From IMG/VR virus record IMGVR_UViG_3300025316_000002, positions 1 through 47,779 of that record: a DNA stretch of 47,779 nt. One strand, written 5' to 3'. The notes below the pieces were generated by a model. It saw only the letters and a list, made by a program, of their open reading frames with translations. It did no database searches and was not told the origin of the DNA. The position numbers and the translations under genes are program-made. Source of the DNA: a virus. Below, one piece after another: positions 1 to 47,779 of the stretch. Numbering within the stretch: the stretch's first letter is position 1; each line of letters begins with the position of its first letter.

Positions 1-127
1 CAACAACCCACTGCTTGCCCATCACGTCCCACGCCACCCACGCGTGCTCCCAATCATGCTCTTCGCCGTACAAGTCAGCGGCTTGCTCGTCCCACATGGG
101 CGCCAGCAGCGGGATAATGCGCCGGTC
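1..127. repeat. Terminal direct repeat copy 1, identical to 47653..47779. This is a circular-assembly overlap.
   Basis: Base-by-base comparison shows the first 127 bases equal the last 127 bases. The repeat cuts through an ORF. Confidence 0.95.
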
Positions 128-217
128 GAACACGACGTGAGCAAGCGGCTGAAGGTTCTCGGGCAGAGCAGCAATCTGCTCATCAGTCAGTAACATGTAG
201 TTCCGTGATCTTCGCAT
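1..217 (-). CDS. Hypothetical protein, N-terminal part of a gene that wraps the window junction. The full gene is join(47432..47652,1..217), about 145 aa.
   Basis: ATG at 215-217 with AAGGAG (224-229) 6 nt upstream. The frame runs off coordinate 1 and stays in frame with ORF 47432..47749 through the repeat. Confidence 0.7.
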   Translation of the reverse strand, partial: MRRSRNYMLLTDEQIAALPENLQPLAHVVFDRRIIPLLAPMWDEQAADLYGEEHDWEHAWVAWDVMGKQWVV

Positions 218-265
218 TGTGTACTCCTTTCAGTACTCGGTTACACTGTGTAGGGATTTCCGATT

Positions 266-511
266 TCACCCCTTCGGGTCAACCCGATCTTCAAACCCGC
301 CAAGTTCCATATACATGGCGAAAATAGCCCGCATGGCCTGCGGGGAAAACGAGATCGTTGTAAGCAAAACGCGCTTCCCCTCCTGCCGCTCTTCGTCTGT
401 CGCTAATCGCCGGGTATTTATCTCCCATCCACCCCCGATTTCCTCCGGTCTGCGATACAACCTCACCCGGCGATTGTGTAGCCTCACCTGCAAACCCTCA
501 ATGTCTGGCAT
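266..511 (-). CDS. Hypothetical protein (81 aa)
   Basis: ATG at 509-511 with GAGGGG 6 nt upstream, directly after the MazG-like stop. The track start at 526 is a TTG. Confidence 0.5.
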   Translation of the reverse strand: MPDIEGLQVRLHNRRVRLYRRPEEIGGGWEINTRRLATDEERQEGKRVLLTTISFSPQAMRAIFAMYMELGGFEDRVDPKG

Positions 512-522
512 GGTATCCCCTC

Positions 523-885
523 TCAAAACGCCTTCCCGTGCTTGTAGGGCCGAGAGGCATTAAAGCGCATTTTCGCGATGATAGCCTGCCCCAACCGCCA
601 GCCGCGGCCCCCGCACAAATCCGCAAGGCGAATGAACAGATCAGCCGCCTCCTCTTCCGCCGCTGAAAAGTCCGGGATATGCTCCGATGGCGGGTTGCCG
701 TGGCGGATTCCCTCCAGCATCTCGGACAGCTCGCTGTGCATGAGCGCGATTAGCTCGCCGTCGTTGCGATCTTCCCCCGCCCAAAATCCGTGCGCAACGG
801 CGTTCTGGTGGCACTCATCGACCAGTTGTTCGACCGCATAATTGAGGTCGTCAATGGTCATTTCGTTAAAATTATCAATCGTCAT
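523..885 (-). CDS. mazG: MazG-like nucleoside triphosphate pyrophosphohydrolase
   Basis: 120 aa all-alpha protein with acidic metal-binding motifs (HSELSEMLEGIR, AEEEAADLFIRLADL) and a C-terminal KMRFNASRPYKHGK, typical of phage MazG-like NTP-PPases. Confidence 0.75.
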   Translation of the reverse strand: MTIDNFNEMTIDDLNYAVEQLVDECHQNAVAHGFWAGEDRNDGELIALMHSELSEMLEGIRHGNPPSEHIPDFSAAEEEAADLFIRLADLCGGRGWRLGQAIIAKMRFNASRPYKHGKAF

Positions 886-911
886 GGTTCTTCCCTTTCC
901 TTTCCGTGCCG

Positions 912-1526
912 TTAGACAACACTAGCGCCACGCTGGCGCGTACTTTTGCCTTCTTTGGTACTTACTGCCATTTGGACATTATCCCTGCCTTGTAGGGGCT
1001 TGTGTGCGGTTTTCTTCGGTGTCTTTCCCTGCGCCTGTTTCGTAATCCACTGCAACCCGGCCAAGTGCGCCACGGCCAGCGCGTCGGCGGCGTGTTCCGT
1101 GACTTCCACCCCGTAGCGGACATTCGCGTACCAGATCACCAATTCCTTCGACGCCCGGCCATTCGTGGCGAATTGTTTTTTAACCGTCATGCCGTTGAGC
1201 GGTTTACTTGGCTTCAACCCGAGAGCTACCAGCAACCCCCGCAGCATCCCCACGGCCCCGGATTGGCCCCGGCGAATCTTCCCGCCGGTTGCGTCGCTTC
1301 GCCCATGCGCTAGGGTAAACGGGTTGTGCTCATGGTATGATCCAACGAAGTCTTTCCCCCGAACCCGGCAAAATCCGAGTACCGCGCTGAATATCGCGAC
1401 CCCCTTGAACGTGCCGAGGTTCACCTCTCCAAAATCAATCACCCTCCAAGGTTGCGCCTCGTCAACCTCCAGCACGGCGTACCCCGTGTGCGTCATCCCC
1501 GGATCGAGTCCTAGAATGTATTTCAT
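912..1526 (-). CDS. ruvC: RuvC-like Holliday junction resolvase
   Basis: N-terminal ILGLDPGMTHTGYAVLE and C-terminal EHAADALAVAHLAG catalytic motifs of the RuvC family. Confidence 0.8.
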   Translation of the reverse strand: MKYILGLDPGMTHTGYAVLEVDEAQPWRVIDFGEVNLGTFKGVAIFSAVLGFCRVRGKDFVGSYHEHNPFTLAHGRSDATGGKIRRGQSGAVGMLRGLLVALGLKPSKPLNGMTVKKQFATNGRASKELVIWYANVRYGVEVTEHAADALAVAHLAGLQWITKQAQGKTPKKTAHKPLQGRDNVQMAVSTKEGKSTRQRGASVV

Positions 1527-1714
1527 CGTTGCCCCTCTTTCTCCCGCGCAAGGTACACCCCCACCGGTTCAATCGTCACCCCGGCGGGTATGCTTCGCCC
1601 CGAGTAAAACGCCGCCAAGGTGTGCAGGTGTACCCCGCAGGCGTCCACGTTCCTGCCGTGGATATGCCACTGTGCCGGGTTTTTACAACCCGCGTAACTG
1701 CATGGTGCTTTCAT
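1523..1714 (-). CDS. Small Cys/His-rich hypothetical protein (63 aa)
   Basis: ATG at 1712-1714 with GGAAAGGGG upstream. It starts 13 nt after the upstream gene stop, and its stop overlaps the ruvC start. Confidence 0.5.
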   Translation of the reverse strand: MKAPCSYAGCKNPAQWHIHGRNVDACGVHLHTLAAFYSGRSIPAGVTIEPVGVYLAREKEGQR

Positions 1715-1727
1715 GGTATCCCCTTTC

Positions 1728-2501
1728 CTACTCAAATAATACTGTCTGATCTGGGCAATCACGCACCCGCGCCTTGCCGCTAATCCACCACGTAAACCAC
1801 TCCTGACCGTCCACGAAGTCGCATGGCAACCCTGCCGCCTTCCGTTGTTTTACGAGGCGGTCTAACGTGCGAATATATGCCGCCGCGATTTTCGGCCAGC
1901 GTTTTGACTCCTTGCGCTGATCGCTCATCGGGCAACAAACACAGCCAATGCGCTTCCATCCCTCATCATACAGCGGGCAGTATGGCACATTATAGGCGCG
2001 AATAAATTCCCATACGTCGGCGTCTGACCAATCAATGATCGGATGGATTAACACCCGGTTGCTCCCCGCGCGTTGGCAGGATTCCACTGATCGGCGTTTC
2101 GCACGTCTCGCTGATTCCGCACGTCGTACCCCCGTGAGCACAATCCTTCCTTTCCCGCCTTGCTCTTTAAGCACCTTGCAGCAATACCGCTGATAACGTA
2201 GAGGAGGGATTTTTTCCCTTTCGATCATTGCCCACATAGTTTCCACGGGTTTGTGTAGCGTTACGCCAGGAAAAAACTCGCGTACAAACCGGACAAGCTC
2301 CGGCGGGTCAACGCTGGTCAGATTCATATGCGCGTCAAACCGTACCCCAGCCATCTCACACAAGCGATGCACGACCACCGAATCCTTCCCACCGCTAAAT
2401 GCTAGGTGATAGCCGTTGACCGGCTCAAATAGCCGCATAAAGTCGATGGCGAGTTGTACACGGTCAATCGTGCCTTCCGTAGTGATTTCCATGAGTGGCA
2501 T
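1728..2501 (-). CDS. PAPS reductase / PP-loop ATP pyrophosphatase family protein (DndC-like fold)
   Basis: SGGKDS PP-loop (LAFSGGKDSVVV) and a C-terminal Cys cluster (RIGCVCCP). ATG at 2499-2501 with GGGGGACGG upstream and a TAATG overlap with the upstream ORF. Confidence 0.75.
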   Translation of the reverse strand: MPLMEITTEGTIDRVQLAIDFMRLFEPVNGYHLAFSGGKDSVVVHRLCEMAGVRFDAHMNLTSVDPPELVRFVREFFPGVTLHKPVETMWAMIEREKIPPLRYQRYCCKVLKEQGGKGRIVLTGVRRAESARRAKRRSVESCQRAGSNRVLIHPIIDWSDADVWEFIRAYNVPYCPLYDEGWKRIGCVCCPMSDQRKESKRWPKIAAAYIRTLDRLVKQRKAAGLPCDFVDGQEWFTWWISGKARVRDCPDQTVLFE

Positions 2502-2683
2502 TACACCGTCCCCCGTTTCTGCGTCCGTTTCGCAACAATCCGCGCGTTGTCGGCATCTTTCGCCGCGCACCAGTCGTCCCACATTTTGATAGCCGCGTCC
2601 CGCAATCTCGCGTTTGCCAGGATATAGCAGTAATGCGGCAGGAGCTTTTCGACGTTTTCGTCGTGGGTGTCAATATAGGTCAT
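2501..2683 (-). CDS. Hypothetical protein (60 aa)
   Basis: ATG at 2681-2683 with GGAGGC 7 nt upstream. Translationally coupled on both sides (ATGA and TAATG overlaps). Confidence 0.55.
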   Translation of the reverse strand: MTYIDTHDENVEKLLPHYCYILANARLRDAAIKMWDDWCAAKDADNARIVAKRTQKRGTV

Positions 2684-2871
2684 CCGCCTAGCCTCCGATC
2701 CGGCCCACCGACCGACACAATCTGCGCTTTCATCCGCCGGCACTCCCGGCAGTCCGTCGTGCGAATTGCCTCTACCCACCACGCCGCGCATTCCAGTCGG
2801 CTAAAATACTGCTTCACGGGTTTATGCCCGCACTTGTGAAGAATGCGCCCGTCCGCGTGTTGCGTCACCAT
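2680..2871 (-). CDS. Small Cys-rich hypothetical protein (63 aa), possible zinc-binding
   Basis: ATG at 2869-2871 overlaps the DnaB stop. Contains CGH...C...CRECRR residues. Confidence 0.45.
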   Translation of the reverse strand: MVTQHADGRILHKCGHKPVKQYFSRLECAAWWVEAIRTTDCRECRRMKAQIVSVGGPDRRLGG

Positions 2872-4301
2872 GTCGAATATACCGCCTCTCTCGCTTGTTG
2901 TTCTGTTTCATAAAACCATGTGCGCTCCGGAACGTAGTAGTTTTTGACGTTCCCGATCCCTCCCCGCCGTTGCTTCGCAATGATAATTTCCGTAGTCGCT
3001 TCGTCGCCGTCCGCGAACCCCGCCGATTTATTCTCCCGCCAATCGCCGTCTTCTCGGAAATAGTAGCCCGGCCGGTAGAGGAATACCGTCGCGTTACTGT
3101 GTTTCACCATGTTTTTCGCATATGCGATATCAGAAAGATGCGGGCGCCGATTTCCGCGTTTACTCATCGCGTCGTTGAACTGCGCGAGCATCACGACCGG
3201 CACCCGCAACTGATTGGCAATAACTTTTTTGGCCGCATCCCCGAGTTTTTGCATACGTTCGATCTCTGTACGGCTTGGGGTATCGGTGTCCATGAGCCCG
3301 AGGTAATCAATAAAAATCATATCGACCCGCTGATGTAACCGACGCTTCCGCGTGATCTTCACCACGTCCGTCGGCGTCAACCGTGACGGGCTAATGATCG
3401 TCAACGGCAACCCGCGATAGTGCCGCGTGGTAAAATCTATCAATCCTAGCATCTCCTGCCGTGATTCGGGATGCCCGATCATCATGCGCAAATCATTCGG
3501 AGGAGTAGGGGATACCGCCGCTATCAGCCGTTCCCCGAGTTCCTCGTGATCCATTTCCAGCGTGTAATAATCCACCGCGTACCCACATTGCGCGGCATGG
3601 TACGCCCACTGCAACGCCTGCGCGGTTTTTCCCATCCCCGTATCTCCAGCTAGGACAATAAGCTGCGAGCGTTGCGCCGGTTTGAGAATCTCGTTTACCG
3701 CCTGGGAATAGTGCGGGATGCCGGGTTCTCGCTTATCATCCCCGGCGCTGAATTGCTCTTCGACGAATTCCTTCGTGCGCGCTAAATACTGGCAGGTAGC
3801 ATCGAAGGCACTGACAGCGATGTTTTCCGCCGGCGGAGGGGTAAGTGCATCAAGTACTTGATAAGCCCCGGTGATAATCTCCTCGATGTTTTCCGCGTCC
3901 GTGGTGTAGGCCCGGTTTATCAGGTCGTGACAGGCATGTATCATCAACCGGCGCCGGGACTTTTCCAGCACCACCTTGCAGTGATGCTCACACGCGGCGG
4001 CAGTCGTTACCTGTGTCTGCAGGGTAAACAGGTAGAGCGTCCCGCCAATCTCCTCCAGGTTTCCATGATCCTGCAACCATTGTGCGAGCGCCTTTGTTTC
4101 GACGAACCGGTGCTCTTCGAAGCATGCCTGCATCCCCTCGAAAATGAGCTGGTGCTTGTGGAAATAGAAATCGTCGGGGGTGAGTGCGTGGACGGCCGTA
4201 ACCACGGCATCACGCTCCAGCAGCATCGACCCGAGTACGGCCTGCTCTGACTCCTGGCTCTGTGGCGGTATCAGATTCGTTGTTTCAGCGGAGGAGAGCA
4301 T
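2865..4301 (-). CDS. dnaB: DnaB-family replicative DNA helicase
   Basis: N-terminal PPQSQESEQAVLGSMLL DnaB signature, Walker A GDTGMGKT, DYLGLM, RecA-like C-terminal domain. GGAGG RBS. Confidence 0.9.
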   Translation of the reverse strand: MLSSAETTNLIPPQSQESEQAVLGSMLLERDAVVTAVHALTPDDFYFHKHQLIFEGMQACFEEHRFVETKALAQWLQDHGNLEEIGGTLYLFTLQTQVTTAAACEHHCKVVLEKSRRRLMIHACHDLINRAYTTDAENIEEIITGAYQVLDALTPPPAENIAVSAFDATCQYLARTKEFVEEQFSAGDDKREPGIPHYSQAVNEILKPAQRSQLIVLAGDTGMGKTAQALQWAYHAAQCGYAVDYYTLEMDHEELGERLIAAVSPTPPNDLRMMIGHPESRQEMLGLIDFTTRHYRGLPLTIISPSRLTPTDVVKITRKRRLHQRVDMIFIDYLGLMDTDTPSRTEIERMQKLGDAAKKVIANQLRVPVVMLAQFNDAMSKRGNRRPHLSDIAYAKNMVKHSNATVFLYRPGYYFREDGDWRENKSAGFADGDEATTEIIIAKQRRGGIGNVKNYYVPERTWFYETEQQAREAVYSTW

Positions 4302-5346
4302 CTTTCGCCTCCGCTTCTCTGCGCATTTGCTCGGTTTGTTCCTTCGCCCGTGCTACCATCGCGCGGAACTGCTCTGCGGTCGGTTGTGGTTTAGGGGCAT
4401 AAAATGCTACCATGCGCTCATGGCGTTGTTGTTCCGTTAGAATTTCTTCGGAGGTATACGCATCCGCCCCTGGAATAATCGGCGCTGATGCTTCGCCGGG
4501 TAAATGCGCCCGGTATACTGCCTTCTCCCCAAGGAAATTTGCCATATTCGTGGCGAAGTCGTCGCACAGGTGCTCACGGGTATAGTGCTTGCAAGCGGCG
4601 ATGATGTCTGCTTCGTCATGTTCGTACACACGCTTGCAGTAATTCGCCCAGGTCTGCTTCCGCTCCCCGTTCCTGCCGTCTGACCGTTGCGGCCAATCCT
4701 GCCACAGGGCAAGGAAAGTGGCGGACGGTGTTTCAGGGATGGAGAGCTTCTCCCGTTTCACCCGTTTAGGTTTATCTGGTTCTTCAACGAGTCCGAGAGA
4801 TAGAGCTGGTGTTTCCGTGGAAACGCCGTTATTATGGTTTGGTTTGGTTTGGTTTGGTACGGTAGCTTCGCACGTGCGCGCACTGTTCGTGCTACGTGCG
4901 TTGCACGTGCATTGCACGTCGTTGTTGTGTGTGTCGCACGTGCAATTTTCTGCTACTGTTTTCTCTTTTCCCGTGGTCTGCACGTGCTGTGATCGTGTTT
5001 GACGCATACGTTCAGCATTCCGTGATTTGCGGTCCATGAGTTTTCCCGCATACTGTTCCCAGTTGTGGAGCACGGTGCTGCCGTGCTGGTCAATATCCAC
5101 CCATCCGCATTGATTAAGCGACTGCATAAGATACACACTATCCCCATCCCATCGCATTACCCGAGCAATGGTGTCTGGTTCAATGTTGCTGATATCTCCA
5201 GTAGGCGCATTATCGAGCGCCCAGGACCACAATGCCGCTAGCCGTCCCACGGTGAGTAATTCGTTTGTGTCTTTGAGCCTTAACGCGAAGGAGTAGGTTT
5301 TTCGGTGCGTGATGAGACTCTGATGTAATTCGATCCAGTACGACAT
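4285..5346 (-). CDS. Putative replisome organizer / replication initiator (DnaD or phage rep-organizer-like)
   Basis: Lies immediately upstream of dnaB and overlaps it. The N-terminal domain resembles phage replisome-organizer N-domains. A central low-complexity linker carries phased DNA iterons. Confidence 0.45.
   Translation of the reverse strand: MSYWIELHQSLITHRKTYSFALRLKDTNELLTVGRLAALWSWALDNAPTGDISNIEPDTIARVMRWDGDSVYLMQSLNQCGWVDIDQHGSTVLHNWEQYAGKLMDRKSRNAERMRQTRSQHVQTTGKEKTVAENCTCDTHNNDVQCTCNARSTNSARTCEATVPNQTKPNHNNGVSTETPALSLGLVEEPDKPKRVKREKLSIPETPSATFLALWQDWPQRSDGRNGERKQTWANYCKRVYEHDEADIIAACKHYTREHLCDDFATNMANFLGEKAVYRAHLPGEASAPIIPGADAYTSEEILTEQQRHERMVAFYAPKPQPTAEQFRAMVARAKEQTEQMRREAEAKDALLR
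4836..4987. repeat. Candidate replication origin: (GGTTT)x4.6 tract followed by six GCACGTGC-type iterons
   Basis: GGTTT tandem at 4836-4858. ACGTG cores start at 4872, 4894, 4905, 4916, 4938 and 4982, so the spacings are 22, 11, 11, 22 and 44 bp. Confidence 0.5.
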
Positions 5347-5370
5347 CGAGGAATACCGCTCTCTGCGGCC

Positions 5371-5407
5371 AACACAAAGGGCCGCTCACCATATCGGCAA
5401 GCGGCCC
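5371..5407 (-). terminator. Intrinsic terminator-like hairpin in the leader of the replication operon
   Basis: On the minus strand, GGGCCGCT-13 nt-AGCGGCCC is followed by TTTGTGTT. It lies about 25 nt upstream of the ATG at 5346. Confidence 0.5.
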
Positions 5408-5551
5408 TGTTGTGAGAATGCCGCCATACCGGGCACTGTGAGTGTCTAGTCCACAGATTACAGCGGTATGGCGGCAGGTAAAAAACTATCGTAAACTGTT
5501 GCGCCGTGTCAATGAGCGATCTCATTAACCCTGTAAACTGGTGGACTAGAC
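5372..5551 (-). promoter_or_regulatory. Highly structured untranslated leader; candidate attenuator or discrete sRNA
   Basis: 12-bp stem 5419-5430/5465-5476, hairpin 5511-5526, and 10-nt long-range complement 5445-5454/5541-5550. No convincing ORF. Confidence 0.4.
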
Positions 5552-5557
5552 AAGGAT

Positions 5558-5586
5558 ATTCTAGCAAATTCAGCCAGGCTTGTCAA
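5558..5586 (-). promoter_or_regulatory. Sigma70-type promoter (P_L4) facing the replication genes
   Basis: Minus strand reads TTGACA (5581-5586), 17 nt, TAGAAT (5558-5563). Confidence 0.6.
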
Positions 5587-5956
5587 CGTTTTCTACCGTA
5601 ATTCCCTTGGCCCGGAGCTCGGCTATCTGCTTCTCGCACTCCTCCAGGCAGTATGTTGCGCTGATTCCCCGCTGCTGCATCGCAATGTTATACGGTGTAT
5701 TTCTCTCGCGCCCAAGTGCGAAGAAACGATTTGATAACCTCCTACACTCGTCGCGGATGGCAATAATCGCCGCGAAGCACTCCGTCACCTCGCACACCAA
5801 CCGGGCATTCTCGCGGATAAGCTCCTGCATAATGTCCCGCTTGCGCTTCGCCGTCTCCCGGCAGCGCGCACGCTGCTGCTCGCGGTTCTCCGCGTACCAT
5901 GCGCGGCACCGCGCGCGGTTCGCATCCCGCGCGGCATCCTCGGGGGTGTATGTCAT
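5570..5956 (-). CDS. Hypothetical protein (128 aa), Arg-rich coiled-coil-like
   Basis: ATG at 5954-5956 with GGGAGG upstream and an ATGA overlap with the DUF1937 gene stop. Confidence 0.55.
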   Translation of the reverse strand: MTYTPEDAARDANRARCRAWYAENREQQRARCRETAKRKRDIMQELIRENARLVCEVTECFAAIIAIRDECRRLSNRFFALGRERNTPYNIAMQQRGISATYCLEECEKQIAELRAKGITVENVDKPG

Positions 5957-6357
5957 AGTAAGCCTCCCTTCGCGTCTACCCATCCGCCTTTGATATACGC
6001 TATCGCCGTTGATATCAGTTTAGGGTTAGTGTAGACAATCGGCTTGTTTTGGCGGTGGAATGCCTCAATCTCCGCCTTGATGCCCACAGACGCTTCCCAT
6101 CCATCCAACGCCAGCACAATGCACCCGTCGCAACACAGGATCATCTCCGCGTTCCACTGCGCCCAATCTTCCCAACTACCGCCGATATCAGGGCACTGAT
6201 CATAGATGCCATGCGAGTGCGCAATCGGGCTAAACACCATGACCCCCGCGCGGATTAATTGGCCGGCGGCCAAGCAGACTTGCGTATACCGCTCCCAGCG
6301 CACAGATGGAGAATAATAGGGCGATGCGAGATACCATAATTTGTTGCCGGTGCTCAT
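5953..6357 (-). CDS. DUF1937-family protein (nucleoside 2-deoxyribosyltransferase-like fold)
   Basis: LWYLASPYYSP...VFSPIAHSH...LDGWEASVGIKAEIE matches the DUF1937 pattern as I remember it. Confidence 0.6.
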   Translation of the reverse strand: MSTGNKLWYLASPYYSPSVRWERYTQVCLAAGQLIRAGVMVFSPIAHSHGIYDQCPDIGGSWEDWAQWNAEMILCCDGCIVLALDGWEASVGIKAEIEAFHRQNKPIVYTNPKLISTAIAYIKGGWVDAKGGLL

Positions 6358-7346
6358 TGTCCATCCTCCCCCGTGATATCGAAGGGCAGCTCTAGTTCCA
6401 GAGCAAAAGGTGCGTCAACCGTTTCCATATTCTTCACAGCCTGTCGATAATACCCGGCTTTCAATTCGATACCGATCCCGCGACGGGCGTGAATCACCGC
6501 GCCATACACTTCTGACCCGACGCCCATGAACGGGGTAAGCACCGTCTCACCTGGGTTACTGCGCATGATCACACACCGCTCAATTACGTCCAATTGCAGT
6601 GGGTGAACGTGCTTTTCATCCTCCTCGTCGCGGGCTTCAATGAAGGGAAGCACATTATCCATGCGGATATCATCCCAAATTGACGACGCATATTGACGCC
6701 AAACCCAATGCGAGTATATATTTTCGATTTGGTTGCCGGTGTACCCGCGATAGCTGAGAAGATTTTGCGGAACATCGCGTTCCCCGATGTATTGGAGCAA
6801 ACCGTTTTCGTGTGTTACTGGTATCGGGTTGTCGCCTTTTTTGCGTAGGATTAACAGGTGATCTGCACCAGCCACGCCACAATTAATTGAGTCCTCGCAG
6901 AGTGCTTTGTGCATGAGGTTTTTCTGCATCGTGCGATTGCGCACCGCCAACGGTTCTTTCCAGATAAAATGTCGGCAGGCCAATTCAAACCCTAATTCCT
7001 CGTGGAGGCGGATGATGTCTCCAGGAAAATCGGTATACGCATCTTTCCCGCTATTGCCCTTCGGTACGTCCATGCAATGTACCGCTGTAATTCTTCCCGG
7101 CAAGGTCAGTCGCGCAATCTGTTCGACCACATAGCGGTACTGTTGGAAAAACATTGCGTAATCGTCACAGTTCGACAAGTCCCGCTCGTGGCTGGAATAG
7201 GTGTAGAGCGCCCCGTTTCCCGTGGCAAACGGCGGAGAGTAGATAGATAGGTGGATGCTTTCATCCGGCAACGTGCGCAAAACTTCCATACAATCTGAGT
7301 TGAAAATCGCGAAACGGTCTGTTATAAGCTGATCGTGGACAGCCAT
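6354..7346 (-). CDS. Beta-class N4/N6 DNA methyltransferase
   Basis: Catalytic SPPF (IYSPPFATG) lies N-terminal to the SAM motif TPFMGVGSEV. GGAGG RBS. ATGA overlap with the downstream gene. Confidence 0.85.
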   Translation of the reverse strand: MAVHDQLITDRFAIFNSDCMEVLRTLPDESIHLSIYSPPFATGNGALYTYSSHERDLSNCDDYAMFFQQYRYVVEQIARLTLPGRITAVHCMDVPKGNSGKDAYTDFPGDIIRLHEELGFELACRHFIWKEPLAVRNRTMQKNLMHKALCEDSINCGVAGADHLLILRKKGDNPIPVTHENGLLQYIGERDVPQNLLSYRGYTGNQIENIYSHWVWRQYASSIWDDIRMDNVLPFIEARDEEDEKHVHPLQLDVIERCVIMRSNPGETVLTPFMGVGSEVYGAVIHARRGIGIELKAGYYRQAVKNMETVDAPFALELELPFDITGEDGQ

Positions 7347-8698
7347 GGGATAACCTCCTCTTTCTGGGTAAATTCGTGTGAGCGCTCAATATGTAGCGCA
7401 TCATTCATTAAGCCGACAAGTGTCGTAAACATTTTGTCAGCCTGATCCGCCTTTCGTTGCAGGTTTTGCAGGATTTCCTGTTCGCCAACGGTGGTAATAA
7501 TATCTACCGTTACTGGTCGTTGTTGTCCAAATCTCCAACACCGGCGAATACCCTGGTAATACTGTTCGTAGCTGTGGTCAGGAAAATAGCCGATGTGGTT
7601 ACAATGCTGGAGGTTTAACCCCCAGGCCCCTATTTTGGGCTTAGTGACCAAAACGCGCACGTCCCCACGAATAAACGCTAAGAGTTTTGACTCGTGTTGT
7701 TCGTCACTATCCCTTCCGCTGATCTGGACGCTATCCGGTATCAGTTTTTCTAGCATGTCCCCCTCGGGGTTCAGGTGACACCAGATTAGCGCAGGTTGCC
7801 CGGTGGGGTTTACAATATTTGCCATCCACCGACAACGCTCGGTAATCGTGCGCCGGCGTTCTTCTCGCTGCTCAAATAATCCGACAGATGGTAACGAAAA
7901 CAGCTTGCCTGGAGGTGGAGTGTCAACCTCCATGATGTGTTCATTGACGATCAATTCCGGAAGGATGAATTGCGCATCATCAAACCCAAGGTCGGACGGT
8001 TTACGCATCGCCCGCGACCACGAACAGACCCACCGCCAGAACGGAAGTTCAGCATGCCCCTTCAACCGAAACTTCAACGCCTGATTACGATGCCGCGCCG
8101 CACAGTTATTGAGATCGTTTTTGAAAAACCGTGCGAGCATATCCATGTACCCCAGATACCCCAACGCTTCAGATGATGTCCCGAGTTCGTTGTAATCATT
8201 CGGGGCAGGTGTAGCGGAACACAGCAACCGATAGGGGATTTTGCGCATAAATACCGTAATGTCTTTTCGTCGTGCGGCGCTAAAATTTTTCAGCACCGCG
8301 CTCTCGTCACACACGACCGCAGAAAAGTCGTGGTAGCTAAATAGGTGTAGTTTTTCGTAATTCGTAATCGTAATATTTTTATGTATTATTCCATCCCGAG
8401 ATACACGCGCATTAATGCCAAACTTTTCCGCCTCTCGTTCGAGTTGATACGACACGGCCAACGGGGTAAGGATTAGCGCGGGCTTGTCGGTGTGGTTGAC
8501 CATATTTTGTGCCCATACTAGCGCCATAGGTCCCTTGCCAGTACCACAGTCAGTGAATAGCGCTGCGCGCCCTTTTTTCACCGACCACTCAACAAGGGCT
8601 TGCTGAAAATCAAACAGGTAGGATGGAAGGAAATTAGGTGTAAATCCGTGGTCCTCCCCAGCTTGCGTTTTCGACAGAATAAACTCCTCGTAGTCCAT
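7322..8698 (-). CDS. SNF2/DEAD-box superfamily 2 helicase
   Basis: Walker A DCGTGKGPMAL, DExx box VVCDESAVL, and C-terminal helicase motifs (LVTKPKIGAWGLNLQ, QGIRRCWRFGQ). ATG at 8696-8698 with AAGGGGG upstream. Confidence 0.8.
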   Translation of the reverse strand: MDYEEFILSKTQAGEDHGFTPNFLPSYLFDFQQALVEWSVKKGRAALFTDCGTGKGPMALVWAQNMVNHTDKPALILTPLAVSYQLEREAEKFGINARVSRDGIIHKNITITNYEKLHLFSYHDFSAVVCDESAVLKNFSAARRKDITVFMRKIPYRLLCSATPAPNDYNELGTSSEALGYLGYMDMLARFFKNDLNNCAARHRNQALKFRLKGHAELPFWRWVCSWSRAMRKPSDLGFDDAQFILPELIVNEHIMEVDTPPPGKLFSLPSVGLFEQREERRRTITERCRWMANIVNPTGQPALIWCHLNPEGDMLEKLIPDSVQISGRDSDEQHESKLLAFIRGDVRVLVTKPKIGAWGLNLQHCNHIGYFPDHSYEQYYQGIRRCWRFGQQRPVTVDIITTVGEQEILQNLQRKADQADKMFTTLVGLMNDALHIERSHEFTQKEEVIPWLSTISL

Positions 8699-8717
8699 GA
8701 TTCTATACCCCCTTTCC

Positions 8718-8867
8718 CTACTGTGTTTCGACGATTTCTGACAGTGCCGGAGATCGGCATCCGTCATGGGCGAACACAAACTCCATGACGCTGCAAAATG
8801 TCCTGCCGCAGTTCCGGCAGTGGTAGCCGCGCTGAATATAGCGCGGGCGGTATACTGGTATCTTCAT
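8718..8867 (-). CDS. Small hypothetical protein (49 aa), CxxC-containing; not in the ORF track
   Basis: Hand translation gives MKIPVYRPRYIQRGYHCRNCGRTFCSVMEFVFAHDGCRSPALSEIVETQ. AAAGGGGA lies upstream of the ATG at 8865-8867. Confidence 0.4.
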   Translation of the reverse strand: MKIPVYRPRYIQRGYHCRNCGRTFCSVMEFVFAHDGCRSPALSEIVETQ

Positions 8868-9140
8868 TGATTCCCCTTTCTATTTATAGCCAGCCTAACC
8901 TTACCCGGACCGACCAAGCAAAACCTCGCCTCTCCTGCCACACCTAGCCAGACCCATCCTAGCCTGTCCATACCCTGCCTGCCTCGCCAGACCTGACCTC
9001 GACTCAACGTGCCTAGACAGTCCCGACCCTGCCCCGCCTGCCACACCAGACCCGTCCTAGCCGCGCCAATCCTTACCCGGCCCCACCACGACTGCCATAA
9101 CTCGACATTCCATAACGTACCACGCCCTGCCTGCCGCGGA
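8868..9140. other. Non-coding, strongly C-rich (plus strand) repetitive intergenic tract
   Basis: My hand count over 8881-9120 gives about 109 C and 37 G in 240 nt. Repeated CCCTGCCTGCC (8973, 9125), CCTTACCCGG (8899, 9071) and CCTGCCACACC..AGACCC.TCCTAGCC (8934-8964, 9037-9062). Confidence 0.7.
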
Positions 9141-9794
9141 CTATTCGCAAATAATGGAGGACATATCGACCTCGAACCGACCGTTGCTCCCATCTTTCGA
9201 CGGCCGCCACTCCCCGACGCCGACGGCAAACCCGGCGACTTGGAACAGGTTCGCTATCTGTGCTGGCGACAGCATATTAGCGTTGTAGGTGATTGTTATG
9301 GTTGCCGACCAGTCGCGAAATTCCCCACGATAGCGTAGGTCTGCCGTGCCCATGCCGATACGCACCATGTCCTCTCGCATAACGGGCTTCCCGACAATTT
9401 CCACCAGCTCGCCATAAATGTGAAATGCGCCCCGCGCTTCCGTTTTCGCGATGCCGGAGATTTGTGTACAAGCATCCACTGCTGACGCTTTGAAGGCGAT
9501 GGTGGGGAATCCGTAGCGTCCAGCCGCGAGAATGTCGGGCAAGTCCTGGTTCATTGGCGTTTTTATGGGTTCGCCCTCTAGCCAGTACATCGACTCAATG
9601 AAATCATCTACCGGCACTTTCGCGCCTTTTTTTTGCTTCGCGGCTTGCATCTGTTTGTCCCGCATTTCAGTTTTCGCCTTGGCGCTCCATTTGTGCATAA
9701 TCAGCGGAGATACCCCGCGTAAGGTGAGCGTCATGCGCTTCAGGTTCATCGGCGGGATATCGAGCATCCCTGGTGTTTTTTTTGCGATAGCCAT
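9141..9794 (-). CDS. Hypothetical protein (217 aa) in the recombination module
   Basis: ATG at 9792-9794 with GAGAGAGAGGA upstream. Conserved-looking motifs RGVSPLIMHKW and GVGEWRPSKDGSNGRFEV. Family not recognised. Confidence 0.6.
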   Translation of the reverse strand: MAIAKKTPGMLDIPPMNLKRMTLTLRGVSPLIMHKWSAKAKTEMRDKQMQAAKQKKGAKVPVDDFIESMYWLEGEPIKTPMNQDLPDILAAGRYGFPTIAFKASAVDACTQISGIAKTEARGAFHIYGELVEIVGKPVMREDMVRIGMGTADLRYRGEFRDWSATITITYNANMLSPAQIANLFQVAGFAVGVGEWRPSKDGSNGRFEVDMSSIICE

Positions 9795-9892
9795 GTCTGT
9801 CCTCTCTCTCTCGTCGTGTCCGATGATTCGGACGGTGGATAGCATGATCCTCCCCGTTGCCCTCCGTCGCCGAAGGGCAATAGCAGGATACG

Positions 9893-10264
9893 CTACATCG
9901 GCAACATGCCGCTTTCATAGTTGACCCGCAGTTCGACGTTTTCCGGGTCAATGTTCTCCTCTACGGCGCGACGAATCAGCTTTTCCAGCACAAACGTTAA
10001 CTTCTCACGTTCGGCGACAATCTGCGCCAACATCTCCCGCAGTTCCCCGGCCCCGTTGCCGCACCGTTCGGCGATGATCTTCGCGGCGTGGGCAAAATCA
10101 ATCGGGTAGACCGCATCACCCCACTCCTCATATTGCTCCTCCGGTTGGCCGTCCTTGGCCCGTCGCGTGTGCGTTTCCATCTCGTAGACGGCCCACCCCC
10201 AGGTATAACGCTGGATGGCGCATTTTGTACCGGGTATCAGGATCAGCATCTCGTTTGCTTTCAT
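9893..10264 (-). CDS. Hypothetical protein (123 aa)
   Basis: Clean ORF whose start overlaps the stop of the Gam-like gene (TAATG). Confidence 0.6.
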   Translation of the reverse strand: MKANEMLILIPGTKCAIQRYTWGWAVYEMETHTRRAKDGQPEEQYEEWGDAVYPIDFAHAAKIIAERCGNGAGELREMLAQIVAEREKLTFVLEKLIRRAVEENIDPENVELRVNYESGMLPM

Positions 10265-10842
10265 TACTTGCCCCCATCGTCGGGGTTCTCAACGTCCATA
10301 AGCACCTTCACGGAAAAGACCACCTCGCCGGGTACGAACCTCATCCCTGGCACAATCTCCCCGGTATCCTGGAGGATCACTTCCCCGTCGTCTGTCGGCG
10401 TAAGATGCCCCTTCATCTCTGACCAGTCTAGCGTTTCGCGGACGCGGATAAACGGCAATTCGTTGGCGCGTACCCATTCCAGCATCTCCGTGTCGTCACG
10501 GGCAAAAACGTCGGGGTTTTTGCGAAGCTGGAGCTTTGCATCTGGCGTGACGGCGCTTTTTTTCTTCGGGTCATCGGCGTTCACCCCGCGTAGGTACGAT
10601 TCGAGGAGTCCCTCGAAATAGTTGCAATCGGCGTCCAGCTTGCCGGCCTCATCGTCGGCCCACTGTTGCAGGCGGTCGATGCGCGATTGTGCGGCGGCAT
10701 AAATCTCCTGTTGGTGTTGGCGCTTCGCCCGCAATTTCGCGGCGGCCCAGGCGGCCTTGTCTATCGAGTCGCAAATAAACCGCTCATCCGGGGTGTAGTC
10801 TGACTCGTGCTCGATGGCATCGAGTAACTGTTGCTCGGTCAT
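10264..10842 (-). CDS. Putative Mu Gam-like host-nuclease inhibitor family protein
   Basis: N-terminal coiled coil (DKAAWAAAKLRAKRQHQQEI...RIDRLQQW) and a C-terminal region like Gam-like / Gp157-like proteins. Adjacent to erf. GAGGGAG RBS. Confidence 0.4.
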   Translation of the reverse strand: MTEQQLLDAIEHESDYTPDERFICDSIDKAAWAAAKLRAKRQHQQEIYAAAQSRIDRLQQWADDEAGKLDADCNYFEGLLESYLRGVNADDPKKKSAVTPDAKLQLRKNPDVFARDDTEMLEWVRANELPFIRVRETLDWSEMKGHLTPTDDGEVILQDTGEIVPGMRFVPGEVVFSVKVLMDVENPDDGGK

Positions 10843-10857
10843 AGTGATTCTCCCTCT

Positions 10858-11595
10858 CTATTGATCCGCGAATGGGTCTTCTACGCCGCTAATATCCGGC
10901 AGTTCCGGGTTTTCCGCGAGGTTTGCCTCATATAACTGGATGCTGTGTAGCACCCGCTGACAATCCTCTGGTTGCCACTCGCTGAATTTTTTCGGCACAT
11001 TAGCCTTGGCGCAGAGGTGAAATAGTTCCGCCGACGGCTTCTGATACTGCGGTTTGTCGGGGTTCGGTTCAGTCAGTCCAGGGACGCTTTCCGCCGCTTT
11101 TAAGACACCTTGCCACGTCAATGTGCCTTGCGGCGATTGTGTGGGTTTCGACGCGCCAGCCTGCTGCTGTGCCTGCTGCTGGGAACGTGGGGCAGTCGCG
11201 GCGGGATGGCTGGCCGCGTTGCCGTCGTCATCATCCTGCACCAGTCCAATAATCGCCGCCAACCCATAGCGCCGCGCGTACGTCATCGCGCTACCGTAGC
11301 CTTGTGGGTCATTTTTCGCCAATGGCAACACGCACTCGCTACATATCCATTCCCCGCTAATGTGCAGGAGTAATGTCGTGAGGTGGAGCCGTCCATCATC
11401 ACCCGGCGCCGGGAGTTGTGACACGGAAAGCCCGTTTTCGATCAGCGGTTTTCGACACGCCTCCCAGCAATCCGCGAGGTTCGCGTATCTCGATTTGAAC
11501 GCCGGGTTCACCGCGCCTTTTTCGGCGGCGGGTAACTGCGCTTGCGCTTTCACGAGCGCTTTGGCAAGTTCTGTGATTGAGTCACTTTTCTGCAT
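10858..11595 (-). CDS. erf: ERF-family single-strand annealing recombinase
   Basis: NPAFKSRYANLADCWEACRKPL and GSAMTYARRYGLAAIIGL are hallmark ERF motifs. ATG at 11593-11595 with AGGGAG upstream. Confidence 0.8.
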   Translation of the reverse strand: MQKSDSITELAKALVKAQAQLPAAEKGAVNPAFKSRYANLADCWEACRKPLIENGLSVSQLPAPGDDGRLHLTTLLLHISGEWICSECVLPLAKNDPQGYGSAMTYARRYGLAAIIGLVQDDDDGNAASHPAATAPRSQQQAQQQAGASKPTQSPQGTLTWQGVLKAAESVPGLTEPNPDKPQYQKPSAELFHLCAKANVPKKFSEWQPEDCQRVLHSIQLYEANLAENPELPDISGVEDPFADQ

Positions 11596-11614
11596 AATTC
11601 TCCCTTTCCCCCTG

Positions 11615-11716
11615 TTACCGGCCACGCGGTAACAGATCGTCATAATAGCCCGCCACGACCAATAGGCAGGCGGCGACAGTGAGCATGATTATACCTGCTA
11701 CGGCAACAACGTCCAT
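11615..11716 (-). CDS. Micro-ORF, 33-aa hydrophobic peptide (MDVVAVAGIIMLTVAACLLVVAGYYDDLLPRGR)
   Basis: GGGAGG lies 6 nt upstream of the ATG at 11714-11716. One predicted TM helix. Below the ORF-track cutoff. Confidence 0.35.
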   Translation of the reverse strand: MDVVAVAGIIMLTVAACLLVVAGYYDDLLPRGR

Positions 11717-11717
11717 G

Positions 11718-11873
11718 TTATTCCTCCCTGCGTGTCATACCCGGCCATCTGCGACAGCGCAATACCCAGCGGTCATAGCGGGTTTGGCCGCAGTACGAGA
11801 TATTCAGTGCGACGGCGATGCCGCACAGCATAGCGATCCATCCGGCAATGTCGGTCATAAGATGCAGGTCCAT
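11718..11873 (-). CDS. Small membrane protein (51 aa)
   Basis: ATG at 11871-11873 with GAGGAGAGAGA upstream. Contains a TM segment IAGWIAMLCGIAVAL. Confidence 0.4.
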   Translation of the reverse strand: MDLHLMTDIAGWIAMLCGIAVALNISYCGQTRYDRWVLRCRRWPGMTRREE

Positions 11874-12088
11874 TCTCTCTCCTCTCACCGTCGCCGGGCA
11901 GGGTTCGCAGGTTGACCCCCATACTGCCCTGCCCGGCGCGTGTTGCTTTACACCGTCCCGCCCGGTATCACGGCGCATGTTATGGGGCATCTCTCGTATT
12001 GCATGGTTTGGGGCGGCGTTGAATTTGCCGTACCAGGGCAACCGCTCCGAGTTGTGACCGCGTAACCGGTCACAGCCCGCAAAGGTCG

Positions 12089-12292
12089 CTAGTCTCGCGG
12101 GTCCAGCACCTCACCGAACGCCGCGAACTCATCGCAAGCAATCTTCGGCGTGAAGTCCACACCGTGCTTGCAGGTGTTGTCCTCACAGTGCGGGTCAAAA
12201 CATGTCCCGTCGTGCATTTTCGCGCACGTCGCGCACAGGCACGGCTTGCTGTAATAAGCGCTTGCCCGGTATGGGCAGGGAGTAGCGCTCAT
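12089..12292 (-). CDS. Cys-rich small hypothetical protein (67 aa, 9 Cys)
   Basis: ATGA overlap with the upstream HTH gene. Multiple CxxC/CxC spacings suggest metal binding. Confidence 0.55.
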   Translation of the reverse strand: MSATPCPYRASAYYSKPCLCATCAKMHDGTCFDPHCEDNTCKHGVDFTPKIACDEFAAFGEVLDPRD

Positions 12293-12477
12293 TTCGTCAC
12301 CTCATCGCGCGGTGATGCCAGCATCATGACTTCCGCGCGGCTGAATCGCAGGCAACCCTGGATATAATGGGGGGTGAGCACGTTGTTACGCCGTAGATTG
12401 TAAATCGTCCCTACGCTCACTTTCAGCATTACGGCGGCTTCGCGTGTCGTTACTAGCATCGAATTGTCGTTCGTCAT
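12289..12477 (-). CDS. Helix-turn-helix DNA-binding protein (excisionase/MerR-like HTH_17 type)
   Basis: LVTTREAAVMLKVSVGTIYNLRRNNVL is a typical HTH_17 pattern. Confidence 0.65.
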   Translation of the reverse strand: MTNDNSMLVTTREAAVMLKVSVGTIYNLRRNNVLTPHYIQGCLRFSRAEVMMLASPRDEVTK

Positions 12478-12480
12478 CGT

Positions 12481-13065
12481 CTAACCTCCGACAACAAAGC
12501 TGAAACGCGGATTATTCGGCGCGCTATCCCGATAGCTGAAGGCCATCTGCGCAAAAAACAGCGCAGGAATCGCGACAGCATCTTTCGGGGCTGATGCGTC
12601 GTGTGGGGTGATGATTAAGCGCGGTATCGGGTCCCAGACGTTTGTCGGATGTGCAATATACCCAATATACGCACCATCGGCCATCATCTCATATAGCGCG
12701 TCCTGCCGCGCATCTAAATAGGCATCGAGTTGCAAGCTATTCGATGCCACTCGCAAAACATCATGCACAGCGGTTTTGATGTCCTCCGGCAGGTCATCGG
12801 TGTTCGTCGCCGAGACAAGCCCTAACTCATTGCGATGGCTATCAGCATCAGGTGAGCAATAAACGCTCTCATCCTCGTTGACGATATAGACCACGCTTTC
12901 ACGTGTGGCCACGCAAGCGAAAATGCGCAGTTCCTCATCAATATAAAACAGCCTACTTTCATAGATCACAGCATCACTGTGTGCTGTGACGTGTCCGGAA
13001 ATAGTCAGTTGTCTCGTATTAGCATCTGACCGTATTACGATTGATCGTGTGTCGCATTGCGCCAT
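12481..13065 (-). CDS. Hypothetical protein (194 aa)
   Basis: ATG at 13063-13065 with GAGGAG 7 nt upstream. Family not recognised. Confidence 0.6.
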   Translation of the reverse strand: MAQCDTRSIVIRSDANTRQLTISGHVTAHSDAVIYESRLFYIDEELRIFACVATRESVVYIVNEDESVYCSPDADSHRNELGLVSATNTDDLPEDIKTAVHDVLRVASNSLQLDAYLDARQDALYEMMADGAYIGYIAHPTNVWDPIPRLIITPHDASAPKDAVAIPALFFAQMAFSYRDSAPNNPRFSFVVGG

Positions 13066-13150
13066 TGTATTTCTCCTCTCGTTCTCGCCGTGTCTCACCA
13101 TTATACACAGCGTATCACCACGCGTCAAGGGGTATCACCACACTATAATA

Positions 13151-13357
13151 TTATTTTTTGCGCGAGCGTCCCTTCACCCACCCGGGGCCCGGTTTTGTCC
13201 GCAGGAAGGCGTCAAGGTATTCTTGCGAATAAACATTCATATAACCGTACCGCCCGGATGGCACCAGCCGCCCGCACTTGCGGTGGTAGTGCATGGATGC
13301 GAGCGAGAGGCCGCAGTATTTCGCGGCCTCTGCCGTCGTGTAGTAGGTCATTTTCAT
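13151..13357 (-). CDS. Helix-turn-helix DNA-binding protein (excisionase-like HTH_17 type)
   Basis: YYTTAEAAKYCGLSLASMHYHRKCGRL pattern. ATG at 13355-13357 with a GGGGAGAAGGGG RBS and an ATGA overlap with the upstream gene. Confidence 0.6.
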   Translation of the reverse strand: MKMTYYTTAEAAKYCGLSLASMHYHRKCGRLVPSGRYGYMNVYSQEYLDAFLRTKPGPGWVKGRSRKK

Positions 13358-13629
13358 TGTTCCCCTTCTCCCCCGGCAATGCAATACCCAGCTCGACGTA
13401 GAGCTTCGGAGTGGTTCATTTCCCCGCAAAAACTCCCCGTCAGCTCTAGCCAATTGATTTTTTTCGCGTTTTTATCCGTGCCAAAAATAAACGTTTCCGG
13501 CCCACTGAAAACATTTGTTGCGCTGACAATTACGTAATCATATCCATCGAGCGCAATAGAGAGTTGATAAAGCGCGGCATCAGATTGCCAGCTTTTCATC
13601 TTTTTAACGTAAGTTGCTGTGTTCATCAT
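13354..13629 (-). CDS. Hypothetical protein (91 aa)
   Basis: ATGATG at 13624-13629 with GAAAGG upstream. Globular-looking sequence. Confidence 0.55.
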   Translation of the reverse strand: MMNTATYVKKMKSWQSDAALYQLSIALDGYDYVIVSATNVFSGPETFIFGTDKNAKKINWLELTGSFCGEMNHSEALRRAGYCIAGGEGEQ

Positions 13630-13673
13630 AAGCCTTTCTGCCGGTGTAGCCCGCCGGCAGGCATCGGGGGAGG

Positions 13674-13850
13674 TTATTCGATGCCTTGTCGGCAGGATTT
13701 GATCCAGTTCGCGATTTCGGCATCCGGAGCAGTTTCTAACCACGTGTCGTGGTCTGTCATATTGTCCCAATCGGCATTAATCAAATCGGCGGCAATGTCG
13801 GCGGTGGTTCCCGCGAGGTTGGCGATGTTTTCGATGCGTTCAGCGTTCAT
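13674..13850 (-). CDS. Immediate-early acidic 58-aa protein, paralog A
   Basis: First gene behind consensus promoter P_L1. GGGAGAGAGAACC RBS. 12 D/E against 3 K/R. About 81 percent identical (47/58 by my alignment) to 17371..17547. Confidence 0.7.
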   Translation of the reverse strand: MNAERIENIANLAGTTADIAADLINADWDNMTDHDTWLETAPDAEIANWIKSCRQGIE

Positions 13851-13911
13851 GGTTCTCTCTCCCGTGGGAGGCTGGCCCTGCGTCCAGTCCTCCGTTTCTT
13901 TATCTGAATAC

Positions 13912-13940
13912 ATTATCTCATACCTATAATCTATTGTCAA
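13912..13940 (-). promoter_or_regulatory. Consensus sigma70 promoter P_L1 (early leftward)
   Basis: Minus strand reads TTGACA (13935-13940), 17 nt, GATAAT (13912-13917). The palindrome CTATTG-T-CAATAG (13931-13943) overlaps the -35. Confidence 0.7.
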
Positions 13941-13978
13941 TAGCTTATCTACCTATTTTTAACTTATTTCGAAAATAT

Positions 13979-14006
13979 TTGCAACTATTTTTTATCGTGG
14001 TAGAAT
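13979..14006 (+). promoter_or_regulatory. Sigma70-type promoter P_R1 (extended -10)
   Basis: TTGCAA (13979-13984), 16 nt, then TGG-TAGAAT (13998-14006). Lies 30 nt upstream of the ATG at 14036, which has a GAGGGAGGA RBS. Confidence 0.55.
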
Positions 14007-14035
14007 AGGCCAGGGAATCAGAGAGGGAGGAGAAC

Positions 14036-14641
14036 ATGGCACAGCACACCTACCGGCACATCGAACAGGTATTGGCGCTCTACTACCGGGAGCTTCCCGG
14101 CCTTGAGCGGATGATAACCCACTGCCTACAGGAGACTGAGCGCGATTTGACCCGCATCGAAGGCGAAGGTCCGTGTCCGACAGTGGGAGTCGCACGCTAC
14201 GAACTCCGAGAGACGCAGGGAATAAATGCGATCAGCTACCCCACGGAACGCGCCGCGATAGCCTCTCCTGATCGGGAGGAATACGACGCGCGCACCCGCG
14301 CCCTGCGCAACACCGCCGCCTACTATCGCGAGCAATTATCCAACCTGGCCGCCTTGCAATACTCAATGTCACAGGTGATTGCACTCCTCGACCCTGACCT
14401 GCGTGAGGCAATTCGGAAAATGTATGCCGAAGGACTCCATCAAAAAGATTTGCCCCTGCCCCTGGCATCCGCCACCGTCTCCTACCACGTCAACGACGTA
14501 TACCGGTGTATTGACCGCTGGTTGTCTATGACGTTCTATTGTCTACCTGTCGAATTTTTGCGGGAGAAATATAGCTACATTTTCCCCGGCAATTCGTCGC
14601 CAGGTCGCACACGACGCCGGGCAGAGCTGGTATATTGTTAG
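14036..14641 (+). CDS. Putative phage transcription regulator (ArpU/RinA-like or sigma70 region-4-like HTH)
   Basis: Strong RBS, and the first gene of the rightward unit. The C-terminal LDPDLREAIRKMYAEGLHQKDL...ATVSYHVNDVYRCIDRWL resembles a sigma region 4 / ArpU HTH. The function is inferred. Confidence 0.4.
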   Translation: MAQHTYRHIEQVLALYYRELPGLERMITHCLQETERDLTRIEGEGPCPTVGVARYELRETQGINAISYPTERAAIASPDREEYDARTRALRNTAAYYREQLSNLAALQYSMSQVIALLDPDLREAIRKMYAEGLHQKDLPLPLASATVSYHVNDVYRCIDRWLSMTFYCLPVEFLREKYSYIFPGNSSPGRTRRRAELVYC

Positions 14642-14740
14642 TGTAGACCGCTTGCGGCCTATGTCGATTCTCTCTTTCCGCCCTGGGGCAGGGAGTTACC
14701 TTTCGCTTCCTGCCCCTCCCCCAGCCCACGGGGTAGCACC

Positions 14741-14824
14741 ATGGAGCAACTTTTCTGCTGCTGTCTCGCCGCGCTCCTGTTACAGGTGCTCGCTGTCTAC
14801 ATCACGCCCATGAGGTACAAATGA
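14741..14824 (+). CDS. Micro-ORF, 27-aa hydrophobic Cys-rich peptide (MEQLFCCCLAALLLQVLAVYITPMRYK)
   Basis: ATG at 14741. ATGA overlap with the next ORF. Weak RBS. Confidence 0.25.
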   Translation: MEQLFCCCLAALLLQVLAVYITPMRYK

Positions 14825-14991
14825 GACACGACCCGACGGCCAACACCGCGATAGCCCACATCCTGCGCGACGATCCGCGCCAACGCGCCGACTACCGGCG
14901 ATGGCTGGCGGAGCATCCCAAGGAGTGGCAGGCAGGTGCGCAAACCCGCTACCGCCGCGCCGCCGAACGACTTCAGGTGAGGTTCTCGTGA
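14821..14991 (+). CDS. Small basic hypothetical protein (56 aa); not in the ORF track
   Basis: GAGGT lies 5 nt upstream of the ATG at 14821. The stop overlaps the GTG start of the ParB-MTase gene (GTGA). Confidence 0.4.
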   Translation: MRHDPTANTAIAHILRDDPRQRADYRRWLAEHPKEWQAGAQTRYRRAAERLQVRFS

Positions 14992-16454
14992 AAATCGTGA
15001 CCCGGAAAACAGAAGAGCTTGTCCCGCATCCCGCAAATTACCGTGTGCACCCACCGGCGCAGATTGCCGCCCTGGCCGATTCCCTGCGATTCCATGCCCA
15101 ACCAAAGCCCATCGTTATCTCTGTGGATAATGTGATTTTAGCGGGGCATGGGCTGGTCGAAGCGGCGAAGCTCGCGGGATTGCAAACGCTGGAATGCTCG
15201 ATCTACGAGGGGGAATCTCCCGAGGCATTTATTATTGCTGATAATCGCACGGCGGAAATGGCGGAAAATGACCCGTCAAAGCTCGCAGACTTATTACAGG
15301 AGTTAGATAACGGCGGATTCGACATGGCCGCCACAGCGTTTGCAACAGACGAAATCGCGGCACTCATGCACGGACTTGATGAGGCAAGCGGAGATAAAAC
15401 ACTCGCGGCCTTGGCCGCCGCTGATCCTGACATGCCGGAATCTCTGCCCGCGCGGGCGACGCTTGGCGACACCTGGCAACTCGGACGGCATACCCTCAAC
15501 GTGCGCGACTGTCGCACCGTGGCGATACCTGCGGGCTGTGATACACTGGTCTTCGACCCACCGTTCCAGTGGGATTACGTGTACGAGTGGATTCCCGATG
15601 CGCAGGACGGTATGGCCCTCCTCGTATTTTCGGACGCGTTCCGCCTCGCGGAAGCCATCCTCGCGGCAACAGACCGCGGATGGACGTTCCAGTCAGAGTT
15701 TGTTTGGGATGGACTTACCTCGTGGTATACTCCCACCCGTCCTCTCGCGCGGCATAAAGTCGCGCTGGTATTTAGCGCGCGGAAGTGGGACTTTGACGCG
15801 GCATTATACACAGCGGAAAATGACGCGCGGCACGAATCAACGGTCAATAACGCAAACGGCGAATACCACTACGTTCCGGACCCACGCGGCAAACACCTCA
15901 CTACAGTTTTTCCGTTTGCGAATACCCGCGTCGAAAATGACCACGCGCACGCTAAACCCGCTGAATGGGTACGCGCGCTCCTGCGGGGCATGGGCGCTCA
16001 ACGAATATTTGATATGTGCGCCGGCAGCGGGACAATAACCTGCGTGGCGGAAAATGAGGGGTGGAACGTCACCTCCTGCGAAATTGACCCCGCGACGGCA
16101 GATATTCTCCTCGCGCGCTGGGAAACACACACCGGGTTACAGGCAGTGTGCATCGCGCAGGAGACTATTACCGAGAGTGTTGCGAAATCCGTTCCGGACC
16201 CCAACCGCTATGCGCGCAGTAAATTCTATCGGTCAAAAGTGTGGCGCGACTTGCGCAATGAGGCAGTCGCTCGCGACAATCACCGGTGCGTATTGTGCGG
16301 GGTGAAGTGCGCGAAGGACGCAATCCACGTCGATCATATTCAGGAGCGGAACGACGGAGGCGCAGATGCCTTGGAAAACCTCCAAAGTCTTTGCACCTCC
16401 TGCCACTCCCAGAAAACCGGCGCTAAACGCAAAACGGGCGCAAGTCCTCCTTGA
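14988..16454 (+). CDS. ParB-like nuclease domain / beta-class DNA methyltransferase / HNH endonuclease fusion protein
   Basis: GTG at 14988 with AGGTGAGG upstream. N-terminal ParB/Srx motifs (LVPHPANYRVHP, ILAGHGLVEAAKLAG), DPPF (LVFDPPFQW) before FDMCAGSGT, and a C-terminal HNH (CVLCG...HVDHIQERNDGG...NLQSLCTSCH). Confidence 0.8.
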   Translation: MKIVTRKTEELVPHPANYRVHPPAQIAALADSLRFHAQPKPIVISVDNVILAGHGLVEAAKLAGLQTLECSIYEGESPEAFIIADNRTAEMAENDPSKLADLLQELDNGGFDMAATAFATDEIAALMHGLDEASGDKTLAALAAADPDMPESLPARATLGDTWQLGRHTLNVRDCRTVAIPAGCDTLVFDPPFQWDYVYEWIPDAQDGMALLVFSDAFRLAEAILAATDRGWTFQSEFVWDGLTSWYTPTRPLARHKVALVFSARKWDFDAALYTAENDARHESTVNNANGEYHYVPDPRGKHLTTVFPFANTRVENDHAHAKPAEWVRALLRGMGAQRIFDMCAGSGTITCVAENEGWNVTSCEIDPATADILLARWETHTGLQAVCIAQETITESVAKSVPDPNRYARSKFYRSKVWRDLRNEAVARDNHRCVLCGVKCAKDAIHVDHIQERNDGGADALENLQSLCTSCHSQKTGAKRKTGASPP

Positions 16455-17157
16455 TGTAGTATTGTTTGTCAAACAGTTGCAGTACGCGTACAACTTCGGC
16501 GGCGAACACGCGCCAGTTAATTTCCCGGCTGACAGGGTGATAATTCAACTTGCCGACCTTGTAGAGGTCGGTGCAGTGCGCCGTCCGGGCAATAATCGCA
16601 TAGACCTGTTCCGGGCTAAAGACCGGCTCCAGGCTTACCCAGGTTGGTATACCGGCATCGTGCATTAATTCCAAGGTCGCAATACGATCTGCCGGCAATG
16701 CCGCCCCCGGCTCCCATTTCAGCGATTCCGCATCGTCCAGCGTTGTGAGGGTACAGGCGAAGGCATCGCGCGGGGTGAGCAACTCGATGTCACGCAGCGC
16801 TCTCTCCCCGCCTTTTGTGAGGATGGCAACGTCAAAACAGTGCCGATGCAGGATAGTGATTACCTCGCGCGTGACACCTTCCGTTACGTCGAGTGTCTGG
16901 TACGGGTCACAGGTAAACGAGAGTAACACCTGTCCGGTATGATTCGCGCGTTCCTGTTTTGTCGCCTCTTTCTCCAACTTGGCGAGAAAGTCCGCGCTGC
17001 GCGTGCTGGGAACGTTAAATTCTACCCGCTCACGATGCGTCGCCAGCGGGGCATAGCAGTAGACGCAGGCATGATCGCATCCCCGGTACACGTTGCAGGC
17101 TAATGGCGCGTATTCCAGCGCCTTGCCCTTCGGTTGATAAATGAGATTACCAATCAC
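16423..17157 (-). CDS. Radical SAM protein (COG1533 / SplB 'DNA repair photolyase'-like)
   Basis: The CxxxCxxC cluster in NVYRGCDHACVYCYAP is typical of this subgroup. GTG at 17155-17157 is preceded by GGAGGAGGA. An alternative ATG at 17187 lacks an RBS. Confidence 0.7.
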   Translation of the reverse strand: MIGNLIYQPKGKALEYAPLACNVYRGCDHACVYCYAPLATHRERVEFNVPSTRSADFLAKLEKEATKQERANHTGQVLLSFTCDPYQTLDVTEGVTREVITILHRHCFDVAILTKGGERALRDIELLTPRDAFACTLTTLDDAESLKWEPGAALPADRIATLELMHDAGIPTWVSLEPVFSPEQVYAIIARTAHCTDLYKVGKLNYHPVSREINWRVFAAEVVRVLQLFDKQYYIKEDLRPFCV

Positions 17158-17323
17158 GTGCTTCCTCCTCCGTCTGCCGCGCGTCATGCGCGTCGAAATA
17201 GGCGGTTAGCGCCTTCACGGCGATAACCTGTAATGATTCGCCGTGCCGCACCTTATGCAGCGCGATCCGTTCTCGCAACTCCTGCGGTAGGCGAATATTC
17301 GTAAGGGTGGTTTTTTCGGTCAT
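17147..17323 (-). CDS. Ribbon-helix-helix (CopG/Arc-like) DNA-binding protein (58 aa)
   Basis: TNIRLPQELRERIALHKVRHGESLQVIAVKAL fits a beta-strand plus two helices RHH pattern. ATG at 17321-17323 with GGAAAGGG upstream. Confidence 0.6.
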   Translation of the reverse strand: MTEKTTLTNIRLPQELRERIALHKVRHGESLQVIAVKALTAYFDAHDARQTEEEARDW

Positions 17324-17370
17324 AATGCCCTTTCCGCCGGGTATATAGCCCCCAGCCAGGCTGCTGGCGG

Positions 17371-17547
17371 TTATTCGATGCCTTGTCGGCAGGATTTGAC
17401 CCACGCGGCAATTTCGGCATCCGGCGCAGCTTCCAACCACGCGAGGTGGTCTTCCTGGTTGTCCCAATCGGCATTAATAAAATCGGCGGCGATTTCAGTA
17501 GTAGTGCCCGCGAGATTGGCGATGTTTTCGATGCGATCAGCGTTCAT
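17371..17547 (-). CDS. Immediate-early acidic 58-aa protein, paralog B
   Basis: First gene behind consensus promoter P_L2. GGGAGG lies 8 nt upstream. Paralog of 13674..13850. Confidence 0.7.
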   Translation of the reverse strand: MNADRIENIANLAGTTTEIAADFINADWDNQEDHLAWLEAAPDAEIAAWVKSCRQGIE

Positions 17548-17578
17548 GGTGGTAGCCTCCCTTTCTTTATCTGAATAC

Positions 17579-17607
17579 ATTATCTCATACTACCATGGTA
17601 GTGTCAA
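17579..17607 (-). promoter_or_regulatory. Consensus sigma70 promoter P_L2
   Basis: Minus strand reads TTGACA (17602-17607), 17 nt, GATAAT (17579-17584). A 14-bp perfect palindrome ACTACCATGGTAGT (17589-17602) fills the spacer. Confidence 0.7.
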
Positions 17608-17665
17608 GGGTTTTTGGCATGAAACGATGTTTTTTTGAAAAATACTTCCCGCATCAGGTGCAATT

Positions 17666-18238
17666 ATGGGCAGACCAACAAAATTGACCCCGGATATGCA
17701 GGAAAAAATTTGCCAGGTCATCCGCGCCGGAAACTATGCCGAGGTTGCCGCGGCCTATGCGGGAATATCGCATAGTCGATTCTATGATTGGCTGAAACGT
17801 GGGGAGAACGGCGAACAGCCGTACCGGGACTTTCGGGATAGCGTAGAAAAGGCGAAAGCGGATTCAGAAGTCCGCGATATCCTCGCGATTGACCAGTGTA
17901 TTAAAGGCGGGACCGTCGTAGCGAAAACTACGACCGTCACGGAAACTACCCGTCCCTCCGGCGTCACCACCACGAAGACCGTCACCACCGAATCGTACCA
18001 GCCGCCACAATGGACGGCAGCCGCCTGGCGGTTGGAACGCAAGCTGCCGGCCCGGTGGAGTCAGAGCAAACAGCGCGATGCCGAATCCGCGAAAGGCAAC
18101 GACCCGCCATTATTGGCCGCATTTATGGCCGTGATTCACAGCGCCGACGACCAGGAACCCGCGCCTATTCCCACGGAAGAAGAGCTTTATGCCGACAGTC
18201 TACCCACTATCAGCGAAAGCCCTGCGATCAATCCGTGA
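17666..18238 (+). CDS. terS: Terminase small subunit
   Basis: The N-terminal HTH MGRPTKLTPDMQEKICQVIRAGNY...AGISHSRFYDWLKRG is typical of TerS. Lies directly upstream of TerL. Confidence 0.75.
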   Translation: MGRPTKLTPDMQEKICQVIRAGNYAEVAAAYAGISHSRFYDWLKRGENGEQPYRDFRDSVEKAKADSEVRDILAIDQCIKGGTVVAKTTTVTETTRPSGVTTTKTVTTESYQPPQWTAAAWRLERKLPARWSQSKQRDAESAKGNDPPLLAAFMAVIHSADDQEPAPIPTEEELYADSLPTISESPAINP

Positions 18239-19442
18239 GACAGGATACCTCAACTGCCTAGAGGGTAGTGTGAGATCAGGGAAAACGGTAGCCTCCTCCC
18301 TCGCCTGGATCAACTACCTCGCGCACTCCCCCGAATCCGTGTTTATTATGTCGGGCCGGTCGCAAGGCAGCCTGTTCCGCAACGTCATCGGCGGCGAGTT
18401 TGGCCTGCTGGCGATGCTGGGAAATGAGGCGGAATACCGCACGAACCGCGAAGGCAACCGCGTGCTACTAATCAATACCCCCAATGGGGTGAAGCAGTGC
18501 TATTGTTTCGGCGCGAATGACGCCCGCGCATATGGCCCGCTTCGTGGGCTTACCGCCGGCGGATGGTACGCCGACGAAATCAATATGCACGACCGGCTTT
18601 TCGTTGAAGAGGCGTTACGCCGCACGATTATTAGCCGGGATCGCAAGCACTTCTGGACACTCAACCCGGACACCCCAAAGCACTATATTTATACCGATTA
18701 TCTGGACAAATACCAGCAGGAAGGATTGCCCGGCTTCCACCTCTGGCACTTCACGCTCGAAGATAATTTAGCGATTACCCCCGAGCGCAAAGCGGAACTT
18801 GTCGCGCAGTATTCCGGGGTATTCTATGATCGATATATCCTCGGATTGCGCGTCGTGGCGGAAGGGGTGATTTATGGCGCGGCCTTATCGCCGGAAAACT
18901 ATTACACGCAGGAGACGCGCCCGCAGGGGCTGGAATACCTCGCACAGCGCACGATAGCCGTAGACTATGGGACGACCAATCCCTGTGTCTTCCTCGATAT
19001 CTTCGATGACGGGGACGTGCTCTGGGTTGACCGGGAATATTACTGGGATTCCAAGCGCGAGAAGCGCGAGAAAGAAAACGCGGAATACGCCGATGACTTT
19101 TTAGCCTTCCAAGCCGCATACCCCGATCATCCAGGTTCAGCGCTTGTTGACCCGTCGGCCAACAGTTTCATCCTGACCCTGCGCAACCGTGGGGTACTGG
19201 TGCGCGAGGCGAAAAACGACGTGCTAGAGGGTATTCGGTTTGTGGCGTCGCTGATAAAGCGGCGGAAAATGCGCTTCAACCGTGATACCTGCCCCAATAC
19301 CTGCCAGGAGCTACACGCCTACCGCTGGAATGAGAAGGCCGCGGCCCTGGGTGTCGAAGAGCCGGTGAAGGAAAACGACCATTCTTGCGACCCCCTCAGA
19401 TATCAATGCTTAGCCCTTCCCCACTGGCGATTGACAGGCTAG
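18189..19442 (+). CDS. terL: Terminase large subunit (PBSX-like family)
   Basis: Walker A GSVRSGKT, Walker B-like WYADEI, and C-terminal nuclease-domain Asp residues. Size and position fit. Confidence 0.85.
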   Translation: MPTVYPLSAKALRSIRETGYLNCLEGSVRSGKTVASSLAWINYLAHSPESVFIMSGRSQGSLFRNVIGGEFGLLAMLGNEAEYRTNREGNRVLLINTPNGVKQCYCFGANDARAYGPLRGLTAGGWYADEINMHDRLFVEEALRRTIISRDRKHFWTLNPDTPKHYIYTDYLDKYQQEGLPGFHLWHFTLEDNLAITPERKAELVAQYSGVFYDRYILGLRVVAEGVIYGAALSPENYYTQETRPQGLEYLAQRTIAVDYGTTNPCVFLDIFDDGDVLWVDREYYWDSKREKREKENAEYADDFLAFQAAYPDHPGSALVDPSANSFILTLRNRGVLVREAKNDVLEGIRFVASLIKRRKMRFNRDTCPNTCQELHAYRWNEKAAALGVEEPVKENDHSCDPLRYQCLALPHWRLTG

Positions 19443-19537
19443 CCTAACCCTTGTTACCCCGGTGTAAATAGCCTTTTCCTCCAAAAAACACGGGGTATAG
19501 CGATTGTAGCGATTCCCCCGCTAAAGGACAAACCCGC

Positions 19538-21001
19538 ATGACGATTCCGGCCAACAACCGCATATTAATTCCGCCCGGCGTTGACATGGGGCAGGAGCGT
19601 CGCGCACAGGATGCCTTTAGCAACCCGGCGGCGCGCACGGGATACGGGACAAACAACCTCGTAGAGCAGACACAATTTCCGCTCACCCGCATGACGCAAC
19701 AGTACCAGACGCTCACGAGTTTGTATCGTGATAACTGGATTGTGCAAAACATCATCGACGCGATACCGGACGATATGCTGAAAAACTGGATTGCCATCCG
19801 CTCGCAGGTTGACCCGGATCATATCAATCAGATTAATCGCGTCGTGCGGCAAATCGGCTTGCGCGCGCAGTTGCTCAAGGGTATGAAGTGGGGCAGACTC
19901 TACGGGGGAGCCGCCGGCGTTATCCTCATTGACGGCGACCAAGATCGCATGAGCGAGCCACTGGACTATGCGCAGGTGTTACCCGGCACGTTCAAGGGGT
20001 TGTATATCATTGACCGCTGGACGGGCATTTATCCCACCGATCAGTTGATTAGCGATATCGGCCAGCCGGACTACGGCCTGCCGGAGTTTTATACCCTCAA
20101 CGATGTCTCGGGGCGGAGCACGAAAACTATCCACCATTCCCGCGTCATCCGGTTTACCGGGCGCTTGTTGCCCCTCTGGGAGTGCATCGCGGAGATGTAC
20201 TGGGGCGCGTCCGAGATCGAGGGCATTTATTCCGAGATCAAACGCCGGGAGAATGTCGCCGCGAATATCTGCTCGCTGACATTTCAGGCGAACGTGTGGG
20301 TACAGGATATCGAGGGGCTGGATCAGCTCTTCGCCCTGGGCGGTGGGGCAGCGCAGGCACGCTTCTGGCAGACGATGCAGGCGCAGAGCGAGCTTCGTTC
20401 CAGCCTGGGCACCCAGCTGGTCGAAAAGGGCACCACCCTGCAAAACCGCAGTTATTCGTTCACCGGGCTTGCCGAGGTCTACGTCAACACGATGTGCGAT
20501 GTCGCCGGGGCCGCCCGCATCCCCGTATCGAAACTGTTTGGCCGATCAGCGACCGGGCTGAATAGCACCGGGGAAGGCGATCTGCAAAACTACTATGACA
20601 TGATCGAGAAAGAGCAGGAAAGCCGCCTTCGCCCGATCCTTGACCGCATCCTGCCTCTACTTGCCGTGTCAACGTGGGGAGAAATTCCAAATGACCTCGA
20701 TTATTCCTTCCCGCCGATTGCCGCCGCAAATGAAATCGAAAACTCCGCGATTGTCGAAAAGGAATCGACCGCGATTCGCGCCATGTTCACAACCGGCCTT
20801 ATTGATCAGGCGACGGCTCTGAAAGAGCTACAGGAACTCTCTAAGCGCACTGGGGTCTTCACGGATATCACTGATGAGATGGTTGCCGCCGGCGTCGGCG
20901 TGTGGGCCTGGGATATTGCCGATAAAATGAGCCTGGGCGCTATGCCGACTATCGGCGCATACCCGGCCTCGATGCCGGATGAGGACAACGCGGGAGCGTA
21001 G
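19538..21001 (+). CDS. Portal protein (DUF1073-like)
   Basis: 487 aa, immediately after TerL. The YRDNWIVQNIID region resembles DUF1073 portals. Confidence 0.75.
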   Translation: MTIPANNRILIPPGVDMGQERRAQDAFSNPAARTGYGTNNLVEQTQFPLTRMTQQYQTLTSLYRDNWIVQNIIDAIPDDMLKNWIAIRSQVDPDHINQINRVVRQIGLRAQLLKGMKWGRLYGGAAGVILIDGDQDRMSEPLDYAQVLPGTFKGLYIIDRWTGIYPTDQLISDIGQPDYGLPEFYTLNDVSGRSTKTIHHSRVIRFTGRLLPLWECIAEMYWGASEIEGIYSEIKRRENVAANICSLTFQANVWVQDIEGLDQLFALGGGAAQARFWQTMQAQSELRSSLGTQLVEKGTTLQNRSYSFTGLAEVYVNTMCDVAGAARIPVSKLFGRSATGLNSTGEGDLQNYYDMIEKEQESRLRPILDRILPLLAVSTWGEIPNDLDYSFPPIAAANEIENSAIVEKESTAIRAMFTTGLIDQATALKELQELSKRTGVFTDITDEMVAAGVGVWAWDIADKMSLGAMPTIGAYPASMPDEDNAGA

Positions 21002-21004
21002 CAT

Positions 21005-22219
21005 ATGGCCTTGCCACAATTTCCCGCAGAGATCACGCAACTGCTGCACTGGTACGATACGCTCGAAGACCGGCTTGTAACGCAGATGGTGAACGCCACG
21101 TTGCACGATTTCACGCGCAATCAGGCGAAAACGCTCTACACTGACCTGCAGGCGCAGATGGCACAACTGGACCGGGAAGCTGCGCAATGGGACGCGAGTA
21201 CCATTCCCGCCGCCTATCATGCCGGCGCACAATCCGCGCACCAGAAGGCGCAAGCCGTGAACTTGCACGGCCCGGCCCCGTCGTTTACCGAGATTCCCAG
21301 CCGAGCGCTTCGGCAACTGGCGAAGGCGGCAACCGGGGAACGCGAGGCTTTGACCCGTGGTATCCTCCGACAGTCGCATGACTACCTGCGCGAGTTGACC
21401 AGTGGACACCTAGCCGAAGGTCTGGGATTAGGCACGGGCAGCGGGGGCATTGGCCGCCAGTTACGCGAGGCGCTCATTGACCGGGCGCGCGGCCCGCAGC
21501 TTGCCGACGATCTCGCCGCGAAAATCAACACCGCGACGGGCGTTATTTATCGCGACGGGTCAGTCCACAGCTTTCACGAGTACGCGCAAATGGCGGCCTT
21601 GACCGGTACTGCCGCCGCCGCCAACGCCGGGCAGGTGAGTGAGTATTTAGAGCTGGGTGCGAAGTACCTGCGCGTCGATTCGCACGGTACGATTTGCCCA
21701 CAATGCGCGCCGCTGGAAGGCAAGGTCTTCGCCGTGGATGCCGAGGGGGAATCGCAGGGCTACCCGTTGTACACTACGATCACCCTCCCCGTCCACCCGA
21801 GATGTGCTCACGGCTGGTCTCCATGTGTTGACCTGGATAAGCGCACTGACAAGCCGCCTCCGGAATATGCGCTGAACAACACACCCAAGGGCCAACGGGA
21901 AATGCGGCAACGGTATGCCGAAGAGCACCCGAAGGAATATGCTTTATCGAAGCAGGGATTTGCCAGCACGGGGATGATAGCCCGGTATAAAGCCGCAAAC
22001 CCCGATGTGCCAGAAGCAGACCTTCGCGGCCCGCGTTACCGGTACGCGGGTATCAACTCGCGGCGACAGTCGGCGATTGCCACTATGCTGCAAACCCCCG
22101 GACTGTCCTACCGCGCCGCCGTGAGCCGGGAAACACAGGCGTTTATGGCGACGGAAAAGTACCACCGCCTGCGCCCGGACGTGACGCCGCACGCGCAACG
22201 GATTGCCCTGTATCAGTGA
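21005..22219 (+). CDS. Minor head / head morphogenesis protein (SPP1 gp7 / Mu F-like)
   Basis: The ICPQCAPLEGKVF...LPVHPRCAHGW motif is characteristic of this family. Follows the portal gene. Confidence 0.75.
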   Translation: MALPQFPAEITQLLHWYDTLEDRLVTQMVNATLHDFTRNQAKTLYTDLQAQMAQLDREAAQWDASTIPAAYHAGAQSAHQKAQAVNLHGPAPSFTEIPSRALRQLAKAATGEREALTRGILRQSHDYLRELTSGHLAEGLGLGTGSGGIGRQLREALIDRARGPQLADDLAAKINTATGVIYRDGSVHSFHEYAQMAALTGTAAAANAGQVSEYLELGAKYLRVDSHGTICPQCAPLEGKVFAVDAEGESQGYPLYTTITLPVHPRCAHGWSPCVDLDKRTDKPPPEYALNNTPKGQREMRQRYAEEHPKEYALSKQGFASTGMIARYKAANPDVPEADLRGPRYRYAGINSRRQSAIATMLQTPGLSYRAAVSRETQAFMATEKYHRLRPDVTPHAQRIALYQ

Positions 22220-22530
22220 GGGTGAATAATAGATATCGGAACAGCATTTTTTATCGGGGTAATTGTTGGCATGGTCATAGCTGCTATCGGTAGTTATGTG
22301 CTCGCAAAAGGCATCGCGAATATAAAACACGAGCATCCATTGCCGAAAATTACGCCGTTGTAACAGATTCGCGCCAGTCGCACAGGTCGGCTAGAGGGCG
22401 TCCGGCGCTCACTTCGTCGTGACTTTCCCGGCCTGCTCACCACCTGACGCCCGCTGTGGGAGCCGAGCGGCACGCGCCAACGTGGCCCGCTCCTGGCGCG
22501 AATGACCCTCCAAAGACAAGGACACCTCAT

Positions 22531-23835
22531 ATGGATGAAATCACCACCACGCTAAAGACGGTTGCTACGCCATTCCCCGAACAGGACGCCGAGCCGGTCT
22601 TTATGACTGACCGCATCGCCTATTGGGGCAATACCATCGGCGGCGGCGAGAATCTGGTTGTACGGCCCGACGGGTTTTTAATTTGCAAAAACGTGCCGTT
22701 CGCCCGTTGTGGCGCGCAACAGTACATGGCCGCCGAAGTGGGGCAGGGGAATCATGACGGGCTAGTGACGGTTCACCGCCTACCAGAGGACGTGTGTAGT
22801 GACGCAACGCTCGCGAGCTTTGAAGGCGTGCCGTTTGTTGATGGGCACCCGCTGGAAGACGTGACGCCAGCCAATGCGAGCCTGTACGCCGTGGGCCACA
22901 TCGAAAACGTGCGGCGCGGCGACGGAGACCTTCTCCTCTGCGATATCTGGGTACAGTCCCCCACCGCCATCAATAAAATCGTATCGGGAGACGTGCGGGA
23001 AGTTTCCGCAGGCTATCTCTGCAAATATGAAACGCTCGATGACGGGCGAACCGTACAACGATTCATACGCGGCAATCACCTCGCGCTTGTGCCGGAAGGC
23101 CGAGCCGGGAAAGCCGTGCGAATACAAGATTGCGCGCCCCTGCGCAATGACACACCACCACAAAGGAGCACAACCATGCCTACCCCGAAAACACTCGTGG
23201 GGCGCGTGCTGGATTGGGCGAATCGGTTGAAATCCGGTGATGACGGGCAGCTTGTTAGCGTTGCTGATGAGTTGGCCGCGTCGATGGATCAAGCGGAAGC
23301 CCCGGCCCCGGCCCCAGCCCCAGCGAATCCGGATGAGAAAGCGGACATGAGTCTGATCGAAGCCGCTCTCGCCCCGGTACTTGCCCGTATCGAAGCCCTG
23401 GCCGCCGACATTGCCGCGCTGAAAGCCGGCGAAGTGGGTGAAGAGCAGCCGGAGAAGGAACTCGATGCCCTGATTGCCAAGCTGGACGGATGCGACGAAG
23501 ACACCACCGCCGAAACAGAGGAAGCCGTTACCGTCCCTGCCGAGGAAATGACCGAGGAAGGCGATAAGGCGACTGCCGATGCGCAGAAGGCGCTGATCCT
23601 CGCCCTGAAGCCGGCCATCGCCGCCCTGCCCGCTGACCAGCGCAAGCTCATGGTCGACGCGTTGCAGAAGGGCGTTGGCGCACCGTCCACAGCGGCCCGC
23701 ACCGCCGACAATGCCGCCCTGGTGCGCACCACCACGGCCCGCGCGCAAACCGTCACCGGCCCGCGTCGTGCGACGCTAGAGGAGTGCCGCGCGGAACTCG
23801 CGAAAATGAACCCCCACAACAAGGAGGGCAAATAA
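22531..23835 (+). CDS. Scaffolding protein (DUF2213-like N-domain plus Ala/Glu-rich coiled-coil C-terminal half)
   Basis: ATG at 22531 with AAGGA upstream. Lies upstream of the capsid gene. The C-terminal half is A/E/D-rich and helical. Confidence 0.6.
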   Translation: MDEITTTLKTVATPFPEQDAEPVFMTDRIAYWGNTIGGGENLVVRPDGFLICKNVPFARCGAQQYMAAEVGQGNHDGLVTVHRLPEDVCSDATLASFEGVPFVDGHPLEDVTPANASLYAVGHIENVRRGDGDLLLCDIWVQSPTAINKIVSGDVREVSAGYLCKYETLDDGRTVQRFIRGNHLALVPEGRAGKAVRIQDCAPLRNDTPPQRSTTMPTPKTLVGRVLDWANRLKSGDDGQLVSVADELAASMDQAEAPAPAPAPANPDEKADMSLIEAALAPVLARIEALAADIAALKAGEVGEEQPEKELDALIAKLDGCDEDTTAETEEAVTVPAEEMTEEGDKATADAQKALILALKPAIAALPADQRKLMVDALQKGVGAPSTAARTADNAALVRTTTARAQTVTGPRRATLEECRAELAKMNPHNKEGK

Positions 23836-23836
23836 C

Positions 23837-24355
23837 ATGCCTGGGAAAACCATCGGCGTAAGCCTCAACAACGGCTTCGCGGGCACCTATGCCCAACAGC
23901 CGGACTCCATTATCAACACCGCGCAGTTGGCCGTTGGCTCTGCTGCCGTGAACTTTGGCGCGGCCCTGATGATGGGCGCTGGCGGGACCGTCACTGCCGT
24001 TAACAATACCTGCACGGTCGGCAAAGTCGCTGGCGTAGCGGGTGCGCAAATTCAGACAGCCACGACCTACGCGAGCCAGGATGCTGGCAGCAGCTATGTT
24101 GCCGGCGATGCCTGTAGCGTGGTCGAGCGCGGCGCGGTGAGCGTCCTGTGCAAACGTGGGACACCGGAGCGATTCGGCGGGGTCTTCCTCCGCATCACCG
24201 CTAACGGCAGTTTTCCCGGTACGTTCGTCGGTGGCTTCGAAACCACAGCGGACGCCGGCAACACCATCGACATTTCGAGCATTGCCCAATGGGCGGGTGC
24301 GAAAGATGCGAACGACGTGGCGACCCTGGTCTTTTTGACCCGGAACGCGGCTTAA
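23837..24355 (+). CDS. Putative head decoration / cement protein
   Basis: 172 aa Gly/Ala-rich beta-type protein between the scaffold and major capsid genes. Called from position and composition. Confidence 0.45.
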   Translation: MPGKTIGVSLNNGFAGTYAQQPDSIINTAQLAVGSAAVNFGAALMMGAGGTVTAVNNTCTVGKVAGVAGAQIQTATTYASQDAGSSYVAGDACSVVERGAVSVLCKRGTPERFGGVFLRITANGSFPGTFVGGFETTADAGNTIDISSIAQWAGAKDANDVATLVFLTRNAA

Positions 24356-24365
24356 GGAGGCCAGC

Positions 24366-25388
24366 ATGAAACGTGTCACTGATGAGGGCTTTATCAGCCC
24401 GATCCTGACCATGGATAGCGGTATGGGCGGCGACATGCGCATGACCGATGCCGCGATTGCCAACGGGCAGGCGTTTCTTATCTCCGAATTGGAGAAGCGC
24501 GACCCGCTGATTCGCCAACCCCTCACCTCCGTTACCTGGGCGCGTGACGTCCCGGTCAACGTTGGCGGCGGCTGGGTGGAATTTGAGACCGCGCTGAATA
24601 TCGACTACGGCGACGGCGGAAGCGGCGACAACTCCGTAACTGCCGCCGGTTCCAATGTCGTGAGCATGGCGCAGTCTAACCTCGACAAGGACATTTGGCC
24701 GGCCCACGTGTACAGCAAGGGCCTGCGTATCCCGATCATCGCCCAACTGCGGCAACAGATCGCTGGGCGCTCCCTCGATCAGATGCTTACCGACGGCGTG
24801 CGCCTGTCCTATGACAAGCACATGGACCAGAACGTGTACCTGGGCGTCTACGGGCGCACCGGCCTGCTCAATGACGCGGGTGTCAGCCGTTCCACCGTTG
24901 CCCCGTCCGCTGGCTCCGCCTCGTCAACCCGTTGGATCAACAAAACGCCGGACGAAATCCTGTACGACGTGAACAAGGCGATTGAGTTGACCTGGGCTGG
25001 CGCGGGCTACGACCGTGAAGCCATCCCGAACCACCTGCTTATTGATTATGCGAATTTCGCATATATCATCGGGCAGAAAGTCAGCACAGCGGGCAATGTC
25101 AGCATCCTGCAATTCCTGCGCGAGAACAATATCGCCAAGGAAAACGGCGGGGAACTGTTCATCGGAGCAACCCGCTTCAACGCCACTGCCGCGTTAGACG
25201 GTGGCGCACGCATGGCCGTCTATGTCCATGCCCCGCGCTTCCTCGAAGTGTCGGAACTCGCGCCGCTCAATCGCATGATGACGGCCCCGAACCCGACGTT
25301 TGCCGCATACGACAGTTTATATCAGGCCAACGTTGGCGCGCTCAAACTGTTCTACCTCACCACCCTGACGTACTGGGATGGCATTTAG
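24366..25388 (+). CDS. Major capsid protein (DUF2184-like, HK97 fold expected)
   Basis: 340 aa, downstream of scaffold and cement genes, followed by a strong terminator hairpin. GGAGG RBS. Confidence 0.7.
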   Translation: MKRVTDEGFISPILTMDSGMGGDMRMTDAAIANGQAFLISELEKRDPLIRQPLTSVTWARDVPVNVGGGWVEFETALNIDYGDGGSGDNSVTAAGSNVVSMAQSNLDKDIWPAHVYSKGLRIPIIAQLRQQIAGRSLDQMLTDGVRLSYDKHMDQNVYLGVYGRTGLLNDAGVSRSTVAPSAGSASSTRWINKTPDEILYDVNKAIELTWAGAGYDREAIPNHLLIDYANFAYIIGQKVSTAGNVSILQFLRENNIAKENGGELFIGATRFNATAALDGGARMAVYVHAPRFLEVSELAPLNRMMTAPNPTFAAYDSLYQANVGALKLFYLTTLTYWDGI

Positions 25389-25405
25389 GGCGAACACCTA
25401 CGCAC

Positions 25406-25443
25406 GGGAGGGGACACGGATGGCCCCTCCCAATTCCTTTTCG
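25406..25443 (+). terminator. Intrinsic terminator after the major capsid gene
   Basis: GGGAGGGG (25406-25413), 10-nt loop, CCCCTCCC (25424-25431), followed by AATTCCTTTTCG. Confidence 0.65.
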
Positions 25444-25460
25444 CTATATGAGGTGAGCAT

Positions 25461-26420
25461 ATGGCCTACACCATCGTCTGCTATTCCGACGGCCCGCCAG
25501 AATGCCAACTATTTTCCAAAGGGCTTGTCCCCGGTTTACAGGATGCCGGTTGCCGCGCGCACTTTTGCGAACCGTTGCAAGGTGCGGCGCTTCGTACCTT
25601 CATTGACCGAGCGCACCCCGACTTTATCTGCTTTCTCGGAGTTTGGTTGCCGCGCTATGACGAGCTGGTTGCCGTCGCGCGGGAAAAGGGGATTGGTCTA
25701 ATCTGGTGGGGCACGGAAGACCCGCCGGCGTTCGATTTGACCCTCACAACATGCGCGCGTGTCGCCGATATCATCCTCTCTCCGGCAATTGAATGTGTCG
25801 AACAGTACCGCGCCGCCGGGAAGCGCGCCGGACTCTTCCCCTTCGCGGCCAATCCGCGCTGGCATAAACCCGTCACGCCGCGCGCGGAATATCAGCTTGA
25901 TTTTATCGGCGCGTGCTCGTATTATCCGGGGCATGATTGCCGCCAACACGGGATGCGGTCGATTATTCAACCGGCGATTGACTCCCCGTATACCGGATTT
26001 ATCAGCGGCAACTATTGGGACCGGGCGGGTGCCGAACAGTATTTCACCTCGCGGGATATTCGGCGGCCCTGGTTGCCGGCCACGGAGATGCCTGCCGTCT
26101 ATTCATCGGCAAAGGTACTCCTTGGCGTCCAGTGCGACGATTCCAGCATGACGCAGACCTCCATGCGGCCCTATGAGGTACTCGCGTGCGGGGGATTCCT
26201 CCTCACGCAGTGGACGCCAGCGACGGCAGACCTTTTTCGTGACGGGGTGCATGTGGTCATGAGTAGCACGGCGGAACAAACCCGCGAGCTGCTGGATTAC
26301 TACCTCGCACACCCCGGCGAACGCCAGAAAATCGCCAAACAGGGAAAGGCGTTTGTCCTGGCGAATCATACCTATGAGCGCCGGGTGCGGGACGTTCTCC
26401 TGCCCCTGTTGCGCAATTAG
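25461..26420 (+). CDS. CgeB-like glycosyltransferase (GT-B, Glyco_trans_1_2 type C-terminus)
   Basis: The C-terminal SMRPYEVLACGGFLLTQW...LLDYYLAHPGERQKIAKQGKAFVLANHTYERRVRDVL closely follows the CgeB/DUF3880 family pattern. Confidence 0.7.
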   Translation: MAYTIVCYSDGPPECQLFSKGLVPGLQDAGCRAHFCEPLQGAALRTFIDRAHPDFICFLGVWLPRYDELVAVAREKGIGLIWWGTEDPPAFDLTLTTCARVADIILSPAIECVEQYRAAGKRAGLFPFAANPRWHKPVTPRAEYQLDFIGACSYYPGHDCRQHGMRSIIQPAIDSPYTGFISGNYWDRAGAEQYFTSRDIRRPWLPATEMPAVYSSAKVLLGVQCDDSSMTQTSMRPYEVLACGGFLLTQWTPATADLFRDGVHVVMSSTAEQTRELLDYYLAHPGERQKIAKQGKAFVLANHTYERRVRDVLLPLLRN

Positions 26421-26440
26421 ATCGAGGGTGAGGGTGAGCG

Positions 26441-27229
26441 ATGAAGATCAAAACGCACTGGTTTCGGCATACGCCGAACTTCGGCGACCAGTTGACGCCG
26501 CTGCTGCTGAACCATTTCGGCTATGAAGCGGAATGGGCGGAAATCTCCGACGCGGAGCTGCTCTGCATCGGTAGTTACCTAGAGCACGTCCCGGAGGACT
26601 ATTCGGGCGTGATTCTGGGCACCGGCTGCATATCGTACCGGACCGAAAAGCGCTTCCCGCGAGCAGAGATTCTCGCGGTGCGCGGGCCGTTGACGGAACG
26701 GGCGCTCGGGTTATCTGACACTGTCTGGGGTGATCCTGGTTTATTGGCCGAATCGCTGGTTTGCCAGCGGGGAGAAAAAGCGTATGTGATCGGGTTCCTC
26801 CCGCACTACGCCGACAAGGACAACGCCGCCATTCGAGCTATCGTTGACGCGAACCCGGATGATTGCTGCATCATCGACGTTCAACACGACCCTATCAATG
26901 TGCTCTACGCCATTAACGCGTGTGAGTGCGTATTGTCATCGTCGCTGCACGGGTTGATTGCCGCTGAATCGCTCGGTATCCCGTCGCGCTGGATTTATGC
27001 ACCGGGATTACAGGGGGGGCGCTTCAAATTTGACGATTACTTCGAAAGCGCCGATTACAGCGAGGATACCCCGGTTGTTTTGTACGGCGAGGAGACGGTA
27101 GACGAATTGCACTCGCTCGCTGAATTGGCGCTATTTAATTCGCAACGTCATAACATCAAAAAGGAATTGCGCTCACAGTTTGAGCGCATTGGCGACTTAA
27201 TCGAAGAACGCCGTGGGGGTGGGCTATGA
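26441..27229 (+). CDS. Polysaccharide pyruvyl transferase (ExoV/CsaB-like)
   Basis: N-terminal HTPNFGDQLTPLLL and C-terminal VLSSSLHGLIAAESLGIP motifs of the PS_pyruv_trans family. GAGGGTGAGGGTGAG RBS region. Confidence 0.7.
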   Translation: MKIKTHWFRHTPNFGDQLTPLLLNHFGYEAEWAEISDAELLCIGSYLEHVPEDYSGVILGTGCISYRTEKRFPRAEILAVRGPLTERALGLSDTVWGDPGLLAESLVCQRGEKAYVIGFLPHYADKDNAAIRAIVDANPDDCCIIDVQHDPINVLYAINACECVLSSSLHGLIAAESLGIPSRWIYAPGLQGGRFKFDDYFESADYSEDTPVVLYGEETVDELHSLAELALFNSQRHNIKKELRSQFERIGDLIEERRGGGL

Positions 27230-28092
27230 CCGCGCCGGCGTATACGATTTGCCTGCCGTATCGCGCCGAATCGCCGGAACGCCGCGCTATATTTCACTGG
27301 ACGTATGCCCGCTGGCGGGCCTTATGCCCGGATGCGGAGATTGTGACCGGCGGCGATGATTGCACCGGAACCCCGAACCGCGCGAAGATGCGTAATGCGT
27401 GTGTGGCGAAGGCATCCACCGATACCCTCCTGATTTTCGATTGTGATTGCTTCCTCGATGACGCGCAACAGGTGCAGGAAATCCTCGCATTGATTCCCCG
27501 CGCGGGCGTCGTGCAGTATGATTCTCTGCGCTTGTTCAACGGCCCGGATGATACTGATGCTGTGCTGGCACAACACCCGGCGCGCACCATCGCCCTACCA
27601 TCATTCAAACTGTACAACCGTTTCCCCGGCCTGCTCTACGGCGTCACGCGGCAAGCGTGGCTGGCTGTCGGCGGCTGCGATGAGCGGTTTACCGGGTGGG
27701 GATTCGAAGACACGGCGCTACAAAAGGCGTTGACGACGATTGTCGGCCCGCGTCTCACTATCTCCGCGCCGGCCAATCACCTTTGGCACCCGCACACCGA
27801 CCCGCACGAAATGGCGACGGGAAACCGCGACCTCTACGCGCGGTATGAAGCGGCGAACGGCAACCGGGACGCGATGCTGCACGTGGTACAGGTTGACCCG
27901 CGCCGGGTCAGTGTTCCGGCATTTAAGGATAAAATCTATACCAGTTCCCAGGCGTTCCGCTTCTGGAAAGCGGGTGCTGATATCTTTGTGATGCCGCAAG
28001 GGTTTCATGGCCCTGTCCCTAGCTGGGTACAGGCGCAGGACTATTTCAGCGTGGCGATGCGCGCCGGGATTATCTGTGAGGTAACGGAATGA
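27226..28092 (+). CDS. GT-A fold glycosyltransferase (beta-1,4-galactosyltransferase-like C-terminal motif)
   Basis: LLIFDCDCFLDD (DxD-like) and FTGWGFEDTAL (GWGxED as in Glyco_transf_7C). ATGA overlaps at both ends. Confidence 0.6.
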   Translation: MTAPAYTICLPYRAESPERRAIFHWTYARWRALCPDAEIVTGGDDCTGTPNRAKMRNACVAKASTDTLLIFDCDCFLDDAQQVQEILALIPRAGVVQYDSLRLFNGPDDTDAVLAQHPARTIALPSFKLYNRFPGLLYGVTRQAWLAVGGCDERFTGWGFEDTALQKALTTIVGPRLTISAPANHLWHPHTDPHEMATGNRDLYARYEAANGNRDAMLHVVQVDPRRVSVPAFKDKIYTSSQAFRFWKAGADIFVMPQGFHGPVPSWVQAQDYFSVAMRAGIICEVTE

Positions 28093-28571
28093 CGATGGAC
28101 GTTCAAAGCACGATTGCCGCCGCGTCAAATGTGATTGATGATGCCAACGGAACGGCGTATACCGAAACAATGTTCAAAGCCGACTTCCCGCAATTCTACA
28201 ACGGCGCTACCGGCATTGTCCCCTCCGGTATTCTCGCCACGTTTATTGGCATGGCCAACGCCACGGTACTGCAAGCGCGCTATCTGGATGCCTGGCGTTA
28301 TGCCGCCGGCCTCTATACCGCGCACTATGCCACACAATACCTGCAGGCCTATGCCGCCAATAACACCAGCGCCGCACAAGTTGTCGGTAGCGCCGGGCCG
28401 GCGGGACTCCTCACACAGAACGATATCAAGGAAACGATCTCTACACAGTTCTCCTATTCAGAACTGTTAGAGGCTACGGCGAAGTGGGGCGGCCTGAATG
28501 CCACGCATTACGGGCGCTGTCTGGTCGATATTGCGCGACTGGTTGGGGCGGGCGGGTCATTCGTGATTTAG
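28089..28571 (+). CDS. Head-tail connector / head completion protein (DUF4054-like)
   Basis: FKADFPQFYN...LDAWRYAAGLYTAHYATQYL resembles DUF4054. Position fits. Confidence 0.5.
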   Translation: MTMDVQSTIAAASNVIDDANGTAYTETMFKADFPQFYNGATGIVPSGILATFIGMANATVLQARYLDAWRYAAGLYTAHYATQYLQAYAANNTSAAQVVGSAGPAGLLTQNDIKETISTQFSYSELLEATAKWGGLNATHYGRCLVDIARLVGAGGSFVI

Positions 28572-28581
28572 AGGAGTAACT

Positions 28582-28929
28582 ATGTCCGCTCTGACCGCCA
28601 CTGCCGCCGTGACGTGCGCGCAACAGATTGCATTAATCTGCACCCATACCGTGACGATTCACGCGCCGGCGACAACTACCGACCCCTTCAATCCGACGGC
28701 GGGCGCGACGACCACGGCCCTCGCGTTTTTCCTGCGCAAGGCGCAACGGGTAAAGCGCGAGGATGGCAGTTACGCGCTCGCGGCGGCGTCAGTGGTGTTC
28801 CCGCCGTCTGTGACCCTCACCACGGGCTACACCGTGGAATATACCGGCATCACCTACAAGCCAATGACGCTGGTCGAATTGCAGGATCAGGCGGGGGAGA
28901 TTATCGGGCGCAAGGTGTTCCTGGAGTAA
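28582..28929 (+). CDS. Putative head closure / neck protein (115 aa)
   Basis: Position between the connector and the HK97 gp10-like gene. GGAG RBS. Confidence 0.4.
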   Translation: MSALTATAAVTCAQQIALICTHTVTIHAPATTTDPFNPTAGATTTALAFFLRKAQRVKREDGSYALAAASVVFPPSVTLTTGYTVEYTGITYKPMTLVELQDQAGEIIGRKVFLE

Positions 28930-28934
28930 TCGGT

Positions 28935-29324
28935 ATGGGCCTCACGATCGACACGAAAACGATTAGCTCGAAGCTCGACCGGATGCGAAAACTCCTCCCC
29001 GAAGTGCGCCGCGCGATATTGCAAAAGACGACACTGGTGGTGAGTGAAGAAGAAATGAAAATCACTCCCAAAGATCATGGCGATTTGCGAAAACGACTAT
29101 ATGCTCGCCTCAACGAACAAGGCACCGCCGTCGTAACCGGAACCGCCGGGTGTGCCTATGCCGCCGCCGTGCATGAGCGTCTACTCTCCAAATCCGGCAA
29201 CGCGATACAGTACACAGTCCCCGGTACCGGTCCGAAATTTATTGAACGGGCCATACGCGGAAAAGGCGCAGCATATCTTCTTAAGGCGATTCGGCAGGAA
29301 GTGTTGAAAGGCATCACGAAATGA
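28935..29324 (+). CDS. HK97 gp10-like neck / tail completion protein
   Basis: ATG at 28935 with GGAG upstream. ...KLLPEVRRAILQKTTLVVSEEEMKITPKDHGDLRKRL resembles the HK97 gp10 family pattern (P.DTG.L). Confidence 0.55.
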   Translation: MGLTIDTKTISSKLDRMRKLLPEVRRAILQKTTLVVSEEEMKITPKDHGDLRKRLYARLNEQGTAVVTGTAGCAYAAAVHERLLSKSGNAIQYTVPGTGPKFIERAIRGKGAAYLLKAIRQEVLKGITK

Positions 29325-30142
29325 GGCAGGCCGCTAAATTAGCGATATGTTCCCCGATAAAGAATCGCGCCTGGTGCTTGCCCTACTATTTGGAGTGCAT
29401 CCTCGCGCTAGAATATCCGAAAACGCGCACCGCGCTCTTTTTCGCCGATGATGGCAGTACCGACGGGGGCGCGGAGATGCTGGAAGAATGGGCGGCGCGT
29501 CACCGGTCAGAATACGCCGGGATTGACATAACCCATGTCACCCCGATACGCAATAACACCTCCTCACGGGATGCGGGTATCTACCACCGCGACGTATACC
29601 GGCACATCGGCGACATGCGCAACCTGCTACGCGGACAAGCGCGGGTATGGGGCGCTAACGCCCTGTTTACTGTGGACTCTGATACGCTTTTTGCCCCGGA
29701 TATCGTCACGGCGCTTCTGGCGCATAAAGTGCCGCTGGTCAGTAGCATCAATTACGTCGATTGCGTCTATAAGGGTTCGCTGGGATGCGACCCGCCGGAA
29801 CAGCGGCGCTATATCAATGCCGGGTATTTCACCCCGCAGGGCGAGCACCGCGCCTATCGTGAGTATGACCTCAACGCGCTGCTTCCCATCCAGATCACCG
29901 CCGGAACCTACCTGATGGACAAGGCGACGCTCAACAGCGCCGCGACGTATGAGGCGAACCTCACGAACAGCGAACAGGGAGAGGATGTGGGCTTCTGTCT
30001 GCACCTGGAGCGCCTGGGCATTCCGCGCTTTATAGATACGACCGTGCGCAGTGTCCACATCATGGAAGAGGGCTTCCTGCCCGCCGCCGTGCGCGCCGCG
30101 CGCCGCCTATGGCATGCGCACTTCGATATCTGCGCCTACTGA
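29321..30142 (+). CDS. GT2-family (GT-A) glycosyltransferase
   Basis: FFADDGSTDGGAEML (the DDGSTD nucleotide-sugar motif) and TVDSDTLF (DxD). ATGA overlap with the preceding neck gene. Confidence 0.65.
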   Translation: MRQAAKLAICSPIKNRAWCLPYYLECILALEYPKTRTALFFADDGSTDGGAEMLEEWAARHRSEYAGIDITHVTPIRNNTSSRDAGIYHRDVYRHIGDMRNLLRGQARVWGANALFTVDSDTLFAPDIVTALLAHKVPLVSSINYVDCVYKGSLGCDPPEQRRYINAGYFTPQGEHRAYREYDLNALLPIQITAGTYLMDKATLNSAATYEANLTNSEQGEDVGFCLHLERLGIPRFIDTTVRSVHIMEEGFLPAAVRAARRLWHAHFDICAY

Positions 30143-30283
30143 TCCTCACCGCTTGCGTTTCTCCCCGCGCTTCCCTCGTGATTCACGCCATTTCAGCGAC
30201 GATAACCCCGCCAAGGCAACTTTATGCCATTCGGGGCTTATCGTGCGTCCAGCGGGCGCGTAGCCGCACGAACAGGGGTTCCT

Positions 30284-30748
30284 ATGACAACCGCTTCGCC
30301 GCTTCACGACTTCTATACCAATTTCACAGCAGCACCCCCGGTGGGCATGGGGTTAGGCACGGGCTATCGGGTCATGCCATACACGTTTATCGACCTTGCC
30401 GGCCCAACCATTACCCTCGTACCGTACGACCCGGAGGAAGAGCGCAACGTTGATCGCTATCATTTCTACCCGATTCAGATTGCCGTCTATGTCCCGTATA
30501 CCGGAGACGCGGGGCGTATCCCGGCCATGAATACTGCCGATCAATACGCGCAGACCGTGCGCGATGCCTATAAAGTTTTCGACGATTCAACGTCCCTCGC
30601 CAAGGGGCTGGCGTGTGGCAGTTGGACCGCCGATTCCCTCTCGACGCATCTAATGGGAGTCGTAGAGGATATCCCGAGCAGCGGAGGTGGCACCGTGAAA
30701 GCGGTCGTCAATATCCGCCTGCATAACCTGCACCTGACAGGAGCATGA
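30284..30748 (+). CDS. Putative tail terminator / tail completion protein
   Basis: 154 aa, immediately upstream of the tail tube gene. ATG at 30284 with AGGGG upstream. Called from position only. Confidence 0.35.
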   Translation: MTTASPLHDFYTNFTAAPPVGMGLGTGYRVMPYTFIDLAGPTITLVPYDPEEERNVDRYHFYPIQIAVYVPYTGDAGRIPAMNTADQYAQTVRDAYKVFDDSTSLAKGLACGSWTADSLSTHLMGVVEDIPSSGGGTVKAVVNIRLHNLHLTGA

Positions 30749-31221
30749 GCATGAGCAAAGCGTTTGTCAACGGGCTGCGGCAGGTATGGATGGGCACGAA
30801 CGCCGCCACTCCTACCTACACGCAGATCCCTACTGACTCCATCACTCAAGGCGATAGCAACATCATCAAGGATTATCGCTCCTCGGTCGATGTGGATACC
30901 GTCACCGGACTTTCCTACCCGGCCCGTGTCAAAACCGGAGCCGACGCGAGTCTTTCCATCACCACGAAGCAGATTAAATCCGGCAGCGCGACCCCCGCAC
31001 TCAATGCGGCCCTGTCCGCGATTGCCGCGACGGAATTTGCCAGTGATGAAGATTCGCATTTTCCGTTCGTCTTCGTCTACCAGAACGGGGACAAAAAGAC
31101 CTGCCAATGTTTGGTGGGGAACCCGAAACGCTTGGAAGGCGCGACGGAAGATGTCGCGCAGATGACGTTCAGCGTTATGTGCTCCGGCGTCGTTTCGACG
31201 TTCACCGGGTCTCTCACCTAA
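30745..31221 (+). CDS. Major tail (tube) protein
   Basis: About 157 aa, upstream of the chaperone/TMP pair and followed by a strong terminator. The start may be the second ATG at 30751, which has better spacing from GGAG. Confidence 0.55.
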   Translation: MSMSKAFVNGLRQVWMGTNAATPTYTQIPTDSITQGDSNIIKDYRSSVDVDTVTGLSYPARVKTGADASLSITTKQIKSGSATPALNAALSAIAATEFASDEDSHFPFVFVYQNGDKKTCQCLVGNPKRLEGATEDVAQMTFSVMCSGVVSTFTGSLT

Positions 31222-31245
31222 CCGGTGCGCGGCCGTGCGCTGCGC

Positions 31246-31287
31246 GTGGCCCGGTGGTACTCACCCTCCCACCGGGCCACTTATTCC
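31246..31287 (+). terminator. Intrinsic terminator after the tail tube gene
   Basis: Perfect 12-bp stem GTGGCCCGGTGG (31246-31257) / CCACCGGGCCAC (31269-31280), 11-nt loop, then TTATTCC. Confidence 0.65.
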
Positions 31288-31312
31288 AGAGGGTGAAATG
31301 AGAGGGTGAAAT

Positions 31313-31771
31313 ATGCCAGCATTGATTGAAATTGACGGTGTAACGTACACCGCGATACTCTCCGAGCCTGCGGTTGAGATCATGGAACGAATCACGAACT
31401 ATGGCTTCCCGCACATCACCTATGGCTTGCAAGTCAGCAAGTTTTCCGATCTCGTGGCCTTTACCCTGGGTTGTATCGACCATGCCCTGCCCGCCGAAGT
31501 GCGCTATCTCACCGACAGCGAGCGTAAGGCGTGGCTCTACGACAAATTAGGATTGTTGCGCGGCTCTGACTCTTCCGTCACCGGGGCGCTAAAACTCCGC
31601 GCCGTGGCCCTGCAACTGATCGGGACCGACACGGCAGCAGATGAGGAACACGCGGCGGGGGATGACTCCCCAAACGCACCGACGCCGCCGGCGCCCGCTG
31701 GTGGCCACGCCTCCGCAACCTCGTCTACGGCTACCTCAAAATCCGCGACCCGGCCCAAAGCGCGCAGATAA
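31313..31771 (+). CDS. Tail assembly chaperone (gpG-like)
   Basis: Lies between the tube and tape measure genes and contains a slippery heptamer. Confidence 0.7.
   Translation: MPALIEIDGVTYTAILSEPAVEIMERITNYGFPHITYGLQVSKFSDLVAFTLGCIDHALPAEVRYLTDSERKAWLYDKLGLLRGSDSSVTGALKLRAVALQLIGTDTAADEEHAAGDDSPNAPTPPAPAGGHASATSSTATSKSATRPKARR
31669..31675 (+). promoter_or_regulatory. -1 programmed ribosomal frameshift site C_CCA_AAC
   Basis: An X_XXY_YYZ heptamer aligned to the zero frame (tcC CCA AAC). The -1 frame is open from 31666 to the TAG at 31960-31962. Confidence 0.6.
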
Positions 31772-31962
31772 CGCTTCGGCAACTCTACGCCATGTGCGCA
31801 GCGGAAAGCTGGGCCAATTCCCCGCCTGACCAGCGCGCCAACGATAACACGACTGGGCGCGAAATGTCCGATGAACAATGGGACGGATGGCTCGCCAAAT
31901 GTCCGGGGTATGACCCCGACGTCCCAAACCCCTTCCTGAAATCCACTTACCGCGAGGAATAG
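31675..31962 (+). CDS. T-extension of the tail assembly chaperone (G-T fusion via -1 frameshift, about 216 aa in total)
   Basis: The -1 frame translates to protein-like sequence (..WWPRLRNLVYGYLKIRDPAQSAQITLRQLYAMCAAESW..) and ends 2 nt before the TMP start. Confidence 0.55.
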   Translation, partial: RTDAAGARWWPRLRNLVYGYLKIRDPAQSAQITLRQLYAMCAAESWANSPPDQRANDNTTGREMSDEQWDGWLAKCPGYDPDVPNPFLKSTYREE

Positions 31963-31963
31963 C

Positions 31964-34900
31964 ATGGAATCAATTGGCGATATCCGAGCCGAATTAGGAT
32001 TTGATACCGGGAAGGCGGAGGCGGGCGTCAACAAAGCCAAAGGTCTGTTTAATTCCCTCGGGGATATCGTCGGCCCGATTACGTCTAAATTCAACATGCT
32101 CGAATTATCTGTTGTCGGCGTGGCGGGCGCCGCGGTTGCCGCGGGCATGGCCGCCGAACAGAACATGCAGAAAATTGCGTTTGCCACGGGCGCGGCGGGG
32201 GATCAACTCGCCCAACTTGGGCAACAGTATCGCACCGTGGGCGCGCAGGCGACGGAATCCCTGTCCACGGTTGCCGATGTTATCGCCCTGATCCATCAGC
32301 GCACCGGGGAGACCGGGAAAGGCGCGGAGGAACTCGCCGACAACCTGCTGAAAGCCGCACACGCACTCAACGCGGGCGACGTGCACGGGTTGACGACAGA
32401 ATATACCGCGCTCATGAATCAATGGCACATCGGAGCCGAGGGGCTTGACGTGCTTGTGAAGGCGTCGCAGGCGTCCGGTGCACCGATTGGCCAACTTGCC
32501 GCACAGTTGCGCGAATTTGGCCCCACGTTTCAGATGATGGGCTACGGGTTCGAGCACAGCGCGGCTTTACTAGCCAATTTCGAGCGCCAAGGCATCACCT
32601 CCGGGCGCGTCATCATGGCCTTCAAACAGGCCATTGCGGCGGAAGGGGGGGACTCCGCTGAATTTGGGCGAGACCTGAAACGAATGCAGGAACTTTCCCG
32701 GTCAGGCGATAAAGAAGGCGCGATTAACTACCTAAAAAAGACGATGGGGGTGGGGGCGCGCGGCATGGGCGACGTGATCGGGGCAATCCGCAACGGGGCG
32801 CTCGATACCGATTCCATGCAGGCGAATGTCAGCAACAGCGCGGGCGCCGCGGCGGGATTGATAGATAAGTCGTTCGTCGCCGACTTGGAACGCCTAAAAA
32901 ACCTCACGGAATTGACCTTGGAGCCGATGGGGGAAGCGTTCCTGGGCATCGCGGAAAAGATCGTCCCGGTTGTCGTGGGGGTGGAAAAGATCATCACCCC
33001 GCTGCTGGAAAGTAAAGCGGCGCAGGAGTTGCTCAAGTGGGTGATCTTATTTAACCTCGCGAACTTGGGCGTCAAACCGCTTGCCTCTGGTATTGCCGGA
33101 GTCGTGGGATTGATCAGCACCCTTGCGCGTGGGGAAGGTCTGTCTGTCCTTACCCGTGTTTTTGGCGGGTACGTCACGCAATGGCAAAAGATCGGTGATG
33201 CTATGCGCGGGGCAAGCACCACGCTTGCTAAAGTTGGTGGTACTGCTGTAGCCGATGCGACCGGACAAGCAGTCGGGCAAGCAGCAGAATCAGCGGCCGC
33301 AAAAGCTCTAGCGAAAAAAGCCGCCGCGAAAGAGATCGAAACTGTTATCCTGTCTGTTGCCGGGTCAACAGCCGCAACAACAGGGGCTAAAGCTGTCGCC
33401 TCTACTGGAATAGTTACAGCGGCGACAGTCGGGGGAGCGGCATTAGCCGCGCTTCCGTGGGTTGTCCTTATTGCCGCCGTTGTTGGCCTAGGATATGAAA
33501 TATATCAGATATTCGGCTATACGAAACAGGCGAAAGACGATTTAGAGAAATACAACGCCGAGTTACCCGCTATTCTCGCGAAAAACCATGAGCAAATGCT
33601 TACCGCGCGAGCGCATGAGCAAGCCGCGAAAGATGCCGGGTATAAGGGCACGACTGACCTGCGCGCGAAGGCGCTTGCCGGAGATCCGAACGCACAGGAA
33701 TTGTACCGGAAACTCTACAAAAACAGTCAGTTAGAGATGCCGGAGATTAGCAAGGATACGAAATACACCTACGAAACGACCTACATGGTCGAAGCCCGCC
33801 AGCGCCAGGAGCAGGACACGGCAAAGGGCGTGTCAGATGCCGCGATTGCCGCGGGCAAGCTGCACGTTATCAAATCGCAATATCAATACGCTTTATCGGC
33901 GCAGGAGCGCACCGACAACCAGAATAACGCACGATTGGCTGCGCTCGCCATCTCCCAGCAAGCCGCACAGCAGAACCTCGTTGCTGATCGTGACGCGAAA
34001 CTGCGTGACGCGGCAAGCATGGCAAATCAGATTGTCGCCGAACAGCGGAAGCGCGAAATTGAAACAGAATACGCGGTCAAAAAAGCGGGGCTGGATGCGG
34101 AACAGGCTATCGCTATCGGCCACTTGGAAGCCCGGAATGCGCGCGCCAAGCAACTGATCGATGAGGAAGTCCGGTATTATGCCGCCTCATTATCCCGCGC
34201 CGATGCCGTCGCTGCCGCGTCGAATGCCGCCGCGCTGGGTGGCGACGCCCTCACAATCCTACGCCGTCAATCCGGGCAGTCACGATCAGGGGAAGAGACG
34301 GCACAATATACCGGCATGATTCGGTCGAAACAGGTAGAGCTCACCTGGGATGCGTATATTGCCAGTGAGCGCGAGCGTCTCCAAAAAGCCGTTGATGAGA
34401 AAATGATTACGAACGAGGAACGCCTCGCGCGTCAATCAAAAATGAATCAGCAGATGAACTACCTGGACACCGTGAAGCAGATTGCGCTGGCCCATGAAGG
34501 GCTTGCCTCCTGGGAACGCGAACGCGCCGCCCAGAACGTTCACCGGAAAACGGGCATTGGCTATCAGCAGGAAAGCGAAACACAGGGGTTTGGTATCACC
34601 ATCGCGGGCATGGAGGCCCAACGGGGGATGCTCACACTGCAATATGCCTTCGCCGCTGGGGTAGCAGACCGGGCGCGCAACACCGCCGCACAGAAGGATA
34701 TTGACGCAACGGAGTTTACCGAATCACGGAAGAAGCAGTTGCGGGATGCCGCCTTACTGCAAATCAAGGCGACGGAAAACACCGTCGAACAGGAACGCCT
34801 GCAACACGCCCTTGATCTGGCGATGAAGGCGGAAGATGGCAAATTAGCCATCAAAAAAGCGGCGACGGCCAAGGCGCTGGAAATGGACTTGCAAGCCCTG

Positions 34901-35596
34901 TCCCTGGAAGCTGCCCTGCGCGCCGCTTCGTATGCAAGCACCGATGCCACGATGAATACGCGCACCCGCGCGCTGCAATCGCGGAACATGCGCGCGCAAG
35001 CAACCGCTGGACTGTATGATGCGTTTTGGGGCACGAAACAATTTGGCTTGTCGGAACAACTCGCCGAAATTGGCGGGAATCGGTACGACGAAACAACACG
35101 GAGTGAGGAAGCACGCGCGCGAGCTATCGCCGCCGCCAAGCTCTCCGAATCCGCCGCGACGTTACCCGCGAAACTCAAGGAAATTGGCGCGCAATATGAC
35201 GACGCGCTCAAAGCCATCAACCAGAAATACGCCGACCAGACCTGGACAATTAACCTCGATATCAAAAAGGCGAAGTTTGACGAGTACAGGGACATGATGA
35301 TTAACCTGGTGAGTAACTCGCTGGTGTATGGTGGCACGGTGCAGACAAAAGCACGCGCCGCCGCGTTAAAATATGGGTACGCCGGGCAGGAGTTTATGGG
35401 GATGCCCACAGATTACCGCGCCGCTTCGATGGACTTTCAAAACATGAACCTTGCCGCGCCGCCGCAACCAGCCGCGGCCAACACCCCCGTGCGTATCAAT
35501 GTGACGTTAAGCGACGGCCTGCAAGCCGAAGTGGTGGGGGAATCCTCCCGCGCCGTGGTCGATTTGCTCAATGCCGCGTTCCGTGCGACGTATTAG
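31964..35596 (+). CDS. Tape measure protein
   Basis: 1210 aa, Ala/Gln-rich and helical, with a central hydrophobic Gly/Ala segment. Position is canonical. Confidence 0.9.
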   Translation: MESIGDIRAELGFDTGKAEAGVNKAKGLFNSLGDIVGPITSKFNMLELSVVGVAGAAVAAGMAAEQNMQKIAFATGAAGDQLAQLGQQYRTVGAQATESLSTVADVIALIHQRTGETGKGAEELADNLLKAAHALNAGDVHGLTTEYTALMNQWHIGAEGLDVLVKASQASGAPIGQLAAQLREFGPTFQMMGYGFEHSAALLANFERQGITSGRVIMAFKQAIAAEGGDSAEFGRDLKRMQELSRSGDKEGAINYLKKTMGVGARGMGDVIGAIRNGALDTDSMQANVSNSAGAAAGLIDKSFVADLERLKNLTELTLEPMGEAFLGIAEKIVPVVVGVEKIITPLLESKAAQELLKWVILFNLANLGVKPLASGIAGVVGLISTLARGEGLSVLTRVFGGYVTQWQKIGDAMRGASTTLAKVGGTAVADATGQAVGQAAESAAAKALAKKAAAKEIETVILSVAGSTAATTGAKAVASTGIVTAATVGGAALAALPWVVLIAAVVGLGYEIYQIFGYTKQAKDDLEKYNAELPAILAKNHEQMLTARAHEQAAKDAGYKGTTDLRAKALAGDPNAQELYRKLYKNSQLEMPEISKDTKYTYETTYMVEARQRQEQDTAKGVSDAAIAAGKLHVIKSQYQYALSAQERTDNQNNARLAALAISQQAAQQNLVADRDAKLRDAASMANQIVAEQRKREIETEYAVKKAGLDAEQAIAIGHLEARNARAKQLIDEEVRYYAASLSRADAVAAASNAAALGGDALTILRRQSGQSRSGEETAQYTGMIRSKQVELTWDAYIASERERLQKAVDEKMITNEERLARQSKMNQQMNYLDTVKQIALAHEGLASWERERAAQNVHRKTGIGYQQESETQGFGITIAGMEAQRGMLTLQYAFAAGVADRARNTAAQKDIDATEFTESRKKQLRDAALLQIKATENTVEQERLQHALDLAMKAEDGKLAIKKAATAKALEMDLQALSLEAALRAASYASTDATMNTRTRALQSRNMRAQATAGLYDAFWGTKQFGLSEQLAEIGGNRYDETTRSEEARARAIAAAKLSESAATLPAKLKEIGAQYDDALKAINQKYADQTWTINLDIKKAKFDEYRDMMINLVSNSLVYGGTVQTKARAAALKYGYAGQEFMGMPTDYRAASMDFQNMNLAAPPQPAAANTPVRINVTLSDGLQAEVVGESSRAVVDLLNAAFRATY

Positions 35597-35603
35597 GAGT
35601 CCT

Positions 35604-36761
35604 ATGCCAGCACCCGCGCGATCATGGAAAATACAGGCATATGACCCGGCGACAGGCAACCTGCTCACGGAATGGGGGATTCCAACCACTGTGAGCAACT
35701 TTGGGGAGGATTCCCTTGAGCCGTTGCTTGTCTGTGCAATGGAATCGCGCGTGGGGTATGGCGAGGAGCTTTTCGCGCAGTATGCCGTGCCCGCTGGGAA
35801 TATACGGCCAATTCTCGCCTTTAACCTGTTGGGGATAGAGCAGCGCCGGTTACTGCTTAACGGTGGAATGGCATGGGGCGCGACGCTGAACCTCGTGAAC
35901 CCTGCCGGTAGTGCGTATCTCACCGAAGCAACACCCACATATGGCCCGCTAATCCCCGGCATGATCAACCCGACAAACGGGGCAGTCGTGTCCACCTTCA
36001 ACACCGGTAGTAGCGCGCTTTTCTACGCCACGGGCAACGGGCATATATATGTCTATTCGACATTCAGCGGGCCAACCGTCACGATCTATACCACCGCCGG
36101 AGCGGTAGTCAGCACCACGGCGTTTACTCTGGCGTATGGCTACGAAGTCCGCGGACTTTCTTACCTTGCCCCAACGCACTTCGCCCTACTCACGGCGCAT
36201 GATGTGAGCGGTAACCCGGTCTACACCATTCAGACGCGCCTTGTCTCAACCGGGGCAATCGTCAACGAGTGGACAGTGCCGGAAGCCTGCCTATTCTGGT
36301 TATTCTCCGATGCGACGCCGTACCTGTACACCATCGGGGATGCGACTTTCGGCGGGCCGCAAAATATCCTGCAATACACGAGCACGGGGACGCTTCAGCG
36401 CACGATTACTCTGCCAAGTACCACCACCCCCCACCATCTCACCGTACAGCCGTCTACAGGCGCGCTGTGGGTCCTGGTATCCTACGTGCCCCCGGAAGTG
36501 GGGGGCAACTCGCTGGCGGTCACGGAATCGGGAATAGACGGCCAGCGGCATATTGTCTACACCTCCTCCTACGAAAACGCCTACCACCTCGCGGAGAACG
36601 CCGTTGACACCACCCCGCAGGGCACCCCGGCGAACATCGGCGCGGGAGTGGCGGCATCGGCCATTATGCAGGATGACGGAAAACTGGTGGCGAAACTCCT
36701 GGATAGCACCACGGGCACCGTCTCAACCGTGACATCGGTGAAAAATGGCGAGGACTGGTAA
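35604..36761 (+). CDS. Putative distal tail protein / tail tip component
   Basis: ATG at 35604 with AGGAG upstream. First gene after the TMP. Confidence 0.4.
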   Translation: MPAPARSWKIQAYDPATGNLLTEWGIPTTVSNFGEDSLEPLLVCAMESRVGYGEELFAQYAVPAGNIRPILAFNLLGIEQRRLLLNGGMAWGATLNLVNPAGSAYLTEATPTYGPLIPGMINPTNGAVVSTFNTGSSALFYATGNGHIYVYSTFSGPTVTIYTTAGAVVSTTAFTLAYGYEVRGLSYLAPTHFALLTAHDVSGNPVYTIQTRLVSTGAIVNEWTVPEACLFWLFSDATPYLYTIGDATFGGPQNILQYTSTGTLQRTITLPSTTTPHHLTVQPSTGALWVLVSYVPPEVGGNSLAVTESGIDGQRHIVYTSSYENAYHLAENAVDTTPQGTPANIGAGVAASAIMQDDGKLVAKLLDSTTGTVSTVTSVKNGEDW

Positions 36762-37037
36762 ATGCCGGAATTAATGGATATGCCCACCGCGCCGAATACC
36801 GATATTATCACCGCCGTTTATGGCACGGACTTTGTGATATCTATCACAATCGAATCACCGGGGCAGGCTGATCGCACAGTCACCTATGACCCCGCTAGCG
36901 AGCACCTTACGGCCCTGCGTCTAATTATCGACCCCGACACGTGGGAATGGTCGCTGTATTGGCTGACAAGTGACGACCTCTTAATTCATCACGCAACCTC
37001 GATCAACTACGGCAGTACCTGGATAACAATCCTATGA
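36762..37037 (+). CDS. Hypothetical tail-module protein (91 aa)
   Basis: Tightly packed between tail genes. Confidence 0.5.
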   Translation: MPELMDMPTAPNTDIITAVYGTDFVISITIESPGQADRTVTYDPASEHLTALRLIIDPDTWEWSLYWLTSDDLLIHHATSINYGSTWITIL

Positions 37038-39130
37038 CGGCGAAGACTATCCTGAAAGCTGAATACCTGTTCGAGATCGGGCAACCGGGCGCGTTTTTCG
37101 ACTACATGACGCGGCCCGGCGCCGGGTACTACCTCGTACCCTCCGCGCAGGATGGTTCGCACGTTTACTGGTACGATTACGTCACGGATGGAAACGTCCA
37201 GTTGTCGCCCGCGCTGAAAGGCGTTCTCCTCTCCCCGGTCTATGATAACCCCTTCGTTGACGAATCGCTTGCCAACTACGGGACGCCGGACCCGGCCAAA
37301 TTCACGCTATGCGAAGCTCCGCCGCTTCGCAAGCAATGCCTATTCATGTTCGATGGCACCCCGAACGTGCAAACCTCGATTACCAGTACCATCACCCTCC
37401 CCGCCGCGCCGTATATCTACCTGTACCTGCGTCGGCCCATCAGCCCGCCGGACGGCCAACTTGTGAGCGCGCTGAAATGGCAATTTAGCTTCGGCGGTGG
37501 GTACATGCTGGAGTGGACAGCGCAGTACAACCCCGTGCTCTACCATGACGGGACGGCTATTTCGCATTTCGTTATCTCCCCCGAGGAGCGCATGGCGTTT
37601 TTCTACGCGAAAGACACTATTTTCCAAATCACGAATGTTATGAGCACGCTGCAAATTGCCTCTTCGGCATTCGGCGGAACCTGGGTCATTCAAAACACCG
37701 GGGAACTGCCCGCCGCCGTCTATGGCCTGTCAGGGTTCGGCGGCCAATGGATTAGCAACGTATCAGCCCTGGCGATGGTAACCAGCGGGTACTGCATTTC
37801 CCCTTGGATTGATTTCCAGTACAATTTCGATGATGCCGATTTAATCGCCGACGTATTCCCGCCGTCATCGAAGCAAGCGCCAGGCACCGCCGCAACTGTG
37901 ACGATTGAAGCCTCGTCCGGCACGATGAAGCAATTCCGCATCACTCTCACCGGGGACGGCGCGCACAGCCCGCTCATTCAAGGCGTCTCGCTCAAATTCC
38001 CGCCGGCGTTCGGCTCTCCGAATCCGCGCGTGAGTTATGATTTCACCCCCTGTATTGACTGGCAGCAGTCGCCGCCTCAGGAGGACTTCGGGCTTGATTT
38101 TGTCGCGCGGCAGGTGTCCCTGGACGTGTTGCCGGATATCCACGTGACCGGGGCCGTATACAGTTTCTACGAGCTAATTAGCCTCTGCAATGGGCAAGTG
38201 CCGTTCCGGTACTCTATCGGGTATCGGTACACCGACGACACCACGACAACCGTGCAGCGCATGACCGGCTTTCTGTCTTTCCGCGAAAACCCGATACAGA
38301 TAGGCGATTTGAACCGCCTGCGTTTACGCGGCAAGGACCGCTGGAAAGAGCTACAGGAACACACGCTGTCTGCACCGCCGTGCTTGCAGGCTATGAGCGT
38401 GTTTGCCGCCATACAGGAGATTGCCAGCTACGCGGGGGTAAATCCCTCCGATGTGATCTATGACCACACCGGCACGGACCCGAATAGCATTTATCTGGAC
38501 GATCCCGGCAATGAGTACGTCAACCCGCCATGGTTGCCGCAAGTTGGCGCAAAGGCCGCTGATGTTATCCGGCATATTTGCCAAACGAAAGGCTTTTTTG
38601 CGTCGTTCACACCTGCCGGCCAACTCTACGTAACTGGTAACCGGTTCTACGCTGGGTTACAAGGCGCGTATACCATCCTGCCGACGACAGACCCCGCCGC
38701 CGCGTTGACCAAGCTCCAAATCCGCTATGACCATGAGGGGATTGTCAACGGGGTCATGGGCGAAGGCATCGGCCCGGACGGGCAACGCATCCGGTATTCG
38801 CTGGTCGATTGGCCGTCAATTACGGATATTGATAGCCCAAATTACATCGGCTATCCGGCCATCGACTATATCAGCATCCCAGATTGCCTCACCGCCGCGA
38901 GTGTGGAGCAAGCCGTCACGGCCCGCTACAACGAACGGCGCGCGGGTTTCCCGTGGTACGAATTAACCGGGGACTACCATTCGAACCTCTGGCAAATCCA
39001 ACCCACTATGCAAATTGCCGTAGAAGATCAGGAGGGGCACTCGCATTATCTCCTGGTAATCCAGATGCGGCAGACGCTCGGCCTGAAATACATGGAGCCG
39101 ACTATCGTCGGGGAAGATCGGTCGATATAA
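37034..39130 (+). CDS. Putative tail-associated / baseplate hub protein (698 aa)
   Basis: Large protein downstream of the TMP and Dit-like genes. Called from position only. Confidence 0.4.
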   Translation: MTAKTILKAEYLFEIGQPGAFFDYMTRPGAGYYLVPSAQDGSHVYWYDYVTDGNVQLSPALKGVLLSPVYDNPFVDESLANYGTPDPAKFTLCEAPPLRKQCLFMFDGTPNVQTSITSTITLPAAPYIYLYLRRPISPPDGQLVSALKWQFSFGGGYMLEWTAQYNPVLYHDGTAISHFVISPEERMAFFYAKDTIFQITNVMSTLQIASSAFGGTWVIQNTGELPAAVYGLSGFGGQWISNVSALAMVTSGYCISPWIDFQYNFDDADLIADVFPPSSKQAPGTAATVTIEASSGTMKQFRITLTGDGAHSPLIQGVSLKFPPAFGSPNPRVSYDFTPCIDWQQSPPQEDFGLDFVARQVSLDVLPDIHVTGAVYSFYELISLCNGQVPFRYSIGYRYTDDTTTTVQRMTGFLSFRENPIQIGDLNRLRLRGKDRWKELQEHTLSAPPCLQAMSVFAAIQEIASYAGVNPSDVIYDHTGTDPNSIYLDDPGNEYVNPPWLPQVGAKAADVIRHICQTKGFFASFTPAGQLYVTGNRFYAGLQGAYTILPTTDPAAALTKLQIRYDHEGIVNGVMGEGIGPDGQRIRYSLVDWPSITDIDSPNYIGYPAIDYISIPDCLTAASVEQAVTARYNERRAGFPWYELTGDYHSNLWQIQPTMQIAVEDQEGHSHYLLVIQMRQTLGLKYMEPTIVGEDRSI

Positions 39131-39675
39131 TGTCAATAAATTTCAACGATTTGCAACAGACGCTTCGCCGGGTACTTGACCGGACGGCACAACGCAACAC
39201 CGGGGCAGGGACAGAAATTGCCCCAACCAGCCGCGGCAATGGGGGACTAACCACCGTACCCGCGCCGGCGAATCCTCCGGCGATGCCGACAGTACCCGGC
39301 CCCGCCGGCCCGCGCGGCCCTGGGTACGCCTATACGCAGGGCTATACCTGGGCGCTAGGCGTCAACTACGTTGTCACAGATATCTATGACAATCAGATTG
39401 TGACCGGGCACGACGGCACGACCTACGGGGTATTAGCCGCGCACACCAGCGCCAGCGGTAATGAGCCGGGAGTAGGGGCAAGCTGGCAAACCTACTGGTT
39501 TGTTTTCGCCGCGAAAGGCGCGGATGGCAGCGCAGGTATCGGCGTCCCCACCGGGGGAACCGTTGCGCAAGTATTGGCGAAGATAGACAGTACGAACTAT
39601 AACACGCATTGGATTGACCAGACCGGCGGCGTCGCCGTGCTGGATTATGTCGCGATAGAGATGCAATCGCTATGA
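39130..39675 (+). CDS. Tail fibre-associated protein with a short collagen-like tract and a CBM5/12-like carbohydrate-binding motif
   Basis: ATG at 39130 (TAATG overlap). Contains GPAGPRGPG, and YTWALGVNYVV...GTTYGVLAAHTSASGNEPGVGASWQTYW resembles the CBM_5_12 pattern. Confidence 0.45.
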   Translation: MSINFNDLQQTLRRVLDRTAQRNTGAGTEIAPTSRGNGGLTTVPAPANPPAMPTVPGPAGPRGPGYAYTQGYTWALGVNYVVTDIYDNQIVTGHDGTTYGVLAAHTSASGNEPGVGASWQTYWFVFAAKGADGSAGIGVPTGGTVAQVLAKIDSTNYNTHWIDQTGGVAVLDYVAIEMQSL

Positions 39676-42575
39676 TAACTTACTTGTTGCAGGACACGAA
39701 TAGCTCACTTGTCGCGAAGCTCACGGGCGCACCAGCGACCACGGAACCGACGTTTGACGCGCCTATTCTCACAGTAGAAACCGCGACCGGTGCGAACGTC
39801 AAAGGCTCTTCCGCCGGCACGTTTAACAGCACGACGGAGATTACCCTCGTGGCGGCCCCGGCTTCCGGTCATACCATCGCCGTCGGCGCGCTGAAAATCG
39901 GCAACCTTGATACGGCGAGCATCACCGTCCTCCTCGGGGTGCGTACCGGGGTAAGCGCCGTCACCTATCAGCCGTTCGTAATTACCGCCGGGCAAACACT
40001 GATTATCGGTGCATCATCGGGGAGCACCGGGGGCAGTAGCGCCGGCGTGACCTCGTTTAATACGCGCACCGGCCCGGTCAACCCTGCGGCCTCTGACTAT
40101 GCCGCTTCGCAGGTGTCGAATGATTCGACCGTTACCGGCAGCTTTGTCAAAGATGCGCTGAATACGCTTTTAGCGGCAATCAATGGTATTTCGTTGACGT
40201 GGGCCAGTATCACGGGCAAGCCCACAGCATTCACCCCCACCGCGCACGCCAGCACTCACGCGACGGGTGGCAGTGATGCCTTGGCCCTGTCTGATATTGG
40301 CGCGCAAGCGGCGCTCGGGTATACCCCGGAAAACGTCGCCAACAAAAACGCCAATAGCGGCTACCCTGGACTGGACGCCAATGGCCGCCTTGGAATAGGG
40401 ACAACCTCCCCGGTATCTCTCGTTGACGTGCGAGGCACGACTGCGGCAGGAATGCTTACATCTGATTGCGGAATCAATCTGATATTCGTCGCTGACGCCG
40501 CCGCACCGACACTTGCCCTTGTTGCCTCCGCTGGCAACGTAAATGCTGGTACGCATTACTACATCGTGACGTATGTAACAGCCATCGGGGAAACTCGCGG
40601 CACGTTGAGCGCAGTCATAACGACCGATGCTGGACACGGGCAAGTCACGGTGACATTGCCGGTATCCACCGATCCACGCGTAACCAGTCGAAAAGTCTAC
40701 CGGTCGAAGGCTGGGGATAGCTACTACGCGCAATGCCTCGTGGCAACGGTGGCGGATAACACCACGGGAACCTATACCGATAATATCGCCGACGCCAGCC
40801 TTGATACCACAAAAAACGCGTACTATCGGGACAACACCACAAATAACGCGTTGACGCGTAACGGCGTGCGTGTGATGATGCCAGGAGCCCAAAATACCAT
40901 TTTCGGACTATCCGCTGGTGCATCGCTGACGACCGGTGGAGGCAATGCCCTGCTTGGCGCGTCCGCTGGTACGGTACTAACGTCTGGCACAGATAACACG
41001 TTCCTGGGGCACTTCAGCGGAATGTCGTACACGACCGGATGGAGCAATACTGCGCTGGGATCGAATGCGTTGTACTATGGCACGACCGGTGGAAACAATG
41101 TTGGTGTCGGCTACCTGGCTGGGCTGAACAACCAGACCGGAAATCGCAACGTCCTCATTGGTGTCAGTGCCGGGGCCGGAACAACGATCCACAACAAATC
41201 GGACTGTGTGATGATCGGTTACCAAGCCGGGAAAAACGAAAATGGTAACAGCAAGCTCTATATCCATAACACCAGTTCCGCGACGCCGTTGATTTATGGC
41301 GATTTTACCGGTGGTCTCACTATTAATGCGCAGTCGAGCACCCTGGCGGCATTGAATTTGCAGCTAGTCTCCGGACATAGCGGTTACGCGTTCACTATAT
41401 TGCCCTTCGGTAGCGCAACGCCAGTCTTCGAAGTCGACGCGGCTGGTGTTGTCTGGCCCACAGGCTATAAATCGTCGGACGGCACAACGGGAGCCACCGT
41501 CACCGCTGGATGGTCAGTCTTCAAGAACGGGCTCTTTACCAGCACCACGGCAGCGAAAGGTGATCTCCTAGTCGGTGCAAGCGCCACAACTGTACAACGA
41601 TTGACCGTCGGCAGTGATGGGCAGGTGCCTATTGCAGATGCCGCACAATCGACAGGTATTCGGTGGGGGAATATATCCGGTGGTCCGACGACTAGCACTA
41701 ACGATACGACCTATGTAATATCCGTTGACGGCAATGATAGCAATACGGGCACGTGTACCGCATTGACCGGAACGTTAAGCTGTACAGCCACTTCGCAGAA
41801 TGTCTCGGGCATCAACACCCTGTTTACCACCGAGGTAAATGTGGGCGATTACATCGTTATCGGTAAAGAACCCCGTAAGGTATTGTCTATTGGCAGCAAT
41901 ACCGCAATGGTGGTGACTTCACAATTCCTGGTATCAACCAGTGCGGTGACCGGCTATAAATGCACGGCCACACTATTAACTCATGCTGGCGTGATAGCGA
42001 AACTCCCTGCGGTAATTAACCATACGTACCTGGTACTTGATTGCGTCAGTTCCATCAGCGAAACCGTAGCCATAAGCAATCTGGCTGGGTATGGATCTAT
42101 TTCATTTTACGGGAGTGCGACATCATCTGCGGCTGCGACGGTTGTCGGGTTTTCCGTGACAAATTGCACGCTAAATGATATTCAGATACGAGGGTATCAA
42201 CTGTCCGGAACGTCTACTAATAATATTTACATCACTGGGGGTAATGTGCTGATCGCGTTCTGTTCCATGACGGCGAATTACTCTGGAACTGGAATGGGTA
42301 TATATGCCTATTCGCCTTACGAAGGTATCGCGTCAAGTGTACGTGCTGTTGGGAATACGATATCGAATCGTTACGTTGCGATTCGTTCAGAGCAAAGAAG
42401 TTGCGTGTATACCTATTCCAATTCAGGTAGTGGTAATACTACCGGACTGTGGGCGATCAATGGTGGTTACATCACGAAAGGTGACAACGGCCAGCCCGGT
42501 GGAACGACCGCGGAAGGTAATACCGGTGGTGGTGTGCTTGTTGGTTCGTCCGGCGTGAAGATTGGGACATCATAA
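39672..42575 (+). CDS. Tail fibre / tailspike protein (967 aa)
   Basis: Gly/Thr/Ser/Asn-rich beta repeats (NTALGSNALYYGTTGGNNVGVGYLAGLNNQTGNRNVLIG) and a C-terminal beta-helix-like region. Confidence 0.65.
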   Translation: MITYLLQDTNSSLVAKLTGAPATTEPTFDAPILTVETATGANVKGSSAGTFNSTTEITLVAAPASGHTIAVGALKIGNLDTASITVLLGVRTGVSAVTYQPFVITAGQTLIIGASSGSTGGSSAGVTSFNTRTGPVNPAASDYAASQVSNDSTVTGSFVKDALNTLLAAINGISLTWASITGKPTAFTPTAHASTHATGGSDALALSDIGAQAALGYTPENVANKNANSGYPGLDANGRLGIGTTSPVSLVDVRGTTAAGMLTSDCGINLIFVADAAAPTLALVASAGNVNAGTHYYIVTYVTAIGETRGTLSAVITTDAGHGQVTVTLPVSTDPRVTSRKVYRSKAGDSYYAQCLVATVADNTTGTYTDNIADASLDTTKNAYYRDNTTNNALTRNGVRVMMPGAQNTIFGLSAGASLTTGGGNALLGASAGTVLTSGTDNTFLGHFSGMSYTTGWSNTALGSNALYYGTTGGNNVGVGYLAGLNNQTGNRNVLIGVSAGAGTTIHNKSDCVMIGYQAGKNENGNSKLYIHNTSSATPLIYGDFTGGLTINAQSSTLAALNLQLVSGHSGYAFTILPFGSATPVFEVDAAGVVWPTGYKSSDGTTGATVTAGWSVFKNGLFTSTTAAKGDLLVGASATTVQRLTVGSDGQVPIADAAQSTGIRWGNISGGPTTSTNDTTYVISVDGNDSNTGTCTALTGTLSCTATSQNVSGINTLFTTEVNVGDYIVIGKEPRKVLSIGSNTAMVVTSQFLVSTSAVTGYKCTATLLTHAGVIAKLPAVINHTYLVLDCVSSISETVAISNLAGYGSISFYGSATSSAAATVVGFSVTNCTLNDIQIRGYQLSGTSTNNIYITGGNVLIAFCSMTANYSGTGMGIYAYSPYEGIASSVRAVGNTISNRYVAIRSEQRSCVYTYSNSGSGNTTGLWAINGGYITKGDNGQPGGTTAEGNTGGGVLVGSSGVKIGTS

Positions 42576-42922
42576 TGACACTCTATGTCTATGACCACAT
42601 TACGAAACAGTTGCTTTACTCCATTGAAGACGTGATAGATTTTACGTCGGACAGTATAACCTCGACGACGGGTGGCTTCCGTGGATTCGCGCCGAACGTG
42701 GCATTCGCGACCACCGCTGATCTAGTTGACGATGTGCGACCGAATCCCGAACACGAGGAGATCAGGAAGCAACTTGACGCACTTGACGCGGCGGCGATTC
42801 GCCCGTTGCGATCCATCCAACACGCGATGGTGTATAACACGACACCAGACCCGATCGATATTAAGAAGCTGGCCGACCTAGATGCGCAGGCGTTCGCACT
42901 ACGCAACAAATTAAGGGAGTAG
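42575..42922 (+). CDS. Putative tail fibre assembly/chaperone protein
   Basis: Immediately after the fibre gene (TAATG overlap). The C-terminal ...LDAAAIRPLRSIQHAM...LADLDAQAFALRNKL resembles the Tfa-type motif. Confidence 0.35.
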   Translation: MTLYVYDHITKQLLYSIEDVIDFTSDSITSTTGGFRGFAPNVAFATTADLVDDVRPNPEHEEIRKQLDALDAAAIRPLRSIQHAMVYNTTPDPIDIKKLADLDAQAFALRNKLRE

Positions 42923-42926
42923 AACT

Positions 42927-43289
42927 ATGGCATTGCAAATGCAGATATTCTATTGTGGCCTCATTGTCCCAGAGGCGTACATCAAAGTTACGGCACTATC
43001 ACTGGTGCCAAGTCGCCAGGAATGTGGGCTAGAGATCACTACGTATGCGAATCGTCAGGCGCGCATCGACGGATTAAGCCCGCTAACGGCGCCTGAACGC
43101 GCTTTATGCGCGAATCGGTACGAGGAGATCACCGGAGATGATGGGCAGGTAACGACGACGTGTACCTGTAATGATTTTGAAACCTTCTTTTGCGACACCG
43201 TGCTGAAGTCGGAAGGAGTGTCAGGTATCAGTCAGGCGTATGAATGGTTGAAAACGTTGCCGGTATTCTCCGGCGCGGTGAACGTATAA
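42927..43289 (+). CDS. Hypothetical protein (120 aa)
   Basis: GGGAG RBS. Late operon. Confidence 0.5.
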   Translation: MALQMQIFYCGLIVPEAYIKVTALSLVPSRQECGLEITTYANRQARIDGLSPLTAPERALCANRYEEITGDDGQVTTTCTCNDFETFFCDTVLKSEGVSGISQAYEWLKTLPVFSGAVNV

Positions 43290-43290
43290 T

Positions 43291-43638
43291 ATGGCGCGTA
43301 ATATACCAATACAGCCGACAGGCAGACAGGACGGCTCCATGCCGGATGATCTAACACAGATACTGATCGACCGCGTAAAAAGTGTTGAGGTAAAAGTGGA
43401 CTCCCTCGCGGAAAATGTCACAAAGGCGCTAACCCGCCTTGATCATCCAGACCCGTCCGCGTGTACCCAACAGATGCAAATACGAGATTTACAGGATTGC
43501 AACCTGCGCTTATTCGCGCGCACGGAAAAACTCGAACAGTGGCGGGCGTGGATGCTGGGGGGCATGGCGATTCTGGCGACGCTCTGGGTAGCACTTTTGA
43601 CGGCAATAAGCTCGCTATTAAAACTCTGGAAACCTTGA
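43291..43638 (+). CDS. Membrane-anchored coiled-coil protein; holin or spanin candidate
   Basis: Single C-terminal TM (WMLGGMAILATLWVALLTAISSLL). Directly upstream of the endolysin gene. Confidence 0.35.
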   Translation: MARNIPIQPTGRQDGSMPDDLTQILIDRVKSVEVKVDSLAENVTKALTRLDHPDPSACTQQMQIRDLQDCNLRLFARTEKLEQWRAWMLGGMAILATLWVALLTAISSLLKLWKP

Positions 43639-43651
43639 GGAGGGTTGAGAG

Positions 43652-44209
43652 ATGTTATATACTGCCCTAATTGGCATCCCGTCGCATGACTCGATCAATA
43701 CGGGACTCTCGCCGATGAACACTGACAAGCTCCGGCATCAATTCGGTGATCCCTGCGCGCACATGACCGCGGACTGCCAGCCGGTGACGAGTCCGCACCT
43801 TGCTACGCGGATGATGACACAGCGCATCACCCCCACTTTCCGGGCTACCGGGATGGACTACGCCATCTCTGACTTGTTGACGATTTTGCAACAAGTGGAA
43901 ATCAAAGACCCGGCGCTATATGCGCTGGTCGGAAGCGCCGGCATGTTATGCGCGCGCTTCGTGCGGGGCAGTAACTCGGTGATAAGCAATCATTCCTACG
44001 GCCTAGCCATTGATCTCACAATAGGCGGCATCCTCACCCCGCGCGGGTCATCGACTATCACGTATGGCCTGTTGGCCCTGTACCCGTATTTTCATGCGGC
44101 GGGCTGGTATTGGGGCGCGGAGTTTCCCACCCCCGACGCCATGCATTTTGAGCAGTCCTGGGAACGCTACCAGCAGCACGAAACGCAACGGATTTCCGGG
44201 GGTGGATGA
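43652..44209 (+). CDS. Endolysin, peptidase M15 family (VanY / L-Ala-D-Glu peptidase-like)
   Basis: Zn-binding motifs SNHSYGLAIDL and GWYWGAEFPTPDAMHFE. Confidence 0.8.
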   Translation: MLYTALIGIPSHDSINTGLSPMNTDKLRHQFGDPCAHMTADCQPVTSPHLATRMMTQRITPTFRATGMDYAISDLLTILQQVEIKDPALYALVGSAGMLCARFVRGSNSVISNHSYGLAIDLTIGGILTPRGSSTITYGLLALYPYFHAAGWYWGAEFPTPDAMHFEQSWERYQQHETQRISGGG

Positions 44210-44397
44210 TGCTGAAAAAAAATTGTACGCATTTTTTCCGGCCCGTGTTTGTCAGCAACTATAGCGCGACGGTCGAATGCGTCTCCTGCCGATGCCGAGA
44301 TTTTATGCCGTTGCGCGTCTGGCTGGAGATTATGCAGGTACAAACTGCGCGCGAGGAGGAAGCTACTCGCCGGGAAAACCATATCCCCCACGGGTAG
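44206..44397 (+). CDS. Doubtful small Cys-rich ORF (63 aa)
   Basis: ATGA overlap with the endolysin stop, but the composition is odd and it has no TM segment. Confidence 0.25.
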   Translation: MMLKKNCTHFFRPVFVSNYSATVECVSCRCRDFMPLRVWLEIMQVQTAREEEATRRENHIPHG

Positions 44398-44426
44398 CCG
44401 CAGGGGACGTGACGCCGGGTATTTGA

Positions 44427-44633
44427 TTAACCTTTAGGGGTAATCTTTTCGACCTCATCAGAACAACAAACGAACGCCGAATGATACCCGTCAACGTCCA
44501 GCATCACAGTGTCGTCACTGTTAACCGCTATGACGTTGCCCTCTGGGTGCTTGTAGCGATAGCCGAATACGGTACTATACGGGAGGTGACCCGGCTTAAA
44601 CCGTACCCGGTCGCCTATTTGCAGGGTGCTCAT
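44427..44633 (-). CDS. Hypothetical protein (68 aa)
   Basis: Last gene of leftward operon 3. ATGA overlap with the upstream gene. Confidence 0.55.
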   Translation of the reverse strand: MSTLQIGDRVRFKPGHLPYSTVFGYRYKHPEGNVIAVNSDDTVMLDVDGYHSAFVCCSDEVEKITPKG

Positions 44634-45022
44634 GGTTGCTCCTCCTGATTCTCCTTCATCGCCATAATTTCTTTTGCGATAACTCTAGCGCAATGCCGGC
44701 CCATAGATGCGGAGATAACGTCAGAAAAATTCTTCTGGTTGTTCAAATGAATTTCGGCCCACTGTTCTATAGTCGGCTCGATAAATACGTCCGTCGGATA
44801 GCGTGTACCGAAATCCTGCGCAATACTTATAGCCTGATCTATGCCGTTAATTCGGCCCGCTTCACGCGCGCGGGATTCTATTGCCTCTATCAGATTTTCG
44901 ATCAGCAACCGCAACTCGCTGAAACCGCTATCGCAGAATGCTCTAGCTTCATAGAGCATTTTATCCGCGATCTGTTCAATCGTCGCGTCCGGCGACAACC
45001 CGCAATCTTCGAAGATGCTCAT
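44630..45022 (-). CDS. Hypothetical protein (130 aa)
   Basis: ATG at 45020-45022 with GAAAGGGGAA upstream. Helical and acidic. Confidence 0.55.
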   Translation of the reverse strand: MSIFEDCGLSPDATIEQIADKMLYEARAFCDSGFSELRLLIENLIEAIESRAREAGRINGIDQAISIAQDFGTRYPTDVFIEPTIEQWAEIHLNNQKNFSDVISASMGRHCARVIAKEIMAMKENQEEQP

Positions 45023-45198
45023 TCCGATTCCCCTTTCTCGATCAGCGGCGGGCGCTTCCCCGTCGCCGCTTCCATAATGACCCGGCCCGCGCTCATCGAG
45101 TAGCGGCCCGTGCCCTTGTCCCCGGATTCCTGGCGGGCTATGGCGGTGGCTTCTGCCCACACCCCGGCAGGTATCGCGATAATGTGACGATTGTTCAT
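45019..45198 (-). CDS. Small hypothetical protein (59 aa), possible RHH-like DNA binder
   Basis: GGGAGG lies 8 nt upstream of the ATG at 45196-45198. The N-terminal HIIAIPAGVWAEATAIA could be a beta-strand plus helix. Confidence 0.4.
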   Translation of the reverse strand: MNNRHIIAIPAGVWAEATAIARQESGDKGTGRYSMSAGRVIMEAATGKRPPLIEKGESE

Positions 45199-45548
45199 TC
45201 TGTGTCCTCCCAAATCTCCCCGGCATCGGGGTATAGCGCATCGAAGGCGACTAACGACGCCGGCGAAAAGTACCGATGGTAAATTTCTTCCGCCGTTAAT
45301 CGCTGTCCGCGTTGTCCTGCGTGGTTGAGTGCGAGCACATCATCGAGTGATTTGTCGATGCGTGACGACGTTCCTTTCTGCTCCACGCGCTCAAGGCGTT
45401 GCGGTAGGCAATCTAATCCCGCTTGCCCATATTCCTCCCCGATGTGTTCGGTAAGCTCGTCTAGCTTCATCCCGTATGTTATAGGAGAGTCAACGACCGT
45501 TGACCATTCCCAGTAGCGGTCACTGATTTTGATTAGGAATTGTGGCAT
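45195..45548 (-). CDS. Hypothetical protein (117 aa)
   Basis: ATG at 45546-45548 with GGGGAGGG upstream. Confidence 0.55.
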   Translation of the reverse strand: MPQFLIKISDRYWEWSTVVDSPITYGMKLDELTEHIGEEYGQAGLDCLPQRLERVEQKGTSSRIDKSLDDVLALNHAGQRGQRLTAEEIYHRYFSPASLVAFDALYPDAGEIWEDTE

Positions 45549-45552
45549 CGTG

Positions 45553-45765
45553 TTACCCTCCCCGCATCGCATCATCGAACGATTCGCGCATCCACTTGCC
45601 CACCGTGGCGGCAGGCGTGGTGCTAATCTCGTTCTCGGCAGTGGTGTCGTCGGTTTCGGTGTAGATGATGTCCAGCGCCTCTTCCGCTAGTCCGAGGGGC
45701 AGCCCGCTTTCTCGGACAATGTTTGCCCAATGTTCGCCCTTAATAAGCGTGTGCAGTGTTGCCAT
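45553..45765 (-). CDS. Hypothetical acidic protein (70 aa)
   Basis: Clean ORF in operon 3. Confidence 0.5.
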   Translation of the reverse strand: MATLHTLIKGEHWANIVRESGLPLGLAEEALDIIYTETDDTTAENEISTTPAATVGKWMRESFDDAMRGG

Positions 45766-45812
45766 TTTATCCTTTCTGCCTGCGTACCCGGCAGGCGCGG
45801 GGTAGAGCGTAG

Positions 45813-45992
45813 TTAATATCGACGCACTTCAGCTTTTTTCAGGCACGCAAGTTTTATGATCTCGCTTGCCTGTTTTTTTGACCGGAACAATTTTATTCGG
45901 CGCGGTGAGTCAACCCCGAGAATAATCATGCTCTCTTTGCCCCAGACGGCATACTTGCTCGTTTTCTCTATTTCCCACTGAATGTAATACAT
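45813..45992 (-). CDS. Small basic hypothetical protein (59 aa); not in the ORF track
   Basis: Hand translation begins MYYIQWEIEKTSKYAVWGKESMIILGVDSPRRIKLFRSKKQASEIIKLACLKKAEVRRY. GGGAG lies 8 nt upstream. First gene behind P_L3. Confidence 0.5.
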   Translation of the reverse strand: MYYIQWEIEKTSKYAVWGKESMIILGVDSPRRIKLFRSKKQASEIIKLACLKKAEVRRY

Positions 45993-46020
45993 GGTTCATT
46001 CTCCCTTCCCTTAATCTGAT

Positions 46021-46052
46021 ACTAGTATATCAGTATACTAGTGTAGTGTCAA
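46021..46052 (-). promoter_or_regulatory. Sigma70 promoter P_L3 with an overlapping 22-bp palindromic operator
   Basis: Minus strand reads TTGACA (46047-46052), 17 nt, TATACT (46024-46029). The palindrome ACTAGTATA-tcag-TATACTAGT (46021-46042) covers the -10 and the spacer. Confidence 0.65.
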
Positions 46053-46149
46053 TAGGTTTTAGCCCATCCTGCAACTATTTTCGCAATTATTTTTCCGGGA
46101 TCATCCGGCAAACCGCGCCCGACGGCATCGGGCAGAAAAGAGGAAAACC

Positions 46150-46479
46150 ATGCAACCCGTGAAACCAGGGTACGCCTCAACAGAATTTTATATCACGCTC
46201 ATTGTGCAGACGATCAGCGCGATACTCGCACTCGGGATCATCCCCCACAGTAACGAGATGCTGCAGGTAATCGGCGCTATCGTCGCCCTACTCTCCTCGT
46301 TCGGCTATGGCCTGCAACGTGCGCAGGTTAAGGCCCCGGCCCCCGTGCAGTACCTCATCGCCGCGTCTACCGTCCAGGCGACGCCGCAAACCACGGCAAC
46401 GCCGGTAGATAATATCGTGTTGCCGGTATCGACAAATACAAACGCCGTCCTTGGCGACACGCCAGGGGGAGGAGCCTAA
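46150..46479 (+). CDS. Membrane protein with 2 TM helices (holin-like or superinfection-exclusion candidate)
   Basis: AGAGGAAAA RBS. Two hydrophobic helices (FYITLIVQTISAILALGII, VIGAIVALLSSFGYGL) and a Thr/Pro/Ala-rich tail. Confidence 0.5.
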   Translation: MQPVKPGYASTEFYITLIVQTISAILALGIIPHSNEMLQVIGAIVALLSSFGYGLQRAQVKAPAPVQYLIAASTVQATPQTTATPVDNIVLPVSTNTNAVLGDTPGGGA

Positions 46480-46890
46480 ATGAGTAAGGACATTACCGAA
46501 GCCGCGAAGGCAGCCCACACCGAGCCTGCGGATATTTCGCACATCAATTTGTTGGTGGTTCACACAAAACTTGGCCCGCTGCGGTTCGCCTCAACAATCA
46601 CCGAGGGGGACGCGGAAAGCGGGTTATTTGCCGCAACACCGCCAGCTTATCACCCCGTTATCAGCGACTGCCTACACCTGGCGGTGGACGTCGAGATCGG
46701 GGACAAAGTGGCGATTGCGCGCAACGGCGCACAGCTCCTCATTGATTTAGTGGCCCTGTCTCCGGAGATCATCGGCACCGTGCTTGCGCACCCGCAAACC
46801 CGCGCCGCGGTCATGTATGCGCAAACGTTGCCAATCGCACCGGACCCGGCGCCGGAACCCGTGGCCCCTGTCATCGGAGAAGGCAATTAA
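46480..46890 (+). CDS. Hypothetical protein (136 aa)
   Basis: The start abuts the upstream stop (TAAATG). Confidence 0.5.
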   Translation: MSKDITEAAKAAHTEPADISHINLLVVHTKLGPLRFASTITEGDAESGLFAATPPAYHPVISDCLHLAVDVEIGDKVAIARNGAQLLIDLVALSPEIIGTVLAHPQTRAAVMYAQTLPIAPDPAPEPVAPVIGEGN

Positions 46891-46891
46891 A

Positions 46892-46949
46892 CTTCCCCCG
46901 ACTCCTCTACGGGGAAGAACGCCCCTGTCGGGTACGTTCCGGCAGGGGC
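46892..46949. terminator. Two GC-rich hairpins between convergent genes (bidirectional terminator region)
   Basis: CTTCCCC (46892-46898) / GGGGAAG (46911-46917), which on the minus strand is followed by TTTAATT. GCCCCTGTCGG...CCGGCAGGGGC (46921-46949) forms an 11-bp stem including one G-U pair. Confidence 0.5.
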
Positions 46950-47042
46950 AGTAATCCCAGAGGCTATAATATGCAACCGTCTATGTGTGGACGGTGGGTA
47001 AATGCGCCGGCGCTCGTATGAGTGACCGGCGCATTCTGTTGT

Positions 47043-47435
47043 TTACAGGTGGACAATCTCCAGCCCCGGCACGAGTTCGGCGATGGCCTGCGCGACAAAG
47101 CGCCGGTGACATCGTTCCGGGTCAAGTTCCGCACACATGAGCACGTATACCATGCCTGTTATGATGCGGGAGGCGATAAGTAACATAGACTGGTGCGCCG
47201 CTTCGTGACTTTCCGGTTGCCAGCAATCAGTATTGCGCTCCGGGTTTCCTAGGTTTTTCTCGTGGTGGTACCTTTCCGCGAACTTCGCTTTTAGCGCGCT
47301 CCCGCAATACGCCGGGCGAAACTGGCTATTCGCCCTTTGCCGCACGTCGATAATACGGGCATCGTCCGGTATCCGGGCGAAGAAATATTCCGGCGGCTGG
47401 TTGCCATAGCCTATGGTGTAAAGTTTGCTCATCAT
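47043..47435 (-). CDS. DUF488-family protein
   Basis: LYTIGYGN...IIDVRQRANSQF...ERYHHEKNLGNP...LMCAELDPERCHRRFVAQAI follows the DUF488 pattern. Confidence 0.7.
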   Translation of the reverse strand: MMSKLYTIGYGNQPPEYFFARIPDDARIIDVRQRANSQFRPAYCGSALKAKFAERYHHEKNLGNPERNTDCWQPESHEAAHQSMLLIASRIITGMVYVLMCAELDPERCHRRFVAQAIAELVPGLEIVHL

Positions 47436-47779
47436 TCCCCCTCACTGTCGGGGTTATACACATCTAGCAAGTCGTATACCAGATGCCGTTCTGTTGTTGT
47501 GGTGATCATGCGTGGCAACGTATCCAGCACGGCTGCATCCCAGTCATTATCAGCGAGCGACGTGTCGCACTCGTCATATCCATAACCCGACGAGTCGCCG
47601 AACCCATCGCCGCCGAAGCCCGTGGTAAAGGCGCTGCCGCACGCAGGGCACGCAACAACCCACTGCTTGCCCATCACGTCCCACGCCACCCACGCGTGCT
47701 CCCAATCATGCTCTTCGCCGTACAAGTCAGCGGCTTGCTCGTCCCACATGGGCGCCAGCAGCGGGATAATGCGCCGGTC
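47432..47779 (-). CDS. C-terminal part of the junction-spanning hypothetical gene (see 1..217). The last 127 nt of the window duplicate 1..127.
   Basis: The ORF is open to the window edge and in frame with the ATG at 217 across the repeat. Contains CPACG and a Gly/Asp/Tyr-rich tract. Confidence 0.65.
   Translation of the reverse strand, partial: DRRIIPLLAPMWDEQAADLYGEEHDWEHAWVAWDVMGKQWVVACPACGSAFTTGFGGDGFGDSSGYGYDECDTSLADNDWDAAVLDTLPRMITTTTERHLVYDLLDVYNPDSEGE
47653..47779. repeat. Terminal direct repeat copy 2 (identical to 1..127)
   Basis: Exact identity checked by eye over all 127 bases. Confidence 0.95.

Follow-up and report, generated by a model that had tools for sequence, protein, structure and literature searches.

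To our knowledge, the only phages whose enzymes have been shown to glycosylate virions are actinobacteriophages, namely phages of mycobacteria. Serotype-converting prophages of the GtrABC type carry, close to the attachment site, genes for glycosyltransferases (GTs) that are membrane proteins and are made in the lysogenic state. Mycobacteriophages Che8 and Corndog glycosylate their virions with the products of their own operons (Freeman et al. 2023, Cell Host Microbe, as summarised in PMC12363180 and PMC12619734). The glycosylated proteins carry their modifications at the C-termini, and two of the GTs, Che8 gp110 and Corndog gp38, are called essential. In Corndog, a methyltransferase and three GTs are encoded directly 5′ of the capsid gene, in the head module. 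In Bacillus subtilis, the 317 aa protein CgeB is reported to glycosylate Thr112 of the hexameric spore-crust protein CgeA, an activity described as weak and preliminary (PMC13577073). Pyruvylation of protein-linked glycans is possible, as seen for Pvg1p (PMC4872226), and a 2019 review of pyruvylated glycoconjugates includes no viral or spore case in its account.

Here we describe a 47.7-kb phage genome (IMG/VR record IMGVR_UViG_3300025316_000002, positions 1 to 47,779, hereafter the window) in which three coupled sugar-enzyme genes separate the major capsid gene from the gene for the head-to-tail adaptor, with a fourth between the neck and tail genes. Comparison with other phages suggests that their products give the virion a coat of charged glycan. 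Like the mycobacteriophage operons (Che8 gp108-110, Corndog gp35-38 and that of Myrna), this cassette is a phage cluster of soluble GTs plus a sugar-modifying enzyme, adjoining or co-expressed with virion genes; it shares its head-module location with Corndog, whose cluster contains a methyltransferase, as do the sister cassettes L094 and L095. It differs in its putative capping enzyme, a pyruvyl transferase rather than a methyltransferase, and in its priming candidate, a CgeB-like GT-B that the mycobacteriophage operons lack. Conversely, no homologue of Che8 gp110 or Corndog gp38 was found in the cassette (no BLASTP match better than E 0.35). The hosts probably differ as well, being actinobacteria for the mycobacteriophages and Bacillota here, and no C-terminal acceptor extension is seen on the capsid protein of the cassette phage.

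Compared by published description with CgeB, which together with CgeD and the sps genes serves spore-crust glycosylation, the phage GT-B belongs to the same family (PF13524), has almost the same length (319 vs 317 aa) and shares the layout of N-domain, C-domain and helical tail. In both systems a multimeric protein shell would receive its sugars in the cytoplasm, with neither a lipid carrier nor a flippase involved, although for the phage this is our proposal. In contrast, the phage GT-Bs form a clade of their own with at most 43% identity to cellular proteins, the enzyme studied here lacks a PF12996 match, and the presumed acceptor is a capsid protein, not a crust protein. The pyruvyl transferase shares PF04230, an N-terminal NxGD, the His motif SSSLHG and a GT-B-like fold matching Pvg1p with ketal-pyruvyl transferases of the CsaB, Pvg1p and EpsO/WcaK types, but with 262 aa it is the shorter protein, falls outside the CsaB equivalog group and is encoded in a virus head operon. 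Phage DNA glycosyltransferases (T4 AGT/BGT; Pyle et al. 2024) are likewise soluble phage GTs acting on host nucleotide sugars, and in some phages a pyruvyl-transferase/GT-A pair is part of a replication region, whereas the cassette genome shows no modified-base pathway among its scanned ORFs and carries the enzyme genes in the head module. The GtrABC-type enzymes are similarly phage-borne, accessory and variable between related phages, but those of the cassette are soluble and coupled to late head and neck genes.

Layout of the cassette in the head operon

The window is a complete circular assembly, as indicated by an exact 127-bp terminal repeat at its ends, so the absence of a gene from the whole genome is meaningful. 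The features of the locus are collected in Table 1.

Table 1 Features of the cassette and its flanking genes in the window.
Feature	Position	Strand	Evidence and remarks
Cement/decoration protein, E217 gp24 type	23837..24355	+	PF22758, E 1.3e-15; context, candidate acceptor
Major capsid protein (MCP)	24366..25388	+	PF09950, E 3.7e-49; context, candidate acceptor
G+C-rich hairpin with U-rich tail, between capsid stop and cassette	25406..25443	+	Fold prediction
CgeB-like GT-B glycosyltransferase, 319 aa	25461..26420	+	PF13524
Polysaccharide pyruvyl transferase family protein, 262 aa	26441..27229	+	PF04230
GTA1 (whole ORF), 288 aa	27226..28092	+	PF02709, phrog_1721
GTA1 catalytic region, GT-A fold, DXD-type motif FDCDC and Glyco_transf_7C motif	27226..27969	+	
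GTA1 C-terminal module (residues 249-284)	27970..28092	+	Homology to phrog_29824 small protein; docking role proposed
Head-to-tail adaptor, DUF4054 / E217 gp27 family	28089..28571	+	PF13262, E 2.2e-11; ATGA overlap with GTA1
GTA2, Anp1/GT2-like GT-A, 273 aa	29321..30142	+	PF00535; ATGA overlap with Neck1-like gene

The original prediction had placed three open reading frames directly after the capsid-gene terminator hairpin, and all three match exactly in position; the motifs quoted for them (SMRPYEVLACGGFLLTQW, NFGDQL, SSSLHGLIAAESLGIP, FDCDC and GWGFEDTAL) are all present in the translations. Translational coupling of the genes to one another and to the next structural gene through ATGA overlaps at 27226 and 28089, also claimed there, is borne out by the coordinates. 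A third such overlap, at 29321, couples the Neck1-like gene to GTA2, which lies between the Neck1-like and tail genes and was missing from the initial list of three enzymes. The hairpin is likewise real, with GGGAGGGG...CCCCTCCC occupying 25406-25432 and followed by AAUUCCUUUUCG; it has a stem of 8+2 bp, with a z-score of -2.5 for the 81-nt fold, and is a possible leaky terminator. No promoter-like site was found in 25389-25460, between the capsid gene and the cassette, and the codon usage and GC content of the cassette agree with those of the structural genes.

The cement and adaptor genes belong to families described in phage E217, where gp24 is a trimeric beta-tulip protrusion on the capsid surface and gp27, of the DUF4054 family, is the head-to-tail adaptor (PMC10329688). 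Because it protrudes from the capsid surface, the cement protein is a candidate acceptor. The MCP is 45-50% identical to the MCPs of 80 IMG/VR phages.

Four soluble enzymes

The enzyme identities first proposed (CgeB-like GT-B, pyruvyl transferase and GT-A) all pass Pfam gathering scores, and AlphaFold with Foldseek gave confident models matching GT-B-type folds for the first two. The GT-B matches PF13524 Glyco_trans_1_2 with an E-value of 1.9e-28 (99.7 bits vs a gathering cut-off of 25). The expected match to this profile was thus obtained, but the companion match to DUF3880 was not: PF12996 (YkvP_N/DUF3880) is absent from the GT-B and present in many homologues, including that of phage P0123. 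The AF2 model (pLDDT 95.7) has two Rossmann domains and a C-terminal helical tail, and its Foldseek matches are the GT4-type GT-B enzymes BshA and MshA (~1e-10) and the adhesin-glycosylating Gtf3/GtfC (~1e-9). We propose that it acts as the priming protein O-glycosyltransferase.

In phylogenetic analysis the phage GT-Bs are monophyletic, and the GT-B clusters with P0122-P0124 in this phage clade. Its identities to relatives are bimodal, at 54-56% in phage head modules and at most 40% elsewhere. The phage GT-Bs are better conserved (55-65% identity) than the accompanying MCPs (33-41%). Relatives in genomes come almost entirely from endospore-forming Bacillota, and one adjoins SipL, a clostridial spore-coat morphogenetic protein; the cassette phage and its relatives probably infect anaerobic Bacillota. 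Some cellular GT-B homologues (41% identity) adjoin Epimerase_2 (UDP-GlcNAc 2-epimerase) and two PS_pyruv_trans genes, a neighbourhood that also fits cell-wall polymer synthesis.

The pyruvyl transferase matches PF04230 PS_pyruv_trans (E 2.3e-10, 41.3 bits vs a gathering cut-off of 25.3). Its homologues number 1203, and all 120 among the matches listed carry PF04230. Residues invariant across 44 homologues include N13, G15, D16, R81, H122, S167, S168, L169, H170 and K196; of these, R81, H122, H170 and K196 are candidates for the PEP-binding His/Arg/Lys residues, described in CsaB as R148, H308 and K328 (PMC10435577). The AF2 model (pLDDT 94.9) has a GT-B-like fold, and its match to yeast Pvg1p (5ax7; E 1.8e-3, probability 1.00, TM 0.46) is weak, other GT-B-like folds scoring similarly. 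Assignment as a CsaB equivalog (TIGR03609) was rejected at 17.7 bits vs a cut-off of 213.1. We propose that the enzyme caps the glycan with pyruvate from PEP. Its closest homologues (40-50% identity) lie in EPS clusters of the Wzx/Wzy type, alongside Wzy, Polysacc_synt and Poly_export genes, and enzymes of such clusters have lipid-linked repeat units as substrates; on this account, action on a lipid-linked host glycan is conceivable.

GTA1 matches PF02709 Glyco_transf_7C (E 1e-5, 25.5 bits vs a cut-off of 23) and phrog_1721, ‘galactosyl transferase’ (7.5e-12). It is homologous to Che8 gp109 and Corndog gp37 (25-28% identity over 156-190 aa, E 2e-11), and also to Tunturi_5 gp301 and a GT of the phage locus L090. 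An exhaustive HMMER search returned 2203 relatives, most of them just 220-240 aa long. Over its final ~40 residues, GTA1 shares homology with the N-domain, the conserved part, of a small protein, phrog_29824, whose gene lies directly 3′ of the capsid gene in 57 relatives that lack the cassette. Searched against the six-frame translation of the window, an HMM of the 57 small proteins had the GTA1 C-terminus as its sole match (E 7e-5; next E 5.9), and hhalign of seven GT C-termini against the small proteins gave a probability of 97.3% (E 2.7e-11, 49 columns). No in-frame Shine-Dalgarno sequence with start codon was found inside the module. It is present in 7 of the best 150 of the 2203 relatives, and those with known context adjoin DUF4054 or lie within a head-neck block. 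We infer that it is a docking module.

GTA2 matches PF00535 (6e-5) and Anp1 (1.5e-3). Membrane segments were found in none of the four enzymes. Searches by Pfam and hydrophobicity detected no Wzx/Wzy, priming transferase or multi-pass membrane protein among the ~45 ORFs of the complete genome, in which no ORF has more than two hydrophobic segments; the earlier claim that the genome encodes no flippase, polymerase or priming transferase therefore stands. Among the scanned ORFs, all but a few small ones, there was no sign of a modified-base pathway (dCMP/dUMP hydroxymethylase, thymidylate-synthase-like protein, TET/JBP dioxygenase or dNMP kinase), the only DNA-modifying genes being two N6/N4 methylases and a PAPS-reductase-like gene. 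The same ORFs showed no recognisable integrase or lysogeny module.

Distribution in other phages

Of the 80 phages that share the capsid, cement and adaptor genes with the window, not one has any of the four enzyme genes (0/80). Without exception, the closest relatives of the GT-B (54-56% identity) belong to head modules of other phages that share the capsid kit: five metagenomic loci with a GT-B at least 54% identical all have a DUF2213 protease, cement protein, PF09950 MCP, DUF4054 adaptor and GTA1-like GT. The cassette follows DUF4054 both in loci with a methyltransferase (L094, L152, L163) and in loci without one (L150, L151), while in L095 it lies 5′ of the protease with Methyltransf_21, a second GT following DUF4054. 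The pyruvyl-transferase slot of these sister cassettes is thus taken by a SAM methyltransferase or is empty. The original prediction saw the genes as an integral part of the virion operon and not a detachable moron. This view is not supported, given their absence from the 80 capsid relatives and the three different head-module positions in other phages, which argue that the cassette is a mobile accessory module, though embedded in and apparently co-transcribed with the head genes.

Few phages encode a pyruvyl transferase (19 of 50,697 records). In three neighbourhoods inspected, from two public records and one 50-kb metagenomic phage contig, the surrounding genes serve replication or nucleotide metabolism and the enzyme is outside any head operon: between a DUF4406/DUF6378 protein, which precedes it, and a GTA1-like GT (L090), beside a dNMP kinase and a nucleotide nucleosidase (Carin-5), and beside a GT and a DNA methyltransferase (Tunturi_5). 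The head-operon position is, so far and among the matches listed, found in one genome only, in keeping with the novelty originally claimed for a pyruvyl transferase in a capsid/neck operon.

A proposed pathway for virion glycosylation

We consider it reasonably probable that the cassette encodes a pathway that glycosylates the virion, most likely the surface of its head, in the cytoplasm. The head operon would be transcribed late in infection, and the post-capsid hairpin may cut read-through, giving less enzyme than capsid protein. The GT-B could then place the first sugar, from a host UDP-sugar, onto exposed Ser/Thr residues of an assembled capsid protein, be it the hexameric MCP or the cement protein trimer; the analogy is with B. 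subtilis CgeB and its hexameric substrate CgeA. GTA1 and GTA2 would lengthen the glycan, GTA1 perhaps being held at the site of head assembly by its C-terminal module, which appears to be a copy of a conserved domain of the small head-module protein. The pyruvyl transferase would add a pyruvate ketal from PEP to a glycan sugar, making it anionic; in sister phages, as in Corndog, this slot is taken by a SAM methyltransferase. The likely benefit would be a hydrophilic, charged coat that stabilises or shields the particles. Virion proteins had been named earlier as the obvious acceptor. That suggestion gains support from the GT-B/GT-A core, which stays linked to head modules in several phage lineages, and from homology to the mycobacteriophage glycosylation genes, while the acceptor itself is only inferred; no cassette-specific insertion, Ser/Thr-rich loop or C-terminal extension was seen in the MCP or cement alignments.

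The enzymes could instead remodel the host envelope. Their substrates would be lipid-linked intermediates, at the cytoplasmic face, of a host secondary cell-wall polymer, capsule or EPS, and the changed, pyruvylated surface would hide receptors on debris and infected cells or make release easier. This is suggested by the EPS clusters around the best pyruvyl-transferase homologues, by the use of lipid-PP-linked disaccharides by CsaB-type enzymes (PMC10435577), and by the epimerase and pyruvyl transferases beside cellular GT-B homologues, which resemble the MnaA/CsaB signature of SLH-ligand synthesis. We nevertheless regard it as unlikely, given four soluble proteins in a genome without priming transferase or flippase, a pyruvyl transferase that is not a CsaB equivalog, and coupling to head and neck genes in a late operon, which leaves little time for a new surface polymer. 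Retention of the GT-B/GT-A core inside head modules across several phage lineages, and the head-module protein domain borne by GTA1, also argue against it.

A pyruvylated glycan on a modified phage base, protecting DNA against restriction, is very improbable: the enzymes for making such a base are missing among the scanned ORFs, the genes lie in the head-neck block rather than the replication arm, and capsid genes accompany the GT-B clade. In favour of this reading, diverse glycans are built on DNA by phage GTs (Pyle 2024, as cited in PMC12619734), and the pyruvyl-transferase homologues of L090, Carin-5 and Tunturi_5 sit in replication or nucleotide-metabolism regions. Least probable of all, in our view, is that a phage of an endospore former supplies CgeB-like and partner GTs to alter spore-crust glycans, analogous to phage-linked spore polysaccharide genes. 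A metagenomic study took a viral CgeB for such a spore-surface auxiliary gene (PMC13317609), CgeB is itself a spore-crust enzyme (PMC13577073), and the SipL neighbour and the origin of nearly all GT-B relatives in endospore formers point the same way. Yet the cassette has no promoter of its own and is coupled to late structural genes, no integrase or lysogeny module was recognised among the scanned ORFs, and late lytic expression cannot go with completed sporulation; the head-module position and the putative docking module derived from a head protein would also be left unaccounted for.

Virion glycosylation, the reading we prefer, may be part of a wider and more tentative scheme, which we think possible but doubtful as a whole. 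Phages of endospore-forming Bacillota may have co-opted a cytoplasmic toolkit for spore-surface protein glycosylation (CgeB-like GT-B plus Anp1-like GT-A) for their own capsids, as a cassette that moves between head modules and whose capping enzymes can be exchanged, most phages using methyl and this one pyruvate. One GT would be recruited to the assembling head by a docking domain that arose as a duplicate of part of a small head-module protein. The product here would be the first virus-built pyruvylated protein glycan, perhaps mimicking the pyruvylated epitope on cell walls to which SLH domains bind, which would let virions attach reversibly to S-layer-bearing hosts.

The cassette and its relatives point to virion glycosylation in phages unrelated to actinobacteriophages, built on a different priming enzyme, and would tie capsid decoration to spore-crust glycosylation, both sugar-coating a self-assembling protein shell inside the cytoplasm. 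The exchange of methyl for pyruvate offers a natural experiment on how capping chemistry relates to particle charge, stability, immune and mucus interactions, and adsorption. A GT with a domain derived from a head protein suggests a general route for targeting enzymes to assembling virions. Cassettes of this type might serve in engineering glycan-shielded or charged therapeutic phages, and are a source of a soluble pyruvyl transferase whose acceptor is probably a protein-linked glycan.

In Bacillota, CgeB-like genes usually have a GTA2-type gene as neighbour. A full-length GTA2 homologue occurs at a distance of 1-3 kb from a CgeB-like gene in 25 of 53 loci of Bacillota and in 30 of 93 loci from metagenomes/IMG-VR, and the ERZ1426629 phage has a 250-aa Anp1-like GT in a similar neck-to-tail position. 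In a second, distant group, large Paenibacillus (pro)phages, an Anp1-like GT and two CgeB-like GTs are encoded between virion structural and tape-measure genes.

Genome layout and the four enzymes

An exact 127-bp direct repeat at the two ends of the window, typical of circular assembly, indicates that it represents a complete genome of ~47.65 kb; a public version of this contig is 47,793 bp long. Pfam and PHROG scans of ~45 ORFs identified genes for replication and recombination (DnaB, ERF, Gam, SNF2 and RuvC), along with terminase, portal, a MuF-like protein, tape measure protein and an M15 peptidase lysin. As originally predicted, these scans revealed no flippase, polymerase or priming transferase; nucleotide-sugar enzymes, hydroxymethylases and integrases were likewise absent from the scanned ORFs. 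Since no integrase was recognised, a virulent lifestyle is possible, unless the phage carries a lysogeny module that escaped recognition. Neither tRNA genes nor Rfam matches occur in the window, and no prophage relative was found among GTDB representatives. The host is probably a member of the Bacillota. Two DNA methylases and a PAPS-reductase-like gene are encoded elsewhere in the genome.

The original prediction placed a cassette of three carbohydrate-active enzymes, a CgeB-like glycosyltransferase (GT-B), a pyruvyl transferase and a GT-A enzyme (GTA1), between the major capsid protein (MCP) and head-to-tail adaptor genes. The ORF positions proved exact, every quoted motif was found in the translations, the ATGA overlaps are real and the hairpin after the capsid gene was confirmed. 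An SD-like sequence is present at each cassette gene, and no promoter-like site lies between the hairpin and the cassette. All three enzymes score above the Pfam gathering thresholds; the list was nevertheless incomplete, as a fourth enzyme, GTA2, had been overlooked.

Positions of features in the window and in comparison loci
Sequence	Positions	Feature	Remarks
Window	1-127, 47653-47779	Terminal direct repeat	
Window	14901-16454, 6354-7346 (-), 1728-2582 (-)	Two N6/N4 DNA methylases and PAPS-reductase-like gene	One methylase fused to HNH nuclease domain
Window		DUF2213 protease/scaffold gene	Flanks cassette
Window	23837-24355	Cement protein	E217-gp24-type; flanks cassette
Window	24366-25388	MCP	PF09950; flanks cassette
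Window	25406-25432	Hairpin	U-rich tail
Window	25461-26420	GT-B	319 aa; PF13524 Glyco_trans_1_2 (YkvP/CgeB family), 1.9e-28
Window	26441-27229	Pyruvyl transferase	262 aa; PF04230 PS_pyruv_trans, 2.3e-10
Window	27226, 28089	ATGA overlaps	
Window	27226-28092	GTA1	288 aa; PF02709 Glyco_transf_7C, 1e-5; phrog_1721 'galactosyl transferase', 7.5e-12
Window	27970-28092	GTA1 C-terminal module	Residues 249-288; homologous to N-domain of small post-capsid protein phrog_29824
Window	28089-28571	DUF4054 protein	E217 gp27 head-to-tail adaptor family; flanks cassette
Window	29321-30142	GTA2	Anp1/GT2-like GT-A, 273 aa; ATGA overlap with Neck1-like gene; upstream of major tail protein gene
L090 phage	7024-9549	Pyruvyl transferase and GTA1-like GT	
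L002 (Tunturi_5)	5971-7709	Pyruvyl transferase and GTA1-like GT	gp300/gp301
L243 (Cobetia phage Carin-5)	5938-6783	Pyruvyl transferase	
L163	12487-14765	Two ORFs after cassette	
L145 (Paenibacillus barcinonensis)	6153-14917	Anp1-like GT and two CgeB-like GTs	
L097	3875-11235	Cellular GT-B homologue locus	41% identity
L098	5750-14857	Cellular GT-B homologue locus	41% identity

AF2 models and structure searches agreed with the first two assignments. The GT-B model (pLDDT 95.7) adopts a compact GT4-type GT-B fold, with BshA, MshA and Gtf3/GtfC as structural neighbours, the latter of which glycosylate serine-rich adhesins. The pyruvyl transferase model (pLDDT 94.9) has a GT-B-like fold and weakly matches, among other structures, the yeast pyruvyl transferase Pvg1p; its NxGD and SSSLHG motifs are among the family-invariant residues. 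A PDB sequence search with the profile of this enzyme gave nothing useful. It does not classify as an equivalog of the known pyruvyl transferase CsaB, and NCBIfam assigned an equivalog to none of the four enzymes. All four lack hydrophobic segments that could insert into a membrane.

Distribution of the cassette among phages

We compared the window with 80 IMG/VR phages that have its cement and adaptor genes and a capsid gene at 45-50% identity. All of them lack every one of the four enzyme genes (0/80), as do Agathobaculum phages, the closest cultured relatives (40% MCP identity). This synteny survey went against the original view of the cassette as an integral part of the late operon, and led us to reject it as a core gene of this capsid lineage: the cassette is accessory. 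In relatives that lack it, the capsid-to-adaptor gap contains only a small gene of ~90 codons. GC, GC3 and codon usage of the cassette match those of the structural genes, and thus it does not look like a recent arrival; recent horizontal acquisition finds no support in composition.

The closest relatives of the GT-B in 5.8 billion proteins (54-56% identity) are all encoded in head modules of phages that share this capsid kit, where three layouts besides that of the window were found. In contigs L094, L152 and L163, the adaptor gene is followed by GT-B, a SAM methyltransferase and a GTA1-like GT; a longer contig of the L094-type phage (ERZ1426629) has a 250-aa Anp1-like GT farther on, before 174- and 160-aa genes, the same arrangement as in the window. 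Contigs L150 and L151 have the adaptor followed by GT-B and a GTA1-like GT, without the methyltransferase. The third layout, in the myovirus L095, begins with GT-B, Methyltransf_21 and a GTA1-like GT, continues with protease, cement, MCP, small gene and adaptor, and ends with a second GTA1-like GT. The slot of the pyruvyl transferase is filled elsewhere by a methyltransferase, or is empty. Two ORFs after the cassette in L163 share a repeated linker motif, DGGPGSGDFGHAGRPGEVGGS, reminiscent of the linkers that join domains in multi-domain 'polyvalent' proteins of phages.

Identity to the GT-B in 93 further loci was bimodal, either 54-56%, with capsid genes always present, or at most 40%. The phage GT-Bs form one clade and are 55-65% conserved, compared with 33-41% for the accompanying capsid proteins, and the window capsid is nearer to those of cassette-less phages than to those of cassette-bearing ones. 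The cassette is therefore either mobile among head modules or under strong constraint; under either reading, it remains in the head module.

An IMG/VR pattern scan found no close relative of the window pyruvyl transferase, and the next-best match in 5.8 billion proteins is 49% identical. Pyruvyl transferases occur in only 19 of 50,697 phage records; the two of these inspected for gene context, and a metagenomic phage contig of 50 kb, have the gene amid replication or nucleotide-metabolism genes and not in a head operon. The head-operon pyruvyl transferase is so far a singleton. Its location had been predicted to be undescribed, in keeping with the three phage cases examined, which all lie elsewhere, and with a 2019 review of pyruvylated glycoconjugates, which lists no viral example. 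In two unrelated phages, the L090 phage and Tunturi_5, a pyruvyl transferase is paired with a GTA1-like GT amid replication or nucleotide-metabolism genes (DUF4406/DUF6378, DNA methyltransferase); Carin-5 has the enzyme without the GT, close to genes for a dNMP kinase and a nucleotide nucleosidase.

For six Paenibacillus loci with GT-B homologues (L143-L148), a cellular origin was rejected, as their PHROG matches make them look like virion modules of large (pro)phages. In L145, the one inspected in detail, an Anp1-like GT and two CgeB-like GTs are flanked by virion structural genes on one side and a tape-measure-like gene on the other. The GT-B of these (pro)phages had no match among the cultured phages of the phage collection. 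They appear to be a second, distant case of GTs linked to virion genes. The same set of GTs, with a tyrosine recombinase gene lying within the stretch, was noted for the large Paenibacillus (pro)phages L143-L148 and L154-L161.

A small-protein domain at the C-terminus of GTA1

The small post-capsid protein of cassette-less relatives (L003-L082) comprises a conserved ~50-residue domain followed by a charged tail. We searched the window, translated in six frames, with a profile of 57 such proteins; its sole match was to the 40 C-terminal residues of GTA1 (E 7e-5; next 5.9). A stand-alone version of the protein is absent from all six frames, and GTA1 contains no internal SD-plus-start candidate for separate production of the module. 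The profile also matched the C-termini of the L094 and L095 GTA1-like GTs, and did not match Che8 gp109, Corndog gp37, Tunturi_5 gp301 or the L090 GT. Profile-profile comparison of GTA1-type C-termini with the small proteins gave a probability of 97.3% (E 2.7e-11, 49 columns). A PDB sequence search with the small-protein profile gave nothing useful. Among the best 150 GTA1 relatives in 1.8 billion representatives, seven carry the module, and module-bearing GTs of known context lie directly before the DUF4054 adaptor gene or within the head-neck block. We infer from these homologies that the module may tether GTA1 to the partner of the small protein during head assembly.

Predicted function and alternative readings

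We consider it fairly likely that the enzymes glycosylate the virion in the cytoplasm. The CgeB-like enzyme would prime the glycan, the two GT-As would lengthen it and the pyruvyl transferase would cap it with an anionic pyruvate ketal. Phage virion glycosylation as such is already known. GTA1 is homologous to gp109 of mycobacteriophage Che8 and gp37 of Corndog, whose operons are responsible for capsid and tail-tube glycosylation (Freeman 2023, as summarised in PMC12363180 and PMC12619734). Corndog has a methyltransferase and three GTs within its head module, directly upstream of the capsid gene; the window has no homologue of the 'essential' gp110/gp38 of Che8 and Corndog. Bacillus subtilis CgeB, equivalent in size and architecture to the window GT-B, reportedly acts in the cytoplasm of the mother cell, where it glycosylates CgeA, a hexameric protein of the spore crust, at Thr112 (PMC13577073). 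By analogy, the GT-B family points to a primer other than the mycobacteriophage one. Four features make the present case new: the presumed primer comes from another family, the host probably belongs to the Bacillota, a putative targeting domain derives from a head protein, and a pyruvyl transferase is included.

The main weakness of virion glycosylation is that alignments of MCP and cement proteins from cassette-bearing and cassette-less phages revealed no acceptor signature, such as an insertion, extension or other feature specific to the cassette-bearing ones. A rival reading, in which the enzymes remodel a lipid-linked glycan of the host envelope, would fit the origin of the pyruvyl transferase in EPS clusters and the epimerase and pyruvyl transferase neighbours of some cellular GT-Bs; we think it unlikely. 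DNA glycan modification is suggested by other phages, where pyruvyl transferase genes lie in replication regions; the L090, Tunturi_5 and Carin-5 phages might thus have pyruvylated DNA glycans, but the window genome lacks a modified-base pathway, and glycan modification of its own DNA seems very improbable. Conversion of the spore surface is the reading to which we give least credence.

In a scan of species-representative genomes, GT-B relatives came nearly all from endospore-forming Bacillota, and one cellular relative adjoins SipL. GTA2-like genes adjoin a CgeB-like gene in 25 of 53 Bacillota loci; in Thermincola, a GTA2-like GT precedes the GT-B-like gene and nucleotide-sugar genes follow it. 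At the bacterial loci L097 and L098, pairs of CgeB-like GTs and of pyruvyl transferases occur together with a UDP-GlcNAc 2-epimerase and an FAD oxidoreductase, and no flippase is seen. The product of these loci may be a glycan of the spore surface or a polymer of the cell wall.
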